Of a stretch of 64,000 nucleotides of DNA, positions 1 through 64,000 are shown one piece after another. The position numbers and the translations under genes were made by a program. The notes under the pieces were generated by a model. That model saw only the letters and a list, made by a program, of their open reading frames with translations, did not search any database and was not told the origin of the DNA. Source of the stretch: an uncultured Chloroflexia bacterium. GTDB taxonomy: Bacteria; Chloroflexota; Limnocylindria; Limnocylindrales; CSP1-4. Position 1 is the first letter of the stretch, and the number at the start of each line of letters is the position of its first letter. The stretch covers positions 1,184,001 through 1,248,000 of the forward strand of contig CAVVJT010000007.1 in NCBI GenBank assembly GCA_963748625.1. The letters run 5' to 3'.

Positions 1-181
1 CGCCGAGCTGGACGTGCATCAGGCCCGGCACCGAGTCGGTGGGCTTGGCGTTCTCGTAGTAGTAGCGGCCCTGGATGAGGCTGCTGGCGCAGTTGCCGAC
101 GCCGACGACGGCAACGCGAACCTTGCGCCCCTTGCCGGGGGCGCGATCGGTCGTGCTCATGGGTACTCCGCGAGGGCAGGA

Positions 182-811
182 TCAGCCCTGTTGCTGGGCC
201 GCCTGCTTGAGGGTCACGACGACGCGCTGCACGGTGGTGATCGCGGCGAGCACCGCGATCAGGCCGAGGGTGAACCCGAGGATGCCGATGTTCACGCCGG
301 CGAGGCAGACGCCGATGGTGAGGATCACGAGACGGACCTCGCGGGGGGCGAGGCCCACGGCGGCCATGCCGGTACCCGGGGCGAACCCCAGGCTCTCAGC
401 ACGGGCGCGGGTGTAGCTGACCATGAAGGCCATCGACATCGCTGCGGCCGACAGGATCGCGCCGATGTCGTAGCCGGCGAAGAGGCACCCGGCCGTGAGG
501 CCGATGTACACGACGCCCTCGCCCCACCGGTCGAAGGTGGAGTCCATGAAGGCGCCGGCTTTGGAGGTGGAGTTGGTGGCGCGGGCGACCATCCCGTCGA
601 ACATGTCGAAGATGCCGCCGAAGATGATCAGCAGGCCGGCCGGAAGCCAGGCCTGCAAGCCTGCGACGACGGCAGCCACGACGGCGATGCCGAAGCCGAT
701 GATCGTGATCGCGTTGGGGGAGAGGCCCAGGCGGACGAACAGCCGTCCGATGGGCTCTGCCAGGGCGCGGACCTTGGCCCGCATGTCGGGCGAGACGAAC
801 GAGCCGCTCAC
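182..811 (-). CDS. CDP-alcohol phosphatidyltransferase (PgsA / phosphatidylinositol-phosphate synthase-like)
   Basis: Family motif D-x2-DG-x2-AR...G-x3-D-x3-D (DMFDGMVARATNSTSKAGAFMDSTFDR); several hydrophobic helices. Confidence 0.9.
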   Translation of the reverse strand: MSGSFVSPDMRAKVRALAEPIGRLFVRLGLSPNAITIIGFGIAVVAAVVAGLQAWLPAGLLIIFGGIFDMFDGMVARATNSTSKAGAFMDSTFDRWGEGVVYIGLTAGCLFAGYDIGAILSAAAMSMAFMVSYTRARAESLGFAPGTGMAAVGLAPREVRLVILTIGVCLAGVNIGILGFTLGLIAVLAAITTVQRVVVTLKQAAQQQG

Positions 812-1173
812 GATGCGTCCTCCGCCGTTCCCCGGCCGCTCGGTTCCAGCCCTAGCGCCCGTGCCTGCCGGGTGGCGAACATCGTGAAGGCCTCCGTCTC
901 GAGGGAATGGATCGTCTCCCGGCCGTTCCGTCGCGCGGAGACCAGCCCGACCTCACGCAGTTTAGAGAGATGCCAGGAGACGAGGGGCTGCGAAAGGCCG
1001 ACCTGGTCGACGAGCTCGGTGACCGTGGCCGGATGATCCGCAAGCACCCGGATGATCCGCAGCCGGTTGACGTCGGCCAGCACCTTGTGGACACGTCGCA
1101 GCTCGCGCAGGTCGTCGGGCTGGACGACGGCTGCGGCGAGCGTGCTCCGGATCCGTGCGGGTGTGGGGGACAT
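808..1173 (-). CDS. ArsR/SmtB family transcriptional regulator
   Basis: LADVNRLRII...TVTELVDQVGLSQPLVSWHLSKLREVGLV...RNGR winged-HTH signature; overlaps the start of the downstream gene. Confidence 0.88.
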   Translation of the reverse strand: MSPTPARIRSTLAAAVVQPDDLRELRRVHKVLADVNRLRIIRVLADHPATVTELVDQVGLSQPLVSWHLSKLREVGLVSARRNGRETIHSLETEAFTMFATRQARALGLEPSGRGTAEDAS

Positions 1174-1217
1174 CGAACGACCGGTTCCTCCGGGAGCGTC
1201 GACACCGCCGTGGTACT

Positions 1218-1277
1218 CATCAACGACGGTTTATATCAACGGTCGTTGATGCTAGGCGCGCGGCGTGGACCTGTCAA
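1218..1277 (-). promoter_or_regulatory. Sigma70-type promoter for the arsR operon with tandem ArsR-type operator boxes
   Basis: Minus strand TTGACA(1277-1272)-N17-TAGCAT(1254-1249); ATCAA-N6-TTGAT at 1235-1250 and ATCAA-N6-TTTAT at 1219-1234. Confidence 0.7.
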
Positions 1278-1301
1278 CCCCCTCTGACGCGCTTGTCGTG
1301 A

Positions 1302-3095
1302 ATGGCTCTCCCGCCTCTGGAACGGCTCGCGGTGGATGCGCCCTACACTCGCGCGGTGGATCGACTCTCGCGGCGTGACTCGCTCGTCCTGCTCGGCGTC
1401 CTGGGGACCGGGGTGTTCCTGGCCGGCCTGGAGCTGATGATCACGGCCGTCGCGCTGCCGGCCATCGTGACGGACCTCGCGGACTGGACCCGCCTGCGCG
1501 AGGCGTCCTGGATCATCAACGGCTACCTGCTGGTCTATGTCGTGACGATGCCCCTTGCCGGCCGTCTCGCCGACCTGTGGGGCAACCGCCGGCTGTTCCT
1601 GGCGGCGCTGGTCATCTTCACCGCGGGCTCGCTGCTGGCAGGCGCCGCCCAGTCACTCGAGCAGCTCATCGTGGCCCGCCTTGTCCAGGCGGTGGGCGGT
1701 GGCGCCCTGGTACCCGTGGCCACGTCGGCAGCGTCCCACCTCTTCCCCGGCGCCGCGCGGCCGCGGGCCCTGGGCGTCATCGCCTCGCTGACCTTCCTGG
1801 GCATGGCGGCGGGTCCGTTCCTGGGGGCCGCGATCCTGGGCGCGCTCAACCCGGCGGCTGCCCTCTCGCGCATCGGTGCGGACCCGGGCACCCCGCTCGC
1901 TGCGCTCCTCGCCCCCGCCTGGCGCTGGGTGTTCTACGTCAACGTGCCAGTCGGGATCGTCGCGCTGGTGATCGCGTGGGCCGCCAGCTCGGACTGGGAG
2001 ACACCACGGCGGCAGGGTCGCGTCGATGTCGTCGGCGCGCTGCTGTTCTCGGCGTTCCTGGTGGGCATGCTCGGGGCACTCACGCTCCTGGGCAGCCGTG
2101 CCGGCCCGGACGGCGGGCTCGATCCGCAGACGGTGTCGCTGGTGCTTGCCGGGGTGGCCGTCGTGGGGCTCGTGGTCACGATCGGGCGCGGGTTGCGTGT
2201 CCCTGACCCATTCCTGGACCCGCGCCTGTTCCGCTCGCTGCCGTTCTCGTCGGCAGCGCTGGTGTCGCTGCTCACGGGATACGGGCTCGCGACCGCGATC
2301 GTGGGGGCGGCGGTCTTCGTGGACCGCGTCCTGTACGGCGGACCGGACGAGCAGCGCATCGCCCTGGGTGCGCTGGCCGGCGCGACGGCCGTCGGCGCCC
2401 TGGTGTCGGGGTTCGCGGTCCGCGTGCTCTCACTGCGCCTGGTGACGCTCGCGGGTCTGGTCGCGTCGGTCGCCGCCCTGTGGTGGATGGCCGGCTGGAC
2501 GCCCGCCACGTCGGTGGAGCAGGCAGCGCTGGCGCTGGCGGTCTTCGGCTTCGGCTTCGGCATCACCGTCACGCCCCGATCCACCGCCGCGGTCGAGGCG
2601 GTGGCCCCGAGCGCCTACGGCATCGCGTCATCCACGGTCACCGTGGCACGCATGGTCGGGATGGCCGTCGGCCTCGCGATCCTGACCGCCTACGGATCCA
2701 CGACCATCGACCGCCTCTACGACCAGGTCTACGCGTCACCGGACGCGTACAAGCAGTTCGTTCCGGACAGCCTCACCGACCGTCCGCTCAAGGACGGCCA
2801 GGTGGTCGAGGCGCTCGAGCAGTGGGCGGCAGGCGAGGCGGCCCGGATCATGGTCGGCATCTTCATGGTGGCGGCCGTCGTGACCGCCGTGGCCATCCCG
2901 CCCGCGCTGTTGCTCGACCGCCGGAAGCGTATGCTCGGCGACGCCGGGAGCGACCCGGTGCCAACGGGAGCCCCCAAGGCCGATGCCGGATCCCAGCCAG
3001 CCGACGCCGCACCCCAGCCAGCCGACGCCGCACCCCAGCCAGCCGACGCCGCACCCCAGCCAGCCGACACCGCACCCCAGCCAGCCGACGCCTGA
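1302..3095 (+). CDS. MFS transporter, DHA2 (EmrB/QacA-like) family; likely true start GTG at 1356
   Basis: WIINGYLL, motif A GRLADLWGNRR, RLVQAVGGG; about 14 hydrophobic segments. Confidence 0.88.
   Translation: MALPPLERLAVDAPYTRAVDRLSRRDSLVLLGVLGTGVFLAGLELMITAVALPAIVTDLADWTRLREASWIINGYLLVYVVTMPLAGRLADLWGNRRLFLAALVIFTAGSLLAGAAQSLEQLIVARLVQAVGGGALVPVATSAASHLFPGAARPRALGVIASLTFLGMAAGPFLGAAILGALNPAAALSRIGADPGTPLAALLAPAWRWVFYVNVPVGIVALVIAWAASSDWETPRRQGRVDVVGALLFSAFLVGMLGALTLLGSRAGPDGGLDPQTVSLVLAGVAVVGLVVTIGRGLRVPDPFLDPRLFRSLPFSSAALVSLLTGYGLATAIVGAAVFVDRVLYGGPDEQRIALGALAGATAVGALVSGFAVRVLSLRLVTLAGLVASVAALWWMAGWTPATSVEQAALALAVFGFGFGITVTPRSTAAVEAVAPSAYGIASSTVTVARMVGMAVGLAILTAYGSTTIDRLYDQVYASPDAYKQFVPDSLTDRPLKDGQVVEALEQWAAGEAARIMVGIFMVAAVVTAVAIPPALLLDRRKRMLGDAGSDPVPTGAPKADAGSQPADAAPQPADAAPQPADAAPQPADTAPQPADA
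2992..3092 (+). repeat. 21-bp tandem repeat, about 4.7 copies (cccagccagccgacgccgcac)
   Basis: Directly visible; encodes PQPADAA repeats at the MFS C-terminus. Confidence 0.9.
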
Positions 3096-3105
3096 CGACC
3101 ACCTC

Positions 3106-4071
3106 GTGTGGCCGCGCATCCGGGGCGTGGCGTGGACCCCGTCCGGGCATCGCGAGATCGCGGGCAGGTCCGGGCTTGCGGCGGCGCTCGCCGATCCCGA
3201 GGCCCGGGTCTGGGTCGATGTCACGGCGCCCGCCCACGTCGCGGTGCACGACATCGCCGAGCTGCTCACGCTCCACCCGCTGATCATCGAGGACATCGCG
3301 GAGCGCAACCAGCGCGCGAAGATCGAGGAGATCGACGGGACGCTGCACGTGGTCCTGTTCGCGATCCTGTTCGAGGGCGAGGTGGCGGAGATCGAGATCG
3401 ACATCGTGCTGAACCACCGCTCGCTGCTCACGGTCCATGAGCCGGGCTGGGACCCGTTCGCCCTGCCCCAGCTGCGCGGAGGTGCCGCTCCCCACCTCAA
3501 GCGGGGCGTGGACTTCCTCCTGTACGCCCTGTCTGACGGCATCGTGGACGCCTACTTCCCGGTGCTCGACCGGATCGAGGACGAGATCGATGCGCTCCAG
3601 GACGACGTGGTCCGCAAGCCGACGACCTGGACGCTCGAGCGGCTGTTCGCGCTCAAGCGCGAGCTGATCGGGCTGCGCCGGGCGATCACGCCGGCACGCG
3701 AGGTCTTCAACCAGCTCACCAACCGCGACCAGGGGCTGGTCGCAGACGACCACCTCATCTACTTCCGCGACGTCTACGACCACCTCATCCGTGTGACCGA
3801 TGAGCTCGACAACGACCGCGAGCTCGTGAGTGGAACGCTCGAGGTCTACCTGTCCACGATCAACAACAACCTGTCCACGATCATGAAGCGGTTGACCGGG
3901 GTCACGGTGATCCTGGCGGGTATCGGGGCGGTGGCGGGGATCTTCGGCATGAGCGAGGCGGCGCTGGCCCTGGGGAGCGGCGAGGGCGCGGGGTTCTGGG
4001 TGATCGCGGGCTTCATCGTCGGGGGTGCCTCGCTGACCGCGTTCGTCCTGCGCCGGATCGACTGGATCTAG
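3106..4071 (+). CDS. CorA-family divalent cation transporter (start uncertain; frame open from 2983)
   Basis: LHPLIIEDI...QRAKIE, YFRDVYDHL, MKRLT, two C-terminal TM helices with GMS where GMN is expected. Confidence 0.88.
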   Translation: MWPRIRGVAWTPSGHREIAGRSGLAAALADPEARVWVDVTAPAHVAVHDIAELLTLHPLIIEDIAERNQRAKIEEIDGTLHVVLFAILFEGEVAEIEIDIVLNHRSLLTVHEPGWDPFALPQLRGGAAPHLKRGVDFLLYALSDGIVDAYFPVLDRIEDEIDALQDDVVRKPTTWTLERLFALKRELIGLRRAITPAREVFNQLTNRDQGLVADDHLIYFRDVYDHLIRVTDELDNDRELVSGTLEVYLSTINNNLSTIMKRLTGVTVILAGIGAVAGIFGMSEAALALGSGEGAGFWVIAGFIVGGASLTAFVLRRIDWI

Positions 4072-4330
4072 GCAGCCCGGCGCGGCGAGGCGATCGCCGG
4101 GTCCTCGTGCGCGAGCAGCAATACTCCGGTACCGGACTGTCGCGCTGATGCCCCCCAAGCACTACGAAGGCCATACTGGGGGCGCCAACGGGGCCAGGAC
4201 GGTCGTCTTGGTGTCCACCGGGCAATGCCACGACATCGCGAGCCGGGTCTATTGCCTGAAACGCATCCGCCACGCCGGCGCGACGCCGGACGCCGGACGC
4301 CGAGGTCGGGGGTTGCGCGCGGACTGAGCC

Positions 4331-5167
4331 TCAGCCGCAGGCGACCGGCTTCGGCTTGGGGTGCGATTCCTTGTAGCCGGCGTCGTCCACCGAGATCGGC
4401 AGGGCCCGGACCTGGGTCTTGCCGGGTGTCCCCTTCGGGCCCTCCGAGGTCTGGAGCCAGAGCTCCTGCCTTGTCGCGCTGACGGCATCGTCGAGCGACG
4501 TCTGGTGGAGGCGGACCTCGCGGATCTCGTAGAGGTAGACCTTCGCGTCGTCGGTGTAGACCTGCACCACCATCCCCAGCATCTTGCGCGGCGTGCCCTT
4601 CTCGATCGCCAGCCGGTAGATGGGGCCGAACATGCCGTCACGGGCGTGCGAGTAGATGTAGGTGGCGCCGGCCCGGCCGGGCCGCCCGAGGTCCCTGAGG
4701 GGCTTGCCCAGGTTGTCCATGTACATCGCGACGTTGCACAGCGGGTAGCCGTTGTTGCCCGGGATCACGGGAATGTCGATGTTGAGCGCCGGGACGACTA
4801 CGCGCGTCGCGTGCCCGTTGCCCAGCTTCGGGGTGGCCGTTGGCTTGGGCTTTGTGGTCGGCTCCGTCGACGGCGAGGTCGACGGCGATACGTCCGGCGA
4901 TGCATCCGGCGAAGCCGGGACTGCGGCGGTGGGGTCGGGCGAGACCGCAGTCGAGGGCTCGTCGGTGGGCGAGGCGAGGGCGATCTCCGGCGTGGGCGAC
5001 TCCCCGGCCGGCTCCATCGTGACGATCACGTCCGACTGCTCGGGCCGGGTGCCGGCCTGGCTCGGGTTCGCGTACGAGAGCAGGCCCGCGGTGATCAGCA
5101 CGACACCGGCCGCCGTCAGCAGCGCGGGCACGATGCGGGTGCCGAAGGCGGACGCAAGCTTCCTCAT
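4331..5167 (-). CDS. Sortase-fold membrane-anchored protein with atypical catalytic motif
   Basis: N-terminal TM, Pro/Ser/Thr linker, RVVVPALNIDIPV, YIYSHAR (catalytic His position), LWLQTS at the TLxTC position. Confidence 0.65.
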   Translation of the reverse strand: MRKLASAFGTRIVPALLTAAGVVLITAGLLSYANPSQAGTRPEQSDVIVTMEPAGESPTPEIALASPTDEPSTAVSPDPTAAVPASPDASPDVSPSTSPSTEPTTKPKPTATPKLGNGHATRVVVPALNIDIPVIPGNNGYPLCNVAMYMDNLGKPLRDLGRPGRAGATYIYSHARDGMFGPIYRLAIEKGTPRKMLGMVVQVYTDDAKVYLYEIREVRLHQTSLDDAVSATRQELWLQTSEGPKGTPGKTQVRALPISVDDAGYKESHPKPKPVACG

Positions 5168-5237
5168 GACGCCTGCATGCTAGTCGAGGTGGGCGAATGA
5201 CGCCGATCCCCCGTTGGTGCTGGTACGCTCCCGCACG

Positions 5238-5963
5238 ATGGGTGGGAAGCTCGCAGTCACATTGGGTCTCGTGGCGGGGGTCGTCGCGGGTGGGATGCTG
5301 GTTGCCGGCGCCATCGCGCTGGTGCCGGGGCCGGCTGCGTCACCGGTGCTCCCAGCCGCCCCGTCTGTCGTTCCGGTGACCATGCCGCCTGACGCTCCGG
5401 GCCCAGGGACCACACCCGGTCCGAGCATGGTCCCTGCCAGCCAGTCGCCGGCAGCTCAGTCGGCGGCTCCGTCTGCCTCGCCATCGGCGGCTGGAGCGTC
5501 CGCCTCGCCATCGGCGGCTGGAGCGTTCAACATCGGCCAACCCGCACCACCGCTGCAGCTGCCGGCCGTGGGTGGCGGCACCGTTGATCTCGCCTCCCTG
5601 CGCGGCAAGCCCGTGTGGGTGAACTTCATGGCCACGTGGTGCCTGCCCTGCCGCGATGAACTGCCGCTCATGCAGGGGTACGCCGCCCGCTACGAGGACG
5701 AGGGGCTCGTGACCCTGCTGGTGGACGTCGGAGAGGACGAGGCTGCCGTCAAGGCGTTTCTTGACGAGCTCAACGTCTACCTGCCGGCGGCCCTCGACGC
5801 CGATGGCTCCACCCAGGGCGCGTGGGGCGCGGCTGCGCTCCCGGTCCACTTCTGGATCGACGCGGACGGGATCGTGCGCGAGTGGGCGCTGGGCGGCCTG
5901 GGCCCGGACCTGATGACCGTCGGCCTGCAGGCGATCATGCCGGGCGTGGAGGTCACGCCGTAA
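5238..5963 (+). CDS. TlpA/ResA-like thiol-disulfide oxidoreductase, membrane anchored
   Basis: LRGKPVWVNFMATWCLPCRDE (WCxxC), cis-Pro motif ALPVH; N-terminal TM. Confidence 0.88.
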   Translation: MGGKLAVTLGLVAGVVAGGMLVAGAIALVPGPAASPVLPAAPSVVPVTMPPDAPGPGTTPGPSMVPASQSPAAQSAAPSASPSAAGASASPSAAGAFNIGQPAPPLQLPAVGGGTVDLASLRGKPVWVNFMATWCLPCRDELPLMQGYAARYEDEGLVTLLVDVGEDEAAVKAFLDELNVYLPAALDADGSTQGAWGAAALPVHFWIDADGIVREWALGGLGPDLMTVGLQAIMPGVEVTP

Positions 5964-6027
5964 CGGCGCGCTGGAGGACCCGTCGCCCAGGGTTCTGCGA
6001 CGCGCCCGTCCTTCCCGCCTGGGGCGA

Positions 6028-6812
6028 TCAGGCGCCCAGGAGCAGGCCGATCCCCTCGTTGACGAGTCCAACGGCGAACACGGCGAGGAGCAGCGCAAGT
6101 GCGCGCATGACCCTGGTGTAGCCTCGGCCGCTGATCCGTCCCCGGGCGCGTCCCGTGGCTGCAGCGACCACCACCTTCGATCCCACCAGGCAGGTGTAGA
6201 AGCCGGCCAGGAACGCCACCGCTGCCGGGAGTCCACCCACGGCGAAGGCCGCCAGCATGGTCGGGGAGCCGACGGCGATCCAGAACAGCCACGGGTGCGG
6301 GCTGAGGGCGTTCACGACCGCCCCACGGGTCCAGGAGCGCGGGGTGGGAGTGCCGGGAGTCCTAGGCGTGCCGCCCGTGTCCTCGGCCGGCGCCGCCTGC
6401 GTGACCGGCGCCGCCTGCGTGACCGGCGCCGCCTGTGTGAGCGGCGCCGCCTGCGCTGGGCCGCGCTGGCCGGCGCCGCCTGCGTGACCGGCGCCGCCTG
6501 CGTGGCTGGGGCACCAGGCGGCCGGGCACGCCACGTGTCCCAGGCGAGCCACGCAACGACCAGGGCGCCCACCAGGGCGATGACGCCAAGTGCAACGTCG
6601 GACCCCGCCAGCACGCCCACCAGCAGCGTGCAGGCGGCCACGATCGGCACGTCGGTCAGCAGGGGGGCCATCGCGATGCGGGCGCCTTCGACGGGTCCGT
6701 GGCGCAGCGTCTGGGTGATCACGAGCGCCAGGAGCGGTCCCGGTGACAGCCCGGCAGACAGCCCGAACAGGGCTCCGGTCGCGAGGGCTGCCAGGACAGG
6801 CGCGGCGTCCAT
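6028..6812 (-). pseudogene. LysE-family translocator, frameshifted near 6460 (possibly a sequencing error)
   Basis: N-half GLSPGPLLALVITQTLRHG in one frame; C-half GAVVNALSPHPWLFW in another; the junction lies in a repeat tract. Confidence 0.75.
6388..6504 (-). repeat. 18-bp tandem repeat (VTQAAP) inside the LysE gene
   Basis: About 5-6 copies of gtgaccggcgccgcctgc, one interrupted. Confidence 0.85.
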
Positions 6813-6861
6813 CTGTGCGCGAGGCGGACCGCCGGATCACGGCGGTCCCCGTGCGTGCCGC

Positions 6862-8334
6862 CTAGCTGATCGCCGCGGCGGCGGTCCCGACGATCGTGAG
6901 GAGGATCTCCGGGAAGAGGCCGAACACGATCGTGAGCACCGTGGCAACCGTCAGGCCGGCCCAGACCAGCCGACCGTGGCGCATGACCACCGGTTCGCCC
7001 TCCGCGTCGCGCATCCACATGTAGACCACGACACGAAGGTAGTAGAACGCGGCAACCGCGGCATTGAGCATCGTCACCACGGCGAGGACGGTCATCCAGC
7101 CGCCGGCGTTGACCGCGGCCAGGATCACGTAGAACTTGCCGAAGAAGCCGGCCGTCGGCGGGATGCCGGTGAGGCTCAGCAGGAACAAGGTCATCAGGAT
7201 CGCGAGCTTGGGCTCGCGGCGGATGAGGCCGGCGAACGTCGAGAGGTTGGAGGTCACACCCTGGCGGCGCTGGATGGCCGCGATGACCGCGAAGGCGCCC
7301 AGGTTCATGAACGCGTACGCCGCGCCGTAGAACAGCAGCCCCTCCAGGCCCAGGATCTCGCCCTGTGCGAACGCCGCCAGGCCCACGAGCATGTAGCCGG
7401 TGTGCGCGATGGACGAGTACGCCAGCATGCGCTTGACGTTGTCCTGCGTGAGCGCGACCAGGTTGCCCAGGGTCATCGTGAGGACCGCGAGCACCATGAC
7501 GACGGCACTCCAGTAGTCGGCGGAGAGCGGCCCGAGGGCCTCGCCGAACAGGCGGAGGATCAGGGCGAAGGCACCCACCTTCGGGCCGACCGACAGGTAG
7601 CCGGTGACCGGCGTCGGGGAGCCCTGGTACGCGTCGGGCGTCCAGTAGTGGAACGGGACGGCCGCGATCTTGAACGCGACACCCGTCATCAGGAAGGCAA
7701 GCCCGAGGCCCAGGCCCGGTGTCATGGCGACGGCGCCGCTGGCCATCTGGGTCATGACGGCCGCGACGCCCGAGATGCTCGTGGTGCCCGTGAGACCCCA
7801 GACGAACGCGAGGCCGAACAGGAAGATCGCGGACGAGAAGGAGCCCAGGAGGAAGTACTTGATCGCACCCTCGGTGCTGTAGCCGTCGGTCTTGTGGTAC
7901 CCCGCGAGGATGTAGCCCGGCAGGACCATGAGCTCGAGGCCCAGGAACAGCACCAGCAGGTCCGCGGATGCCGCGATGAGCATCGCGCCCGACATTGCGA
8001 ACGCGAGAATCGCAGCGAACTCGGGCACCGGCAGGCCCCGTGCCTCGAGGTAGTCCGGCGCGAACATCATCGTGAGCGCGACGATCGCGATGAACAGGAT
8101 GTCCAGGAAGGTCGTCAGCGGGTCGACGATGTAGACCCCGTTGAAGGCCGTGGAAGTGGCGCCGTCTGCGCCGACCATCAGGGTCAGGGCCGCGGTCAGC
8201 CCCAGGCCCAGGAACGTGGTCAGCAGCGCCGGGACCTTGCGGCCCGGGAAGATGAAGTCGACGATCAGGACCGCCGCCGCGACGAGGACCGCCGCGATGA
8301 AGGGCGCGATGACGATGACGTCGGAGAAGCTCAC
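6862..8334 (-). CDS. nuoN: NADH-quinone oxidoreductase subunit N
   Basis: EGAIKYFLLGS, FKIAAVPFHYWTPDAYQG, KRMLAYSSIAH. Confidence 0.95.
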   Translation of the reverse strand: MSFSDVIVIAPFIAAVLVAAAVLIVDFIFPGRKVPALLTTFLGLGLTAALTLMVGADGATSTAFNGVYIVDPLTTFLDILFIAIVALTMMFAPDYLEARGLPVPEFAAILAFAMSGAMLIAASADLLVLFLGLELMVLPGYILAGYHKTDGYSTEGAIKYFLLGSFSSAIFLFGLAFVWGLTGTTSISGVAAVMTQMASGAVAMTPGLGLGLAFLMTGVAFKIAAVPFHYWTPDAYQGSPTPVTGYLSVGPKVGAFALILRLFGEALGPLSADYWSAVVMVLAVLTMTLGNLVALTQDNVKRMLAYSSIAHTGYMLVGLAAFAQGEILGLEGLLFYGAAYAFMNLGAFAVIAAIQRRQGVTSNLSTFAGLIRREPKLAILMTLFLLSLTGIPPTAGFFGKFYVILAAVNAGGWMTVLAVVTMLNAAVAAFYYLRVVVYMWMRDAEGEPVVMRHGRLVWAGLTVATVLTIVFGLFPEILLTIVGTAAAAIS

Positions 8335-8344
8335 CGTGGTCCTC

Positions 8345-9895
8345 CTACCGCCACAGGGACTGGGCGACGGGGGCGGCCTGTTGGACGAATTCGAGCGTCG
8401 TCTCGACCGAGCCTTGGATCAAGTCCAGGATGAGACCCGGCCAGAGGCCGAAGATCACGACGAGGGCTCCGAGCGGGACCAGGGTCAACGCCTCGACCGG
8501 CCGCATGTCGGTGAGGTGGGACCCCAAGCCCTTGAGGAAGTCCGATAGTTCGCCGAATGCCACGCGCTGGAACATCCAGAGCAGGTAGCCCGCGGCGAAG
8601 ATCATCACGAAGGTGGCAATCAGAGCCGCCAACTGGTTGGCCTCGAAGGTGCCGACCAGGGTCAGGAACTCGCCGACGAACCCGGACAGGCCCGGCAGGC
8701 CGACCGAGGCGAAGACGAAGAACCCGAACGCCGCGGCGAACACTGGGGTCTTCGACCCGAGGCCACCCATCTTGGCGATGGTGCGGTCATGCGTGCGCTC
8801 GTAGATCACGCCCACGAGGAGGAACAGGGCGCCGGTGATGAGACCGTGGTTGACCATCTGCAGGATCGCGCCCTGGAGGCCCTGTTCCGTGAAGACGAAG
8901 ATGCCCAGCGTCACGAAGCCCATGTGGGACACGGACGAGTAGGCGACCAGCTTCTTGAGGTCCGGCTGGACCAGTGCCACGATCGCGCCGTAGATGATGC
9001 CGATCAGCGAGAGGACGATGATGACCGGCGCCCAGCTGTGGGCGGCCTCGGGGAACAGCGGCAGCGCGAAGCGGATGAAGCCGTAGCCGCCCAGCTTGAG
9101 CAGGACACCGGCCAGGATCACCGAGCCCGCCGTGGGCGCCTCGACGTGGGCGTCGGGCAGCCAGGTGTGGAACGGGAACATCGGGACCTTGATCGCGAAG
9201 GCGAGGAAGAACGCGCCGAAGGCGACCAGGCCGAAGGTGCCGCCGAAGGCGCCGGTCTGTGCGAACGAGGTCAGGTTGGTGACGCTGAAGGCGCCGTCCC
9301 AGGTCCCCGTCGTCGCCTGGTAGGTGTAGGCGCAGGCCAGGATCGCGACCAGCATCAGCAGCGAGCCGACGAGGGTGTACAGGACGAACTTGATCGTGGC
9401 GTAGATGCGGTTCTTGCCGCCCCAGATGCCGATGAGCAGGTACATCGGGACCAGGACCAGCTCCCAGAAGATGTAGAACAGGAACAGGTCCAGGGCGACG
9501 AACACGCCGATCATGCCCACCTCGAGGACCAGGAAGGAGACCATGTACTCCTTGACCCGGTTCTGGATGGGACCGAACGACGCAAGGATGCTGATCCAGG
9601 TGAGGGTCGTCGTCAGGACGACGAGCACGATCGACAGCCCGTCAACGCCCACGGCGTAGTTGATCCCGAACATCGGGATCCACGGGATGCTCTCCATGAA
9701 CTGGTAGCCGGGTGTGCCCGCCACGAAGGCGGCGAGCATCAGGAGCGAGGCGACCCAGGCCGCCAGCGCGAAGCCGAGGGCCGTGTAGCGCGCTGCGTTG
9801 GGCCGGCTCGAGGGCGTGAACGCGACAACGAGCGCGCCCAGGAGCGGCAGGAACGTGACGAGGGTCACGAGCGGGAGCGAGGTCAGCGCGCTCAT
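8345..9895 (-). CDS. nuoM: NADH-quinone oxidoreductase subunit M
   Basis: FYIFWE, KVPMFPFHTWLPDAHVEAP, KKLVAYSSVSHMG; ATG at 9895 overlaps the nuoL stop. Confidence 0.95.
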   Translation of the reverse strand: MSALTSLPLVTLVTFLPLLGALVVAFTPSSRPNAARYTALGFALAAWVASLLMLAAFVAGTPGYQFMESIPWIPMFGINYAVGVDGLSIVLVVLTTTLTWISILASFGPIQNRVKEYMVSFLVLEVGMIGVFVALDLFLFYIFWELVLVPMYLLIGIWGGKNRIYATIKFVLYTLVGSLLMLVAILACAYTYQATTGTWDGAFSVTNLTSFAQTGAFGGTFGLVAFGAFFLAFAIKVPMFPFHTWLPDAHVEAPTAGSVILAGVLLKLGGYGFIRFALPLFPEAAHSWAPVIIVLSLIGIIYGAIVALVQPDLKKLVAYSSVSHMGFVTLGIFVFTEQGLQGAILQMVNHGLITGALFLLVGVIYERTHDRTIAKMGGLGSKTPVFAAAFGFFVFASVGLPGLSGFVGEFLTLVGTFEANQLAALIATFVMIFAAGYLLWMFQRVAFGELSDFLKGLGSHLTDMRPVEALTLVPLGALVVIFGLWPGLILDLIQGSVETTLEFVQQAAPVAQSLWR

Positions 9896-11952
9896 CGGGG
9901 CTGCCCCACGATCCACAGGAAGGAGACCGCCATCACGATCAGGCCGACCGCGATGCCCAGGGCGTAGTTCTGCACCCGCCCCGTCTGGATCCTCCGCAAG
10001 CCTCCGCCTGCGTCCCTGGTCACGCTGCCCACGCCGTTGACGGTGCCGTCCACGATCGCGCGGTCGAACCACCAGAGGAACGCGGCGACGCGGCCGCCGA
10101 TCCGGATGAAGAGCAGGTCATTGAGCTCGTCGAACCACCACTTGTTGAGGGAGGCGCGGTAGAGGAAGCGGGTGCCGCTGTTGCGGGCCACGATCGCGTC
10201 GACCTTCGCCTGCTTCACTGGCCGCTTGAAGATGCCGAACAGGTAGATGCCGACGGAGATGCCGAGGGCCGCCGCGGCGACCGAGATCAGCACGAGAACG
10301 CCGTCGATGCCCATCAGCGCGAACGCCTCGGGCGTGCCGTGGAGGTACTCCTCGGCCTCGTGGAACACCGGCTCGAGCCAGCCGACGATCGTGCTCTCCT
10401 GGCCCAGGAACAGCGCGCCGCCGAGGACCAGGCCCAGGAGCATCGAGGGGATGGCGAGCAGGATCAGCGGGACGGTCATCCACTTGCTGCTCTCATGGAT
10501 GTGCGGTTCGACCGCCGGATCCACGCGGGACTCGCCGTAGAAGGTCTTGCCCATGAGGCGCCACATGTAGAACGCGGTCATGACCGCGACCGTCACGCCG
10601 ATGGCCCAGACCCACTGGAAGCCGAACTTGAACGCCTCGCCCAGGATCTCGTCCTTCGAGAAGAAGCCCGCGAAGGGCGGGATGCCGGCGATCGCGATCG
10701 TGCCGATCAGCATCGTCCAGTGGGTGATCGGGATCTTCCTCCACAGGCCGCCCATCCGGTTCATGTCCTGCTCGTCGTGGACCGCGTGGATCACGGAGCC
10801 GGACCCGAGGAACAGCAGGCCCTTGAAGAAGCCATGGGTCATCAGGTGGAAGATCGCCGGGATGAACGCGCCCACGCCGAGCCCGGAGAACATCAGGCCC
10901 AGCTGGGACAGCGTGGAGTACGCGAGCACGCGCTTGATGTCCGTCTGGGTGAAGGCGATCGACGCAGCGAGGATCGCGGTGAAGATGCCGATCGCGGCCA
11001 CCACCACCATGGCGTCCTGCGCGTGGGCGAACAGCAGGTTGGAGCGGGCGACGAGATAGACGCCCGCGTTGACCATCGTTGCGGCGTGGATCAGGGCAGA
11101 GACCGGGGTGGGACCCTCCATCGCGTCCGGCAGCCAGACGTGGAGCGGGAACTGGGCCGACTTGCCCATCGCGCCCGCGAAGACCAGCAGCGCCACGATC
11201 GTGAGCGGCACCACGTTCTCCGCGCCCGTCTCGGTCATGAGCTTGATGCTGTCCTGGATGTTCAGCGTGCCGGTGTTCACGAAGATCGCCATGATCCCAA
11301 GCGCGAACCCGACGTCACCGACGCGGTTGACGATGAAGGCTTTCTTCGCGGCAAGGGCCGCAGACCGCTTGTGGTACCAGAACCCGATCAGGGAGTAGCT
11401 CGACAGGCCCACCAGCTCCCAGCCCGCGAAGACCAGCACCCAGTTGTTGGCCAGGGTGAGCACGAGCATCGAGAACATGAACAGGTTCAGGTAGGCGAAG
11501 AAGCGCCAGGCCGCCTTGTCGTGCGCCATGTACCCGACCGAGTAGATGTGCACGAGCATGCCGATCGTGGTGACCACGATCAGGAGGGCGGCGGTGAGGG
11601 CGTCGACATGGAAGCCGAGCTCGACCTGGAACGAGCCCGCCGGGATCCATGTCCAGAGCATCACGTCGAGACCCTGCTCGCCGAAGGGCTCCATGTGGTT
11701 CAGGGCGGGCCAGACCACGGCCATCGTGATCAGCCACACGGCGATCACGACCAGGACCGGGACGGCCTCAGCCGCGCCGCGCCCCCACTTCGCCTGCAGC
11801 CGGCGCCCGAACAGCGCGGTGAAGGCGAAGCCGAGGATCGGCAGCAGCGCGATGAGCGGGATCAGGATCCCGTAGATGCCGGGATCGGCGGATGCGCCGC
11901 CTTCGACGGCGGTCTCCGTGGAGGCGAGGATGAGGCTCGGGAGGAAGTGCAT
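9892..11952 (-). CDS. nuoL: NADH-quinone oxidoreductase subunit L
   Basis: GKSAQFPLHVWLPDAMEGPTPVSALIHAATMV, NRVGD, QTGRVQNY. Confidence 0.95.
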   Translation of the reverse strand: MHFLPSLILASTETAVEGGASADPGIYGILIPLIALLPILGFAFTALFGRRLQAKWGRGAAEAVPVLVVIAVWLITMAVVWPALNHMEPFGEQGLDVMLWTWIPAGSFQVELGFHVDALTAALLIVVTTIGMLVHIYSVGYMAHDKAAWRFFAYLNLFMFSMLVLTLANNWVLVFAGWELVGLSSYSLIGFWYHKRSAALAAKKAFIVNRVGDVGFALGIMAIFVNTGTLNIQDSIKLMTETGAENVVPLTIVALLVFAGAMGKSAQFPLHVWLPDAMEGPTPVSALIHAATMVNAGVYLVARSNLLFAHAQDAMVVVAAIGIFTAILAASIAFTQTDIKRVLAYSTLSQLGLMFSGLGVGAFIPAIFHLMTHGFFKGLLFLGSGSVIHAVHDEQDMNRMGGLWRKIPITHWTMLIGTIAIAGIPPFAGFFSKDEILGEAFKFGFQWVWAIGVTVAVMTAFYMWRLMGKTFYGESRVDPAVEPHIHESSKWMTVPLILLAIPSMLLGLVLGGALFLGQESTIVGWLEPVFHEAEEYLHGTPEAFALMGIDGVLVLISVAAAALGISVGIYLFGIFKRPVKQAKVDAIVARNSGTRFLYRASLNKWWFDELNDLLFIRIGGRVAAFLWWFDRAIVDGTVNGVGSVTRDAGGGLRRIQTGRVQNYALGIAVGLIVMAVSFLWIVGQPR

Positions 11953-11964
11953 CTCGATCCCCGC

Positions 11965-12297
11965 CTACTGCCGCATCGCGTCGTACTCGTCGACGAGCGG
12001 CGTCTTCTTGTTGCGGTAGATCGCGATCACGATGGCCAGGCCCACCGTCGCCTCGGCGGCTGCGGCCGCCATCACGACGAGGGCGATGACCGAGGCGTCC
12101 ACGTTCAGCGACAGGCTGAAGGCGCCGAAGGCGATGATCGCGAGGTTGACGGCGTTGAGCATCAGCTCGATCGACATCAGCATGCTGATCGCGTTGCGCC
12201 GCGCCAGGAAGCCGAAGGTGCCGATCGCGAACAGGAGGCCCGCGAGGACCAGGTACGCGTCGAGGCTCTGGCTGATCCCGTCGAGGAAGGAGAGCAT
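11965..12297 (-). CDS. nuoK: NADH-quinone oxidoreductase subunit K
   Basis: RRNAISMLMSIELMLNAVN, AAAEATVGLAI. Confidence 0.95.
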   Translation of the reverse strand: MLSFLDGISQSLDAYLVLAGLLFAIGTFGFLARRNAISMLMSIELMLNAVNLAIIAFGAFSLSLNVDASVIALVVMAAAAAEATVGLAIVIAIYRNKKTPLVDEYDAMRQ

Positions 12298-12833
12298 CAG
12301 TCGGTGCCCCCCTTCTCGCGCTTGGCGATGAAGATCCCGCCGATCACGGCCGAGAGGAGCAGGACGCTCACGACCTCGAACGGGAGGACGTAGCCGTCGA
12401 AGAGGCGGGTCGCGAGCTCCACGGTGTTCGTCCAGATCCGGGCGCCGGACTCCGGCCACTCGGTGGAGGCGACCACCACCGCGATGAGGATCGCGAGCAC
12501 CGCGGATGCGATCGCGGCCGGGAACCACTGGGTCTGGAAGACCAGCTCCCTGGGGCCGGCCTTGGACTGGGTCAGCATGATCGCGAACAGGACCAGCACG
12601 CTGATGGCGCCGATGTAGACGAGCACCTGCGTCGCGGCCACCACGGGGGCCCCCGCCAGCACGTAGAGCCCGGCCAGCGCGGCGAAGCAGATGATCATCG
12701 CCAGGCCGCAGCGGATGATGTCGCGCATGGCGACAACCAGGATGGCCGAGCCGACCATGATGGCCGCCAAGGTCATGAACAGGAGGTCATCCCAAGCGAA
12801 CCCCAGCAGCGGGATCGTCTCCGGCAGCGTCAC
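12297..12833 (-). CDS. nuoJ: NADH-quinone oxidoreductase subunit J
   Basis: QVLVYIGAISVLVLFAIML, YVLPFEVVSVLLL. Confidence 0.93.
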   Translation of the reverse strand: MTLPETIPLLGFAWDDLLFMTLAAIMVGSAILVVAMRDIIRCGLAMIICFAALAGLYVLAGAPVVAATQVLVYIGAISVLVLFAIMLTQSKAGPRELVFQTQWFPAAIASAVLAILIAVVVASTEWPESGARIWTNTVELATRLFDGYVLPFEVVSVLLLSAVIGGIFIAKREKGGTD

Positions 12834-12842
12834 GCGTCCCTC

Positions 12843-15471
12843 TCAGCGTTCGTGGGCGTGGCTCGACCCGTTGCCGGAGTCGTGGCCATTGCCGTTCCCG
12901 AGCGAGGCAGGCAGGACGGGGAGCAGCCGGGCCTGGTCGATGGTTCGACCCTCGGCCCGGGCACGCTCGGCCCAGTCGCGCTCGCGGCGGATGTAGCTCA
13001 TCTCTGTCTCGCGCTCCACCGAGGCCAGGGCGAGCAGGTCGATCATCGGCTCCTCGCGGCTGACGTGGGCAAGCTCGAACTGGTCCGAATCGCGGACGGC
13101 GTCGTACGGGCAGGCGTCGACGCAGATGCCGCACAGGATGCAGCGGCTCTCGTCGACGTCGTACTTCTGCAGCACCCGGGGCTTGGGCATCAGCGCCCCC
13201 GTGGGGCACGTCTCGGCACAGCGGCCGCAGGACACGCACGGCGTGTCGTTGAGGCTCATGTCGAGCGGCGTCGTCACCAGGGTGTCGAAGCCGATCCGCA
13301 TGAAGTCGTAGCAGGCGGCGCCCACCACCTCTGCGCAGACGTTGGCGCAGCGGCCGCAGTCGATGCAGCGCGAGGGCTCGCGGAGGATGAAGGCGTGGGA
13401 GTCGTCGCGGACGTAGTCGTGGTTGACGCCGGTGAAGCGGTTCTCGGTGACCGAGCGGTACCCGGCGCCCTGGTGGTAGCCCTTCTCCAGGGACTTGAGC
13501 GTGGTCCCGTACTCGATGCCCAGGCGGCGCAGGTCGCAGAAGCCAATCGCCTCGCAGGTGCACTGCAGGCAGCGGGTGGACTCCTTGATGGCCTCGTCGC
13601 GGGTGTACGGAATCTCGTACTCGACGTACGTGGTCTTGACCTCTTCGAGGTCCAGGGCCTTGAGGCGGTAGCGCGGCTCCTTCGGCTCGCCGGTGAACGG
13701 CACGATCGAGAGGAACTCCGGCTGCGGCTCGGCCAGCGTCTGGCGGGTCCGGATGGCGGCGAGGTCGTTGCCCTTGAGGTAGGCGTCCACCGCGTAGGCG
13801 GCACGCCGACCCTCGGCGATGGCCTGGACCACGGTCGCGGCGCCGATTCGCACGTCGCCGGCGCCGAAGACGCCGGGGCGGCCGGTCTCGAAGGTGACCG
13901 CGTCGGCCTGGAGCCGGCGGTTCTTCGTGGCCGCGATCCCGCCGGACCCGTTGCCGAGCCAGCGCAGGTCGGGGCCCTGGCCGATCGCGAGCATGACGCG
14001 GTCGCAGGGGATGGTGAACTCGGTGCCGGCGGCGGGCTCGGGGCGGCGGCGACCGGACGCGTCGGGCTCGCCCAGCTGCATCCGGATGAACTCGATGCCC
14101 TCCACCTTGCCGCTCTCGCCCACGATCACGCGGGTGGGGCCGGCCTGGAAGATGGCGACGACGCCCTCATCGAGCGCCTCGTGGACCTCGGAGGCCGCCG
14201 GCATGTCCTTCATGTCGCGCCGGTAGACCAGCGTGACCTCGGGGCTGCCCTGGCGGATGGAGGTGCGCACGGTGTCCATCGCGGAGAAGCCACCGCCGAC
14301 CACCACGACGCGGGCCTTGTCATGGCCCGGGTACGGGAGGCCCAGGGTGGCGGTGCGCAGGTAGTCGAGGGCGTCGATGACGCCGTCCGCGTCCTCGCCC
14401 GGGATGCCGAGCTTGTTCGTGTCGTAGCAGCCGATGGCGACCACGACCGCGTCGAAGCCCTGGTGCTGCAGGTCCTCGACCGTGAAGTCCTTGCCCAGCT
14501 CCTGGTTGCAGCGCATCTTCCCACCGAGGCGGGTGACGGACTCGTACTCAGCCTCGAGGACCTCGACCTTGGGCAGGCGGTACTGCGGGATGCCGTACCG
14601 GAGCATGCCGCCCGGCGCAGGGTCACGCTCGAAGACGGTCACTTCGTGGCCCGAGAGCAGGAGGTAGAAGGCGGCCGACATGCCGGCGGGTCCGGAGCCG
14701 ATGACGGCGGCGCGGCGGCCGGACGGGGCCTGCTTCTCGAAGGGGAGCGGGGGATCGACGTTCTCGTCGTGCATGGCGCGCAGGACCTGGTCGCCGGCGT
14801 ACCGGTGGCTGTCGCGGATCGCGATCGCCTCGTCGACCTCGTCGCGCCGGCAGTGCTCCTCGCACGGGGCGGGACAGACGCGGCCGAGCACGCTGGGGAA
14901 CGGGATGGTGCGCTTGAAGATCCGCACCGACTCGCGCCAGTTCGCCTCGGCGTTCGCCTTGAGGAAGCCCGGGATGTCGATGTGGCTGGGGCACTTGTTC
15001 TGGCAGGGCGGCAGGCAGTACGCGTTGTGGTCCGAGAAGATCAGCTCGAGGTTGGTCTTGCGGATCCGGCGCAGCTCGTCGGTCTGGGTCTGGACCTTCA
15101 TCTCGGGCTCGGCCAGGCGCGAGCAGGAGATCGGCGGCTGGTCCTCGCCCTCCACCTCGACCACGCACATCCGGCAGGCACCGAAGCCCGGCAGCTTGGG
15201 CTCGTAGCAGAGGGTGGGGATCTCGATGCCGTTGTCACGGCAGACCTCGAGGATCGTCTGGCCCTCGAAGCCCTCGATCAGGCGGCCGTCCACCTCGAGG
15301 CGGATGCGCGGCGTGCTCTGGGGCCGCTGCGGGCTCTGCGTGGTGATGAACCGCTCCGCGAGGGAGTCCTCGCTGCGGCGTGATGGTGTCCAGGGTGGCC
15401 GGCTGGTCGGGCCGGACCTCCTTGTTGCGGGTCGCGGGGACGTCCTGGGGACGAACGATGAGGTCGGCCAT
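12843..15471 (-). CDS. NuoG-N / GltD-like FAD-NADPH iron-sulfur flavoprotein fused to the C-terminal half of NuoI (apparent frameshift near 15375; main frame 12843-15293)
   Basis: 2Fe-2S motif IPTLC...GACRMC...SC; GltD Fe-S motifs PCQNKCP and VCPAPCEEHCRR; GSGPAG FAD motif; GGGFSAMD...VYRR NADPH motif; three CxxCxxCxxxC motifs, the last followed by NuoI-like FELA..SR. Confidence 0.85.
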
Positions 15472-16809
15472 CAGCGGGCTCCTGCTGCCGTCGCACCGGC
15501 GCCCATCGCGATCGGCGTACAGACGCCGGCCGGGCAGGTGGAGCGAACAAGGTGGTCGTCGAGCTCGGAGCGGAAGTGGCGCATGGCGCTGGTGAACGCC
15601 AGGGTGGCCTTGCGCTCGTGGTCGCAGAGCGCGGAGGCCGAGATGTCGTGGGCGAGGTCCTCGAGCAGGACCGCGTCGTTGGCGCGCGGGGTGCCCGCCG
15701 CGATCCGGTCGCCGATCTCCGAGAGACGGCGCAGGCCGATGCGGCACGGGATGCTCTTCCCGCAGGCGTTGTCGGCGGAGAAGCGGGTCAGGAGCCGGGC
15801 GAGGTCGACGACACAGGCCCGGTCGTCCGCGATCACCACGGAGCCGGAGCCGACGTGCGCGCCGGCGGCCTCGAGCGAGGCGTAGTCGTAGGGGGTGTCC
15901 AGGAGGTCGGCCGGGAGGAGCCCGCCCGTGGAGCCGCCGACCAGGACCGCCTTGAGCGGGCGCCCGCCGGTGCCGCCCGGCAGCGGCCACGAGGTCACGT
16001 AGCGGGGTGCCCAGGGCCACCTCGACGATGCCGCCGCCCTGCGGGCCACGGACCGCGACGAGCGTGGTGCCCGGCGAGCCAGGGATGCCGATGGCCGAGT
16101 ACGCCTCACCGCCCAGCCGCACGATCCAGGGGACCGCGGCGAGCGTGAGGATGTTGTGGACAAGGGTGGGCTTGTCGAACAGGCCGCGCTCGGTGGGGTA
16201 GGGCGGCTTCTGCTCGGGCTGGCCGCGCTTGCCCTCGAGGGCCTTGAGCAGGACCGTCTCCTCGCCCAGCATGTAGGCCCCCTGGAGGCCGCGGACCGTC
16301 ACGTTGACCGTGTGCCCGGAACCCAGGATGTCCTCGCCCAGGAGGTTCGCCTCCTCGGCCGCCTGGACCGCGCCCTCGAGCATGGCCACAAGCCCCGCGT
16401 CCTCGCCGCGGACGACGAGGATCGCCTCCGTGGCGCCGACGGCGTAGGCCGCGATCACGAGGCCCTCGATGACGAGGTACGGGTCGGCGGTGAGCAGCGC
16501 CTGGTCGATGCGGACCGACGGGTCGGCGCCGTAGCCGTTGGCGACCACGTAGCGCTGGACGGGGCCGGACTCGGCGACCGCGCGCCACTTGTCGGCGGCG
16601 GGGTAGCCGGCGCCGCCGCGGCCGCGCAGCCCGGCGGCCCGGATGGTCGCCATCGTGGTGGTGCCGCCATCGCGGACGGCCTTGCGCAGGCCCTCGAACG
16701 CGCCCGCCTTGACGGCGGCGTCCAGGTCGGCCGGGTTGGCCTTGAGCGTCTCCATGCGGCCGGTGAGGACCGCGGGCGTGCCGGCCTTGGCGGGGAGGAA
16801 GGTGGTCAT
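15471..16809 (-). CDS. NuoF/HydB-like flavoprotein, degenerate, with a +1 frameshift near 15978
   Basis: GLRGRGGAGYP, GAYMLGEET, LEGKRGQP..KPPYP, GSGSVVI, CGKSIPCR, CPAGVC; two overlapping ORFs join at gccgggcggc. Confidence 0.85.
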
Positions 16810-17471
16810 CAGCTCGCCTTGCCCCCGTAGCCGAGCGACGCGTCGAGCGCCGAGCGGAAGCGGTCCTCGGCCACGACCTGCGCGGTGCCGGCCGCGGGTG
16901 CGGTCGCGACGGCCGGCGGCTCGAAGCGGAGGTGCCGGTAGTAGGTCGCGGTGCCGTAGATCATCGCGTACCAGGCGCCCGTGGCGCGGGAGATGTGCTT
17001 GAGCGCGGCCACCGGCAGGTAGCCGTACTCGGCCTGCGTCTCGTCGAGGATCGCGAGCATCTCCTTGGGGTCCCAGTCATGGGCCTCGAGGATCGCGTCG
17101 AGCGGGGCGATGTCGATGCCGTCGAAGCGGGTGTACGCCATGTCGGCAACCGGGCGGCCGGAGCGGCGCAGCGCGGACTCCTCGCGGCGCTCGCCGTAGG
17201 TCTCGGATGCGCCCCAGTGGACGTGGAACCGGCCCTTGGTGTCCACGCCGCCCATGTCGATGCACTCGATCGGACAGGCCTGGGCGCACTGGAAGCAGGT
17301 CTCGCACTTGAGCGAGCCGTACTCGTCGTACAGGAGCTGCAGGCGGCCGCGGAACTTGGGCGCGACGTCCGCCTTCTCCTCGGGCCACTTGATGGTCGCC
17401 TTCGGCTGGAAGAAGCGGCGCAGCGTCAGGCTCATGCCGCGGACGAGACCGATGCCGGGGATCGTGTTCAT
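16809..17471 (-). CDS. Fusion of the NuoI N-terminal half and a NuoE N-terminal helical domain
   Basis: TIKWPEEK...FRGRLQL...CETCFQCAQACPIECI (a single cluster motif), then LAILDETQAEYGYLP...IYGTATYY..LR (NuoE-N); no Cys afterwards. Confidence 0.85.
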   Translation of the reverse strand: MNTIPGIGLVRGMSLTLRRFFQPKATIKWPEEKADVAPKFRGRLQLLYDEYGSLKCETCFQCAQACPIECIDMGGVDTKGRFHVHWGASETYGERREESALRRSGRPVADMAYTRFDGIDIAPLDAILEAHDWDPKEMLAILDETQAEYGYLPVAALKHISRATGAWYAMIYGTATYYRHLRFEPPAVATAPAAGTAQVVAEDRFRSALDASLGYGGKAS

Positions 17472-17474
17472 CGG

Positions 17475-18872
17475 TCAGCCACCCTGGATGGTCTTGACCA
17501 CGATGATCGCCGTGGCCGTGAGGAACAGGTTGAGCAGAGCAGCGGGCAGGAGCCACTTCCAGGCGAAGCCCATGAGGTGGTCGATCCGCACGCGCGGGAA
17601 CGTGGCGCGCATCCAGACGAAGACGAAGACGAAGGCGAAGCTCTTGATGAAGAACCAGAGCATGCCCGCGACCCAGTCCCAGCTGATGAACGCGAACAGG
17701 AACGCTGCGCCGATCGCCACCACGTTGAACAGCAGGAAGCCCGCCACCAGCGCCTTCCAGGCGGGAGCGCCGCGCTTGGCGAGGTAGTACGGCAGGGCGA
17801 ACAGCAGCGTCAGGACCACCGGCACGACCAGCAGGAGCACCAGCAGGCCCATGCCCAGGCTGCCCGGGTCGAGGCTGATGGTGATCGGCTGGAGGCTGGT
17901 GCCGGCCCAGGAGTTGATCCACGCGAGGGTGGCGTTGAGGTCGACCGGCGCGTTCCAGGCCCCGAAGAAGAAGGTCGTCAGCAGCGCCGACACGATGAAC
18001 ACGTTCACGTACTCGGCGAAGAACAGGAAGCCGAACCGCATGCCCGAGTACTCGGTGGCGAAGCCGGCGACGATCTCCGAGTCCGCCTCGGTGAGGTCGA
18101 ACGGCGTCCGGTTGGCCTCCGCGATGGAGGCGATGAAGAAGATCAGCGCGCCCAGCGGCTGGCGGAAGACGAACCAGTCGGTGAACCAGCCCGCCTGCTG
18201 GTTGGCCAGCTCGTAGACCGACAACGAGCCCGCGAGCAGGATCAGGCCCACGACCGAGAGGGTCAGCGGGATCTCGTACGAGACCATCTGCGCCGCGGAG
18301 CGCAGGCCGCCCAGCAGCGAGTACTTGTTGCTTGACGACCAGCCGGCGAGCAGCAGGCCCACCACCGTCATGCCGCCCACCGCGAACAGGTAGAGCACGC
18401 CGATGTTGAGGTCCTGGCCGACGAGGCCCGGGCCGAACGGGATGACCAGGAACGTCATCACCGCGGTCAGGAACACGAGGACGGGCGCCCACGTGAACAC
18501 GAGCACGTCGGCGTTGCCGGGGGTGAAGTCCTCCTTGGTCAGCACCTTGAGACCTGCGACCACGGAGTGGGCGGCGCCCTTGGGGCCGACCCGGTCCGGG
18601 CCCACGCGGAGGTTCATGAAGGCGATGACCTTCAGCTCCATGTAGATGATGAGGAACGCGGCCGGGATGCTGAACAGCAGGACGCCGGTGATGGCGACCA
18701 GGAACCGGACGATCCCCATGTTCGAGCTGAGCACGTCCGCCAGCCACGGGCCCAGGACTGTCAGCGCGAAGATCGCCAGGAGCGGCCCGACCACCAGGAC
18801 TAGGACCAGCAGCGGGATGACGATCTTGCCGAGGACCGTCATGTTGTTCCAGGTGCGGGTGAGTGTCGTCAT
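17475..18872 (-). CDS. nuoH: NADH-quinone oxidoreductase subunit H
   Basis: RVGPDRVGP, NKYSLLGGLRSAAQMVSYE, NRTPFDLTEADSEIVAGFATEYSG. Confidence 0.95.
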   Translation of the reverse strand: MTTLTRTWNNMTVLGKIVIPLLVLVLVVGPLLAIFALTVLGPWLADVLSSNMGIVRFLVAITGVLLFSIPAAFLIIYMELKVIAFMNLRVGPDRVGPKGAAHSVVAGLKVLTKEDFTPGNADVLVFTWAPVLVFLTAVMTFLVIPFGPGLVGQDLNIGVLYLFAVGGMTVVGLLLAGWSSSNKYSLLGGLRSAAQMVSYEIPLTLSVVGLILLAGSLSVYELANQQAGWFTDWFVFRQPLGALIFFIASIAEANRTPFDLTEADSEIVAGFATEYSGMRFGFLFFAEYVNVFIVSALLTTFFFGAWNAPVDLNATLAWINSWAGTSLQPITISLDPGSLGMGLLVLLLVVPVVLTLLFALPYYLAKRGAPAWKALVAGFLLFNVVAIGAAFLFAFISWDWVAGMLWFFIKSFAFVFVFVWMRATFPRVRIDHLMGFAWKWLLPAALLNLFLTATAIIVVKTIQGG

Positions 18873-18880
18873 CGTCCGGC

Positions 18881-20125
18881 CTACTTGTCGATGCCGCCCA
18901 TGATCGGGTCGAGCGATGACATCACTGCCATCGTGTCCGCGATCAGGTTGCCCTTCACCAGCAGGCCGACCAGCTGCAGGTTCACAAACGACGGGTCGTG
19001 GATCTTGAGCCGGAACGGCTGGTCGGTGCCGTCGGAGATGGCGTAGGTTCCGAACAGGCCGCGCGGGCCTTCGACAGCCGCCCAGGCGCGCCCGGGCCGC
19101 GGCCGGACCAGCCGGGGCAGGCGTGCCATGACGGGTCCATCGGGCATGTTGTGGAGGCACTGGTCGATGATCCGCAGGCTCTGCTTGATCTCGTCGAGGC
19201 GCAGCAGGTAGCGGTCCAGGGAGTCACCGCCCTCCGGGCCGGTGCCGCGGACGGGGATGTCGAACTCGAGCTCCGGGTACACGGAGTAGGGATGGTCGCG
19301 GCGGAGGTCGAACTTGACCCCGGCGGCCCGCAGGTTGGGGCCGGTGACACCCATCCGGAACGCGAGGTCGGGGTCCACCCGGCCGATGTCGCGCATGCGG
19401 CGGACGAAGATCTCGTTCTCGTTGAGCAGGCCGGCGTTGGCCTCGATCTGGGTCAGCGCGCGGCTCATCCAGTCGCCCAGGCGGGACATGAACTCGTGGT
19501 TGACGTCGCCGTTCACGCCGCCGATGCGGAAGTAGTTGAACAGCATCCGCTGGCCGGTGATGGAGGCCAGCATCTCCACGATCTCGTCGCGCTCGATGAA
19601 CGCGTAGAGGATGGGCGTGAGGCCGCCGAGGTCGAGCGCCATGAACCCCTGGAAGAGGCCGTGGCTCGAGATGCGCAGCAGCTCGCCGGTCAGCACGCGG
19701 ATGTACTCGGCGCGCCTGGGGACCTCGACGTCGAGCAGCTGCTCGAACGCCATCACCGGCGCCCACTCGCAGAACAGCGAGCTCACGTACTCGAGCGGGT
19801 CCATCTGGGTGATGACGTGGTGGTAGTCCGAGTTCTCGGCGATCTTCTCCACGCCCCGGTGGAGGTATCCGAGGACCGGGTCCAGGTCCACGACCTGCTC
19901 GCCGTTGATCTTGAGGACGACGCGCAGCACGCCGTGCGTGGACGGGTGGTGCGGACCCATGTTGATGAGCATCTCGCCGTCGGCCACGGAGTAGAACTCG
20001 GCCTCGCGCTCGGTGCGCGGCGGATACGGCGGGATGGACTCGAACTGCCCGATCTGGTCGTCGAGCATGATCCGCGGGTCGTCCAGGGAGGGGTGCTGGC
20101 CCGGGCGGGCCTGGGAGGTCGTCAT
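18881..20125 (-). CDS. nuoD: NADH-quinone oxidoreductase subunit D
   Basis: NMGPHHPSTHGVLR, LGYLHRGVEK, VEGPRG, SLDPIMGGIDK. Confidence 0.95.
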   Translation of the reverse strand: MTTSQARPGQHPSLDDPRIMLDDQIGQFESIPPYPPRTEREAEFYSVADGEMLINMGPHHPSTHGVLRVVLKINGEQVVDLDPVLGYLHRGVEKIAENSDYHHVITQMDPLEYVSSLFCEWAPVMAFEQLLDVEVPRRAEYIRVLTGELLRISSHGLFQGFMALDLGGLTPILYAFIERDEIVEMLASITGQRMLFNYFRIGGVNGDVNHEFMSRLGDWMSRALTQIEANAGLLNENEIFVRRMRDIGRVDPDLAFRMGVTGPNLRAAGVKFDLRRDHPYSVYPELEFDIPVRGTGPEGGDSLDRYLLRLDEIKQSLRIIDQCLHNMPDGPVMARLPRLVRPRPGRAWAAVEGPRGLFGTYAISDGTDQPFRLKIHDPSFVNLQLVGLLVKGNLIADTMAVMSSLDPIMGGIDK

Positions 20126-20127
20126 GG

Positions 20128-20676
20128 TCAGGCCTTCACCGTGCGGCGCACGACACGCTCCGTCGCCTGGACGGGCACGTGGGACCGCTCCATCTGGCGC
20201 ACGCCGGCGCCGGGGGAGCGGGCGGCGTCGTCGGGGAGATAGAAGTCCTTGCGGAGCGGAAAGCTGACGTAGTCCGGCGGCATGTAGATGCGCCGCAGGT
20301 CCCGGTTCCCCTCGAAGACGATCCCGAACATGTCGTACGTCTCGCGCTCCATCCACTCGGCACCGGGCCACAGGCCGGTCAGCGTGGGTACGCGCGGGTT
20401 GTCACGCGGGAGCGGTTCGCAGATCACGCGCAGCCAGTCCGGCGTCGTGGCCGCCCAGACGTGGTAGGTCACGTTCATGTGCTCGCCGGTGTCCACGCCG
20501 GCAAGGTCCGCCAGCATGACGAAGGCGAAGTCCGGCTCGTCGTGGAGCGCGGTCAGGACCTCGATGACGTCCGCCGGGCCGACGCGGATCTCGGTCTGGT
20601 CGTGCCGCTGGCGGACGGGTCCCACGAGCCTGTCCGCGAACCGTGCCTCGAGGCGCTTGCGCAGCTGACGGTCCAC
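20128..20676 (-). CDS. nuoC: NADH-quinone oxidoreductase subunit C
   Basis: WPGAEWMERETYDMFGIVFEG..DLRRI...PLRKDF. Confidence 0.93.
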   Translation of the reverse strand: MDRQLRKRLEARFADRLVGPVRQRHDQTEIRVGPADVIEVLTALHDEPDFAFVMLADLAGVDTGEHMNVTYHVWAATTPDWLRVICEPLPRDNPRVPTLTGLWPGAEWMERETYDMFGIVFEGNRDLRRIYMPPDYVSFPLRKDFYLPDDAARSPGAGVRQMERSHVPVQATERVVRRTVKA

Positions 20677-20678
20677 GG

Positions 20679-21428
20679 CTAGACGTCCTTCGGCACGGTG
20701 GGGCCGACGCGGTGCTCGTCCCAGTGGCCGCGCCGCTCCTTCACGAGCTGGCCCAGCTTCATCATCCCGTAGATGAGACCCTCGGGACGCGGCGGGCACC
20801 CGGGGACGTACACGTCCACCGGCATCAGGCGGTCGATGCCCTCAACCGTGGCGTACGAGCGCTTGTAGCGGCCGCCCGAGCAGGTGCAGTCACCCATCGC
20901 CACGCACCACTTGGGCTCCGGCATCTGCTCCCACAGGCGGACGAGCGGACCGGCCATCTTGGTGGTGAGCGTGCCCGCGACGATCAGCACGTCCGCCTGG
21001 CGGGGGCTGGCGCGGAACGGGAACATGCCCCAGCGGTCCATGTCGTTCTTGGACGTGGCGCTGGACATCATCTCGAACGCGCAGCAGGCGAGGCCCGACA
21101 GCAGCGGCCAGAGGCTGTTCATCCGGATCAGGTCGACGATGTAGTCGGCCTTGGTGGGGATCACCTCGAGCTGGCCCCAGCGCGCGGTGTCGGACACCTG
21201 GCCGTCCGTGCCCTCGAGGGCCGCGAGGTGGTAGTAGGGCGCGGGGGCCGGGTAGGCGGCGGGGTTGTTCGAGGCCCAGAGGGAGTTCGGCACGATCAGC
21301 GGGGCCGCCACGCCGGACGGCTGTGCCGAGACCAGCGCGCCGGGCAGGCTCCCGGGCTGGTCAGCGCCAATGGGTGAGGCATCACCCGCCGCGGCAGCGG
21401 CCTCGGGACCTTCGGGGTTCAGCGCCAC
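20679..21428 (-). CDS. nuoB: NADH-quinone oxidoreductase subunit B
   Basis: GLACCAFEMM, RASPRQAD, VDVYVPGCPPRPE. Confidence 0.95.
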   Translation of the reverse strand: MALNPEGPEAAAAAGDASPIGADQPGSLPGALVSAQPSGVAAPLIVPNSLWASNNPAAYPAPAPYYHLAALEGTDGQVSDTARWGQLEVIPTKADYIVDLIRMNSLWPLLSGLACCAFEMMSSATSKNDMDRWGMFPFRASPRQADVLIVAGTLTTKMAGPLVRLWEQMPEPKWCVAMGDCTCSGGRYKRSYATVEGIDRLMPVDVYVPGCPPRPEGLIYGMMKLGQLVKERRGHWDEHRVGPTVPKDV

Positions 21429-21775
21429 GACAGCACTCCCTTGCGCCAGGCATAGGCGAGGCCGAGCAGGAGGACGCCGACGAAGATCAGCATGCTCACG
21501 AGGCCGCCCAGCAACAGGTCCTGGAAGACCAGGGCCCAGAGGTAGATGAACACGACCTCGATGTCGAAGGCCACGAACATCAGCGCGTAGATGTAGAAGC
21601 TGATGCCGAACCGGGCGTGGGTGTCGCCGTAGGTGTCGATGCCCGACTCGTAGGGGTAGCCCTTGTGCTCGTCACCGCGGGTGCGGTGGGAGATCAGCCA
21701 GGCCAGGCCGATCGTGCCGAAGACGAACAGGGTGCCGGCGATGGCGAACCCGACGACATACCAGATCCCGGTCAC
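21419..21775 (-). CDS. nuoA: NADH-quinone oxidoreductase subunit A
   Basis: PYESG, FYIYALMFVAFDIE, YAWRKGVLSW; GTG start inferred. Confidence 0.93.
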   Translation of the reverse strand: MTGIWYVVGFAIAGTLFVFGTIGLAWLISHRTRGDEHKGYPYESGIDTYGDTHARFGISFYIYALMFVAFDIEVVFIYLWALVFQDLLLGGLVSMLIFVGVLLLGLAYAWRKGVLSWR

Positions 21776-21885
21776 GTGATCCTCGAGGTCGAATGGGACC
21801 GCGTGTGCACTGCGCGGTCCGCGTTCGAGGTGTGATGGTTTGTTGCGTGTGCACCGGACCTCACTGGGCGAGGCACGGCGCGGAC

Positions 21886-21894
21886 ATTCTAGCA
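21886..21894 (-). promoter_or_regulatory. Candidate extended -10 promoter of the nuo operon
   Basis: TG-c-TAGAAT on the minus strand, about 110 bp upstream of nuoA. Confidence 0.45.
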
Positions 21895-22017
21895 AGGCAG
21901 GTGCTGGAGGAATCACCTTCCGGCCCAGTCATGGCGGCCCATCCGGCTCTCAACGTGGGGGCCGGTGGCGCCCTCCGGGTGGCACGCGGTCGTGACCGGC
22001 GCCGGCTCGATCGCCAC

Positions 22018-22194
22018 TCAGATCTGCGGCACGACCATCCCGACGAGCAGCAGCACGATGGCCGCCACGAACGCGATCACGCCGGCCTGCATCGGCAGGA
22101 CCGTGCCGGTCGCCCCGAGCAGCCCGACCACCATCAGCACCAGGGCCACGATGACCGTTCGGGCGGTGGGCGCGAAGTTGGTGCGCTTGCCCAT
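22018..22194 (-). CDS. Small two-TM membrane protein (58 aa, not in the ORF track)
   Basis: MGKRTNFAPTARTVIVALVLMVVGLLGATGTVLPMQAGVIAFVAAIVLLLVGMVVPQI; GC3-biased codons; starts 3 bp after the upstream stop. Confidence 0.65.
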   Translation of the reverse strand: MGKRTNFAPTARTVIVALVLMVVGLLGATGTVLPMQAGVIAFVAAIVLLLVGMVVPQI

Positions 22195-22197
22195 CGT

Positions 22198-22428
22198 CTA
22201 GATCCCCGGCAGCAGGGAGCCCGCGACCAGCAGGCCGGACGAGCCGAGCAGGCAGAGGAAGCCCGTCGTCTGGTCCATGGCGAGCCCGAAGCTCCGGAAC
22301 GTGTCCGTGACCGGTGCCAGCAGGCCGAGCGCGGGCTCGACCGGCCAGGCGAGGGCCACACCGATGAGCGCAAGCGCCACGGCCGCGATCACGGTGACCA
22401 TGCGCGGCGGATTGGGGTGGAGTCGCAT
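22198..22428 (-). CDS. Small two-TM membrane protein
   Basis: MRLHPNPPRMVTVIAAVALALIG...LLVAGSLLPGI. Confidence 0.65.
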   Translation of the reverse strand: MRLHPNPPRMVTVIAAVALALIGVALAWPVEPALGLLAPVTDTFRSFGLAMDQTTGFLCLLGSSGLLVAGSLLPGI

Positions 22429-22540
22429 GGGGCGATGATCGCCTGTCGAGCAGGCCCGCGTGCGGGCAATTCGCGCGGCGGTCTCACGCGGCCGTCTCAC
22501 GCCCGGGCACTCCCGGTTGGTCGCCGGGGGCTGGCCCGGT

Positions 22541-23773
22541 TCAGCGACCCGGTGCGGTCACTCGCTCCAGCGCCGGGAGCCTGGTGCCGGGCGGCAGGCC
22601 GCGGCCGAAGGCCAGGACCCGGAAGCCGCCCATGCCGCGCGGGTCGAGGAGGCGGGCGAGGGCCGAGCGCAGGTCGAGCGCATCCTGGAGCGAGGCGCTC
22701 GGACGCCCCAGGTAGGCGTTCACGAGATCGGAGGTGCCCGCGCGCGCGAGGAGCTCGGCCTGGGTGGTCTCCCCGAGCGGGTCGAGGCCGGCGGCGGCTG
22801 CGGCCGAGCGAACCGAGGCCAGGTCCACGGTGGCAGTGAGGTCCTGGCGGCCGATATGCCCGAACGGATCCCCGCCCACGGCATGGCGGGCGAAGACGCG
22901 CAGCGTGCCGTCGGACCGGGCGGGGCTGTGCAGGTCCTCGGGTTCCAGGGCGTAGTCCACCAGGACGACGATCCCCCGCTCGAGGTGGGCGGTTGCGCCG
23001 GCAAGCCACGTGTCGACCCCGAGGCAGACCTCCGTGATCTGGCCGTCGGCGAGGTGCACATCCTCGGCCGCGAGACGGGCAGCCAGGGCCGGGGTGGTCG
23101 GATCGGCCTCGAGCCAGCCGAACGCACCATCGTCATCCACGGTGACCAGGAGCTCGCGCAGGCCGTCGGGACGGCCGACGACCCGGTGGACCGGGAGGGC
23201 ATCGAGCACCTCGTTGGCCACGACGGCGCCGGTCTCGCCCGTGAGCGGGGGCCCATCGACCAGTAGCTCTGCGAGGCCGACGGCAGCGAGACGGCCCCGG
23301 AGCGCATCGACACGCGCGGGCTCCACCTCCATCGGCCGGTAGCGGATCGCTTCGAACAGCGGTGACCCGAGGTCCTGCAGGCCGCCCAACAGCCCTGCCG
23401 CCAGGGCGCCGTTCCCCGACCCAGGCTCGGTCACCGTGAACTGCGCGGGCCGGCCAGTCGTCTCCCACGCCTGCTCGAGCAGGCGGCCGATCGCGGCGCC
23501 GAAGATCGGGTGCGCCTCGGGTGCCGTCAGGAAGTCGGCCCCGGCCATGCCCGGACCGGCCTCGGCCTGGCGGTAGTAGCCGTGACCAGGCTCGTACAGG
23601 GCACGTTCCATGAAACGGGCGAAGGTGATGGGTCCGCGCGCGGTGATCTCGTCGCGGATCGCCGAGGCGAGCTCGTGGTCCTGGCCGACGGACGATGGGT
23701 CAGGGAGGGGTTCGCGGCGATAGCCGGGGACGGCCAACGGCTGCGTCGGGTCGCTCATCCGCGGGTCGCTCAT
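22541..23773 (-). CDS. SAM-dependent methyltransferase, MidA/NDUFAF7 family
   Basis: GPITFARFMERALYEPGHGYY, DFLTAPE, EPGSGNG, ANEVLDALPVH, QDLTATVD. Confidence 0.88.
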   Translation of the reverse strand: MSDPRMSDPTQPLAVPGYRREPLPDPSSVGQDHELASAIRDEITARGPITFARFMERALYEPGHGYYRQAEAGPGMAGADFLTAPEAHPIFGAAIGRLLEQAWETTGRPAQFTVTEPGSGNGALAAGLLGGLQDLGSPLFEAIRYRPMEVEPARVDALRGRLAAVGLAELLVDGPPLTGETGAVVANEVLDALPVHRVVGRPDGLRELLVTVDDDGAFGWLEADPTTPALAARLAAEDVHLADGQITEVCLGVDTWLAGATAHLERGIVVLVDYALEPEDLHSPARSDGTLRVFARHAVGGDPFGHIGRQDLTATVDLASVRSAAAAAGLDPLGETTQAELLARAGTSDLVNAYLGRPSASLQDALDLRSALARLLDPRGMGGFRVLAFGRGLPPGTRLPALERVTAPGR

Positions 23774-24858
23774 CCGCGGCCTCCGCGCAGGACCCACCGG
23801 ATGCCCGGGCCCACCAGGCCATGTCCGCCCAGCAGGACCGGGACGGGTGCCGCTGCGGCCGATGCCGTGAGCTCGGCGAGCCAGGGATCGCGGACGCGGT
23901 CGAACAGGAGGAGGTCCGATGCGAAGCGGTCCTCCGCGGGAGGCCAGCCGCGCTCGTCGGCGCCGAGACGGTGGGCGAGCAGGACGCGCGAATCCACGAC
24001 GGCACCGTCCGACAGGGAGGCGGCCAGGGCACCGAGGCTGCCGGGCCCGTCGCGATCGAGGAGCAAGCCCAGGACGGATCGGGCCGGGCGGCGGTTCGGC
24101 CTCCCGACCAGCGCGCCGGCTGCCGCCGTCTTCAGGCCGCGCTCCTCGACCAGGGCGCGCGTCCGGGAGCGGGTGTGGGTCTCCACCCAGCGCAGGTCGC
24201 TCGAAGCCAGGCGTCCGGCGACCAGCAGTTCCGCGCCGGGATCGGTGGCAACGGCACGCAGGGCGGCCAGGCGGGTTCGGACCGGTTCGGCATCGGCATC
24301 GGCAGGTGCGGGAAGCGGCGGGGCGGACGGCGCGCCCGCCAGGACCAGGGCATCGACCGGGCTGTCGATGTCGGCGGCGAGACGGCGCCGGGCTCGGAGA
24401 TCGCGGACTGGAACACCGGCGACCTCGGCCAGCCAACGCGGGAGGGCGTTGTCGGAGGTGAGGTCCGCCGGCAGGTTGCGCAGAGCGTCGGCGGCGCACG
24501 CGATCGCGGTGCAGTCCGCGCTGTAGCGGTGGTTCGCGAGTGCGCCGGGCTCCCCGGCCGCGGCCGCCTCCACGAACGCGCGCAGGTCCGAGGCGTTCGC
24601 GAGTGGCATCGAACCCGCCCCCAGCACCACCAGCCCGGCGGGTCGCAGCTCGTCGGCCAGGCGGCGGAGGCGGGCACCGAATGGGGTATCGTCGGGCGGC
24701 TCCCGCCGGATCACGACCTCGGCCGCACCTGCGGCCAGGAACCCCGCCCGGTGGTGCGCTGCAAGGGCGGCGCGGGCGTCGTCGAGCAGGCGCTCGAGCG
24801 GGCCGGCCGCAGGGTCGGGCAGGGGGGCGAGGATCAGGACGGTGACGGGCGCGGGCAT
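23770..24858 (-). CDS. Hypothetical protein, possible CofC/MobA-like nucleotidyltransferase fold in the N-half
   Basis: FGARL, GAGSMPL and DIDSPVD resemble the DVDTPxD motif region; translationally coupled to the methyltransferase. Confidence 0.45.
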   Translation of the reverse strand: MPAPVTVLILAPLPDPAAGPLERLLDDARAALAAHHRAGFLAAGAAEVVIRREPPDDTPFGARLRRLADELRPAGLVVLGAGSMPLANASDLRAFVEAAAAGEPGALANHRYSADCTAIACAADALRNLPADLTSDNALPRWLAEVAGVPVRDLRARRRLAADIDSPVDALVLAGAPSAPPLPAPADADAEPVRTRLAALRAVATDPGAELLVAGRLASSDLRWVETHTRSRTRALVEERGLKTAAAGALVGRPNRRPARSVLGLLLDRDGPGSLGALAASLSDGAVVDSRVLLAHRLGADERGWPPAEDRFASDLLLFDRVRDPWLAELTASAAAAPVPVLLGGHGLVGPGIRWVLRGGRG

Positions 24859-24894
24859 CGGACCCCGAGTCTAGCGATCAGGAGGCGGCGGACT

Positions 24895-25519
24895 GTGGCG
24901 CGGGTGCGGGCGTACATCGGCCTGGGGGCGAACGTTGGCGACCCGGTCGCGACGCTTGCGGCGGCGGTCCACGCGCTGGCGCGGGCTCCCCGGCTGCCGT
25001 CTCCGCGGCGTCTCCCGGCTCTATGCGACCGATCCCGTGGGTGTGCTCGACCAGCCGGAGTTCCGGAATGCGTGCGTCGCGCTGGACGTGCCGGCCGGCC
25101 AGTCGCCGGAGGCCGGGGCATCGGCGCTCCTGGTCGCGCTCAAGGGCCTGGAGCGGGAGTTCGGCCGTCAGCAGCGCGAGCGCTGGGGGCCGCGCGAGGT
25201 CGACCTGGACCTGCTGGTCTTCGGGCGGCACCGGGTCAACGTTCCGCGGCCGGAGGCGGGCCGGTCCGAGGATCCCGCCAAGGCGGCGATGCCGCTGGTC
25301 GTGCCGCACGTCGAGGCGCAGCGGCGCCTGTTCGTGCTGGCGCCGCTGGCGGACCTGGCGCCCGGGCTGGTGCCGCCAGGCTGGGGCGAGACCGTGGCGA
25401 CCGCGGCGGCCCGGCAGCGCTCCGTTGAGGGGGCCGACGCTGCCCGGCCGATCGCCTCCTGGGACGGCGAGGGCTGGCGGCCAGCGGTGACGGGCGAGGC
25501 CGACACCCAGTCGCTCTAG
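24895..25519 (+). CDS. folK: 2-amino-4-hydroxy-6-hydroxymethyldihydropteridine diphosphokinase (frameshift near 24982)
   Basis: AYIGLGANVGD in one frame; SRLYATDP..QPEFRN, RWGPREVDLDLL, PH..RLFVLAPL in the next; GGAGG RBS at 24881. Confidence 0.88.
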
Positions 25520-25754
25520 CGGAAGATCACGATCCCCGTCCACGGGCCCTGTGCCACGCCAACCCACTGACAGTGCGCGCTACTGCGATCAATTCGTTGG
25601 GATCGCGTCCGCCATCCATCCGCGGGTGCGGTTGGCGCGAAGAAAGGACGACACCAAGACGTCAGGTGTCGGGCACGAGCCACTTTGGCCACTCGCGAAC
25701 GCCACCGTCCGGTGGCGGGCTGCACCCACCCCCGTCGACCTGGAGAAACCACCA

Positions 25755-26279
25755 ATGCGCCACCGTCTCTTCGCTGCCCTCACCGGCGCCTCGCTCGCCA
25801 TCGGCATCATCGCTGCGCCTGTCGCCGCAGCGCCGCCCACGGACAACAGCATCGTGGACGTCGCCCTCGCGGCCAACGCCGAGACCGGCGAGTTCTCCAT
25901 CCTCATCGCCGCGCTCAAGGCTGCCGATCCGTCCATCATCAAGGCGCTCGACAGCAAGGGCCAGTACACCGTCTTCGCCCCGACGGACGCGGCCTTCGTC
26001 TCGCTGCTCAACGAGCTCGACCTCACCGCCGGCGAGGTGCTCGGCAACCAGGCCCTGCTCAACAAGGTCCTGACCTACCACGTCGCCCGTGGCGAGCGGA
26101 TGGCCGAGGACGTTCTCGACTCGAGCCGCATCCGCACGCTGAACCGGGGCTTCGTGTTCCAGATGGGTGGCGTCCTGACCGACGTGAACGGCCGCAACGC
26201 GAACATCATTGCCACCGACATCGACGCGTCGAACGGCGTCATCCACGTCATCGACCGGGTCATCCTCCCCAAGATGTGA
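25755..26279 (+). CDS. Secreted fasciclin (FAS1) domain protein
   Basis: Signal peptide, YTVFAPTDAAF, LTYHV, SNGVIHVIDRVILP; GGAG RBS. Confidence 0.92.
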   Translation: MRHRLFAALTGASLAIGIIAAPVAAAPPTDNSIVDVALAANAETGEFSILIAALKAADPSIIKALDSKGQYTVFAPTDAAFVSLLNELDLTAGEVLGNQALLNKVLTYHVARGERMAEDVLDSSRIRTLNRGFVFQMGGVLTDVNGRNANIIATDIDASNGVIHVIDRVILPKM

Positions 26280-26313
26280 CGGCTCGGCGGACCACCGCCG
26301 CAGACATCTCGAG

Positions 26314-26340
26314 AACGCCCGGCCCCACGGCCGGGCGTTT
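26314..26340 (+). terminator. Hairpin terminator after the fasciclin gene
   Basis: aacgcccggcc-ccac-ggccgggcgtt followed by t, between convergent genes. Confidence 0.6.
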
Positions 26341-26376
26341 CCCGTCCCCGGCCCGGTTGACGAGCCGCCCGGCTGC

Positions 26377-27366
26377 CTAGAGCCGAACAGCCGGCGGCCG
26401 GTCCCGGTCGAACATGTGGACCGTGTCCACGAACCGGACCTGCTTCGCCTGGTAGGCCATGACCAGCGAGTGGGTTCGCGCGCCGCCGCCGAAGAAGCGC
26501 ACCGGCTGGAGCAGGTCGCCACCGGTCACCCCGGTGGCCGCGAACACCAAGTTGTCCCCCGACGCGAGGTCCTCCGTCCGGTAGACCTTGGTCTCATCGG
26601 CGTGGCCCAGCATCTTCGACGACCGCGCGCGCTCCCGCTCCTCCTCGCTGCGGAACCGGAACCGGGCCTGGATCTCTCCGCCGAGGCAGCGCAGCGCCGC
26701 CGCCGTGATGACGCCTTCTGGCGCGCCGCCGATCCCCATCACCGCGTGGACGCCGGTGCCCTGGACCGCGCACGAGATCGCTGCCGACACGTCGCCGTCG
26801 GAGATGAGCTTGATCCGGGCGCCTGTTCCGCGGACCTCGGCGATGAGATCTGCATGGCGCGGCCGGTCAAGGATGACCACCGTGATGTCGGAGACCTTGC
26901 GGCGCAGCGCCTCCGCGATCCGCTGGCAGTTCTCGGCCGGTGGCAGGGTGATGTCCACGCACCCGGCAGCCACCGGTCCGACCGCCAGCTTCTCGAGGTA
27001 GGTGTCGGGCGCATGCGTGAGCCCGCCCCGCTCGGACGCCGCCAGCACGGTGAGCGCGCCGGCCTGGCCCGTGGCGACCAGGTTCGTCCCCTCGAGCGGA
27101 TCCACGGCGATGTCCACCGCTTGGGCGACCTCGTGGCGCTCGAGCCGGCCGACCTCCTCGCCGATGTAGAGCATCGGCGCCTCGTCCCGCTCCCCCTCAC
27201 CGATGACGATGGTGCCGGCGATATCCGCCTCGTCCATCGTGCGGCGCATCGCCTCGGTCGCGGCCTGGTCGGCCTCGTCGCGCATGCCGCGGCCCATGAA
27301 GCGGGCGGATGCGATCGCGGCCGCCTCGGTCACGCGGACCATCTCGAGGGCGAGGAACTGTTCCAT
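26377..27366 (-). CDS. glpX: Fructose-1,6-bisphosphatase class II
   Basis: [44 protein letters not shown]. Confidence 0.95.
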
Positions 27367-27428
27367 CGGTGCCTCCGTCGGTGGTCCGGGCTCCGCGCCC
27401 GGCAGGATCGTGGAGCGGCCCCGGGAGC

Positions 27429-27476
27429 TCAGCCCCGCAAGAGCCGGGGATCAGCCCCGCAAGAGCCGGGGATCAG
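27429..27476 (+). repeat. 22-bp direct repeat, 2 copies (tcagccccgcaagagccgggga)
   Basis: Visible between purH and glpX; each unit has cccc...gggg hairpin potential. Confidence 0.8.
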
Positions 27477-29020
27477 TGCCGGAAGTGCCGCCGGCCGGTG
27501 AAGACCATGGCGAGGTGGTGCCGGTCGGCGACCTCGATCGCCATCTCGTCGCGGATGGAGCCGCCGGGCTGGATGATCGCGGTGACCCCGGCGTTGGCGG
27601 CCACCTGGATGCCGTCAGGGAATGGGAAGTAGGCGTCGGACGCCATCACCGACAGCTTCGCGCGGTCGCCCGCCCGCCGGAGGGCGATGTCCACGGACAC
27701 GTTCCGCGACGCCTGCGCCGCCCCGATGCCCACGGTCGCCGCATTCCGGGCCAGCACGATGGCGTTCGACCGCACGTGGCGCACGGCGCGCCAGGCGAAC
27801 AGGAGGTCCGTGAGCTCGCCCAGCGTGGGGTGGCGACGGGTCACCACCTGGAGCTGGCCGCGGTCGAGATCGACGGCATCGAGGCCCTCGACCAGGAGCC
27901 CGCCGCCAACGCGCTTGAAGTCCAGGTTCGCGATGCCGTAGTCGCGCATGCCGGAGGTGGGGTCGGCCGGCACCGACAGCAGCTCCAGGCCGGGCTTGGC
28001 ACGCAGGATGCCCAGCGCCGACTGGCTGAAGCCCGGGGCGATGACGGCCTCGAAGGAGTTGGCCGCGATCTCGCGGGCGGTGGCGCCGTCGACCTCCCGG
28101 TTCACGCCGATGATCCCGCCGAACGATGACACGGGGTCCGTCTCCAGCGCGCGCCGGTAGGCCTCGACCAGCTCTTCCGCGGAGGCGATGCCCACAGGAT
28201 CGGTGTGCTTGGTGACCACGACCGTGGGCGCCATGTAGTCGCGCGCGATCTGGAAGGCGGCATCGAGGTCCAGCAGGTTGTTGAAGGTGGGCGCCTCACC
28301 GTGCAGCTGCTCCGCGTCGGCCAGGCCGCCCGTGCGATGGGTGGTCTCGCGGTAGAAGGCGGCGCGCTGGTGAGGGTTCTCGCCGTACGGCAGGTCCGCC
28401 ACCTTCTCGAGGACGATGGCCATGCGCTGCGGATAGATGTTGTTCGAGATCTGGTTGAGGTAGGCCGCGATCTCCGCGTGGTAGGCGGCGACCGTGCTGA
28501 AGGCGTCCGCAGCGAGGCGGTAGCGGGTGTCGGCGCTGACCTGGCCGAGGGTCTTGAGCTCCTCGAGCACCGGGCCGTAGCGGGTGGGCGAGGCGATCGC
28601 GACCACGCCGGCGGCATTGCGGGCGGCGGAGCCCAGGAGCGCGGCTCCGGCGACATCGATGAGCTCGATGGCCTCGTCGATGCCGATGTGGCGCCTGCCG
28701 ACCTCCGGCGCGAACGGCTTCACATTGACCACGACCAGGTCGATCAGGCCGATGCCGTGCTCAGCGAGCTGCTCGAGCTGCTCGGGCCGGTCGCGGCGGG
28801 CGAGGATGCCCGCGTAGATGGCGGGGTGGAAGGTGCGGACCTGGCCTCCGACCAGCGGCGGGACCTCGGTCAGATCCGAGACGGAGGCCACGTCGATCCC
28901 GTCGGCAGCAAGATGCTCGCGGGTGCCGTCGGTCGCATACAGCTCGACGCCCAGCGCCAGCAGCTCACGGGCGAAAGCGGAAATCCCATCGCGGTTGGCG
29001 ACCGACAGCAGCGCACGCAC
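27473..29020 (-). CDS. purH: Bifunctional AICAR transformylase/IMP cyclohydrolase, divergent
   Basis: [47 protein letters not shown]. Confidence 0.88.
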
Positions 29021-29209
29021 CTGCGCAGGTCCTCCTCGGGCGGCTCGCTCAGGCTCGCACCGTGCGTCGGCCGGGGGTTCGAGAGCGGGTCCCTGGGGCC
29101 GTCGCGCGGGCGGGCGCGTTGTGGCGGCGAGTATACCCCGCCCTCGTGGCATACTCGGCTCGCCCATCAGCGAGGCCGGGACCTCCGGCGGTTGTGGAGA
29201 ACCACGCGC

Positions 29210-29641
29210 GTGAACCTGCTCCCCTGGGAGTATCTCTTCCAGTCCTTCGACGGCTTGAACTTCCCGGACCTGTACATGCCCATCCTCGTGGCGAGCATCG
29301 CGATGCTCATCGTGACGGTGGTGGTGTACAACGTCCGCACCCGCCAGCTCCACCGGCACGTCATCTACGTGCAGATGTACGAGTGGCTGCTGTGGACCGG
29401 TGTGATCACGTACAGCCTCTTGATCACCGCCTGGATCTTCCGATTCGATTTCATCCTCGTGCTGGCGACGCTGATCGTGGGCCTGGGGACGATGGTCTGG
29501 ATCCGGTTCTTCCGGTTCCCGCCCTACTTCGCCGCATACGAGCGGCAGCTGGCCAAGGCGCGCTACTACTCGCGCGACAAGTTCAGCCACCCGGAGAGCA
29601 CGATCCGCGCCAAGTCATCGCGCCGGCGCCGCCGCCGCTAG
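29210..29641 (+). CDS. Hypothetical membrane protein (3 TM, basic C-terminus)
   Basis: Hydrophobic segments, strong codon bias, ends SSRRRRRR. Confidence 0.7.
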   Translation: MNLLPWEYLFQSFDGLNFPDLYMPILVASIAMLIVTVVVYNVRTRQLHRHVIYVQMYEWLLWTGVITYSLLITAWIFRFDFILVLATLIVGLGTMVWIRFFRFPPYFAAYERQLAKARYYSRDKFSHPESTIRAKSSRRRRRR

Positions 29642-29658
29642 AGGCCGGAGCGTCCCCG

Positions 29659-30138
29659 ATGCCGATCGAGATCCGGCGGTTCGGGGTCGGGCACCGGCGT
29701 CCTGACGGTCCGCCGGGAACGGTGGGGATCGAGGGGCAGGTCATCGAGAGCGGCCCGTACGGCGTCGTCGCCGAGCTCGCCTTCGGCCGCAACGCGCGCA
29801 TCACGCCCCACACGAACCCGAACCACGCGTGGTTCGTGGTGATCGAGGGTGGCGGCTGGGTAGGCGTCGGCGATGAGCGGGCGCGGATCCAGGCCGGGGA
29901 CGCCGTGCTGTGGCCGCCTGACGTGCTCCATGCCGCGTGGACCGAGGGGACACAGATGCGGGCGATCGTCGTGGAGCTTCCCGGGCCGACGCTGGCGTTG
30001 CCGCCGGTGGTCGAAGGGGCAGCGGTGGCCGTGGTGGTGCCACCTTCTCGCGCTGGTCGCGGTGAAGGGGCGCTGCGGCCGCGGCCGGCCGATCCGACGG
30101 CGCACCGGTCCGGTGGCGAGGACGGCGAACCCCTCTAG
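29659..30138 (+). CDS. Cupin domain protein
   Basis: PHTNP..WFVVIEGGG..V...IQAGDAVLWP..VLH. Confidence 0.78.
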   Translation: MPIEIRRFGVGHRRPDGPPGTVGIEGQVIESGPYGVVAELAFGRNARITPHTNPNHAWFVVIEGGGWVGVGDERARIQAGDAVLWPPDVLHAAWTEGTQMRAIVVELPGPTLALPPVVEGAAVAVVVPPSRAGRGEGALRPRPADPTAHRSGGEDGEPL

Positions 30139-30153
30139 GCCCGCTCCGATCTG

Positions 30154-31275
30154 TCAGCCGGCGCCCAGGATCGCCCGCACTTCGTGCGCGATCTCGAGGT
30201 CCTCGCGGGCCCGGATGACCAGCGACCGGACCGGGGCATCCTCCCGCCCGATGGCGGCATCCGGGACAGCGGCGGCGTTCGCTGCCATGTCCAGCCCGAC
30301 GCCCAGGTAGCCCAACTCGCGCGCTGCAAGCTCCCGGATCGCGGCCGAGTTCTCCCCGACCCCGCCCGTGAACAGGAGCACGTCGAGTCCGCCCATCGCG
30401 GCCGTCATCGAGGCGATCGAGCCACGCAGCCGATGGACGTAGACGTCGCGCGCCAGGACGGCCGTGGTGTCGCCGGCATCGGCGGCGTCGAGCACGCTGC
30501 GCATGTCGGCCACGCCGGCCAGTCCCAGCAGGCCCGAGCGGTGTTCCAACGTGGACGCGAGCTCCGCCGGTGGCATCCGCACGTGCTCCAGCAGCCAGAT
30601 GACGAGGCCGGGGTCCACCGTCCCCGACCGGGTCGCCATGACGAGCCCCTCGAGGGGCGTGAAGCCCATGGTGGTGTCCACGGAGCGGCCGCCCGCCACC
30701 GCCGCGAGCGACGCGCCGGCGCCGAGGTGGCAGCTGACGATCCGCAGGTCCTCCACCGGCCGCCCGACCATCTCCGCCGCCCGGCGCGAGGCATAGGCAT
30801 GCGAGAGTCCGTGGAAGCCGTAGCGGCGGAGGTCCCACCGCGTGCGCCACTCGGCCGGCAGCGCGTACGTGGTTGCGGCGGCCGGCATCGACGCATGGAA
30901 GGCGGTGTCGAAGCAGGCGACCGCAGGCACGCCCGGGAGCGCCTCGCTCACGGCCGCGAGCGCCGCGAGGGACTTCGGCTGGTGGAGCGGCGCAAGGTCG
31001 ATCAGCGCCCGCAACCGGTCCTCGACCCGGCCGTCCACGATCACCGGTCCCGAGTAGGTCGTCCCGCCGTGGACGATCCGGTGCCCGACGGCGGCGATGC
31101 TGCCGAACCCGCGCAGCGCATCGGTCAGCGCCGCGGTATCGAGCCGGCCCGCCGGGGCTGCCAGGTCCACGCTCGCGACAACGCCGTCCTGGTCGTCGAG
31201 GACACGCAGCTTGAGGCTGCTCGACCCCGCGTTGACGACGAGGATCGGCCCCAGCGAGGAGGTCAGCCCGGCCAT
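30154..31275 (-). CDS. ackA: Acetate kinase
   Basis: [59 protein letters not shown]. Confidence 0.94.
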
Positions 31276-33665
31276 CGCCAGTCCGCGATCTCGGGCGAGT
31301 CCTCGCCCTCGAGCCGCGTGTACGCGCGCGCCTCGATCCGCTTGTCCACCATCAGCTGGCGGACATGGCCGGCCCGGGGTCCGAGACCCGGGACGCGGTC
31401 GATCACATCGATCACGAGGTGGTACCGGTCGAGGTCGTTGAGCATGACCATGTCGAACGGGGTGGAGGTGGTGCCCTCCTCCTTGTAGCCGCGCACATGG
31501 ATGTTGGGGTGGTTCGTCCGCCGGTAGGTGAGCCGGTGGATGAGCCACGGATAGCCGTGATAGGCGAAGACGACGGGCTTGTCGGTGGTGAACAGCGAGT
31601 CGAACTCGGCGTCCGAGAGCCCGTGCGGATGCTCGGATGCCGGCTGGAGGCGCATCAGGTCCACGACGTTGATGAAGCGGACCTTGACGTCGGGCAGGTG
31701 TCGCCGCAGGAGGTCCACGGCCGCGAGTGCCTCGAGCGTGGGGATGTCACCAGCGGACGCGATCACGACATCGGGCTCGCCGCCCTGGTCGCTGCTCGCC
31801 CAGTCCCAGATGCCGATTCCCCGCGTGCAGTGGAGGATCGCCTGGTCCATCGAGAGCCAGTTGGGCGCGGGCTGCTTGCCGGCCACGATGACGTTCACGT
31901 AGTTCCGGCTGCGGAGGCAGTGATCGGCCACCGAGAGGAGCGTGTTCGCGTCGGGCGGCAGGTAGACGCGGATCACGTCGGACTTCTTGTTGACGACATG
32001 GTCGATGAAGCCCGGATCCTGGTGGCTGAACCCGTTGTGGTCCTGGCGCCACACGAGTGAGCTGAGCAGGTAGTTGAGCGATGCGATGGGCTGGCGCCAC
32101 GGGATGTCGCGGGTCACCTTGAGCCACTTCGCATGCTGGTTGAACATCGAGTCGACGATGTGGATGAAGGCTTCGTAGCAGTTGAAGACGCCGTGCCGGC
32201 CGGTGAGCAGGTAGCCCTCGAGCCAGCCCTGGCACTGGTGCTCGGACAGCATCTCCATCACCCGGCCGTCCGGGGAGAGGCCCTCGTCGGTGGGGACCAG
32301 CTCCGCCATCCAGGTGCGGTCGGTCACCTCCAGCACGGCGCCCAGCCGGTTCGACGCGGTCTCGTCCGGCCCGAAGACCCGGAAGGTCTCCATGTTCCTG
32401 GCCATCACGTCGCGCAGCCAGGTGCCCATCACGCGGGTCGCCTCGGCGATGGTCACGCCGGGCGCAGGGACATCCACCGCATACGAGCGGAAGTCGGGCA
32501 GGGCGAGGTCGCGCAGGAGGATGCCGCCGTTGGCGTGCGGGTTGGCGCTCATCCGCCGGTAGCTCTTGGGCGGCAGGTCCGCGAGCTCGGGGAGCAGGGC
32601 GCCGTCCGCGTCGAACAGCTCCTCGGGCTTGTAGCTGCGCATCCAGGTCTCGAGGATGTCCCGGTTCCGGGCGTTCTTCCGGACCTCGCTCATCGGCACC
32701 TGGTGCGAGCGCCAGTTGCCCTCGACCGGCTTGCCGTCGATCTCCTTGGGGCCGGTCCAGCCCTTGGGCGTCCGCAGCACGATCATCGGCCAAGCCGGAC
32801 GCTCCACGACGCCGTCCTCGCGGGCCGCCTTCTGGATCGCGTGGATCTCGGTGACCACGGTGTCCAGGGTCGCCGCCATCTGCTGGTGGACACGCGCAGG
32901 ATCGTCGCCCTCGACGAAGTACGGCTTGTAGCCGTAGCCCTCCATGAGCGCTGCCAACTCCTCCTTCGGGATCCGCGCGAGCACCGTGGGGTTCGCGATC
33001 TTGTAGCCGTTGAGATGGAGGATCGGCAGGACGGCGCCGTCGCGAGCGGGATCGATGAACTTGTTCGAATGCCAGCTGGTGGCCAGGGGTCCCGTCTCGG
33101 CCTCGCCGTCGCCCACGACCGCGCACACGACGAGGTCCGGGTTGTCGAACGCTGCGCCGTACGCGTGCGAGAGCGCATAGCCCAGCTCGCCGCCTTCGTG
33201 GATGGAGCCGGGGGTCTCGGGCGCCACGTGGCTCGGGATGCCGCCCGGGAACGAGAACTGGCGGAAGAGCTTGCGCAGACCCTCGGCATCGCGGGTGATG
33301 CTCGGGTAGACCTCGCTGTAGGTGCCCTCGAGGTACGCGTTGGCCACGATCCCGGGACCGCCGTGCCCGGGCCCGATGATGTAGATGGCATCGAGGTCCC
33401 AGTTCCGGATGACCCGGTTCATGTGGGCGTAGATGAAGTTCAGGCCCGGCGTGGTGCCCCAGTGGCCCAGGAGGCGCGGCTTCACGTGTTCCGGCAGCAG
33501 CGGCTCGCGCAGGAGTGGGTTGTCGAGCAGGTAGATCTGCCCTACCGAGAGGTAGTTGGCCGCGCGCCAGTAGGCGTCGATCCTGGCGAGGTCGCTGCTC
33601 GAGAGGGGCGTGGCGTCGGCGCCGATGGTGACGGCGGTCGCCAGGGTCGAGGGCTGGAGGGTCAC
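31263..33665 (-). CDS. xfp: Phosphoketolase (Xu5P/F6P)
   Basis: [46 protein letters not shown]. Confidence 0.96.
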
Positions 33666-33803
33666 GGGTCGATCCCTTGCGTACGGATTGGCACCAGTCT
33701 ACGACCGCCCATTGACGCCAGATGACGGGCTGTCACCTCGTGTGCAGCGGGTCCTGGGCCATGGCCCGGCCTCCTCGTCTGGGGCGGCCATGCGCCCCGC
33801 CGC

Positions 33804-34469
33804 CTACGCCTCCGGTGCCTGCGCCCCGTCGCGACCGAGCCACGCCCCGAGCCCGCCGAGCACGCGGGCCGTCATGCCCCACACGTTGAGCCCGTCCACC
33901 GGGTACGCGGCGTACGTCAGGTCCCAGCCCCGGATCACGCGCCGTACCTGCACCAGCGGCGCGTCCGGGAGGAATGCCGCGACCGGCGGCTCAAGGATCG
34001 CCGCCACCTCGCTCACCTGGGCTGCCATCATCGGACGCCGCTCCGCCACCGCGACCACTGGTGTGACGGCGAAGTTGGACACGGGAACCCATTGGATCGA
34101 CAGCGTGCCGAGCACCCGCACTCCCGCCTGCGCGGGGTCAAGGCCCACCTCCTCGGCCGCCTCGCGAAGCGAGGTGGCCACGATGTCCGCGTCATCGGGC
34201 TCGGCGCGGCCGCCCGGGAACGAGACCTCGCCCGAGTGGTGGCCGCCCCGATCGGCGCGCTCGGTGAGGACGAGGCGCGCAACCCCGTCGGCGTCCGGGT
34301 AGATCAGAACGAGGACCGCGGCCGGCCGGGCCGATGCGTCAGCCTCGCCCCAGGAGGGCCGCGGCCGTGGGGCGCCGGTCTCGGCGAAGACCGGGATCAG
34401 CGCCTCGGGGGCGTCGGGCAGGGGATCAGGCAGTATCTTCAGCCGCCGGACGGCCTCGTCGAACCGCAT
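33804..34469 (-). CDS. Nudix hydrolase, CoA pyrophosphatase (NudL/PCD1) family
   Basis: AAVLV, LTERA..HSGEVSFPGG, SLREAAEEVG, VWGMTA. Confidence 0.9.
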   Translation of the reverse strand: MRFDEAVRRLKILPDPLPDAPEALIPVFAETGAPRPRPSWGEADASARPAAVLVLIYPDADGVARLVLTERADRGGHHSGEVSFPGGRAEPDDADIVATSLREAAEEVGLDPAQAGVRVLGTLSIQWVPVSNFAVTPVVAVAERRPMMAAQVSEVAAILEPPVAAFLPDAPLVQVRRVIRGWDLTYAAYPVDGLNVWGMTARVLGGLGAWLGRDGAQAPEA

Positions 34470-34481
34470 CAGGGCCGACCG

Positions 34482-34919
34482 TCAGCCGGTGGCGCCGGGC
34501 ACGATGACGCTGAATCCCTCGCGCCGCGCGGCCTCAGCGAGGCGAACATCGCAGGTGACGAAGGGCACGGTCGCGGGATTTGCGTCGGCCATCAGAGTCG
34601 CCGCGGCGAGCTGGAGTGCATCGCCGGCGCGCAGTTGGTGGACGCGCAGCAACCTGTTCGCTGATCGACGCACCGTGGGCGCCGGTTGTACCTCCTGCCA
34701 CGACGAGGCGAGTGTGTCCAAACGGGCCAGCGCGGCGGTCACTTCAATGCTCGTCAGCGATCCTGACCGTTCCAGCCGCGAGATGGCCGAGACGCACTCC
34801 GTCTCCGTTCCCCACCACGCCGCTACAGCCTCGTCCGTTGCCATGAGCTGAAGTGCGGCCTCGCTGGCCGGCTGGCCGGTCAGCAGGGGAACGATCGCGG
34901 AGCTGTCCCAGAACCTCAC
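34482..34919 (-). CDS. VapC-like PIN-domain toxin
   Basis: FWDSSA, E.., LRAGDALQLA, FVTCD.RL..AA..EGF. Confidence 0.88.
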   Translation of the reverse strand: MRFWDSSAIVPLLTGQPASEAALQLMATDEAVAAWWGTETECVSAISRLERSGSLTSIEVTAALARLDTLASSWQEVQPAPTVRRSANRLLRVHQLRAGDALQLAAATLMADANPATVPFVTCDVRLAEAARREGFSVIVPGATG

Positions 34920-35206
34920 CGGCCGCTCCGGCGCTCTTCGAGAAGCGCATCGACCACCGAGACTCCCGAGGCCGGGATCGGAGGCAGCTTCAGGAAGCCG
35001 GGCGGAAGCTTGCCCGAACCCCGCTTGAGCAGGCCCATGCGCTCCAGGCGGCGCAGGTGGCCCTCGGGATCCGTCAGCGCGGTCACCGGCTCCAGCCGGG
35101 CCACGGGCACGCCGCGGTCCAGGATCACGATCGTCTCGCCGGCCTTCACCCGGTCGATCAGCGCGGAGAGCCCGTTCTTGACCTCGGTGATCGTCGCAGT
35201 CGTCAT
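34916..35206 (-). CDS. Phd/YefM family antitoxin
   Basis: TITEVKNGLSALIDRVKAGETIVILDRGVPVARL; overlaps the toxin start. Confidence 0.88.
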   Translation of the reverse strand: MTTATITEVKNGLSALIDRVKAGETIVILDRGVPVARLEPVTALTDPEGHLRRLERMGLLKRGSGKLPPGFLKLPPIPASGVSVVDALLEERRSGR

Positions 35207-35225
35207 CTGGCTAGAATAGCCAGAT
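35205..35225. promoter_or_regulatory. Palindromic toxin-antitoxin operator containing the -10 box
   Basis: Perfect ATCTGGCTA-gaa-TAGCCAGAT; minus-strand TATTCT lies 6 nt upstream of the ATG. Confidence 0.7.
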
Positions 35226-35270
35226 CGATCCGGCGCAACAAGCCCTATTCCGGCGTCACAACCCCTGATC

Positions 35271-38012
35271 CTAGTTGACGAGGTCGCCACCGTCGCGCTT
35301 GGGCGTCGTTGCCTCCTCGAGCGGGGGCAGGTCGAACGCCGAGGGCCGGTCCTCCTCACCGCCCGCGCCGGCCGTCCGAGCGTCCCGCCGGATGCCCGCA
35401 TCCGCGACCACCGTGGACGACGCGCTCGAGAACACCAGTGCCCCCGCCACCGGGTCCGCGTCCGCCAGCACCAGGTCGCCCGCCTTGAACGTCCCGCCGA
35501 GGAGCGCCCTCGCGAAGGGGTTCTCCACCAGCCGCTGGATCGTCCGCTTGAGCGGCCGCGCGCCGAAGGCGGCATCCGTGCCTTCCCGCACGATCAGCGC
35601 CCGGGCCGCCGGGGTCACCTCGAGGGCGAGCCCGTTGGCCGCGACCCGACCCTGCAGGTCGGCCAGGAGCAGGTCCACGATCGCGACGAGCTCCGCGTCG
35701 GTCAGCGCGTGGAACACGATGACCTCGTCGATCCGGTTGAGGAACTCCGGACGGAAGGCGCCACGCAGGTCGTCGGTGACCCGGCGCTTCATCGACGCGT
35801 AGTCCTCGCCGCCGGGGCGGCCGGCGAAGGCCATGATCTGCTGCGATCCGATGTTGGAGGTCATGATCACGACGGTGTTCTTGAAGTCCACCGTCCGCCC
35901 CTGCGAGTCGGTCAGGCGGCCGTCGTCGAGGACCTGGAGCAGGACGTTGAACACGTCCGGGTGCGCCTTCTCGATCTCGTCGAGCAGGATCACCTGGTAT
36001 GGCCGCCGCCGGACGGCCTCGGTCAGCTGGCCGCCCTCCTCGTAGCCGACGTAGCCCGGAGGCGCCCCGACCAGACGGGAGACCGCGAACTTCTCCATGT
36101 ACTCGGACATGTCGATGCGCACCATCGCCTGCTCGTCGTCGAACAGGAACTGGGCCAGCGCCCGCGCGAGCTCGGTCTTGCCGACGCCGGTGGGCCCGAG
36201 GAACAGGAACGACCCGATGGGCCGGCGCGGGTCCTTGAGTCCGGCGCGCGCGCGTCGGACGGCGTCGGACACGGCCTCGATGGCCTCGTCCTGGCCGATG
36301 ACCCGGGCGTGGAGCCGCTCCTCCATGTGGACGAGCTTCTCCAGCTCGCCCTCCATCAGGCGGGTGACCGGGATGCCCGTCCAGGCGCCCACGATCTCGG
36401 CGATGTCGTCGGCCGAGACCTCCTCCTTGAGCAGCGCACCGGGACCCTGGAGCGCGGCGATGGCCGCTTCCTGGGTCGCCTGGCGATCGGCCAGCTCGCG
36501 GGCCTTGCCGTACTTGAGCTCGGCGGCGGTGCCGTAGTCCGCCTCGCGCTCGGCCTGCTCGATGCGGACAGCTAGCTGTTCGATCTCGGACTTGGTCTCG
36601 CGCAGCGCACCGATCGCGGACTTCTCCGCCTCCCAGCGCTGCTTCATGCCGCCGGCCTCCTCGGCCAGCTCGGCGAGCTCGCGCTCCAGGGCGTCGAGGC
36701 GCGCCTTCGACGCGTCGTCGGTCTCCTTGCGCAGCGCCTCGCGCTCGATCTCCAGCTGGATCCGCCGGCGCTCCAGCTCGTCGAGCGCCACCGGCATGGA
36801 ATCGATCTCCATCCGGAGCCGGCTCGCGGCCTCGTCCACCAGGTCGATCGCCTTGTCCGGCAGGAAGCGCTCGGTGATGTAGCGGTTGGACAGCGTGGCC
36901 GCCGCCACCAGCGCGGAGTCCGTGATCCGGACGCCGTGGTGCACCTCGTACCGCTCGCGGAGGCCGCGCAGGATCGAGATGGTCTCCTCGACCGTCGGCT
37001 GGTCCACCATCACCGGCTGGAAGCGCCGCTCGAGCGCCGCGTCCTTCTCGATGTGCTTGCGGTACTCGTCGAGCGTGGTCGCGCCGATGGTGTGGAGCTC
37101 CCCGCGCGCGAGCATCGGCTTGAGCAGGTTGGACGCGTCCATCGCGCCTTCGGCCGCGCCGGCCCCCACGACGGTGTGGAGCTCGTCGATGAACAGGATC
37201 ACCCGCCCCTCGGCGTCCTTGATCTCCTTGAGGACGGCCTTGAGACGCTCCTCGAACTCGCCGCGGAACTTGGCGCCCGCGATGAGCGCGCCGAGGTCCA
37301 GCGAGACGACCTTCTTGTCCTTCAGGGTCTCGGGGACGTCGCCACGCACGATGCGCTGGGCGAGGCCTTCGGCGATGGCGGTCTTGCCGACGCCGGGCTC
37401 GCCAATCAGCACGGGGTTGTTCTTGGTGCGCCGGCTCAGGACCTGGATGACGCGCCGGATCTCCTCGTCCCGCCCGATCACCGGGTCCAGCTTGCCGGCG
37501 CGCGCCTCGGTGGTGAGGTCGCGACCGTACTTCTCGAGCGCCTGGTAGGTGCTCTCGGGGGTGGCGGTGGTCACGCGCTGGCCGCCGCGGACACCCTGGA
37601 GCGCGGTGAGGATCTGCTCCTTGCCCGCGCCGTGCCGCTCGAGCAGCTTCTGGGTGTCGCCGCCCACCTCGGCCGCGCCGATGAGCAGGTGCTCGGTGGA
37701 GGTGTACTCGTCGCCGAGGCGGCGAGCCTCCTCCTGGGCGCGGTCGATGATGCGCTTGGCGCGCGGATCCAGCGCGAGGTTGCCGCCCTGGATGCGGGCC
37801 CGGCGCGTGAGGGTGGCGGCGAGCTCGCCACGGAACGCGGCCAGGTCCACGCCCAGGCGCCGGAGCGTCTCGGCGGGGATGCCGTCGTCGGGCTCGACGA
37901 GGGCAGCGAGCAGGTGCTCCGCGTCGAGCGTGGGGCTCTGCATCCGCTCCGCGAGCGACTGGGCGTTGACGATGGCCTCCTGGGCCTTCTCGGTGAAGCG
38001 ATCGAGTTGCAT
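35271..38012 (-). CDS. clpB: ATP-dependent disaggregase ClpB
   Basis: Two Walker A motifs ([16 protein letters not shown]), coiled-coil middle domain, GARPLKR. Confidence 0.96.
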
Positions 38013-38048
38013 GGTCAGGTCTCGGGTATAGGGTGCGATGCGGCAGGC

Positions 38049-39155
38049 TCAGCCGGCCGCGCGTGGATCGGGCTGGGCGACCAGGTCAAGGAAGGCGGTC
38101 GCCGCCTCCTTCGCCGGATCGTCGAGGGGGGCGGGGAGCACGACGCGGACCTTCACGTACAGGTCGCCGGTGCCCTCCGCCTTGAAGCGGGGCATGCCCT
38201 GCCCCTTGAGGCGGATGGTCTTGCCGCCCTGTGTCCCGGCCGGGATCGTCAGGAGCAGGCGGCCCTTGAGCGTGGCGACGGGGACCTCGCCCCCCAGAAG
38301 CGCCTCGCGCAGCGTGACCGGGAGCTCGCGCTCCAAGTCCGCGCCCCGGCGCGTGAACACGTCGTGCGGGCGCACGCGCACGCTGACCACGACGTCCCTG
38401 CCGCCCGGCCCTTTGCCGGACAGGCGGATGCGGGTGCCGGTGTCCGCTCCGCGTGGGATCTGGACCTCGAAGCGCTTGCCTTCGACGTCGACCACGCGGC
38501 TGGTGCCGTGGAACGCCTCCTCAAGCGAGAGGTCGGCGGGGGCCTCGACCTCACCCTTGGCGCGCCGGGACTGGTGCTGACGGCCGGTCGAGCCGTCGCT
38601 GTCGCTCCCGGACGAGCCCGCGTTCCGGCCCATGCCCCCGAGGATGTCGGAGAACGATGCCGAGCGGCGCGATGTGCGCCCCCCTGTGGCCGGGCGCGAT
38701 CCGGTCGCCGCGCCGGCCGCGCCGGTCGCGGCGCCGTCGAAGAACATGCGGAAGAAGTCCGAGAAGTCAGGATCGCCGCCGACCCCGCCCCCCGACGTCC
38801 GGTACTCGAAGCGGGAGCCTCCGGGTCCGCCGCCGGTGCCACCCGCCGCCCCGAACCCGCCGAAGCCCGCAAACGGACCGCCCGGTCCGAAGGGATCGGC
38901 GCCGCCCCGTCCACCGCCTGTGCGCTGGTACTGGTCCCAGTTCGCGCCCAGGGCGTCGTACTGCTTGCGCTTGTCCGGATCGGACAGGACGGCATTCGCC
39001 TCGTTGAGGTCCTTGAACCGCTTCTCGGCGGACTTGTCGCCGGGGTTCCGGTCCGGATGGTGCTCGCGCGCGAGCTTGCGGAACGCCTTCTTGATGTCGG
39101 CCTGACTGGCCGACCTCGGCACTCCGAGGATCGCGTAGTAGTCGCGGTACTCCAT
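38049..39155 (-). CDS. DnaJ-class co-chaperone without zinc finger (CbpA-like)
   Basis: [11 protein letters not shown] motif, G/F-rich region, C-terminal domain, no CxxCxGxG. Confidence 0.92.
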
Positions 39156-39227
39156 CCTCAGTCCCCCAACCCCTGGAGGGACCGGCCCGTCGTCCGGACC
39201 GGCTCCCCCACGGGACCCGGGTTGCCC

Positions 39228-41723
<2,496 letters not shown>

Positions 41724-41796
41724 TCGGGTTCTCCCTGGTGGTGGGCCGACCCTGGGGCCGGCGGACGGTTCGGTGTGAGCTGGGTGGATGGGGACG

Positions 41797-42204
41797 CTAC
41801 GGGGTCTGGTCCGAACCGTCGTCCGGCCTGGGACCCGGGGGGGCAGGGGTTCGACCCGCCGCACGGCCTGCGCCGCTGGGCTGGTCCTCCCCCCTGTCAC
41901 GGGTCCCTTCGTCGTAGAGGGCCTCGAGGATCCTTTTGCCAAGGCGTTCCTCGAGCTCGAACAGGGTGCGAACCCCGGCGAGGTTCACGCCGCGGTCACG
42001 GGTGAGGTGCCGGATCCACAGGATCCGGCGGATGTCCTCCTCCGAGTAGAGGCGGATGTTGGTGGGTGTGCGTGCCGGACAGACCAGGCCCTCGTCCTCG
42101 TAGATCCGCAACGTCCTCGGGTGGGCGGACACGAGGGTCGCGGCCACGCTGATGACGTAGACGGGTCGAGTGGGGTCCCGGTCAGGCCGGCGCGCAGCCG
42201 ACAT
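41797..42204 (-). CDS. hspR: HspR-like MerR-family heat-shock repressor
   Basis: VYVISVAA.LV..HPRTLRIYE..GLV.PART..R.YS..D...GVNLAGV; chaperone operon context. Confidence 0.82.
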   Translation of the reverse strand: MSAARRPDRDPTRPVYVISVAATLVSAHPRTLRIYEDEGLVCPARTPTNIRLYSEEDIRRILWIRHLTRDRGVNLAGVRTLFELEERLGKRILEALYDEGTRDRGEDQPSGAGRAAGRTPAPPGPRPDDGSDQTP

Positions 42205-42205
42205 G

Positions 42206-42712
42206 TCAGGCAGAGGGGGTTGCGGTGGCGGGCGCCGTGGACTCGAGGGTCTTCGCCTCGCCGGTGCTCACGGGCTGGATCCGGATCTGGCGCGGCTTCA
42301 CCTGCTCTGCCCTCGGCAGGCGCAGGCGCAGGACGCCGTTCTCGAACGTCGCCTCGGTCTTGTCCGGCTCCAGGCCGGTCGGCAGGGTCACGGTCCGCAT
42401 CACGGAACCGCGGCTGATCTCCCGGACGACCCAGCCGGCCCGCTCATCCGTCTCCTCCGAGCGGTCCTCGGCACGGATGGTGAGGGTGCCGTTCTCCACG
42501 GTGATGTCCACGTCCTCGGGCTTGAAGCCCGGGAGGGAGGCGGTCACGAGGAGGGCGTCCTTGGTGGTTCGGACATCGAGCGGGATGCGCGCGTCGCCGG
42601 CGCTCCCGTAGGCCGCGTACGGCCGGAACACGGTGTCATCGAAGAGGCGGTCCATCGCCTGGCGAAGCGTCACGAGCTCGCTGAAGGGCGACGGGCGACG
42701 GGTCATCGTCAT
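42206..42712 (-). CDS. Small heat shock protein Hsp20
   Basis: LPGFKPEDVDITVEN..LTI, ATFENGVLRLRLP; AGGAGG RBS. Confidence 0.93.
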   Translation of the reverse strand: MTMTRRPSPFSELVTLRQAMDRLFDDTVFRPYAAYGSAGDARIPLDVRTTKDALLVTASLPGFKPEDVDITVENGTLTIRAEDRSEETDERAGWVVREISRGSVMRTVTLPTGLEPDKTEATFENGVLRLRLPRAEQVKPRQIRIQPVSTGEAKTLESTAPATATPSA

Positions 42713-42789
42713 CGGGTCGATCCTCCTGCATCCTGCCGGCGGGGACGCCGCCGGCACGGGTGGGATTGGGTTGAGGGTTGCCTTCGCGA

Positions 42790-42820
42790 ACGATAGAACC
42801 ATGACAATGACATTGTCAAG
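42790..42820 (-). promoter_or_regulatory. Heat-shock operon promoter with HAIR-like operator
   Basis: Minus strand TTGACA-N18-TATCGT; inverted repeat CTTGACA-N7-TGTCATG at 42800-42820. Confidence 0.65.
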
Positions 42821-43116
42821 TCTTCTGCGCCTGGAGCAGGTTGAGATCCTGTCCGCACCCCGCCCGTGGCCCGCGCAGGAAAGCCCGCGCAGCTTCCGCC
42901 GACTCCGCTGGGAGTCACCATGGCACGGTCCGTGCGGCGAGCGTGCAACTACATCGAGGTCGCTGCACGGTTCGTGCACAAGGCGTCGATCCTTGACTCG
43001 AGCCGGAGTCAGGGGTCCCAAGGGCGACGTTCCAGCCCCCGGGCCCAGCCCACTGGCCCAGCCCCCGGACCCCGGAGGCGCCCCGGACCCCGCCCACGAC
43101 GCGCGAGCGATCGAGG

Positions 43117-43788
43117 CTAGATCTCGACGGGCTCTCCGATGAGCTGCAAGCGCAGCTCCGCCTCGCAGTCGGGCCGCCCGATCGCGATCACCTTGTCGCC
43201 CTCGGCAAGCACCACGTTCCCGGTCAGGGGACGCGGCTCGCCGTTGCGGATGACACCGAACATCGAGCAGCCCGCGGGCACCGGGATGTCCAGCGCGAGC
43301 TTGCCGATGGCCGGCGAACCCGGCTGCAGGTGCGCCTCGATGATCTCGAGCTCGCCCACGCCCAGGGCCGCGAGGTGCAGCAGCTCGTGCACCGGGATGT
43401 CCTGCTCGATGGAGCCCAGGATCATCCGGGTGGGCGAGATGATCTCGTCCACGCCCAGGTGCCGGAACAGCTGCTCGTTCTTGGGGTTGTTGACGCGGGC
43501 GATCGTCCGGGGAACGTCGAAGTGGTGCTTCGCCATCTGGCAGATGACGAGGTTGTCCTCGTCATCGCCGGTGACCGCGGCCACGATGTCCGCGCGGTTG
43601 GCCCCGGCCTCCTGGAGGTACTTGCCCTCGCAGCCGTCCTGGCCGATGACCACCGACCCGATCTCGTCAGCGATCTGCTCCGCCCGCCTGCGGTCCTTCT
43701 CCATGAGGGCCACCTCGTGGCCCGATGCGATCAGCTCCTTGGTCAGGTAGTAGCCCACCTTCCCGCCGCCGACGACAAGCACGAACAT
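43117..43788 (-). CDS. TrkA-family potassium uptake regulator (RCK-N + RCK-C)
   Basis: VGGGKVG, TGDDEDN, IARVNNP, C-terminal TrkA-C. Confidence 0.9.
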   Translation of the reverse strand: MFVLVVGGGKVGYYLTKELIASGHEVALMEKDRRRAEQIADEIGSVVIGQDGCEGKYLQEAGANRADIVAAVTGDDEDNLVICQMAKHHFDVPRTIARVNNPKNEQLFRHLGVDEIISPTRMILGSIEQDIPVHELLHLAALGVGELEIIEAHLQPGSPAIGKLALDIPVPAGCSMFGVIRNGEPRPLTGNVVLAEGDKVIAIGRPDCEAELRLQLIGEPVEI

Positions 43789-43792
43789 GGGT

Positions 43793-44257
43793 CTACTCCT
43801 CCGAGTCGCCGTCGTGGGCGTGGGCCGTCGGCGGGTAGATGCCCGGCCGGTCGCCCGTCGCCTGGCCGAGGAAGCCCAGGACGGCCGACATCATCAGGTT
43901 CGTCCGGCACAGGGCGGCGACGCCCAGGTGGGCGTAGGCCTCGGCGCGGACCGGATCGTTGATCTTGGCGATGACACGCTTCGCGCCCAGCGCCTCCTGG
44001 CCCAGCTGTGCGGCCATGACGTTGCGGTTGTCGCCCTCGGTGGCCGTGAGGAACAGGTCGGCGTCCGTCGCACCAGCTCGACGCAGGGTGTCCTCGTCGG
44101 TACCGTCGCCACGTAGCGCGGTGCCGCCGAAGGCCGCCGGCAGCCGGTCGAAGGCGGACGCGGAGAGGTCAAGGATCAGGACCTGCCAGCCGGCCCGGTC
44201 CAGGTCGTCGGCCAAGCCGGCCCCGACGCGACCACAGCCGACGATGACGGCTTTCAT
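43793..44257 (-). CDS. TrkA-N (RCK-N only) protein
   Basis: IVGCGRVG, GDGTD, TEGDNRN. Confidence 0.88.
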   Translation of the reverse strand: MKAVIVGCGRVGAGLADDLDRAGWQVLILDLSASAFDRLPAAFGGTALRGDGTDEDTLRRAGATDADLFLTATEGDNRNVMAAQLGQEALGAKRVIAKINDPVRAEAYAHLGVAALCRTNLMMSAVLGFLGQATGDRPGIYPPTAHAHDGDSEE

Positions 44258-44712
44258 GCTTGCTCCTCGGGCATCGCCTCGCGGACGACCCAGACGCCGC
44301 AGGGGGCGTTCTTCAGGATGTACGGGATGGTCCGGCCCACGGCGAACTCGCCGCCGAAACGGCGGCGGAACGGCAGGCCGCAGATGATGAGGTCCGCCCC
44401 CCGCTCGGTCGCCTCGTCCACGATCGCTGCGCCGACGTCACGCGCCTGCAGCAGGACGGTCTCGAGCTGGTACTTGGATGCCTCAGCGGTTGTCTCGGCA
44501 ATGTCGAGGACCCGCTGCGCCTGCTCGTCATGGCCGGCAATGTCCGCATCCAGGGGATGCGTCCAGTCGATCTCCACCACGTGCACACCGACGAGCTCGG
44601 CATGGCCCTGGCGGGCGAGGTCCGCGGCGAGTGCCACGATCGGCCGGTCCGTCCGGCCACCGGACAGTGCTACGACAGCACGCCGGAATTGCGGTGCCGA
44701 CGAGTCGGCCAC
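44254..44712 (-). CDS. Universal stress protein
   Basis: AIVDEATERGADLIICG...GRTIPYILKNAPCGVWVV. Confidence 0.88.
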   Translation of the reverse strand: MADSSAPQFRRAVVALSGGRTDRPIVALAADLARQGHAELVGVHVVEIDWTHPLDADIAGHDEQAQRVLDIAETTAEASKYQLETVLLQARDVGAAIVDEATERGADLIICGLPFRRRFGGEFAVGRTIPYILKNAPCGVWVVREAMPEEQA

Positions 44713-44842
44713 GATGCTCAGGAGCCTCCAGGATCAGGCGACGACCCGGGCCTCTGGGGCGCTCCCGGACGTGTCGTCGCGACGGGTCACGATACCACCG
44801 GGTCGTGATGACCACCCCTACGGTTCGGTCGACTCCGCAGGG

Positions 44843-46963
44843 CTACTGGTCCCGATCTCCACGGGACCCGGTGCCTGGACCGCCCGCCGGAGTCCCGCCA
44901 TTCGGCCCCATCCCACTGCCCGCGACGGCCACGGCAGGCTCATGCTGCTCGCTCCGCCGGTACGGCACGTCCGCGATGACGGTGTGCTCCCGTCCGACGA
45001 GCGATGCCTTCAGGCGCTTCGCCGTCTGGTTGTAGAGCACCCGGTCCCACCAGCGACGCGCCACGTATTCGGGCAGCACCACGATCGTGGTCGGGGCCTC
45101 CCTGTCGGGCGGCCATGCCCGCTCGAGGACGTCGAGGTACGTGATCACCGGGCCCACGAGCGCGCGATAGGGAGACTCCACCACCACCAGTGGCACGCCC
45201 GGCAGCTGGCGCTCCCAGCGCTCGCGGAGCTTGTCAGCCTCCTCGATCTCGGTGGTGACGAAGACCGCCTGCAGCAGTGACGGGTCACTTGCGAGCGACT
45301 TGCCGAACATGACCGCCTGCACGACCGAGCGGTTGATCCCGTTCACCGGAATGACGACTCGCTGCTCTCGATGGGGCCGGTCGAACACCAGTTCGTCGTC
45401 CACCTCCAGCTCGATGGACTGGGCGTCGTACTGGCGCCGGATGAACAGCATCCCGCCGATCAGGGTGGGGATCAGCACCACCACCAGCCACGCGCCGGAC
45501 GTGAACTTGACGGACGTCACGACGATTGCGATGACGAGCGTGAGGAAGGCGCCGATCGCGTTGATCGTCAGCCGGTATTTCCAGCCCTGGTCCTTGGTGG
45601 TCAGCCAGTGCTTGACCATGCCGGACTGCGCGATCGTGAAGTCGATGAACACGCCCACCGCATACAGCGGGATCAGGGCGTGGGTGGAGCCGCCGCCGGC
45701 GATGACCACGAGGGCGGCCACGGTGCCCAGCAGGATGATGCCGGTGGAGTAGGCGAGCCGGTCGCCGCGGAACGCGAACTGGCGGGGCACGAAGCCGTCC
45801 TCGGCGAGGACGGCGGCCAGGCGCGGGAACGCGGCGAAGGAGGTGTTGGCGGCCAGGAACAGCAGCAGCGCGGTGAACGCCTGGAACAGGTAGAAGCCGA
45901 TCGTGTCGCCGTAGACGTGGTTGGCGATCTGGGCGATGACCGTCTGGCCGTGCGACGGCAGGATGTGGAAGCTCGAGGCCAGGAACGTGATCCCGATGAA
46001 CAGGGCGGCGAGGATGGCGGCCATCGCCATCAGCGTCCGAGCGGCGTTGCGGGACTCGGGCGGCTGGAACGCGGGCACTCCTGTCGCGATCGCCTCGGTG
46101 CCGGTGAGGGCGACGGCGCCCGACGCGAAGGCCCGGATCAGGATCAGGAACGTGACGTCGGTGGCGGTCTGGCTCATGGCCGCGATGACCTCTTCCGACG
46201 GGGCCGGGCCCGTGTCGCCCATGAACAGGATGCGGAAGGTGCCCATGCCGATCATCAGGAAGGCTGAGCCCAGGAACAGGTAGGTGGGGATCGCGAAGAT
46301 GTTCCCCGCCTCCCGCAGGCCGCGCAGGTTGCCCAGCGTGATCAGGCCGATCGCGGTCACGCCGATCACGACCTTCCAGTCGTAGAGCGCAGGCACGGCC
46401 GACGCGATCTGCTCCACCGCGGACGAGGTGGAGACCGCCACCGTGAGGGTGTAGTCGATCAGCAGCGCGGACGCGGCGATGAGCGATGCCATGCGGCCGA
46501 AGTTCGCCTTTGACACCGAGTAGGAGCCGCCGCCCGTGGGGTAGGCGTAGCAGACCTGGCGGTAGCTGAAGGCGACGATCGCGAGCAGGATCGCGATCGC
46601 GATCGCCACCTCGATCGAGAAGAAGAACGCGGCCCCGCCGACCCCCGCGGCGATGAATGCCAGCAGGATCTCCTCGGTTGCGTACGCCGAGGATGAGATC
46701 GCGTCCGAGCTGAAGATCGCGAGGGCCTTCTTCTTGGACAGGCGCTCCCCGAGCTCCTCCTCGTTGGCCAGCGGCCGTCCCAGCAGCGTGTGCTTGAGCC
46801 GCATCGTGAAGCGGCCGGTGGAGGTGGTGGGGGCGTTGGCGGCGGCCTTGGCCGTGAGCTGGCCCGGCCCGGTGTAGCGGAAGTAGGGCGAGTGGTGGCG
46901 CTCCACGCGGACGCGCTTGTCGCCGGGCTTGCGACCCTGGACTGGACGCCTGCCTCCGATCAT
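44843..46963 (-). CDS. APC-family permease, KimA/YdaO-like
   Basis: FSSDAISSSAYATEE, YPTGGGSY, ALTGTEA, LIPLYAVGVF, SPYR, LYNQTA. Confidence 0.88.
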   Translation of the reverse strand: MIGGRRPVQGRKPGDKRVRVERHHSPYFRYTGPGQLTAKAAANAPTTSTGRFTMRLKHTLLGRPLANEEELGERLSKKKALAIFSSDAISSSAYATEEILLAFIAAGVGGAAFFFSIEVAIAIAILLAIVAFSYRQVCYAYPTGGGSYSVSKANFGRMASLIAASALLIDYTLTVAVSTSSAVEQIASAVPALYDWKVVIGVTAIGLITLGNLRGLREAGNIFAIPTYLFLGSAFLMIGMGTFRILFMGDTGPAPSEEVIAAMSQTATDVTFLILIRAFASGAVALTGTEAIATGVPAFQPPESRNAARTLMAMAAILAALFIGITFLASSFHILPSHGQTVIAQIANHVYGDTIGFYLFQAFTALLLFLAANTSFAAFPRLAAVLAEDGFVPRQFAFRGDRLAYSTGIILLGTVAALVVIAGGGSTHALIPLYAVGVFIDFTIAQSGMVKHWLTTKDQGWKYRLTINAIGAFLTLVIAIVVTSVKFTSGAWLVVVLIPTLIGGMLFIRRQYDAQSIELEVDDELVFDRPHREQRVVIPVNGINRSVVQAVMFGKSLASDPSLLQAVFVTTEIEEADKLRERWERQLPGVPLVVVESPYRALVGPVITYLDVLERAWPPDREAPTTIVVLPEYVARRWWDRVLYNQTAKRLKASLVGREHTVIADVPYRRSEQHEPAVAVAGSGMGPNGGTPAGGPGTGSRGDRDQ

Positions 46964-46967
46964 CGGC

Positions 46968-47693
46968 TCACAGTCCGTACGCCAGGCGCGCCACCAGGCG
47001 CTCCGGCAGCTCGAGGCCGCTCATGCGTGCCTGGACCGCCGCGATGTCGTAGGACGTGCGACGCCATGTGGCCTCCCCGGCCTCCGTGTCGAGCAGCATC
47101 CATGACGCGGTCGGGATGCCATCCCGCGGCTGGCCGACGCTGCCCGGGTTGAGGAGCACCCGGCGGCCCTCGTCGAACCCGACCTTGGAGCCCGACCCGG
47201 GGCTCATCGTCTCGAGGCGCCCGTCCTCCTCGATGTAGGCGATCGGGAGATGTGTGTGGCCGTGCAGGCCGTGCGGCGTGTCCATGGCCGCCATCCCGGC
47301 CCGGGCGACAGGTGTGGACGTGACGTACTCCCAGATCGGATCGCGCGGGCTGCCGTGGACGAGCGTGAACCCCTCGCGTTCGAGTCGTTCGGGCAAGGCG
47401 GTCAGCCAGGCCTTCGTCTCGTCCCCGATGTGCTCGCGCGTCCAGATCATGGCATTGCGTGCATCCACGTTGAAGTAGTCGATCTCGCGGCCGCCGATCG
47501 CGGCGGCGTCATGGTTGCCCCGCACCCCGATCGCACCGATCTCGCGCAGCCGGGCGACCACACCGTCGGGATCGGGACCGTAGCCCACGACGTCGCCCAA
47601 CTGCCAGACCTCATCCACGGACGGGACCTCGGCGAGGACGGCGTCGAGCGCCACGAGGTTCGCGTGGATGTCGGAGAAGACCGCGACACGCAT
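46968..47693 (-). CDS. Calcineurin-like metallophosphoesterase
   Basis: SDIHAN, LGDVVGYG, GNHD, VHGSP, GHTH, NPGSVGQPRD. Confidence 0.92.
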   Translation of the reverse strand: MRVAVFSDIHANLVALDAVLAEVPSVDEVWQLGDVVGYGPDPDGVVARLREIGAIGVRGNHDAAAIGGREIDYFNVDARNAMIWTREHIGDETKAWLTALPERLEREGFTLVHGSPRDPIWEYVTSTPVARAGMAAMDTPHGLHGHTHLPIAYIEEDGRLETMSPGSGSKVGFDEGRRVLLNPGSVGQPRDGIPTASWMLLDTEAGEATWRRTSYDIAAVQARMSGLELPERLVARLAYGL

Positions 47694-47760
47694 TCCGGCA
47701 GGGTAGCGCGGCGGCGCGCCCCGTGGAGGGTCAAGCGTCTCGCGGATGCCGTCGGCGGTC

Positions 47761-48558
47761 CTACAGCGGGTGGCGCTTGCGCTCGGCCGGATCGCGCGGG
47801 AACCGGGCATCGACGGGCCCGCCGCGTGGCACCACGATCAACCGGTGGGCCTCGAGGCCGGGGATCGTGACGGGCACCACCTCCACCGGTCCCGCCGCCA
47901 GCGCCCGGAGCGCGCCTTCTGCCGCGGCGATCTCGTCGTCCACGGGCGCCCGCTTCCAGGCGACGAGGACGCCGCCTGGGGCGACGAGGGGCAGGGCGAT
48001 CTCCACGAGCTCCGCCAGCGAGGACACTGCCCGCGCGGTGACGACGGGCCAGGCACCCCGGTCGCGCCGGTCTCGCGCGAGGACCTCGGAGCGGACCGTC
48101 TCGGCGGCCACGCGCCGCTCGAGGCCGGTCGCCTCGATCACGGTCTGGAGGAACCGCACCTTCTTGCCCACCGAGTCCACCAGGAGCGCCCGGTCCGAGC
48201 CCAGCGCGACGGCCAGGGGAAGGCCTGGGAAGCCCCCGCCCGAGCCGATGTCGAGCAGCCGGCTCACGCCCCGTGTCCGCAGGAGCGGGAGGGCGGAAAG
48301 GCTGTCGAGGACGTGCAGCCGGGCGACATCGGCCGGCTCCCGGATCGCGGTGAGGTTGATCGCGTCCGTCCAGGCGAGGAGGAACCGGACGTGGGCGTCG
48401 ATGGTCGCGCGGGCGCCCGGATCCAGCTCCGCGCCGAGCGCGCGAAGACCGGCGTCGACGATCTCGTCGTACGCGTCGGGGAGCTGGGGCAGGTCCAGAA
48501 CGCGCGTCGGGAGCGGACCTCTCGGCCGGTCCAGGGGCACCCTCCTCTGGGTAGGCAC
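47761..48558 (-). CDS. rsmG: 16S rRNA m7G527 methyltransferase
   Basis: INLTAI, HVLDSL, DIGSGGGFPG, DSVGKK..FL, TARAV. Confidence 0.93.
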   Translation of the reverse strand: MPTQRRVPLDRPRGPLPTRVLDLPQLPDAYDEIVDAGLRALGAELDPGARATIDAHVRFLLAWTDAINLTAIREPADVARLHVLDSLSALPLLRTRGVSRLLDIGSGGGFPGLPLAVALGSDRALLVDSVGKKVRFLQTVIEATGLERRVAAETVRSEVLARDRRDRGAWPVVTARAVSSLAELVEIALPLVAPGGVLVAWKRAPVDDEIAAAEGALRALAAGPVEVVPVTIPGLEAHRLIVVPRGGPVDARFPRDPAERKRHPL

Positions 48559-48619
48559 TCGGAACCGTCCGGGAGCCGCTCCCGGCGTCGTTCATGCACG
48601 ACGGCCGGCGTCGACCCGG

Positions 48620-48789
48620 TTGTGCACCACCCGGTCGGTTCCGGTCCGGGTTTCCCCGTGACCCCTCGCGGATGGTGCTTCCCGATGCGCGCGTGCTGCG
48701 TGCGGAGTGCGGAATTTAGGCTCGCACACCGGAGGCGTCAAGGGGAGTTGTCCACGATTCGCGCCCCGGTGGACGATCGCTGTGGATAA
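48620..48789. promoter_or_regulatory. Cluster of DnaA boxes
   Basis: Perfect TGTGGATAA at 48781-48789; TTGTCCACG at 48748; weaker GGTGGACGA at 48768 and TTGTGCACC at 48620. Confidence 0.5.
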
Positions 48790-49051
48790 CCGGGCGCCGG
48801 TCACCCGGGCCGCCAAGCCGCGGTCGCCAGGCCGCCGCTGTGAGCGCCGTTCCGGCACACCGTGCGGTCCCGTCGTCGATTGCTCGGCCAGCCCGCAGGA
48901 TGTGGGCCATCCGGGTGGGCCAAAGGCACAGACTGCGCAACGTTCGAGCATCCAACGACGTGGGCGCCCGGTGTGCGCGATGGATGCACGCGAGCGGGTC
49001 AAGTCCCAGCGCGTGGGGTGAGCAGGGATTGGCTACATCAGGCCGGCCGCG

Positions 49052-49429
49052 TCAGCCGGTGTTCTTGGTTCCCCGCACCGGTCGACCCAGGGTCCGGCGG
49101 ACCACGTCCACCACCTCGTCCACGTACCTGTCGGCCTCGCCTCGCTCGGCGGCCGTGCGCACGCAGCCCTGGACGTGGTCCTCGAGGATCATGATCGACA
49201 CCGCATCGATCGCCGCACGGAGCGCCGCGGTCTGCTGGAGGATGTCCACGCAGTACTCCTCGCGCTCGATCATCCGCGCGATGCCGCGGACCTGGCCCTC
49301 GATCCGGCTCAGGCGCCGGACGAGCTGCGCCTTGTCCTTGCTGTAGCTGTGGCGGAACGAGGCATTCGCACCGTGGCCCGCATGGGCGCCGTCATGCGCG
49401 GAAGCGGGCCGGGAGGGCGTTTCAGGCAT
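49052..49429 (-). CDS. CsoR-family metal-sensing repressor
   Basis: RLSRIEGQVRGI..M, YCVDILQQ, EDHVQGCV (C-H-C ligand set). Confidence 0.9.
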   Translation of the reverse strand: MPETPSRPASAHDGAHAGHGANASFRHSYSKDKAQLVRRLSRIEGQVRGIARMIEREEYCVDILQQTAALRAAIDAVSIMILEDHVQGCVRTAAERGEADRYVDEVVDVVRRTLGRPVRGTKNTG

Positions 49430-49437
49430 GTCCCGAT

Positions 49438-49456
49438 GATACCCCATGGGGGTATC
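49438..49456. promoter_or_regulatory. CsoR-type operator
   Basis: Perfect palindrome GATACCCC-atg-GGGGTATC overlapping the minus-strand -10 box TATCAT. Confidence 0.75.
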
Positions 49457-49547
49457 CGATTCCGGGGCGGTCGCCGGGGTGTCCGGGAGGCCATCCTTCG
49501 GTAGACTCAGGGTCGATGAACCACCTCGGATTCCGGGCACGCCACGA

Positions 49548-50288
49548 ATGGGCAGGCGACTCCCGGCCGGGTGCCGCGTGAGCGCCGCACCGGTGCTGGC
49601 ACGCCCCGCCTTCGCCCACGCGAGCGAGGCCGAGCTCGCCCGGATCCTTGACTACTACCAGGTCCGCTGGGAGTACGAGCCGGACACCTTCCCGATCGGC
49701 TGGAGCCTGGCCGGGGAGGTGGTGGAGAGCTTCTCCCCCGACTTCTACCTGCCGGACATGGACCTGTACGTGGAGCTGACCACGCTCAAGCAGAAGCTGG
49801 TCCGCAAGAAGAACCGCAAGCTGCGCCGCCTGCGCGAGCTCTACCCGGATATCCGCATCAAGCTCTTCTATGCGCGCGACTTCCGCATGCTGCTGCTCAA
49901 GTTCGGCCGGCTCGCGCTGCACGACGAGCTCTCGGGGACCGTCGGCCAGGCGACGCCGCCGCGCCCGGCGGACATGATCGTCACCGAGGCGGGCGAGCAT
50001 GCCGCGGAGCTCGTGGCGCTCGCGCTCGGGCCGAGCCCGGCCGCCGCCGGGCCGGTCCCGGCCGCCGACGCCGTGGTGGCTGCCGCCGACGCCGTGGTGG
50101 CTGCTGCCGTGATCGCCGCCGGTCCCGCCATCCCGGCCGTGGACACCGTCCACCAGGTCGACGGGGAGCCCGGCACCCCGCACATGCCTGCCGGGCAGGG
50201 GCGCGGCCGTCGTCGTGGACGTCGCCGTCGCCGCGAGGCCGCGGCGCTGACCCTCGCCCCCGCTTCGGCGGATGGGGCCGGCATATGA
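49548..50288 (+). CDS. Hypothetical protein with PD-(D/E)xK-like domain
   Basis: SEAELARILD...WEYEP...FSPDFYLP..DLYVELT; low-complexity C-terminus; start uncertain. Confidence 0.6.
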   Translation: MGRRLPAGCRVSAAPVLARPAFAHASEAELARILDYYQVRWEYEPDTFPIGWSLAGEVVESFSPDFYLPDMDLYVELTTLKQKLVRKKNRKLRRLRELYPDIRIKLFYARDFRMLLLKFGRLALHDELSGTVGQATPPRPADMIVTEAGEHAAELVALALGPSPAAAGPVPAADAVVAAADAVVAAAVIAAGPAIPAVDTVHQVDGEPGTPHMPAGQGRGRRRGRRRRREAAALTLAPASADGAGI

Positions 50289-50370
50289 GCCCGGTCGCCG
50301 TGCGCTCCGGCGCCGGACAGGCGATCATCGACCTGCACCCCGTCCCTCCGGAGGCAGTACCAGTCCCGTC

Positions 50371-50937
50371 ATGAGCTCATCACCCGACATGCTCGCCGAC
50401 ATCGGTGACGTCCTCCTCAGCGAGGAGGCCATCGCCAAGCGCGTCCAGGAGTTGGGCGCCCAGATCGCGCAGGACTACGCCGGCCGCACCCTGACGCTCG
50501 TGAGCGTGCTCAAGGGCTCGCTGCCGTTCATGGCGGACCTGATGCGCCAGATCCCGCTGCCCCTCCGGATCGACCTGATGGAGGTCAGCTCGTACGGAGG
50601 GACCGCCACCGAGTCGTCAGGCCTGGTCCGGATCATCAAGGACCTGTCCAAGAGCATCGACGGTGAGGACGTGCTCCTGGTCGAGGACATCATCGACACC
50701 GGGCTCACCCTCAACTACCTCGTCCGGTACCTGAAGGGCAAGAACCCCAACTCGCTGAAGATCTGCACCCTGCTCGACAAGCCGGCCCGCCGCCTCGTCG
50801 AAATCCCGGTGGACTACCAGGGCTTCGAGATCCCGGACCAGTTCGTGGTCGGCTACGGCCTCGACTACGGCGAGCTCTACCGGAACCTGCGCTTCGTGGG
50901 CGTGCTGCGTCCCGAGGTCTACGGGGCCGCCGACTGA
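50371..50937 (+). CDS. hpt: Hypoxanthine phosphoribosyltransferase
   Basis: VLKGS, VSSYG, VEDIIDTGLTL, LLDK, FVVGYGLD. Confidence 0.95.
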   Translation: MSSSPDMLADIGDVLLSEEAIAKRVQELGAQIAQDYAGRTLTLVSVLKGSLPFMADLMRQIPLPLRIDLMEVSSYGGTATESSGLVRIIKDLSKSIDGEDVLLVEDIIDTGLTLNYLVRYLKGKNPNSLKICTLLDKPARRLVEIPVDYQGFEIPDQFVVGYGLDYGELYRNLRFVGVLRPEVYGAAD

Positions 50938-51359
50938 TGCACCGCCGCTCGCTGGGTCATGGGCGGCGGCTCGCCGCGATCGGGGCGCTCGTGCTGATCG
51001 TGGGCTGCCTGCTGCCGTGGTTCACCGTGGGCGGCGATGGTGGCCTGCCGCCGCAATCGTTCCGCTCGGTGGACTACCTGCCGGGCGTGATCGCGTTCCT
51101 GGCGGGTCTCGCGACCCTGGCCCTGGTGATCCTGCCGTTTGCGATGGGCCCCCGTCCCTCCGGGCTGGACCGCGGCCTTGTCTTCGGCATCCTCGCGGTC
51201 GCCGCGCTGCTCGGGGTCACGGTATGGCTTCCGGTCGCGCTGGCAGCCCCGCAGGGCCTGCTCCCTGATCGGGCGTACGGGTTCTGGATCTCCCTGGTGG
51301 GCGCGATCATCATGTGCCGCGCCGCGTACGACATCGGGCGGGAGGCGCGTCCTCACTGA
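50937..51359 (+). CDS. Hypothetical membrane protein (4 TM)
   Basis: Hydrophobic helices, LPW motif; TGATG coupling to hpt. Confidence 0.7.
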   Translation: MHRRSLGHGRRLAAIGALVLIVGCLLPWFTVGGDGGLPPQSFRSVDYLPGVIAFLAGLATLALVILPFAMGPRPSGLDRGLVFGILAVAALLGVTVWLPVALAAPQGLLPDRAYGFWISLVGAIIMCRAAYDIGREARPH

Positions 51360-51653
51360 GAGGCCCGCCCACGTGCAGGGCTTTCGCCGGCGCGCAGCGG
51401 CCGGTCACACTGTGCGCTCCTTGGCGCGCACCGGCCAGTCACCCTGTGCGCTCCTGGCGCGGTGTGAGCGGCTGACGCGCAGGGAATGCTCCCAGCAGCC
51501 CCTTCCAGCGCCCGAGCTGCGCACGTGGTGCTCACCCAGCGCTGCGACTGCCGGGTGTGGCTGGCCCGTGAGCACCGCCTCGGCCCTGCCTCCGGCCGCC
51601 TGATGGCCGCCTCGGCACCGCCTCCGGCCGCCTCGTCAGCCCGGGGGCCACGG

Positions 51654-52430
51654 TCACGGCGTCGTTGTGGGCGGCTCCCCTCCGTCCGTCTCCGCATCCC
51701 GATGCGACCTGACCACCTCGATGCCGAGATAGCGCTCGAAGGAGCCACCGGGAGCCACTAGCCGGATCACGTAGCGGCCGGGGGCCCACGGCGGGCGTCG
51801 CCCCACGGATTGTGGAATCGGGAGCCAGAGCTCGCCGAGGGCATCGGGCGCCGCGGGCTCCAGGCGGTCGAACGCGATGGCGCGCGGCCCGTCGGGTCCG
51901 ATGCGGTACAGGGTTCCCACGGTGGCCAGCGGTGGCCGTTCCGATCCGGTCACGGGAGCGCACCACCCGAGCGCCGTCACCGTCGAGGTGACGACCGAGA
52001 CGAAGGGGATGGCCGGATCGCCGGGACCGGAGGCGATCACCGCGTCGGCGGCCGACCAGACGCGGGCTGTCCGGCCGCCCCAGTCCTGGACCGTGGCGAG
52101 GCGCCATGTCCGCGGGTAGGCGCAGGTGGACTCGGCGACCGCCCATGCCGGTGTGGTTGGCCTCGTGGTCGCGGCACCGCTCGCGGCCGGCCGGGTGGCT
52201 CCCGCATCACCCGCAATCCCCTGGGTGGGTCCGGCCTGCGGCTCGGGCATCCCGCCTCCCGGCGCCAGCCAGTCCCAAGGCCGGACGACGCCAACGAGAA
52301 AGGCCGCCGCAACGAGGAGGAAGACCAGCACGGGTCCCGGTCCCTTGCGCCCGAGGCGCTCGGTTGCGGGGAGCACGACGCGCTCGTCGTGCTCCTGCCC
52401 GTGCGGCTCGCCTCCCTGTCCGGCGGCCAC
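51654..52430 (-). CDS. Hypothetical membrane-anchored exported protein
   Basis: Single TM, linker, globular Trp/Cys-containing domain; downstream of livF. Confidence 0.55.
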   Translation of the reverse strand: MAAGQGGEPHGQEHDERVVLPATERLGRKGPGPVLVFLLVAAAFLVGVVRPWDWLAPGGGMPEPQAGPTQGIAGDAGATRPAASGAATTRPTTPAWAVAESTCAYPRTWRLATVQDWGGRTARVWSAADAVIASGPGDPAIPFVSVVTSTVTALGWCAPVTGSERPPLATVGTLYRIGPDGPRAIAFDRLEPAAPDALGELWLPIPQSVGRRPPWAPGRYVIRLVAPGGSFERYLGIEVVRSHRDAETDGGEPPTTTP

Positions 52431-52464
52431 GATCGTGTCCCTGGCGAGGTGCTCCCCGCCGGGG

Positions 52465-53207
52465 TCAGTCCTCCCCGAGGTAGGCCTTGCGGACCGTCTC
52501 GTTGACCATCAGGTCACTGGACGGGCCGGAGAGGACCACCTCACCGGTCTGCAGCACGTAGCCGCGGTTGGCGATCGAGAGCGCCTGGAGGGCGTTCTGC
52601 TCCACGAGGAGGATCGTCATGCCGCGGGAGTTGATCTCGCGGATGATCGAGAAGATCTGCTGGACCAGGATCGGCGCCAGGCCAAGCGACGGCTCGTCCA
52701 GCAGGAGGATGGACGGCCGGGTCATCAGCGCGCGGCCGATGGCGAGCATCTGCTGCTCGCCGCCCGACAGCGTGCCGCCCTTCTGGAGGTGGCGTTCCTG
52801 GAGGCGCGGGAAGAGCTCGTAGACGTGCGCGACCTGCTCCTCGTTCTCAGCCTTGCTGCGCGTGAACCCGCCCATGAGCAGGTTCTCGTACACGGTGAGG
52901 CGCGAGAAGATCCGTCGGCCCTCGGGCGCGTGCGCGACACCCCGCGTCACGAGCTCGTGCGCCGCGACGTGGCTGATGTCCTTGCCCGCCAGCTCCACGG
53001 TTCCCGTGCGGGGGTGGAGGAGGCCGGAGACGGTCCGCAGCGTCGTGGTCTTGCCAGCGCCGTTGGCGCCGATCAGGGTGACGATCTCGCCCTGGCGGAC
53101 ATCGAGGGTGATGCCGCGCAGCGCGTGGATGGCACCGTAGTAGCTGTTGACGTCGTGGAGCCGGAGGAGGACGTCAGTCCCCGCCGGCGCGGGTGCAGTC
53201 GGGGCGG

Positions 53208-53211
<4 letters not shown>
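52465..53211 (-). CDS. livF: Branched-chain amino acid ABC ATPase
   Basis: GANGAGKT, PEGRRIF, LSGGEQQM, DEPSLGLAP. Confidence 0.93.
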
Positions 53212-54214
<1,003 letters not shown>

Positions 54215-54218
<4 letters not shown>

Positions 54219-55423
54219 CGCTGGCCCTCCTCGGTGGTTCCCTCGGCCGTCGTCATCTCGTCCTGACCGGGCTCGGTGACGGTGGTATGCAGTTCGCGCT
54301 TGCGGCGACTGTTGGGGAAGAGACCTTCCGGTCGCAACAGCATCATCGCCACCAGCGCCAGGCCGTAGAGCAGGAACTGGAGCTGGATGAAGTCAACGTC
54401 CTGGAGGAACGGGATCTTGGTGGCGTCGAAGAACTGGTTGAGGGACTTGAGGAGCACGTTGTTGATCGTGTAGATCACGAACGCTCCCACGGCCACGCCC
54501 CAGAAGTTGCCCATGCCGCCCAGGACGACCATCGCGAGCACCGTGAATGACACGATGAACGTGAACTGGTCGGGCGAGACGGTGACGAGCTTGCTTGCGT
54601 TGAACACGCCGGCGATGCCCGCGGTGGACGCGCCGAGCGCGAAGGCGAGCAGCTTGGTGGTGACGGTGTTGATGCCGTTGGCGGCCGCGGCGAGCTCGTC
54701 CTCACGGATGGCCTCCCAGGCACGCCCGAGGCGGCTCTCCACCAGGCGGTAGCAGAGCATCATCACCACGGCGACGATCGCCAGCATCGTCAGGTAGTAC
54801 GGCCACGGGTTGACGCCCGAGAAGCTGCCGATGATCGGGAGCGACGGGCGGACCAGGCCGCCGATGCCATTGGTGCCGTTGGTGACGGCGTCCGCGTTGA
54901 GGAACACGATCGGCACGATCTCGCCGAAGCCCAGGGTCACGATGGCGAGGTAGTCGCCGCGGAGCCGCAGGGTCGGTGCGCCGAGGAGGATGCCGAAGGT
55001 CGCCGCCACCAGGGCGCCGCCGATCAGCATCGGCCAGAACAGGTAGCCCGCGCCTTCCTGACCAAGGGTCTCGATGATCGGGACGCCGATGATGCCGTTG
55101 CCGAACGGCGAGGCGACGTAGGCATAGGCGTACGCGCCGATCGCGAAGAACGCGGCGTAGCCGAGGTCGAGCAGGCCCGCGACGCCCACGACCAGGTTCA
55201 GGCCCAGGGCCAGCAGCACGAAGACGCCGGCGTTGGTGTAGCCGTCGATCCAGGCATTGGTGGGCTGGGCGAGCTGGAGGATCGGGGTGTATGCCAGCAG
55301 CGGAAGGAGCGCGCCCACCAGCGCCATGCCGAACAGGATCGACCACGAGCGGTGGCGCGACGCGCGGGTCCGCAGGCCGCCGAAGCGCTGCGGCTTGGCG
55401 ACGGGGATCTCTGCGATGCTCAT
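54215..55423 (-). CDS. livM: Branched-chain amino acid ABC permease
   Basis: GLLDLGY, LRLRGDYLAIVTLGFGEI, AIREDE. Confidence 0.93.
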
Positions 55424-56469
55424 GCGCGCTCACCGAGCTGCTGGCCGAGCAGGCCTGCCGGGCGGAAGACGAGCACGATCACGAGGGTGCCGAACACGAT
55501 CGCCGGGCCCCAGCGGGTGTAGCCCATGGCGGTCGCGCCGACCTCGATGAAGCCGATGATGAAGCCGCCGAGGGCCGCGCCGACGGTGTTCCCGATGCCG
55601 CCCAGGACCGCGGCCGTGAAGGCCTTGAGGCCGGCCTGGAAGCCGTCATCGAAGCGGGCGACGCCGTACTGCAGGCCGTTGACCACACCCGCGGCGCCCG
55701 CGAGGGCCGACCCGATCAGGAACGTGATCGCGATGGTCCGGTTGATGTTCACGCCCATCAGGGCGGCGGCATCGCGGTCGGCAGCGGTGGAGCGCATCGC
55801 GCGGCCGAGCCGGGTGCGTCCGATGAACAGCTGCAGGGCGATCATCAGGCCGATCGAGGTGGCGATGATGAACAGGCTCAGCACCGGGATGTCCACGTTG
55901 CCCACGGTGATCACCCAGGTGGTCGGGAAGATCTGCGGCGAGTTGGTCTGGTACGGGCCGTACCGCAGCTGGACGATGTTCTGCAGGATGAACGACACGC
56001 CGATGGCGGTGATGAGGGGCGCAAGGCGCGGAGCATTCCGCAGCGGCTTGTAGGCGAACCGCTCGATCACCACGCCGACGAGGCCCATCACGCCCATCGT
56101 GATCACGAAGGTCGCCGCCAGCATCACGATCAGGAGGGGGATGTCGTAGATCGGTCCCTCCAGGCCCAGGATCGTGCCGAGGAAGGTGAGGCTCACGAAC
56201 GCGCCCACCATGAACATGTCGCCGTGGGCGAAGTTGATCAGCTCGATGATGCCGTAGACCATCGTGTAGCCCAGGGCGATCAGCGCGTAGATCGCGCCGC
56301 GCGTCATCGCATTGATGCCCTGCTCGATGGACTGCTCGATGCCGAGATTCGCAATGGCGAGCATGGCGATCCCGAACAGGACCAGGGCGACCAGGAAGAG
56401 CCTGACCGCCTTGCCTGCCGAGGGCACACGCGCGCGCCCGGCGTCGCTGGTCGCGGGGAGTGCCGTCAT
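55420..56469 (-). CDS. livH: Branched-chain amino acid ABC permease
   Basis: YALIALGYTMVYG..INFAHG, KAFTAAVLGGIG. Confidence 0.93.
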   Translation of the reverse strand: MTALPATSDAGRARVPSAGKAVRLFLVALVLFGIAMLAIANLGIEQSIEQGINAMTRGAIYALIALGYTMVYGIIELINFAHGDMFMVGAFVSLTFLGTILGLEGPIYDIPLLIVMLAATFVITMGVMGLVGVVIERFAYKPLRNAPRLAPLITAIGVSFILQNIVQLRYGPYQTNSPQIFPTTWVITVGNVDIPVLSLFIIATSIGLMIALQLFIGRTRLGRAMRSTAADRDAAALMGVNINRTIAITFLIGSALAGAAGVVNGLQYGVARFDDGFQAGLKAFTAAVLGGIGNTVGAALGGFIIGFIEVGATAMGYTRWGPAIVFGTLVIVLVFRPAGLLGQQLGERA

Positions 56470-56518
56470 CAGGTCCTCCGCTTGGATGGGGGCTTCGGGA
56501 CGGAAGGGGTGACCGGAG

Positions 56519-56558
56519 AGGAAAGGAGCCGGGGAGCCTCGAGAGGCTCCCCGGCTCC
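56519..56558 (-). terminator. Strong hairpin between the binding-protein gene and livH
   Basis: ggagccggggagcct-cgag-aggctccccggctcc perfect stem, followed by TTT on the minus strand. Confidence 0.75.
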
Positions 56559-56585
56559 TACAGGACTACGTCCGGGTGGCCAGGC

Positions 56586-57830
56586 CTACTTGTAGTCGAC
56601 CTGGACGTCGAAGACCCAGTCGCCCGCGCCGTCGGCGGCCGTGAGGTCGACGGTGTAGAGGGAGATGATCTTCTGGCTGGTGTCGCCGACCGCGTCGAAC
56701 TTGACGGGGCCGAGGACGGTGTTGAACGTGGTGTTGGTGTCGGTGCCGGCAACGCGGACCGCCTCGCGGGTGACGTCACCCTTGGCGGCGGCGGCCTTGA
56801 TGGCGTCGAGCACGATCTGCGCGCAGGCGTAGCCGGAAGCGGAGTACGCACCGGCGTCCACGCCGTAGGCGGCCTTGTAGCGCTTGTTGAAGTCTTCCTT
56901 GCCGGGGTACTCGGCGATCGCGGCGACGGAGCTGGCGCTGTTGGCGGCAGCCGCGCCGGCGATGCTGATGAACGAGCCCGCGTTCTCCGCGGTGCCCGGG
57001 CCGTCCTGGATGCCGTCGCCGCCGAGGTACGCAACCTTGGCCGGGTCGAGACCCGCCTGCTCCATCTGCTTGCGGACGAGGCCGCCACCGGTCGCCGTGA
57101 CGCCGCCGTAGAAGACGGAATCAGGGTTCTCGGCAGCGAACTTGGTCAGGATCGCGGTGTAGTCCGTGGTGCCCTTCGGCGCGCCCTCGCGGCCGACGAC
57201 GGTCCCGCCGAGCTTCTTCCACTCGGCTTCGAACGCGTCAGCGAGGCCCTTGCCGTAGGTCTCGGTGTCGTCGATGATCGCGACCGACTTGAGGCCGAGC
57301 GTGTTCACGCCGTACTGCGCGACGGCCGGACCCTGGATGTCGTCCGTGGTGGCGACGCGGACGTAGTTGATCTTGTCCGGGTTCTTCGCGCGCAGCTCCT
57401 TGCCGGCATCACCCTTGGTGAGGTCCGGGTTGGTGTTCGCGGGCGAGCACTGGAACAGGCCGGCCTCGTTGGAGATCGGGATCTGCACCTTGGCCACGGA
57501 CGAGTTGAACGGGCCGACGACGCCGACGACCGCATCCTCCGCAATAAGGGTCTGCATGTCCTTGGCGCCCTGCTGGGGGTCATGGACACCGTTGACCGCG
57601 TGGTCGAGGACCACGGTCTCGATCTTGTAGCCGGGGATGCTGGCTTCCTTGATCGCAAGGAGCGCGCCATCACGGGCCGGTCCCGCACTGGCCAGCGCGG
57701 AGCCGGACAGCGGCAGGGTGATGCCCACCTTGAGGACCTTGTCGCCGCCTGCGCCGGTGGACCCGCCACCGCACGCACCGACGACGATGGCCGCGGCCGC
57801 TACGGCCACGCCTACACGAGCGAACTTCAT
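56586..57830 (-). CDS. Branched-chain amino acid ABC substrate-binding lipoprotein (LivJ/LivK-like)
   Basis: Lipobox VGAC, VGPFNS, SPANTNP, YGKGLA; GGAGG RBS. Confidence 0.9.
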   Translation of the reverse strand: MKFARVGVAVAAAAIVVGACGGGSTGAGGDKVLKVGITLPLSGSALASAGPARDGALLAIKEASIPGYKIETVVLDHAVNGVHDPQQGAKDMQTLIAEDAVVGVVGPFNSSVAKVQIPISNEAGLFQCSPANTNPDLTKGDAGKELRAKNPDKINYVRVATTDDIQGPAVAQYGVNTLGLKSVAIIDDTETYGKGLADAFEAEWKKLGGTVVGREGAPKGTTDYTAILTKFAAENPDSVFYGGVTATGGGLVRKQMEQAGLDPAKVAYLGGDGIQDGPGTAENAGSFISIAGAAAANSASSVAAIAEYPGKEDFNKRYKAAYGVDAGAYSASGYACAQIVLDAIKAAAAKGDVTREAVRVAGTDTNTTFNTVLGPVKFDAVGDTSQKIISLYTVDLTAADGAGDWVFDVQVDYK

Positions 57831-58200
57831 GAACGCCTCCTCCAATTCCCCCCGCCTCAACCCGATGGCTTCCGTAGCCCGGGCACCAGGCCGAGTCCCT
57901 GTTGTGGCCGAGGGGACGCTCGGCGCGGCGGTGACTGCGACCCGGGACGGGGGACCCATACGCCCCGTGGCAGACGCCGCGGAGCGATGCCGTATCATAG
58001 ACACTGGCGTCGGGGATGCAAGGTTGTCGTTTGCATTCATCCCCTTTGCCACTCTCGTTCGGGACGGCTGGTCTGAGCCTCGTGTCGCTCGCCTCCCGGA
58101 CGCCCCAGTCACGCGGCTGGCGCGGAGCCGCCCCACTCGAACGGCAACTCGTCGTGGGACCCGCGTCCGACCGCATGCTGCACGAGGTCGAAACCACGGC

Positions 58201-58659
58201 GTGGAGTACCAGATCCGTCCGGCTCGCATCACGGATATCGATCGCCTGGCCGCCATCGGCCGCGCCGCGATGTCCGGGGCAGGTCACGGAACGCTCGATG
58301 CCGCGGACCTGCTCCGGCAGCTTGTCTACTTGCCGAACGCGAGCCTGTTCGTCGCCGAGTCGCGGCGCGAGGTCGCGGGGGGAGCCCTGCTCGTCCTGCG
58401 CCCGTCCGTGACCGCCGGCGGCTACGTCGGGACGATCGACTTCATGGTCGTCGCCCCCGACCATGATCAGGATCGCGTGACGGATGCCCTCATGGAGGAG
58501 CTGGTCCGGTCCGCGGGCAACAAGGGTTGCACCACGGTCGAGATCGCGCAGCCCTCCAACCCTGCCGACCTCGCGCGCATGCAGCGCGCAGGGTTCGGCG
58601 CCGCCGGGCCTGTGCTCCGGCGGCCCCTTCCGGCGGCAGGCACGGCCCGCCGGCTCTAG
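58201..58659 (+). CDS. GNAT-family N-acetyltransferase-like protein
   Basis: IRPARITDI, IDFMVVAP, LMEELV...GC; the acetyl-CoA motif looks degenerate (HDQDRV). Confidence 0.65.
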   Translation: MEYQIRPARITDIDRLAAIGRAAMSGAGHGTLDAADLLRQLVYLPNASLFVAESRREVAGGALLVLRPSVTAGGYVGTIDFMVVAPDHDQDRVTDALMEELVRSAGNKGCTTVEIAQPSNPADLARMQRAGFGAAGPVLRRPLPAAGTARRL

Positions 58660-58713
58660 CGCCCCCAGGGGCGGCCGGGCAGTGATCCGGATCGCCACCA
58701 CAGAGGAGTCATC

Positions 58714-60915
58714 GTGGGGAAGAACGTCGCCGTCTTCGTGGACGTGGCGAACATCTTCTACGCGGCCAAAGCGGCCGGTGTGGATATCGACTACGTCACG
58801 CTGCTGAAGTCGGCCACCGCCGGACGTGATTTCGTCCGTGCGTATGCCTATACCGGGCTCGACCCGGACAACGAGAACCAGCGCAACTTCCACCAGTTCC
58901 TCGCCCGCCACCAGTACAAGGTGGTCAGCAAGGACATCCGCAAGTACGGCGACGGCAAGGTCAAGGCGAACCTCGACATCGAGCTCGTCGTCGACATGAT
59001 GAAGACGGCCCGCAACCTGGATGTGGCCGTGGTCGTGTCGGGTGACGGGGACTTCGCGCCCGCGATCCGCGCCGTCCAGGAGATGGGCGTCCGCGTCGAG
59101 GTCATCAGCTTCCGCGGCAACACGTCATCCGACCTCATGGAGGTCGCGGACCTGTTCACCGACATCTCCCACATCGCCAAGGTGGACAAGGGTTCGTCGC
59201 GCTCCGGGCGCCGTGTCTCGGACGACGACGAGGACCTGTCGATGACCGAGGTCCCCGACAAGATGACCGAGGGCACCGGCCGTGGCCGTGGCCGTGGCCG
59301 TGGCCGGGGTCGGGGTGAGGACCGCGAGGAGTCGCGTGAGACGCGGACCCGCGGTCGCGGGCGGACCACACGCTCCGAGGAGCGCGAGGAGGTCACCCCG
59401 GTCGCGCCGGTCGGGACGGCCGGCGGCCGCCTCGTCGCCCTGCCGGGCGAGAAGCTGTCGCGCGCCACGTCGGCTGCTGTCGATGAGATCGACGAGGTCG
59501 AGGAGCTCGACGAGACCGCCGCGGAGGGCACCGAGGGTGTCGAGGGCGAGCTCGAGGGCGAGGGTGACGCCCAGCGCCGCCGCCGCCGCCGCCGCGGTGG
59601 TCGCGGCCGGGGTCGTGGCCGGCGGGACGAGGGGGAGCTCGAGGCCGGTGCCGAGGGTGAGGTCGTCGAGGGCGACGAGAGCGCCGTCGCCGCTGCCGCC
59701 GACGAGGCGGACGAGGAGGAGGACGAGGACGAGGCTGTCGCCCAGGACGAGGCCTCCGAGGACGCCGAGCCCCAGGCGGCCAAGGCGCGCCCGGCCCGCA
59801 CCGACCGCGGTGGTCGTGGCAGCCCGAGCCGCACGCCTTCGGGTGAGCTGCCCACGCCGTTCGACGACATCGAGGCGCTGGCGGCTCCGCGGGCACCCCG
59901 GTCCACGCCGTTCGGGTCGGTCTGGGATCGCCAGATCGGCACGCCGGCCGCGCGGCCGGCTGCAAGCACTGCGCCGCTTGACGACGAGGAGGACCTCGAA
60001 GAGCCCGAGATCCCGGAGTACCTGCTGGCGGAGCGCCGGCGTGGTCAGGGTGGCCAGGGCAATCGCGGTGGCCAGGGCGGCAATCGCGGTGGGCGCGGCG
60101 GGCGCGGTGGCGCGTACGCGGCGGCCATCGAGCGCGAGCGCTACGGCGGCGCGCGCGGCAGTGGCACCACCACCAGCCGGTACGGCGAGCCCAACCGTGG
60201 CGGCCCGCAGGGCGGCCGTGGTGATGGCCCGCAGGGCGGCCGTGGTGGCACCCCGCAGGGTGGCCGCAGCGGAGCCGCACCGCGACCGCGCAGCGATCGG
60301 CAGGAACGACCTGACCGCGCTCCGCGACCCAGCGGTGGCGCTGAGTGGAGCGAGGTTCCGCCGGAGCTCGAGGCGATGCTCCTTGCGCAGATGAGCACCA
60401 AGGCCCCGGAGCGCACGCGCCGGCCCGCTCCTGCCGCCGGGACCGCTGCCGAGGCACCCGCCGCGGCCGCGCCGAAGCGCCGGACGACCCGCAAGGCCGC
60501 CCCGGCCGCCGAGGCCCAGGCCCCGGTGGTCCCCGCCGAGACCGCTGCCGAGGCACCCGCCGCGGCCGCGCCGAAGCGCCGGACGACCCGCAAGGCCGCC
60601 CCGGCCGCCGAGGCCCAGGCCCCGGTGGTCCCCGCCGAGACCGCTGCCGAGGCACCCGCCGCGGCCGCGCCGAAGCGCCGGACGACCCGCAAGGCCGCCC
60701 CGGCCGCCGAGGCCCAGGCCCCGGTGGTCCCCGCCGAGACCGCTGCCGAGGCACCCGCCGCGGCCGCGCCGAAGCGCCGGACGACCCGCAAGGCCGCCCC
60801 GGCCGCCGAGGCCCAGGCCCCGGTGGTCCCCGCCGAGACCGCTGCCGAGGCACCCGCCGCGGCCGCGCCGAAGCGCCGGACGACCCGCAAGGCCGCCCCG
60901 GCCGCCGAGGGCTGA
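58714..60915 (+). CDS. NYN (LabA/DUF88) nuclease with long disordered C-terminus
   Basis: VFVDVAN, KANLDIEL..D, VSGDGDF...GVRVEV, ADLFTD; then about 550 aa of low complexity. Confidence 0.88.
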   Translation: MGKNVAVFVDVANIFYAAKAAGVDIDYVTLLKSATAGRDFVRAYAYTGLDPDNENQRNFHQFLARHQYKVVSKDIRKYGDGKVKANLDIELVVDMMKTARNLDVAVVVSGDGDFAPAIRAVQEMGVRVEVISFRGNTSSDLMEVADLFTDISHIAKVDKGSSRSGRRVSDDDEDLSMTEVPDKMTEGTGRGRGRGRGRGRGEDREESRETRTRGRGRTTRSEEREEVTPVAPVGTAGGRLVALPGEKLSRATSAAVDEIDEVEELDETAAEGTEGVEGELEGEGDAQRRRRRRRGGRGRGRGRRDEGELEAGAEGEVVEGDESAVAAAADEADEEEDEDEAVAQDEASEDAEPQAAKARPARTDRGGRGSPSRTPSGELPTPFDDIEALAAPRAPRSTPFGSVWDRQIGTPAARPAASTAPLDDEEDLEEPEIPEYLLAERRRGQGGQGNRGGQGGNRGGRGGRGGAYAAAIERERYGGARGSGTTTSRYGEPNRGGPQGGRGDGPQGGRGGTPQGGRSGAAPRPRSDRQERPDRAPRPSGGAEWSEVPPELEAMLLAQMSTKAPERTRRPAPAAGTAAEAPAAAAPKRRTTRKAAPAAEAQAPVVPAETAAEAPAAAAPKRRTTRKAAPAAEAQAPVVPAETAAEAPAAAAPKRRTTRKAAPAAEAQAPVVPAETAAEAPAAAAPKRRTTRKAAPAAEAQAPVVPAETAAEAPAAAAPKRRTTRKAAPAAEG
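60442..60911 (+). repeat. 99-bp tandem repeat, about 4.7 copies
   Basis: Units start at 60442, 60541, 60640, 60739, 60838; encode TAAEAPAAAAPKRRTTRKAAPAAEAQAPVVPAE. Confidence 0.93.
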
Positions 60916-60940
60916 CCCTCCGCATCGGGGACGATCTGAC

Positions 60941-62158
60941 GTGGACGGCTTCCTGACCGTCGGCCAGCCGGCCGCGGTGGCGGCCGTCCACGCCATGCTC
61001 GGGTCCCACGTGCCGCACGCCGTGCTCCTGGTGGGGCCAGCGTCCGTGGGCAAGATGTCGCTGGCGATGGACCTCGCCGCGGGGCTCCTGTGCACCGGAG
61101 CCTCCGGCGGGGAACGTCCGTGCCGATCCTGCCGGACGTGCCGGATGGTCGAGCATGGCAACCACCCGGACCTCCATCTCATCGCGCCGTCGGGTGACGG
61201 CAACCAGATCAGGATCGGCGAGCCGCTGAACCCCGATCCGGGCACCGTCCGCCGCCTGATCGGCGATCTTGCGCTCCTGCCCGTCGAGGGCGGCGAGCGG
61301 GTGGCGATCATCCGTGACGCCCACCGCATGTTCGAGACGGCCCAATCGGCCTTCCTCAAGACGCTCGAGGAGCCACCGGCCTCCACCACGATCCTGCTCC
61401 TCACCGACGACGAGGAGCAGATGCTGCCCACCATCCGCTCGCGCTCGGCCCGGATCCGCCTCGGGAGCGTGGGGTCCCGCGAGATCGAGCAGCTCATCTC
61501 CGGGCGGGGCTTGGCCGACGCGCCGACCTCCGCGCGCCTGGCGCGCCTCGCCGGAGGCCGCCCAGGCCTTGCCGTCGCCTATGCCCGTGATCCGGAGGCC
61601 GAGCGGATCCGCCTGGAGATTGCACGGACCATCCTGGATCTGCTCGGGCAACGCCGTTCCGATGGCCTGCTCGCTGCCAAGGGCCTGCTCGCTGGAGCGA
61701 TGGACCTGGCCCGCAGGCTCGAGCTGCCCGCCGCACCCATGGCCGACGCGCCGCGGGGCAGGGGCAAAGGCCGCGGTAGGGGGGCCGGCGTCCCCGCGGC
61801 GGCCGCGCCAGCTGCCGCTGGTGGCGATGTGGAGCCGGCTGACGAGGATGACGCCGGCACGTCGGGCAGGAAGGCGACCGCCGCCGACCGCCGTCGGGCG
61901 CTGACGCTGCTTCTCACCGTGTGGCGGGACCTCGCGCGGGACCTGGCGATGGTCCAGCGCGGTGCCACGCTGTCGGTGCGCCAGGTGGGCATGCTCGAGG
62001 AGCTCGAGGCGGTCGCGCGCCGCTTCGGACCCGACGGCACGACGCCGTTCATCGCCCGCCTGATCCGCGCCGACGAGCTCGTGGCCGGCAACGCCAGCCC
62101 GGAGCTGGTGCTTGACGTGCTCCTCCTCCGGTGGGTGTCGGGAGCGCGGGCCGCGTGA
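60941..62158 (+). CDS. holB: DNA polymerase III subunit delta-prime
   Basis: HAVLLVGP..VGK, C..PCRSCRTC, HPD, FLKTLEEP, LPTIRSR. Confidence 0.88.
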   Translation: MDGFLTVGQPAAVAAVHAMLGSHVPHAVLLVGPASVGKMSLAMDLAAGLLCTGASGGERPCRSCRTCRMVEHGNHPDLHLIAPSGDGNQIRIGEPLNPDPGTVRRLIGDLALLPVEGGERVAIIRDAHRMFETAQSAFLKTLEEPPASTTILLLTDDEEQMLPTIRSRSARIRLGSVGSREIEQLISGRGLADAPTSARLARLAGGRPGLAVAYARDPEAERIRLEIARTILDLLGQRRSDGLLAAKGLLAGAMDLARRLELPAAPMADAPRGRGKGRGRGAGVPAAAAPAAAGGDVEPADEDDAGTSGRKATAADRRRALTLLLTVWRDLARDLAMVQRGATLSVRQVGMLEELEAVARRFGPDGTTPFIARLIRADELVAGNASPELVLDVLLLRWVSGARAA

Positions 62159-62451
62159 GCGTGGAGCGCCTGGACGCCACGGTCCGCGGGCGCGTCCAGG
62201 GGGTGGGCTACCGGGTCTTCGCGCTCCGTGAGGCGGAATACCTGGGCCTCAGCGGCCAGGTGGCCAACATGGCCGACGGGTCGGTGCATGTCATCGCCGA
62301 AGGGCCCCGCGCCGACCTCGATGCCCTCCTGGAGCGGCTGGAGGCAGGGCCGCCCGCGGGCATCGTGGAGCGCGTGATCACCCGCTGGGAGCCGGCCCGC
62401 GGCATGGCGCCCGGGTTCCGCATCGAGATCGGCGCACACCGGGGCGACTGA
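62155..62451 (+). CDS. acyP: Acylphosphatase
   Basis: GRVQGVGYR, G.VAN..DGSV. Confidence 0.92.
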   Translation: MSVERLDATVRGRVQGVGYRVFALREAEYLGLSGQVANMADGSVHVIAEGPRADLDALLERLEAGPPAGIVERVITRWEPARGMAPGFRIEIGAHRGD

Positions 62452-62579
62452 CGGCCGGCAGGTCCATGGCGGGCGCCCGCGCGTGCCCGCCTGCCGCCGG
62501 GTGGCCGGTACTCCCAGCGCCTCGACCCGGTACCACCCTCCCATTCCGCGCGGTGCAGCCGCAGGGCACGCTGCGGGGG

Positions 62580-62891
62580 ATGGACCGCAACCCTGCCGAC
62601 GAGCTCCCCGATCTGTACCGCAAGGTGCTCGACGCGCTGGCCCGCCTCGAGGCGGCCGGTGATCGGACCGCTGCCTACGACCTGCGCCTGCGCGCCCACC
62701 GCACCTATGCGACGCGCTGGGATGAGGGTGGCCGCCGAACGCTGCACCGGATCGCACGCGATGCCGAGGCCAGGCTGGCGTCAGGCCGCCGCACGATGCC
62801 GTCCCGGGCGCTCGCCGCGGCCGCACCCGCCTGGCGCCGCCGCCCGAGCCGCGTAGCCGCATCTGCGCCGCACCGCACCCGAGCCGCGTAG
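62580..62891 (+). CDS. Hypothetical protein
   Basis: MDRNPADELPDLYRKVLDALARLE; codon bias; C-terminus runs into a repeat. Confidence 0.55.
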   Translation: MDRNPADELPDLYRKVLDALARLEAAGDRTAAYDLRLRAHRTYATRWDEGGRRTLHRIARDAEARLASGRRTMPSRALAAAAPAWRRRPSRVAASAPHRTRAA

Positions 62892-62960
62892 CCCGCATCT
62901 GCGCCGCACCGCACCCGAGCCGCGTAGCCCGCATCTGCGCCGCACCGCACCCGCGCCGCG
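62843..62960 (+). repeat. 36-bp tandem repeat, about 3 copies
   Basis: cccgagccgcgtagcccgcatctgcgccgcaccgca, head-to-tail without spacers. Confidence 0.85.
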
Positions 62961-63014
62961 TCGTCTGCGCCCGTATCCGACGCCGGCCGCCCGGCGTGCC
63001 GTACGCTGGGCCCG

Positions 63015-63314
63015 ATGACCACCTCCGTCGCCGATTGCATCACCCGCGCCCTGGCGGGCTTCGACACGCTCGCCACGATCGCTGAGCCGGTCGAGGACGA
63101 GTGGCAGTACGTCACCGACCTCGGAACGGTGTGGAAGGCGCGCCTGACCGCGGTCATCGAGGCGCGCGGAGCCGAGGAGGCACCTGCGGGCGTTGATGCG
63201 GCCATCGACGCCCTCGTCGCCGAGGCGGGCGCGATCACCGATCCGCACAGGGCCATCGACTGGCTGTCCACCCTGCCGCAGGTGACCCTGGCCGCTCTGG
63301 GCGAGGCCGCCTGA
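63015..63314 (+). CDS. Hypothetical protein
   Basis: Codon bias; TGATG coupling to the next gene. Confidence 0.65.
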   Translation: MTTSVADCITRALAGFDTLATIAEPVEDEWQYVTDLGTVWKARLTAVIEARGAEEAPAGVDAAIDALVAEAGAITDPHRAIDWLSTLPQVTLAALGEAA

Positions 63315-64000
63315 TGCGTTTCCAGGACGCCAAGCCCGATGGCCGCGCGGTCGTCTACGCCCACATCCAGGCTGATCCGCTGGTCGCGCGCGCAGCCGGC
63401 CTGCTGACCGACGCCACGACAACGCAGCGCCTGCTCGCCCGGGCCGTGATGAACGGCGAGAGCCTGGATCCGGACGCCTGGCGCACGATGTTCCCCACGC
63501 TCTTCGGCCCTGCCGCACCCGCGCCCGGTGACCCGGTTCGCGACCGTTCGGAGGCCGTCCTCGCCGTCTCGCTGGAGGTGGCCGACCGGGGCGACCAGGT
63601 CCGCTCCCAGTTCCGCGGCGCGCTCGTCGAGGCAGTCACGGAGCGCCTCCTGGCTGTGCGCACCGGTCCCGTCCGGCGCGAGCGCCGCGTCCTCTTCGAC
63701 GGGCGCCCGACGGAGATCCACCCGTACGACGTGACCGTTGAGCGCGAGGGCGCCGCGGAGGCATGGGACTGCAAGTGGGGCGCGCGGGGCATCAAGGCCG
63801 ATGTGATCCACCAGCTCGACGACGCGCGCCGCGGTGCGGTCGAGGAGGGCGGCCGGCTCCTCGTGGGCCTGGTGGTCTTCGACGCACGCCGTTCCTGCGA
63901 GGTGCGGCTGGTGCGTGAGAAGGGCCCGGTGGGGCTGGAGGGCCTCAAGCTCATCGCCCTCGAGGGGCTCGACCGGCTCGCCGGGCGCAAGCTCGCGTGA
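63314..64000 (+). CDS. Hypothetical protein with PD-(D/E)xK nuclease-like motif
   Basis: LVE...PYDVTV...AWDCKWG. Confidence 0.55.
   Translation: MRFQDAKPDGRAVVYAHIQADPLVARAAGLLTDATTTQRLLARAVMNGESLDPDAWRTMFPTLFGPAAPAPGDPVRDRSEAVLAVSLEVADRGDQVRSQFRGALVEAVTERLLAVRTGPVRRERRVLFDGRPTEIHPYDVTVEREGAAEAWDCKWGARGIKADVIHQLDDARRGAVEEGGRLLVGLVVFDARRSCEVRLVREKGPVGLEGLKLIALEGLDRLAGRKLA

Follow-up and report, generated by a model that had tools for sequence, protein, structure and literature searches.

An uncultured Chloroflexota bacterium of the class Ca. Limnocylindria (named here as the sources name its close relatives) encodes NuoI, the small iron-sulfur subunit of respiratory complex I, in two halves that are joined to opposite ends of an NADPH-type flavoprotein module. 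We consider it likely that the locus encodes a proton-pumping complex I, probably fed with NADPH through the third module protein, Z, with clusters N6a and N6b lying across two polypeptides, and that two frameshifts within the module are consensus errors. In the window (the whole stretch of 64,000 nucleotides that was analyzed), the ORF listing and profile search gave the minus-strand gene order nuoA-B-C-D-H-X-Y-Z-J-K-L-M-N without an intact nuoI, as described in an earlier note made from the sequence alone, and X, Y, and Z all lie on the minus strand where that note had placed them. The features are as follows:

18881-21916, minus strand: nuoA, nuoB, nuoC, and nuoD (profile search; the listed ORF starts lie too far upstream)
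17475-18719, minus strand: nuoH, 414 aa, adjoining X on the upstream side (NF004741; start from the translation)
16809-17471, minus strand: X, 220 aa, NuoI N-half fused to a truncated NuoE/BfuC-like domain (ORF and profiles)
17223-17471, minus strand: NuoI N-half in X, residues 1-83 (TIGR01971; 7a23_D)
16899-17108, minus strand: NuoE-like N-terminal helical domain of X, residues ~122-191 (PF01257)
15471-16809, minus strand: Y, homologue of the NuoF/BfuB core, 445 codons and one extra base (TIGR01959, two frames)
15974-15978, minus strand: frameshift site 1, one extra base (~15976) in the G-rich linker LVAAAG/GTGGRPLKAV of Y
12843-15471, minus strand: Z, StnC/NfnA-like, ending in the NuoI C-half, 875 codons and one extra base (ORF, profiles, and structure chains)
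15372-15376, minus strand: frameshift site 2, one extra base (~15374) in the conserved extension of Z, MADLIVRP...TLDTITPQ / EDSLAERFITTQSPQRPQSTPRIRLEVDGR
15081-15290, minus strand: [2Fe-2S] NuoG/HydA-type N-terminal domain of Z, C29, C40, C43, and C57 (PF13510, residues 2-71)
13764-15011, minus strand: GltD/NfnB-type domain of Z (PF14691, PF07992; PRK12814, 545 bits)
13191-13388, minus strand: NuoG/HydA-type 2x[4Fe-4S] ferredoxin domain of Z (PF22117, residues 636-701; TIGR02512)
13041-13178, minus strand: NuoI C-half, formed by residues 706-751 of Z (TIGR01971; 7a23_D)
12297-12833, minus strand: nuoJ, 9 bases 3' of the Z stop (NF005168; NuoJ is the best family)
6862-12270, minus strand: nuoK, nuoL, nuoM, and nuoN (profile search)

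The flanking subunits were scored against NCBIfam profiles with family cut-offs. As in canonical NuoA-N, the cut-offs are passed by NuoB (212 bits, cut-off 116), NuoD (399, cut-off 360), NuoH (316, cut-off 305), NuoK (100.6, cut-off 57), NuoL (711, cut-off 407.5), NuoM (598, cut-off 264), and NuoN (421, cut-off 333). For NuoA, NuoC, and NuoJ (121 bits, cut-off 154), the expected family ranks best, with a score below the cut-off. Unlike canonical NuoA-N, the operon lacks NuoE, NuoF, and NuoG in their canonical form. The reading frames are open in every nuo gene other than the frameshifted Y and Z. The start of Y overlaps the stop of X, and its stop overlaps the start of Z (TGATG).

X and the C-terminus of Z match NuoI in complementary, non-overlapping parts. 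Against the NuoI profile TIGR01971 (121 positions, cut-off 113 bits), residues 12-78 of X cover positions 1-66 (51.2 bits, E 8.5e-14), and the C-terminal 115 aa of Z, through their residues 5-50, cover positions 71-116 (44.3 bits, E 1.2e-11); in the search of the whole genome, the two score about 52 and 43 bits. In the solved plant TYKY chain 7a23_D, residues 68-140 align with X 1-73, and residues 152-201 with the Z tail. The N-half holds a single CxxCxxCxxxCP motif (C56, C59, C62, C66, and P67 of X; cysteines and proline invariant in a 10-row alignment), and the C-half holds the second (C718, C721, C724, C728, and P729 of Z; invariant in 13/13 sequences), which is present in all 80 related loci; the split falls in the loop between the two motifs. 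The likeness extends beyond the cysteines to the N-terminal segment of X and to an FE-L tail that follows the Z motif, where conserved sequence continues to 12843. Thus, the complementarity predicted in the earlier note holds, as does its reading of X as beginning like NuoI with one motif; the second half at the end of Z was likewise located, at about 13041-13178 rather than about 13020-13170. Canonical NuoI (Nqo9, TYKY, NDUFS8) occupies the same operon slot, between nuoH and nuoJ, and its N-terminal segment, both motifs, and post-motif sequence all align with the X and Z halves. Here, in contrast, one fold would be distributed over two polypeptides, each half shares a polypeptide chain with a protein of the input module, and neither half reaches the 113-bit cut-off.

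In a whole-genome profile search, none of the 34 NuoI-like matches reached this cut-off; X and Z were the second and third best among them, and the best (53.7 bits) sits in a hydrogenase-4/formate-hydrogenlyase-type (Hyf/FHL) cluster. An intact nuoI elsewhere that could supply the complex, a possibility that the earlier note had left standing, was found neither in the source genome nor in three other Limnocylindria genomes (G006, G025, and G049), which encode just the two halves. NuoB is single in G025 and G049, and G006 has an additional, weaker NuoB-like match below the cut-off, beside a NuoI-like match; these two probably form a hydrogenase-type pair. We found no published description of a split NuoI of this design.

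X was identified in 40 of 41 relatives and in 147 of the 151 genomes of the class (108/110 high-quality genomes; 35/35 genera), including streamlined genomes of ~1.0-1.4 Mb; all relatives are uncultured MAGs. All 71 loci with all parts are arranged H<X<Y<Z<J, so that the survey of related nuo operons proposed earlier recovered the same split. X, Y, and Z are under purifying selection, with Nei-Gojobori dN/dS values of 0.15-0.20 for Z, 0.18-0.30 for X, 0.16-0.41 for the second half of Y, and 0.29-0.48 for its first half, the least constrained stretch of the operon. Two other Chloroflexota (G283 and G331) encode a free-standing NuoB-X-Y-Z cluster together with a nuoA-C-D-H cluster from which precisely B and I are missing, which is an independent genomic link of the module to complex I; each also has a canonical 14-gene operon with intact NuoI. 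Identity to Z is 76-90% within the order and 44-47% for the free-standing clusters. The gene order is consistent with the initial proposal that a module was inserted into the nuoI gene of a complex I with 11 subunits, but, because the free-standing clusters carry these split halves as well, the events may have run in another order.

The description of the module as E/F/G-like proved imprecise. By sequence comparison, the closest solved relatives of X-Y-Z are the soluble Stn/NfnABC (Bfu) transhydrogenases (PDB 8oh5, 9bov, and 9n5u), with which the locus shares the gene order NuoE-like, NuoF-like, [2Fe-2S]-GltD-ferredoxin. Residues 2-730 of Z align with 9bov_A (520 bits), StnC (8oh5_C, 468 bits), and NfnA (9n5u_A, 465 bits), corresponding to the first ~700 residues of StnC/NfnA. 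The cysteines of the [2Fe-2S] domain are invariant (13/13 sequences), as are those of the 2x[4Fe-4S] domain (C643/646/649/653 and C686/689/692/696). In the GltD/NfnB-type domain, two [4Fe-4S] sites accompany a pair of Rossmann folds, one for FAD and one for NAD(P)H (GGG...YRR), and the domain aligns with the NADPH-binding chains 9bov_A and 8oh5_C; the FAD/NADPH site motifs of Stn/NfnABC are kept, with GxGxxG, GGG...YRR, and GGMLRYGIP all invariant in 13 sequences. In Z, the NuoI C-half takes the place of the FdhF-like domain of StnC (residues 683-1172). X does contain the NuoE-like domain noted earlier after the NuoI N-half, but only its helical start (PF01257 positions 2-64 of 145), without the [2Fe-2S] domain and its cysteines, as opposed to StnABC/NfnABC; distant relatives of X keep the full NuoE domain and its cysteines. 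Y scores higher with HydB, NfnB, and StnB (323-346 bits) than with NuoF from solved structures of bacterial complex I or subcomplexes (237-259 bits). It is a stripped core that spans residues 126-537 of the 602 of NfnB, without the [2Fe-2S] domain at the N-terminus and the 2x[4Fe-4S] domain at the C-terminus.

From these sequences, we infer how the halves would assemble and conduct electrons. The X N-half and the Z C-half would co-fold into the usual 2x[4Fe-4S] ferredoxin fold, in which N6a and N6b would each draw cysteines from both X and Z. The reassembled fold could dock X-Y-Z onto NuoB/NuoD and extend the cluster chain of Z to N2 and quinone. Electrons would enter mainly at the GltD-type FAD site of Z, and the donor is most likely NADPH, by likeness to StnC/NfnA and because of the YRR motif, which we take to be a sign of NADPH. 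Electrons would pass from FAD through the two GltD clusters, the NuoG-type clusters, and N6a/N6b to N2 (NuoB) and quinone, and NuoH, A, J, K, L, M, and N would pump protons. In Stn, NADPH is described as oxidized at the non-bifurcating FAD of StnC, with electrons passing along the StnC clusters (PMC10482914). Y and the NuoE stub of X would be mainly a structural partner of Z, perhaps with a second, altered flavin site, and appear to have lost every feature for bifurcation by the Bfu core.

The same architecture could still receive its electrons mainly from NADH at the FMN of Y, with the GltD domain of Z as a second port, although we think this improbable. Y retains the glycine-rich FMN loop G(R)GGAG, the GEET motif, and PPYP, is under purifying selection, and is kept in genomes of ~1.1 Mb, being the sole NuoF-like gene in G025 and G049. 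However, none of the 13 aligned Y sequences has the canonical N-x-D-E-x-E-P-G-x-F loop, which is present in both canonical NuoF sequences (from G283 and G331) and, as the acidic D-E...E-P-G-x-F loop, in the HydB/NfnB chains aligned with Y. Among the 80 related loci, N-x-D-E occurs in none of the 63 located loops, 56 of which read NGYGADP; this conservation of a variant loop, together with the retained FMN loop and GEET motif, suggests that Y may still bind flavin and nucleotide and accept NADH. In every Y sequence examined from Limnocylindria, S, T, or A stands in place of the second cysteine of N3 (T in 47, S in 30, C in none, and not found in 3 of the 80 loci), leaving a three-cysteine site. 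The weak constraint on the first half of Y and the loss of the NuoE [2Fe-2S] domain from X in this lineage also argue against NADH as the main donor.

Both single-base frameshifts are absent from the earlier note. The ORF listing divides Y over two frames (15235/15471-16809), TIGR01959 positions 9-266 falling in one and 268-409 in the next, and it shows only an 816-aa core of Z (12843-15293); the real start of Z is at about 15471, preceding a conserved N-terminal extension of ~60 aa. The extra bases are probably assembly or consensus errors because relatives lack both: Y is a single frame in 6/6 fetched relatives and 73/75 related loci, and the Z extension is in frame in 76/78. At the nucleotide level, the extra base is missing at each site from a ~95% identical contig: at 15976 from a metagenomic contig, and at 15374 from contigs of two runs. 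The frameshifts might instead be real, so that neither Y nor full-length Z is made and complex I is being lost in this strain; decay of these genes, beside an intact nuoI elsewhere, was among the outcomes that the earlier note took as refuting its reading. The rpoB and rpoC genes of the source assembly are each one open frame, indicating that the assembly is not indel-rich overall and making two insertions within 600 bases of this operon more notable, and the best public read run shares only 0.23 of the words of the strain. We nevertheless regard such decay as unlikely: the genome holds no other NuoI or complex I, the remaining nuo genes are all open, and dN/dS downstream of the Y shift is 0.16 in comparison with the closest relative, which would make any loss very recent. 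Length-variable linkers hold both sites. An assembly of a different species (L118) has breaks in both of these linkers and another (L084) in one, a pattern that points to an assembly hot spot rather than to decay arising independently several times.

Alternatively, the pieces might not reassemble and be only incidentally NuoI-like, with an otherwise soluble Stn-like enzyme encoded inside the operon and the X motif and the last Z motif each binding a cluster in some other way or none. This is highly improbable: the complex would then lack N6a/N6b, yet there is no other nuoI; the matches are NuoI-specific beyond the cysteine motifs; in every complete locus, the pieces occupy precisely the place of nuoI between nuoH and nuoJ; and the free-standing cluster travels with NuoB, beside a partner without B and I. 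A chimeric assembly junction is excluded with near certainty by the identical order in the six fetched relatives and across the class, the 71 complete loci coming from independent assemblies, single-contig genomes included.

Among known systems, 11-subunit complex I (NDH-1, Fpo) shares the order A-B-C-D-H-[I]-J-K-L-M-N, without E-F-G between D and H, and likewise a non-NADH-module input on the Q-module (Moparthi and Hagerhall 2011, PMC3144371), but, as described there, has intact NuoI and separate input proteins (FpoF), in contrast to an input module fused to both NuoI halves. Stn is a soluble, tetrameric, ferredoxin-dependent enzyme in its published description (PMC10482914), whereas X-Y-Z is encoded inside a nuo operon. 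Nuo-Bfu, predicted in Geobacter and others and reported from Deferribacteres, Proteobacteria, Planctomycetes, and Nitrospirae, comprises 14 subunits (A-N) with a complete bifurcating BfuBC core and the proposed donors NADH and ferredoxin; in that description, the term NuoI is absent, and neither a GltD domain nor a split is mentioned (Schut et al. 2022, PMC9304861).

The locus probably encodes the electron input of a non-canonical complex I, the only one in the source bacterium and in its class. The separate input proteins of NDH-1 are ferredoxin-binding Ndh subunits. In the reading that we favor, the complex I described here would be fed by NADPH through Z. Were NADH to enter at Y, the enzyme would be a dual NADH/NADPH:quinone oxidoreductase, or a ferredoxin-free, membrane-anchored Stn-like transhydrogenase equilibrating NADH and NADPH.

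In the nuo operon of this uncultured Limnocylindria genome (G+C content of the window, approximately 70%), the nuoI slot between nuoH and nuoJ is occupied by three genes, here X (N-terminal half of NuoI followed by a NuoE stub), Y (NuoF/BfuB core), and Z (StnC-like protein ending in the C-terminal half of NuoI). The layout in window coordinates is as follows:

6862-21916, minus strand: nuo operon, from profile matches to NCBIfam models
17475-18719, minus strand: nuoH, the upstream neighbor of X
16809-17471, minus strand: X, 220 aa
15235-16809 and 15471-16163, minus strand: Y, two overlapping frames in the ORF list
12843-15293, minus strand: Z as in the ORF list, 816 aa
12297-12833, minus strand: nuoJ

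NuoB (212 bits against a cut-off of 116), NuoD (399/360), NuoH (316/305), NuoK (100.6/57), NuoL (711/407.5), NuoM (598/264), and NuoN (421/333) exceed their NCBIfam cut-offs; for NuoA, NuoC, and NuoJ, the expected family was the best match, with a score below the cut-off. The core subunits NuoB, NuoD, NuoH, NuoL, NuoM, and NuoN are thus encoded above their family cut-offs within one operon, which identifies it as complex I. The N-module of the 14-subunit enzyme is missing from it: there is no NuoE [2Fe-2S] domain, no NuoF above the cut-off, and no NuoG molybdopterin-like domain. Elsewhere in the window, ARAGORN called a 93-base tRNA-Pro (ggg) at 2935-3027 on the minus strand; no Rfam family reached the gathering score anywhere in the window, and the call is doubtful.

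An earlier note, made from the sequence alone, had proposed that nuoI is split into complementary halves, and the alignments bear this out. Residues 12-78 of X match positions 1-66 of the 121-position NuoI model TIGR01971 (51.2-51.9 bits, E = 8.5e-14), and positions 71-116 fall on the C-terminal 115 residues of Z (43.3-44.3 bits, E = 1.2e-11), the family cut-off being 113.05 bits. Likewise, on the solved chain of plant TYKY (7a23_D), X 1-73 covers residues 68-140 and the tail of Z covers residues 152-201. These alignments place the split point in the loop between the two CxxCxxCxxxCP motifs. All eight cluster-ligand Cys of NuoI are present (C56, C59, C62, and C66 in X; C718, C721, C724, and C728 in Z), and all eight are invariant in the alignments of X and of Z.

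The possibility that an intact nuoI elsewhere supplies the complex, raised in the same note, found no backing: across the whole 4.6-Mb genome, 0 of 34 NuoI-like matches reached the cut-off as a single NuoI polypeptide with both [4Fe-4S] motifs, and X and Z themselves rank second and third among the 34. The top match, a 114-aa ORF, scored 53.7 bits over TIGR01971 positions 9-118 and 80 bits as a formate-hydrogenlyase iron-sulfur subunit. It lies outside the window, at positions 64001-78000 of contig C7 of the same genome (locus L121), together with hydrogenase-4-type membrane/antiporter-like subunits, NuoC/D-like large, NuoB-like small, and NuoI-like subunits. By this gene content, L121 is a putative hydrogenase-4/formate-hydrogenlyase-type cluster, resembling group 4 [NiFe]-hydrogenases; the top match belongs to a complex other than that of the nuo operon.

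In 2x[4Fe-4S] ferredoxin folds, three of the Cys ligands of each cluster belong to one motif and the remaining one to the second motif, so that the NuoI clusters N6a and N6b would each need both X and Z. Co-folding of X 1-118 with Z 636-816 and four 4Fe-4S clusters, run without controls, gave a score of 0.25 (mark, 0.32), values that weigh on neither side of the question of binding. The AlphaFold2 model of Z, built from a 13-row alignment, had a mean pLDDT of 55.4, with residues 516-816 all below 50, and was of too low a quality to be relied on.

The three-gene module does carry the halves at its two ends, as the earlier note had it, but its description as E/F/G-like is imprecise: the domain content of X, Y, and Z and their closest solved relatives identify a stripped module of the type found in the soluble bifurcating transhydrogenases Stn/NfnABC, not NuoE/F/G. 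This is clearest for Z, which consists of a [2Fe-2S] domain (residues 2-71), a GltD/dihydropyrimidine-dehydrogenase-type domain with two [4Fe-4S] clusters (93-171), FAD and NAD(P)H Rossmann folds (195-495), and a NuoG/HydA-type 2x[4Fe-4S] domain (636-701) followed by the NuoI C-terminal half. The GltD insert is present in Z, and no MopB-like domain was found in it. Z aligned to 9bov_A with 520 bits (residues 2-729 on 9-700 of 1178), to StnC (8oh5_C) with 468 bits (residues 3-730 on 10-701 of 1172), and to NfnA (9n5u_A) with 465 bits. Like StnC and NfnA (BfuA), it combines an N-terminal [2Fe-2S] domain, a GltD-type FAD/NADPH domain with two [4Fe-4S] clusters, and a NuoG-type ferredoxin domain; unlike StnC, it lacks the C-terminal FdhF-like domain, ending approximately 90 residues past the start of that domain, and these approximately 90 residues are the NuoI C-terminal half. 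According to PMC10482914, the FdhF-like domain of StnC (residues 683-1172) is inactive and mediates assembly of the tetramer, with its clusters C1 and C2 lying on a dead-end side branch, and NADPH is oxidized at the non-bifurcating FAD of StnC, with electrons passing through C7, C6, C5, C4, and C3 to StnB. Among 13 Z sequences (44-90% identity), the [2Fe-2S] Cys, H89/C93/C97/C101, the two ferredoxin motifs, C718, C721, C724, C728, and P729, and the GxGxxG, GGG...YRR, and GGMLRYGIP motifs are invariant.

The part of X beyond its NuoI half covers no more than positions 2-64 of the 145-position NuoE family PF01257, which correspond to the N-terminal helical part, and the [2Fe-2S] Cys and domain of NuoE are absent from X. 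Remoter relatives (24-27% identical) carry a full NuoE domain with its Cys after the same one-motif NuoI half. Y scored 225.7 and 94.4 bits against the NCBIfam NuoF model, with a cut-off of 558.65. For comparison with solved chains, we used the intact orthologue from a related genome (G006), which scored 346 bits with HydB (8a6t_B), 340 with NfnB (9n5u_B), 338 with 9bov_B, and 323 with StnB (8oh5_B), against 237-259 bits with the NuoF chains of solved bacterial complex I/NuoEF. Y aligns only to residues 126-537 of 602 in NfnB and 160-573 of 630 in HydB; because the alignment covers the core only, Y lacks the N-terminal [2Fe-2S] and C-terminal 2x[4Fe-4S] domains of BfuB. The Stn/Nfn transhydrogenases catalyze electron bifurcation linked to NADPH, NAD, and ferredoxin; the domains proposed for ferredoxin reduction in Stn are absent from Y. 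The module differs from the Bfu family as described by Schut et al. 2022, with three of four N3 Cys in Y, no [2Fe-2S] in X, and the end domains of Y gone.

Cofactor sites of Y were compared among 13 loci and the canonical NuoF of two other Chloroflexota. Y retains GRGG(A/G)G, GEET, and PPYP across the 13 loci, and the loop C-N-C-D-E-S-E-P-G-T-F-K-D-R of both NuoF proteins is replaced by A-N-G-Y-G-A-D-P or a similar sequence in 13/13. Among 80 further loci, the loop was located in 63, as NGYGADP in 56 and single variants in 6; N-x-D-E was seen in none. In the N3 motif CGKCxPC, the four Y proteins from free-standing clusters have the second Cys, and the nine Limnocylindria Y proteins have S, T, or A in its place; among the 80 loci, 47 have T here and 30 have S, none has Cys, and in 3 the position was not found. 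By these alignments, the NADH site and N3 of Y are thus remodeled in a conserved manner, and the flavin site of Z is untouched.

Nei-Gojobori dN/dS estimates against five relatives were 0.15-0.20 for Z, 0.18-0.30 for X, 0.16-0.41 for the second half of Y, and 0.29-0.48 for its first half; those of NuoB, NuoD, NuoH, and NuoJ ranged over 0.10-0.41. X, Y, and Z are all under purifying selection, the flavin-domain half of Y being the least constrained. The source genome encodes other NuoF-like genes at C4:370788-372002, C5:87404-88600, C7:667467-668648, and C10:1227165-1228250, all below the NuoF cut-off; two of these four adjoin NuoE-like genes, and all four are probably parts of soluble dehydrogenases or hydrogenases.

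Both Y and Z are interrupted in the window. Y changes frame between LVAAAG and GTGGRPLKAV through one extra base near 15976. The true start of Z is an ATG at approximately 15471, overlapping the stop codon of Y (TGATG), and is followed by a conserved N-terminal extension, 'MADLI.RP...(E/D)SLAERL(I/L)TTQSPQRPQSTPRIR(L/I)E'. In each of the nine same-order relatives compared, this extension leads straight to the [2Fe-2S] domain; in the window, a single additional base near 15374 interrupts it. Both shifts are quite likely consensus errors in length-variable linkers. Metagenomic contigs approximately 95% identical to the window have one base fewer at each site, in one run at 15976 and in two runs at 15374. 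Of the 80 related loci, 75 cover Y, and 73 of these have it as a single frame; the Z extension is uninterrupted in 76 of 78 (74 recognized by a regular expression, L043 and L048 by eye). Locus L118 is interrupted in both linkers and L084 in the G-rich Y linker, so that the Y/Z linkers look like a recurrent weak spot for assemblies. A smaller chance is that both shifts are real, very recent lesions. No sequencing run holding the source strain was found (best share, 0.23), the material recovered being contigs of relatives and a few identical 151-base pieces, one of which ends at 15974, short of the frameshift, and is thus silent on the extra base. The rpoC (1530-aa) and rpoB (1185-aa) frames of the same assembly are unbroken. 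Programmed frameshifting in Y is ruled out by the single frame in 73/75 related loci. Antisense to Z, an 843-aa open frame rich in Arg, Ala, and Gly (12852-15383, plus strand) looks like a shadow frame, as is usual at 70% G+C.

The survey of related genomes for the same split, suggested in the earlier note, showed it to be nearly universal in the class. X was found in 40/41 related genomes and in 147/151 genomes of the class, including 108/110 of high quality and 35/35 genera; the 151 include six unpublished genomes (G102, G122, G126, G131, G145, and G156), all matching, without which the count is 141/145. X is kept even in one family with genomes of approximately 1.0-1.4 Mb. Database searches yielded 2943 relatives of X at E <= 1e-3 among 3389 candidates; the top 120 have identities of 78-100% and lengths of 213-236 aa, and some of them are entered at NCBI as 'NAD(P)H-dependent oxidoreductase subunit E' of Candidatus Limnocylindrales, Limnocylindria, or Chloroflexota MAGs. 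The order H-X-Y-Z-J was seen in 6/6 relatives fetched. The 80 related loci, which are the best 80 by Z alignment and all come from close uncultured Limnocylindrales/Chloroflexota MAGs, contain the motif of the NuoI C-terminal half in 80/80 cases; 71 include all six parts, in the order H<X<Y<Z<J in 71/71. In three relatives (G006, G025, and G049), the two halves are the only NuoI-like matches linked to the operon. G025 and G049 have a single NuoB, and Y is their only NuoF-like gene; G006 encodes a weaker pair of NuoB-like and NuoI-like proteins approximately 57 kb from the operon, probably hydrogenase-type.

Z and nuoJ are separated by 1.6-5 kb of additional genes in a second family of the class. 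One of these, in locus L036 (G049:C2, 10963-12348, plus strand), encodes a 461-aa protein with SRPBCC (polyketide cyclase-like) and NmrA/epimerase-type NAD(P)H-binding domains, a combination that recalls the accessory subunit of the NDUFA9 type in mitochondrial complex I. The corresponding gap in L035 (10398-15673) also includes a gene for a HAD hydrolase and several ORFs that matched no Pfam family. In L023 (G005:C15, 7150-11733, minus strand), Y and Z form one open frame with no stop between them, reading through '...AAGAAHRDIAEMADLITRP...', which is either a natural fusion or an assembly indel.

Outside the class, we examined a draw of 201 genomes across the phylum, three of them unpublished (G217, G313, and G338); a protein with the NuoI N-terminal half and NuoE stub occurs in at least 14 of these, which belong to four further families (f10, f25, f29, and f47). 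The four genomes fetched (G283, G331, G299, and G199; loci L031-L034, L124, and L125) each contain a free-standing NuoB'-X-Y-Z cluster, so the split is not tied to the H-J slot; the one such locus scanned for flanks is bordered by unrelated genes, one side encoding isocitrate dehydrogenase and the opposite side a glycosidase. G283 and G331 also encode a canonical 14-gene operon with an intact NuoI above the cut-off and, at a third locus, nuoA-C-D-H, lacking exactly NuoB and NuoI. NuoB'-X-Y-Z and nuoA-C-D-H look like pieces of a second complex I whose genes are dispersed across two or more loci. NuoB, NuoD, and NuoA of the window resemble these dispersed copies more than their canonical counterparts: 54-61% versus 48-50% identity for NuoB, 41-44% versus 35-38% for NuoD, and 41-47% versus 28-36% for NuoA. 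The dispersed sets are an independent line of genomic evidence for X-Y-Z working together with a complex I. The split NuoI may have originated by insertion into nuoI, as the earlier note had it, or in a free-standing NuoB-X-Y-Z cluster. A family of X-like proteins with a full NuoE domain (P0243; 1192 relatives at E <= 1e-20) has one member that is named at NCBI as coming from a Thermoleophilia MAG. The published second nuo cluster of C. aurantiacus was considered as a counterpart of the G283/G331 set and rejected; in the available text of PMC3150298, that cluster has an intact nuoI.

Few respiratory enzymes are as well studied as complex I, and NuoI ranks with its most conserved core subunits. 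We know of no complex I or group-4 hydrogenase relative in which N6a and N6b are ligated by two polypeptides. A search of open-access main texts found no description of a split NuoI, and the available text of PMC3144371, PMC3150298, 10.1101/2021.02.01.429150, PMC10482914, and PMC9304861 does not mention one; the nearest published concept, from the accessible part of Schut et al. 2022 (PMC9304861), is the predicted 'Nuo-Bfu'. The complex I with split NuoI is a real, conserved, and apparently undescribed variant, and the core of the earlier note's reading is upheld. The present annotation is misleading: X is called 'NAD(P)H-dependent oxidoreductase subunit E' or 'ferredoxin', and the best NCBIfam model of Z is 'putative NADPH-dependent glutamate synthase small subunit'. 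Pathway tools will therefore score the complex I as lacking NuoI.

Tentatively, and with rather less than even confidence, we propose that this class, some other Chloroflexota, and Thermoleophilia (by one source's name) respire with a proton-pumping NADPH:quinone oxidoreductase, that is, a complex I in which the NADH module would be replaced by a de-bifurcated Stn/Nfn-type module welded on via the split NuoI, N6a and N6b each being ligated by two polypeptides. A NuoI split with its clusters shared by two fusion proteins would mean that the Q-module interface tolerates radical rewiring, and it offers a natural experiment on input-module recruitment in the evolution of complex I. Limnocylindria are common and abundant in soil and freshwater; if NADPH is the donor, NADPH oxidation would be coupled directly to proton pumping, and metabolic models of these bacteria would change.

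Follow-up and report, generated by a model that had tools for sequence, protein, structure and literature searches.

How do electrons enter a complex I whose operon carries, in the midst of its core genes, a large Fe-S flavoprotein with a unit of the glutamate synthase β (GltD) type? As a rule, complex I is regarded as specific for NADH, with NuoEFG as an unchanging N-module. The locus lies in a 64,000-nt window, i.e. positions 1,184,001-1,248,000 of contig CAVVJT010000007.1, from an uncultured Chloroflexia bacterium (GCA_963748625.1; GTDB lineage Chloroflexota; Limnocylindria; Limnocylindrales; CSP1-4), and coordinates below refer to this window. A first-pass annotation of the flavoprotein gene had proposed that a proton-pumping complex oxidises NADPH rather than NADH. 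We favor a different reading, to which we assign a probability of roughly 0.6, and which rests on motifs, profiles and likeness to solved proteins: the genome's sole complex I would have as its NADH-dehydrogenase module a trimmed relative of the Stn/Nfn-Bfu transhydrogenases (subunit order C-B-A), not NuoEFG, this module being encoded inside a split nuoI gene and allowing entry of both NADH and NADPH on one wire.

The ten core subunits nuoA, B, C, D, H, J, K, L, M and N are matched by Pfam in contiguous minus-strand ORFs spanning 6862-21916. nuoA, B, C, D and H (17475..21916) lie upstream of the cassette in ORFs 21419-21916, 20679-21428, 20128-20799, 18881-20371 and 17475-19160, respectively, and nuoJ, K, L, M and N (6862..12833) downstream of it in ORFs 12297-12833, 11965-12528, 9892-11952, 8345-10072 and 6862-8334, the limits in both groups being those of the ORFs. 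The gene order is ABCDH-(I/E)-F-(G/GltD/I)-JKLMN, i.e. an E'-F'-StnC' cassette sits within a split nuoI that is itself located inside nuoABCDH...JKLMN. This operon is the only complex I of the genome; a second NuoD/NuoH set is part of a hydrogenase-type cluster, and four other NuoF homologues adjoin hydrogenase, formate-dehydrogenase-like or ferredoxin-type genes. All scores of the NCBIfam models for NuoE, NuoF, NuoG and NuoI stay under their cut-offs, e.g. 17.8 vs 142.4 for NuoE (TIGR01958), 302.2 vs 558.65 for NuoF (TIGR01959) and 81.7 vs 470.05 for NuoG (TIGR01973), and a canonical NuoE/NuoF/NuoG module is not encoded in the operon.

The gene at 12843..15471 (minus strand; about 875 aa if read through) codes for a StnC/NfnA-like subunit that is fused to the C-terminal half of NuoI. 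Its uninterrupted ORF, 12843-15293, specifies 816 aa from a GTG start, and an N-terminal extension of about 59 aa that is kept in relatives (15294..15471) lies in another frame in the window. In the 816-aa protein Pfam identifies a NuoG/HydA-type [2Fe-2S] domain (Fer2_4, residues 2-71; 15081..15290), a GltD-type unit (Fer4_20 at 93-171 and Pyr_redox_2 at 195-495; 13572..15014), a 2x[4Fe-4S] ferredoxin-like domain that fits the Fer4_Nqo3 model (636-701, with C643-C653 and C686-C696; 13191..13388) and a Fer4 dicluster at 686-732, and it finds no molybdopterin domain. The NADH-G_4Fe-4S_3 model is matched at 78-94 by just the first 17 of its 40 positions, and the His/Cys cluster motif is interrupted by the GltD unit, which separates H89/C93 from C575-C586. 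The unit itself has the elements of the GltD/NfnB type, i.e. two N-terminal [4Fe-4S] motifs, a FAD site with a GxGxxG loop (GSGPAG), a second Rossmann GGG run (GGGFSAMD) and a basic YRR after β2, the latter two forming an NADPH-type site.

Pfam thus reproduces the domain order given by the first-pass annotation, all motifs quoted there (SDHNAYC, GSGPAG, GGGFSAMD, VYRR and RCLQCTC..FC) are found in the minus-strand translation, and its upper limit of 15471 is exact, the ATG at this position and the TGA that ends the NuoF-like gene having one A in common. Its 2x[4Fe-4S] domain after the GltD unit stands as well, although the CxxCxxCxxxC(P) motifs of the protein in this region number three, not two, the third being that of NuoI. 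A reading of this third motif as the Fe4S4 motif of a Mo enzyme, which is StnC's alignment partner there, was rejected, as the CxxCxxCxxxCP is followed by NuoI-like sequence. An 843-aa ORF on the plus strand (12852..15383) was likewise discarded as a high-GC shadow frame.

The best solved relatives of the StnC-like protein are 9bov_A (1e-154), StnC (8oh5_C, 7e-139) and NfnA (9n5u_A, 3.6e-138), whereas the match to NuoG of complex I (2fug_3, 5.1e-15) is far weaker, in agreement with the earlier suggestion that the protein resembles the large subunit of StnABC/NfnABC. 8oh5 is StnABC of Sporomusa ovata, and 9n5u is an archaeal NfnABC. We take 9bov to be the Caldicellulosiruptor enzyme of PMC11829005. 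Residues 2-729 of the query align with residues 9-700 of 9bov_A, i.e. the domains of StnC/NfnA (BfuA of Nfn-Bfu) are present, and the alignments to all three chains end at about residue 700 of 1172-1178. Pfam detects no FdhF-like C-terminal domain; the protein stops about 110 residues past the ferredoxin domain. In 91 relatives the [2Fe-2S] ligands C29, C40, C43 and C57 are invariant, as are the Gly residues of the GxGxxG loop, the GGG run and the YRR (each 91/91), and H89 and every Fe-S cysteine are kept in at least 90; within GSGPAG, the Ser is found in 82 and the Ala in 83 of the 91 sequences. According to the first-pass annotation, YRR is a sign of NADP(H) preference in GltD-family proteins, and the nucleotide-named solved relatives of the GltD part are mostly NADP(H)-named (solved chains matching the unit include 4ylf_B, 7.1e-78, and 2vdc_G, 5.9e-64). 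Motifs and likeness together suggest that the GltD site is of the NADP(H) type.

The final ~110 residues of the StnC-like protein are the second half of NuoI, i.e. the second CxxCxxCxxxCP (C718-C728) and the segment following it (13014..13184, minus strand), after which a conserved tail extends up to the stop at 12843. The first half, comprising the N-terminal segment and the first CxxCxxCxxxCP (17172..17471, minus strand), forms residues 1-100 of a 220-aa protein encoded at 16809-17471. Both halves cover complementary parts of one solved chain, 7ar7_I (residues 16-87 and 99-148 of 169; the second half also matches 93-147 of 163 in 8qby_I). In the 121-position NuoI profile TIGR01971 the first half occupies positions 1-66 (51.2 bits) and the second positions 71-116 (44.1 bits), each, as expected of halves, under the cut-off of 113.05. 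NuoI is thus not a single 2x[4Fe-4S] polypeptide here, its two motifs residing on two proteins; the first of them is kept in 78 of 79 relatives. A co-fold prediction of the two halves lends weak support to their pairing, scoring 0.33 vs 0.02 for the best control, with a partner pLDDT of at least 56 and runs that agree in at least 79% of contacts. Of the solved complexes 58 of 80 attained the mark applied, of the mismatched pairs 2 of 110, but with scores of 0.60 or below only 7 of those 80 complexes did so, along with both mismatched pairs; moreover, the pass may be explainable by likeness to solved NuoI. With half of NuoI as its C-terminus, the StnC-like protein has a better-supported association with the membrane complex than the first-pass annotation could offer. 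In public annotation the genes carrying the NuoI halves are named "ferredoxin", "NAD(P)H-dependent oxidoreductase subunit E", "FAD-dependent oxidoreductase" or "formate dehydrogenase major subunit".

Between the genes carrying the two NuoI halves and directly upstream of the StnC-like gene lies the gene for a NuoF-like flavoprotein (15471..16809, minus strand; 442-445 aa). Its nearest solved relatives are BfuB-type chains (9bov_B, 1.6e-87; 8a6t_B, 9n5u_B and 8oh5_B, ranging to 5.2e-84), ahead of NuoF from complex I (8e9g_F, 1.8e-68; others listed at ~1e-47 to 1e-59), and it corresponds to the BfuB core only (9bov_B residues 113-526 of 584), lacking the N-terminal domain of BfuB and its C-terminal 2x[4Fe-4S] domain. 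The NuoE/StnA-like part is a cysteine-free stub (16848..17120, minus strand), fused behind the first NuoI half as residues 118-208 of the 220-aa protein, which matches residues 20-112 of 176 in 9bov_C and 16-110 of 178 in 8oh5_A. It has no [2Fe-2S] site, and this cluster is lost in the family. Hence, neither the BfuC [2Fe-2S] cluster (C1) nor the BfuB N-terminal domain and C-terminal clusters (B3, B4) of a Bfu core are present, i.e. parts required for electron bifurcation are absent. Lacking the E-subunit [2Fe-2S] and the C-terminal B-subunit clusters, the module should be non-bifurcating and have no ferredoxin site.

What the NuoF-like protein has kept is highly conserved. In 80 sequences G182 and E183 of the GEET motif are invariant, E184 is found in 79 and T185 in 75, and most residues of the Gly-rich loop occur in 74-79, its Ala and Phe positions being variable. 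The acidic NADEGDPG loop reads NGY(G/E)ADP in these proteins. The second Cys of the N3/B1 [4Fe-4S] motif is a Ser in the window and a Thr, Ser or Ala in 69 of the 80 sequences; the three other cluster Cys residues are present in 80/80, and all 69 sequences lacking the second Cys, which are related to each other, have a Glu at +3 past the fourth. If the three-Cys cluster were lost, the FMN would be severed from the Fe-S wire. In four genomes of 1.1-1.4 Mb the NuoF-like gene is the sole NuoF-family gene. A NuoF-like gene of this kind, with almost invariant FMN/NADH motifs and positioned between the NuoI halves, leaves the notion of NADPH rather than NADH as electron donor unsupported.

All nine parts occur, identically ordered, in 64 of 80 Limnocylindria loci, and the StnC-like gene with its NuoI half is followed by nuoJ in all 80. 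In 15 of the remaining 16, the contig ends too soon upstream to hold the missing genes. The exception is locus L056, with ~3.1 kb of upstream DNA and no NuoF-like or NuoI-half match in it. Other Chloroflexota families have dispersed nuoB-cassette and nuoCDH loci in place of one operon. Copies with 80-83% identity also occur in two MAGs, L028 and L050, which are labelled Acidobacteriota-type and Verrucomicrobiia, respectively; we take them to be binning errors.

Based on these findings we propose that both halves of NuoI together build the usual ferredoxin fold for N6a/N6b and, once joined, tether the module to NuoB/D. The ferredoxin-domain branch, a dead end in StnC, would then lead to N6a/N6b and from there via N2 to menaquinone, with NADPH being oxidised at the FAD of the GltD unit and NADH at the FMN of the NuoF-like subunit, both feeding one shared Fe-S wire. 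According to the account of StnABC in PMC10482914, the C1/C2 branch of StnC lies off the electron path. Two entry sites on one wire are, to judge from motifs and domain order, the best reading of the locus, and the complex may be a proton pump burning NADPH as well as NADH. Ungated, however, two nucleotide sites on one wire would amount to an uncoupled transhydrogenase, and PntB is present, too, being found in the source genome and in 5/5 relatives tested.

The module might, of course, be dead in this strain. Compared with intact relatives, the StnC-like and the NuoF-like gene each carry one extra base. In the former it lies near 15374, i.e. ATG 15471 to stop comprises 2629 nt (in frame, 2628), and relatives of 861-890 aa begin with the peptide encoded from 15471, which is one base out of frame in the window. 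In the latter, the extra base near 15976 cuts the gene into ORFs 15235-16809 and 15471-16163; 69 of 72 relatives have this gene as a single open frame. Logan contigs have one base fewer at both positions (one contig each, run X1), these contigs stemming from relatives that differ by 4-5%, i.e. from other strains (best share of words 0.31). Genuine frameshifts, which would make pseudogenes of both the F' and the StnC' gene, are nevertheless improbable in our view. Long homopolymers are found at neither site, which speaks for genuine mutations, but bar one base each gene is open and conserved, the StnC-like protein being 93% identical to that of the intact relative P0003 over 100% of the query, and the genome's only complex I would be affected. 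Furthermore, a crude comparison of 36 further ORF matches revealed one more frame change in the window, near 41908-42728, which fits an assembly with indel errors. The two frame breaks are probably assembly or sequencing errors.

If the module is intact, its function may be read in other ways. Electrons might enter solely at the FAD of the GltD unit, with the NuoF-like subunit being a structural remnant that passes none. The loss of the second cluster Cys, the altered acidic nucleotide loop, the missing NuoE [2Fe-2S] and the NuoF-like protein's TIGR01959 score would fit such an enzyme; we still regard it as unlikely, given the almost invariant Gly-rich loop and GEET motif, the three remaining cluster Cys residues, the retention of the gene as the sole NuoF-family member in four streamlined genomes and a genome that offers no other complex I for NADH. 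The complex could also run mainly in reverse, quinol and the proton-motive force serving to reduce NADP+ (and NAD+) for biosynthesis. Complex I is reversible, the putative NADP(H) site would suit this direction, and the [NiFe]-hydrogenase clusters present in the genome could feed the quinone pool. As PntB, the usual NADPH route, is at hand, however, as the design is kept in the 1.1-1.4 Mb genomes, where it provides the sole complex I-type NuoF gene, and as direction is not readable from sequence, we give this idea little weight. Least probable by far is a Nuo-Bfu enzyme that bifurcates or confurcates electrons with ferredoxin as a further partner, a mode suggested for Nuo-Bfu of the Geobacter type. 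F' and StnC' are nearest to Bfu-family chains, and membrane-bound Nuo-Bfu complexes are among those predicted in PMC9304861, but the cysteine-free E stub provides no C1 cluster, F' lacks the N- and C-terminal cluster domains of BfuB, and loss of the StnA [2Fe-2S] abolishes bifurcation in StnABC, as stated in PMC10482914. B1-FMN-C1 is given as the minimal bifurcation site in PMC11829005.

We therefore return to the two-entry complex I as the preferred reading. More tentatively, with odds slightly short of even, one may extend it to an entire class of bacteria abundant in soil and freshwater, in which a stnABC-like operon would have been inserted in nuoI to give a two-flavin enzyme that couples oxidation of NADH (FMN) and NADPH (FAD) to menaquinone reduction and proton pumping, the dead-end cluster branch being reused as the link to N6a/N6b; this would be the first complex I-type proton-pumping NADPH dehydrogenase. 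In this widespread bacterial class the one complex I present appears to have exchanged its N-module for one with an added NADPH site. To our knowledge, joining a module by splitting a core Fe-S subunit is a mode of exchange not described for the complex I family. In the article texts searched, neither a split NuoI nor a complex I bearing GltD is described for Chloroflexota, although supplementary tables such as the clade lists of PMC9304861 could in principle list these genes. Direct entry of NADPH into the pump would alter models of redox balance and energy yield for these organisms, and with them the view of how complex I gained its input modules. On the practical side, as the public names of the cassette genes are ferredoxin, FAD-dependent oxidoreductase etc., annotation pipelines using such names may score these genomes as lacking NuoE, NuoG and NuoI.

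With StnABC/NfnABC the cassette shares the gene order, i.e. E-like, F-like, large subunit, and the build of the large subunit, i.e. [2Fe-2S], a His/Cys cluster split by GltD (FAD and NADPH site) and 2x[4Fe-4S]. The FdhF-like C-terminal domain, through which StnC forms tetramers, is replaced here by the second NuoI half, the F-like subunit does without the extra N- and C-terminal metal domains, and the E-like subunit is a cluster-free stub fused to the first NuoI half. In contrast to StnABC/NfnABC, the genes are located within a nuo operon, and the enzyme is thus presumably membrane-bound, quinone-linked and non-bifurcating. The canonical 14-subunit complex I (T. thermophilus Nqo1-15, E. coli Nuo) has in common with the locus nuoA-D, H and J-N in one operon, both NuoI cluster motifs, an FMN subunit and a [2Fe-2S]/His-Cys/[4Fe-4S] subunit, but here NuoI is distributed over two polypeptides, the NuoE cluster and the molybdopterin-like domain of NuoG are missing, and a second flavin site (FAD, GltD) is added.

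In Nuo-Bfu complexes, as outlined by Schut et al. 2022 (PMC9304861), a Bfu-type module in the middle of a nuo operon replaces NuoEFG as well; these are predicted to be membrane-bound, keep the full BfuBC core, have no GltD unit and are reported for Deferribacteres, Proteobacteria, Planctomycetes and Nitrospirae, not for Chloroflexi, and a split NuoI is not mentioned in that outline. The BfuB set defined there required a ferredoxin-type domain, which F' lacks, so that F' should fall outside it. Finally, in the Mbx-like operons portrayed by Degli Esposti 2015 (PMC4758237) NuoI is described as replaced by a gltD-related flavoprotein, within a complex of the Mrp/hydrogenase type. Those operons, like our locus, attach a GltD-type NAD(P)H flavoprotein to a membrane complex related to complex I; here, in contrast, NuoI persists in two pieces and the core genes form a true nuo operon.

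Judged from its genes, the operon around the StnC-like gene is predicted to encode a complex I in which a trimmed N-module of the Stn/Nfn type is spliced into NuoI; the gene layout is widespread in Limnocylindria. On the minus strand the order is nuoA-B-C-D-H, a gene for an N-terminal NuoI half joined to a NuoE-like part (NuoI-N/NuoE'), a NuoF-like gene (F'), the StnC-like gene joined to a C-terminal NuoI half (StnC' and NuoI-C), and nuoJ-K-L-M-N, and both internal junctions of the cassette consist of overlapping stop and start codons. NuoI-N/NuoE' (16809-17471, 220 aa), encoded two genes upstream of the StnC-like gene, matches residues 16-87 of the 169 of the TYKY/NuoI chain 7ar7_I with its residues 2-73 (2.7e-13) and, through residues 117-209, the N-terminal part of the NuoE-like chains 9bov_C (20-112 of 176) and 8oh5_A (16-110 of 178); it has a single CxxCxxCxxxCP motif, kept in 78/79 as the first motif of NuoI, and no further cysteine. 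The second NuoI half is matched by the C-terminal 113 residues of the StnC-like protein (8qby_I, 93-147 of 163; 7ar7_I, 99-148 of 169), and this match extends about 25 residues past the Cys motif, whereas polyferredoxin matches span the motif only. On TIGR01971, the NCBI NuoI model with 121 positions, the two proteins cover positions 1-66 (51.2 bits) and 71-116 (44.1 bits), each half staying below the cut-off of 113.05. As two proteins match complementary parts of NuoI, nuoI is severed between its two cluster motifs, with three genes in the gap. Folded jointly with two clusters, the halves reached a score of 0.33 (best control 0.02), with a partner pLDDT of at least 56 and at least 79% agreement of contacts between runs. 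In the benchmark of this mark 58 of the 80 solved complexes pass, as do 2 of the 110 mismatches, and among these passes only 7 of the 80, plus both mismatches, lie at or below 0.60; the fold thus weakly suggests a pairing of the halves, and the resemblance to solved NuoI could be what made it pass.

The window has a G+C content of about 70%, and therefore long frames are open on both strands; an 843-aa frame on the plus strand was rejected as a gene, its translation being low-complexity Ala/Gly/Arg/Asp. In the ORF listing the StnC-like gene covers 12843..15293 (minus strand, 816 aa). The first-pass annotation had described at 12843-15471 a NuoG-type [2Fe-2S] domain followed by a GltD-like unit set within a His/Cys cluster motif; every motif it quoted is found in the minus-strand translation, and its description is confirmed. 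Its upper limit was also right, as an ATG, whose A is also the last base of the TGA that ends the upstream gene, lies at 15471 in a frame one base off, and the peptide encoded from there is the N-terminus of relatives of 861-890 aa. The resulting span of 2629 nt is a multiple of three plus one, and F' (15471-16809, 1339 nt), split over two frames in the assembly, is likewise one base over. Read-set contigs from relatives, all of one run, have one base fewer at 15976 and one fewer at 15374, neither within a long homopolymer, and F' is an uninterrupted open frame in 69/72 relatives; the breaks are very probably assembly indels. A crude comparison of frames with a genus-mate (36 ORF matches) flagged one further frame change, at 41908-42728 on the plus strand, where one genus-mate ORF is matched in frames 1 and 3, a third apparent frameshift.

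In Pfam, the 816-aa protein comprises Fer2_4 (residues 2-71), a partial match to the NuoG His/Cys model that covers only its first 17 positions out of 40 (78-94), a GltD unit made up of Fer4_20 (93-171) and Pyr_redox_2 (195-495), Fer4_Nqo3 (636-701) and a ferredoxin dicluster (686-732); a molybdopterin domain is absent. Its top match in the Protein Data Bank is 9bov_A (1e-154, residues 2-729 on 9-700 of 1178), followed by StnC of Sporomusa ovata (8oh5_C, 7e-139) and archaeal NfnA (9n5u_A, 3.6e-138); NfnB/NfnL, GltD and dihydropyrimidine dehydrogenase chains rank next (7e-78 to 5e-37), and NuoG of complex I is far weaker (2fug_3, 5.1e-15). The parts of the StnABC paper considered here give precisely the same layout: NADPH reduces FAD, and the FMN subunit receives the electrons by way of C7-C6-C5-C4-C3. 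The clusters C1 and C2 of StnC lie on an off-path branch towards the FdhF-like domain (PMC10482914), before which the window's protein ends. H89, the four [2Fe-2S] cysteines, the GltD cysteines, C661 and the twelve cysteines of the three ferredoxin-type motifs are each kept in at least 90 of 91 relatives. In all 91 the FAD loop keeps its glycines, and neither the GGG run nor YRR varies; in GSGPAG, Ser is kept in 82/91 and Ala in 83/91.

The intact F' of the related locus L010 (442 aa) is nearest to BfuB-type chains (9bov_B, 1.6e-87; HydB, NfnB, StnB), with complex I NuoF weaker (8e9g_F, 1.8e-68; others listed at about 1e-47 to 1e-59). It matches the core of the BfuB chain alone (residues 113-526 of 584), i.e. 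F' is without the N-terminal and the C-terminal 2x[4Fe-4S] domain of these chains. Among 80 relatives the residues of the Gly-rich loop are mostly kept in 74-79, the Ala and Phe positions varying, GEET is kept at 80, 80, 79 and 75, the acidic loop reads NGY(G/E)ADP in place of NADEGDPG, and the position of Thermus E97 is Asp in 79. In the [4Fe-4S] motif (window 15552-15806) three cysteines are kept in 80/80, and the second Cys position holds Thr (48), Ser (17), Ala (4) or Cys (11). Counted from the fourth Cys, all 69 sequences without the second Cys carry Glu at +3, 54 of them adding His at +2; the 11 with it have GFG or GHG there. This may reflect a ligand swap, a lead to be read with the kinship of the sequences in mind. 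The NuoE-like stub (window 16848-17120) occurs in two forms among 79 relatives, the short, Cys-free one of the window's family and a longer one (273-285 aa, CxCxxC plus an optional fourth Cys, 24/79), which suggests that the NuoE [2Fe-2S] cluster was lost stepwise within the class. In eight genomes (G079, G373, G124, G261, G277, G397, G205, G365) the NuoI-N/NuoE' frame runs on without a stop into F', giving frames of 683-764 aa that would be three-part fusion proteins; the same run-on is seen at a further locus, L062.

At E ≤1e-10, 7987 database clusters match the StnC-like protein; the best 120 of these are 81-100% identical, those named being Limnocylindrales or Chloroflexota, and 587/600 pattern matches (one genome per species) encode a relative. 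Among the 80 best loci (72-91% identical), StnC' with NuoI-C is followed by nuoJ in all, and 64 show nine parts (NuoH, both NuoI halves, both F' parts, three StnC' parts, NuoJ) in one order. In 15 of the other 16 the contig ends too close upstream to hold the missing genes; at the sixteenth, L056 (1-3153), the sole case of its kind among the 80, the StnC-like gene is preceded by about 3.1 kb of DNA with no match to the NuoF-like or NuoI-N/NuoE' proteins. In a sample of 401 Chloroflexota genomes, full-length NuoI-N/NuoE' matches occur in 23/23 genomes of the window's family, 4/4 order-mates (each 1.1-1.4 Mb), two more families of the class (16/16 at about 40% and 2/2 at about 30% identity) and four families of other classes (about 30%). 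In these other classes the split-NuoI cassette directly follows nuoB, nuoD/nuoH not adjoining, at 7/8 loci (range L102-L109, L119-L121); at L107 nuoC-D-H is present besides the cassette. A nuoC-D-H set of matching type lies elsewhere in 3 genomes fetched, and all five genomes checked that have a nuoB-linked cassette also contain NuoD of the canonical type, with NuoB within a few kb.

The window's operon is the only complex I of its genome (4.6 Mb, 10 contigs, 98.3% complete, 7.7% contamination), since the second of two NuoD and NuoH matches is of the hydrogenase type and the other NuoF homologues lie in other settings. That second set, L114 (G000:C7:60000-79999), was considered as a further complex I and rejected: it is a group-4-hydrogenase-type gene set whose NuoC/NuoD/NiFe large subunit is a fusion and which includes two antiporter subunits of the Mrp type. 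The four further NuoF homologues adjoin a [NiFe] hydrogenase, a NuoF-GltD fusion with a hydrogenase, a formate-dehydrogenase-like subunit and a ferredoxin-domain protein. The fusion, at L116 (G000:C5:79000-98999, ORF 6926-11068, minus strand, 1380 aa), combines an FMN/[4Fe-4S] unit of the NuoF type with a GltD unit. Its neighbours are a NuoG-like Fe-S protein of 235 aa and the large subunit of a [NiFe] hydrogenase, and it apparently represents a second enzyme, a soluble one, that contains both NuoF and GltD parts. In four streamlined genomes the F' of the cassette is the sole NuoF-family gene. PntB was found in the window's genome and in 5/5 relatives tested. Elsewhere in the window (30154-33665, minus strand), ORFs of 800 aa (31263-33665) and 464 aa (30154-31548) are phosphoketolase-like and acetate kinase-like by eye.

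Composition, order and conservation of the cassette parts are direct observations, to which we add a possible electron route. NADPH would deliver its hydride to FAD and NADH to FMN, both NuoI halves would form the N6a/N6b domain that anchors the module to the Q-module, and electrons would pass from the 2x[4Fe-4S] domain, separated from NuoI-C by a conserved linker of 21 residues, via N6a/N6b and N2 to quinone, so that the off-path branch of StnC would be reused. The E cluster and the extra B-subunit domains are absent from the cassette, and the module is probably non-bifurcating, because C1 of the minimal site B1-FMN-C1, as named in the portion of the source consulted (PMC11829005), is missing here and because, according to the sections of the StnABC paper used, deletion of the StnA cluster abolishes bifurcation (PMC10482914). 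The first-pass annotation had proposed that the complex oxidises NADPH rather than NADH; NADPH-type entry is likely, but the exclusion of NADH found no support. Barring gating, NADH and NADPH would equilibrate through two sites on one wire, and a more reducing cellular NADPH pool would add driving force with low-potential menaquinone.

Our literature search found no paper on a complex I of such design. As far as the excerpts consulted go, the nearest ideas are the Nuo-Bfu complexes (PMC9304861), gltD-type proteins in place of NuoI in Mbx-like operons (PMC4758237) and the NUO-2 complex of Nitrospina (PMC3578206).
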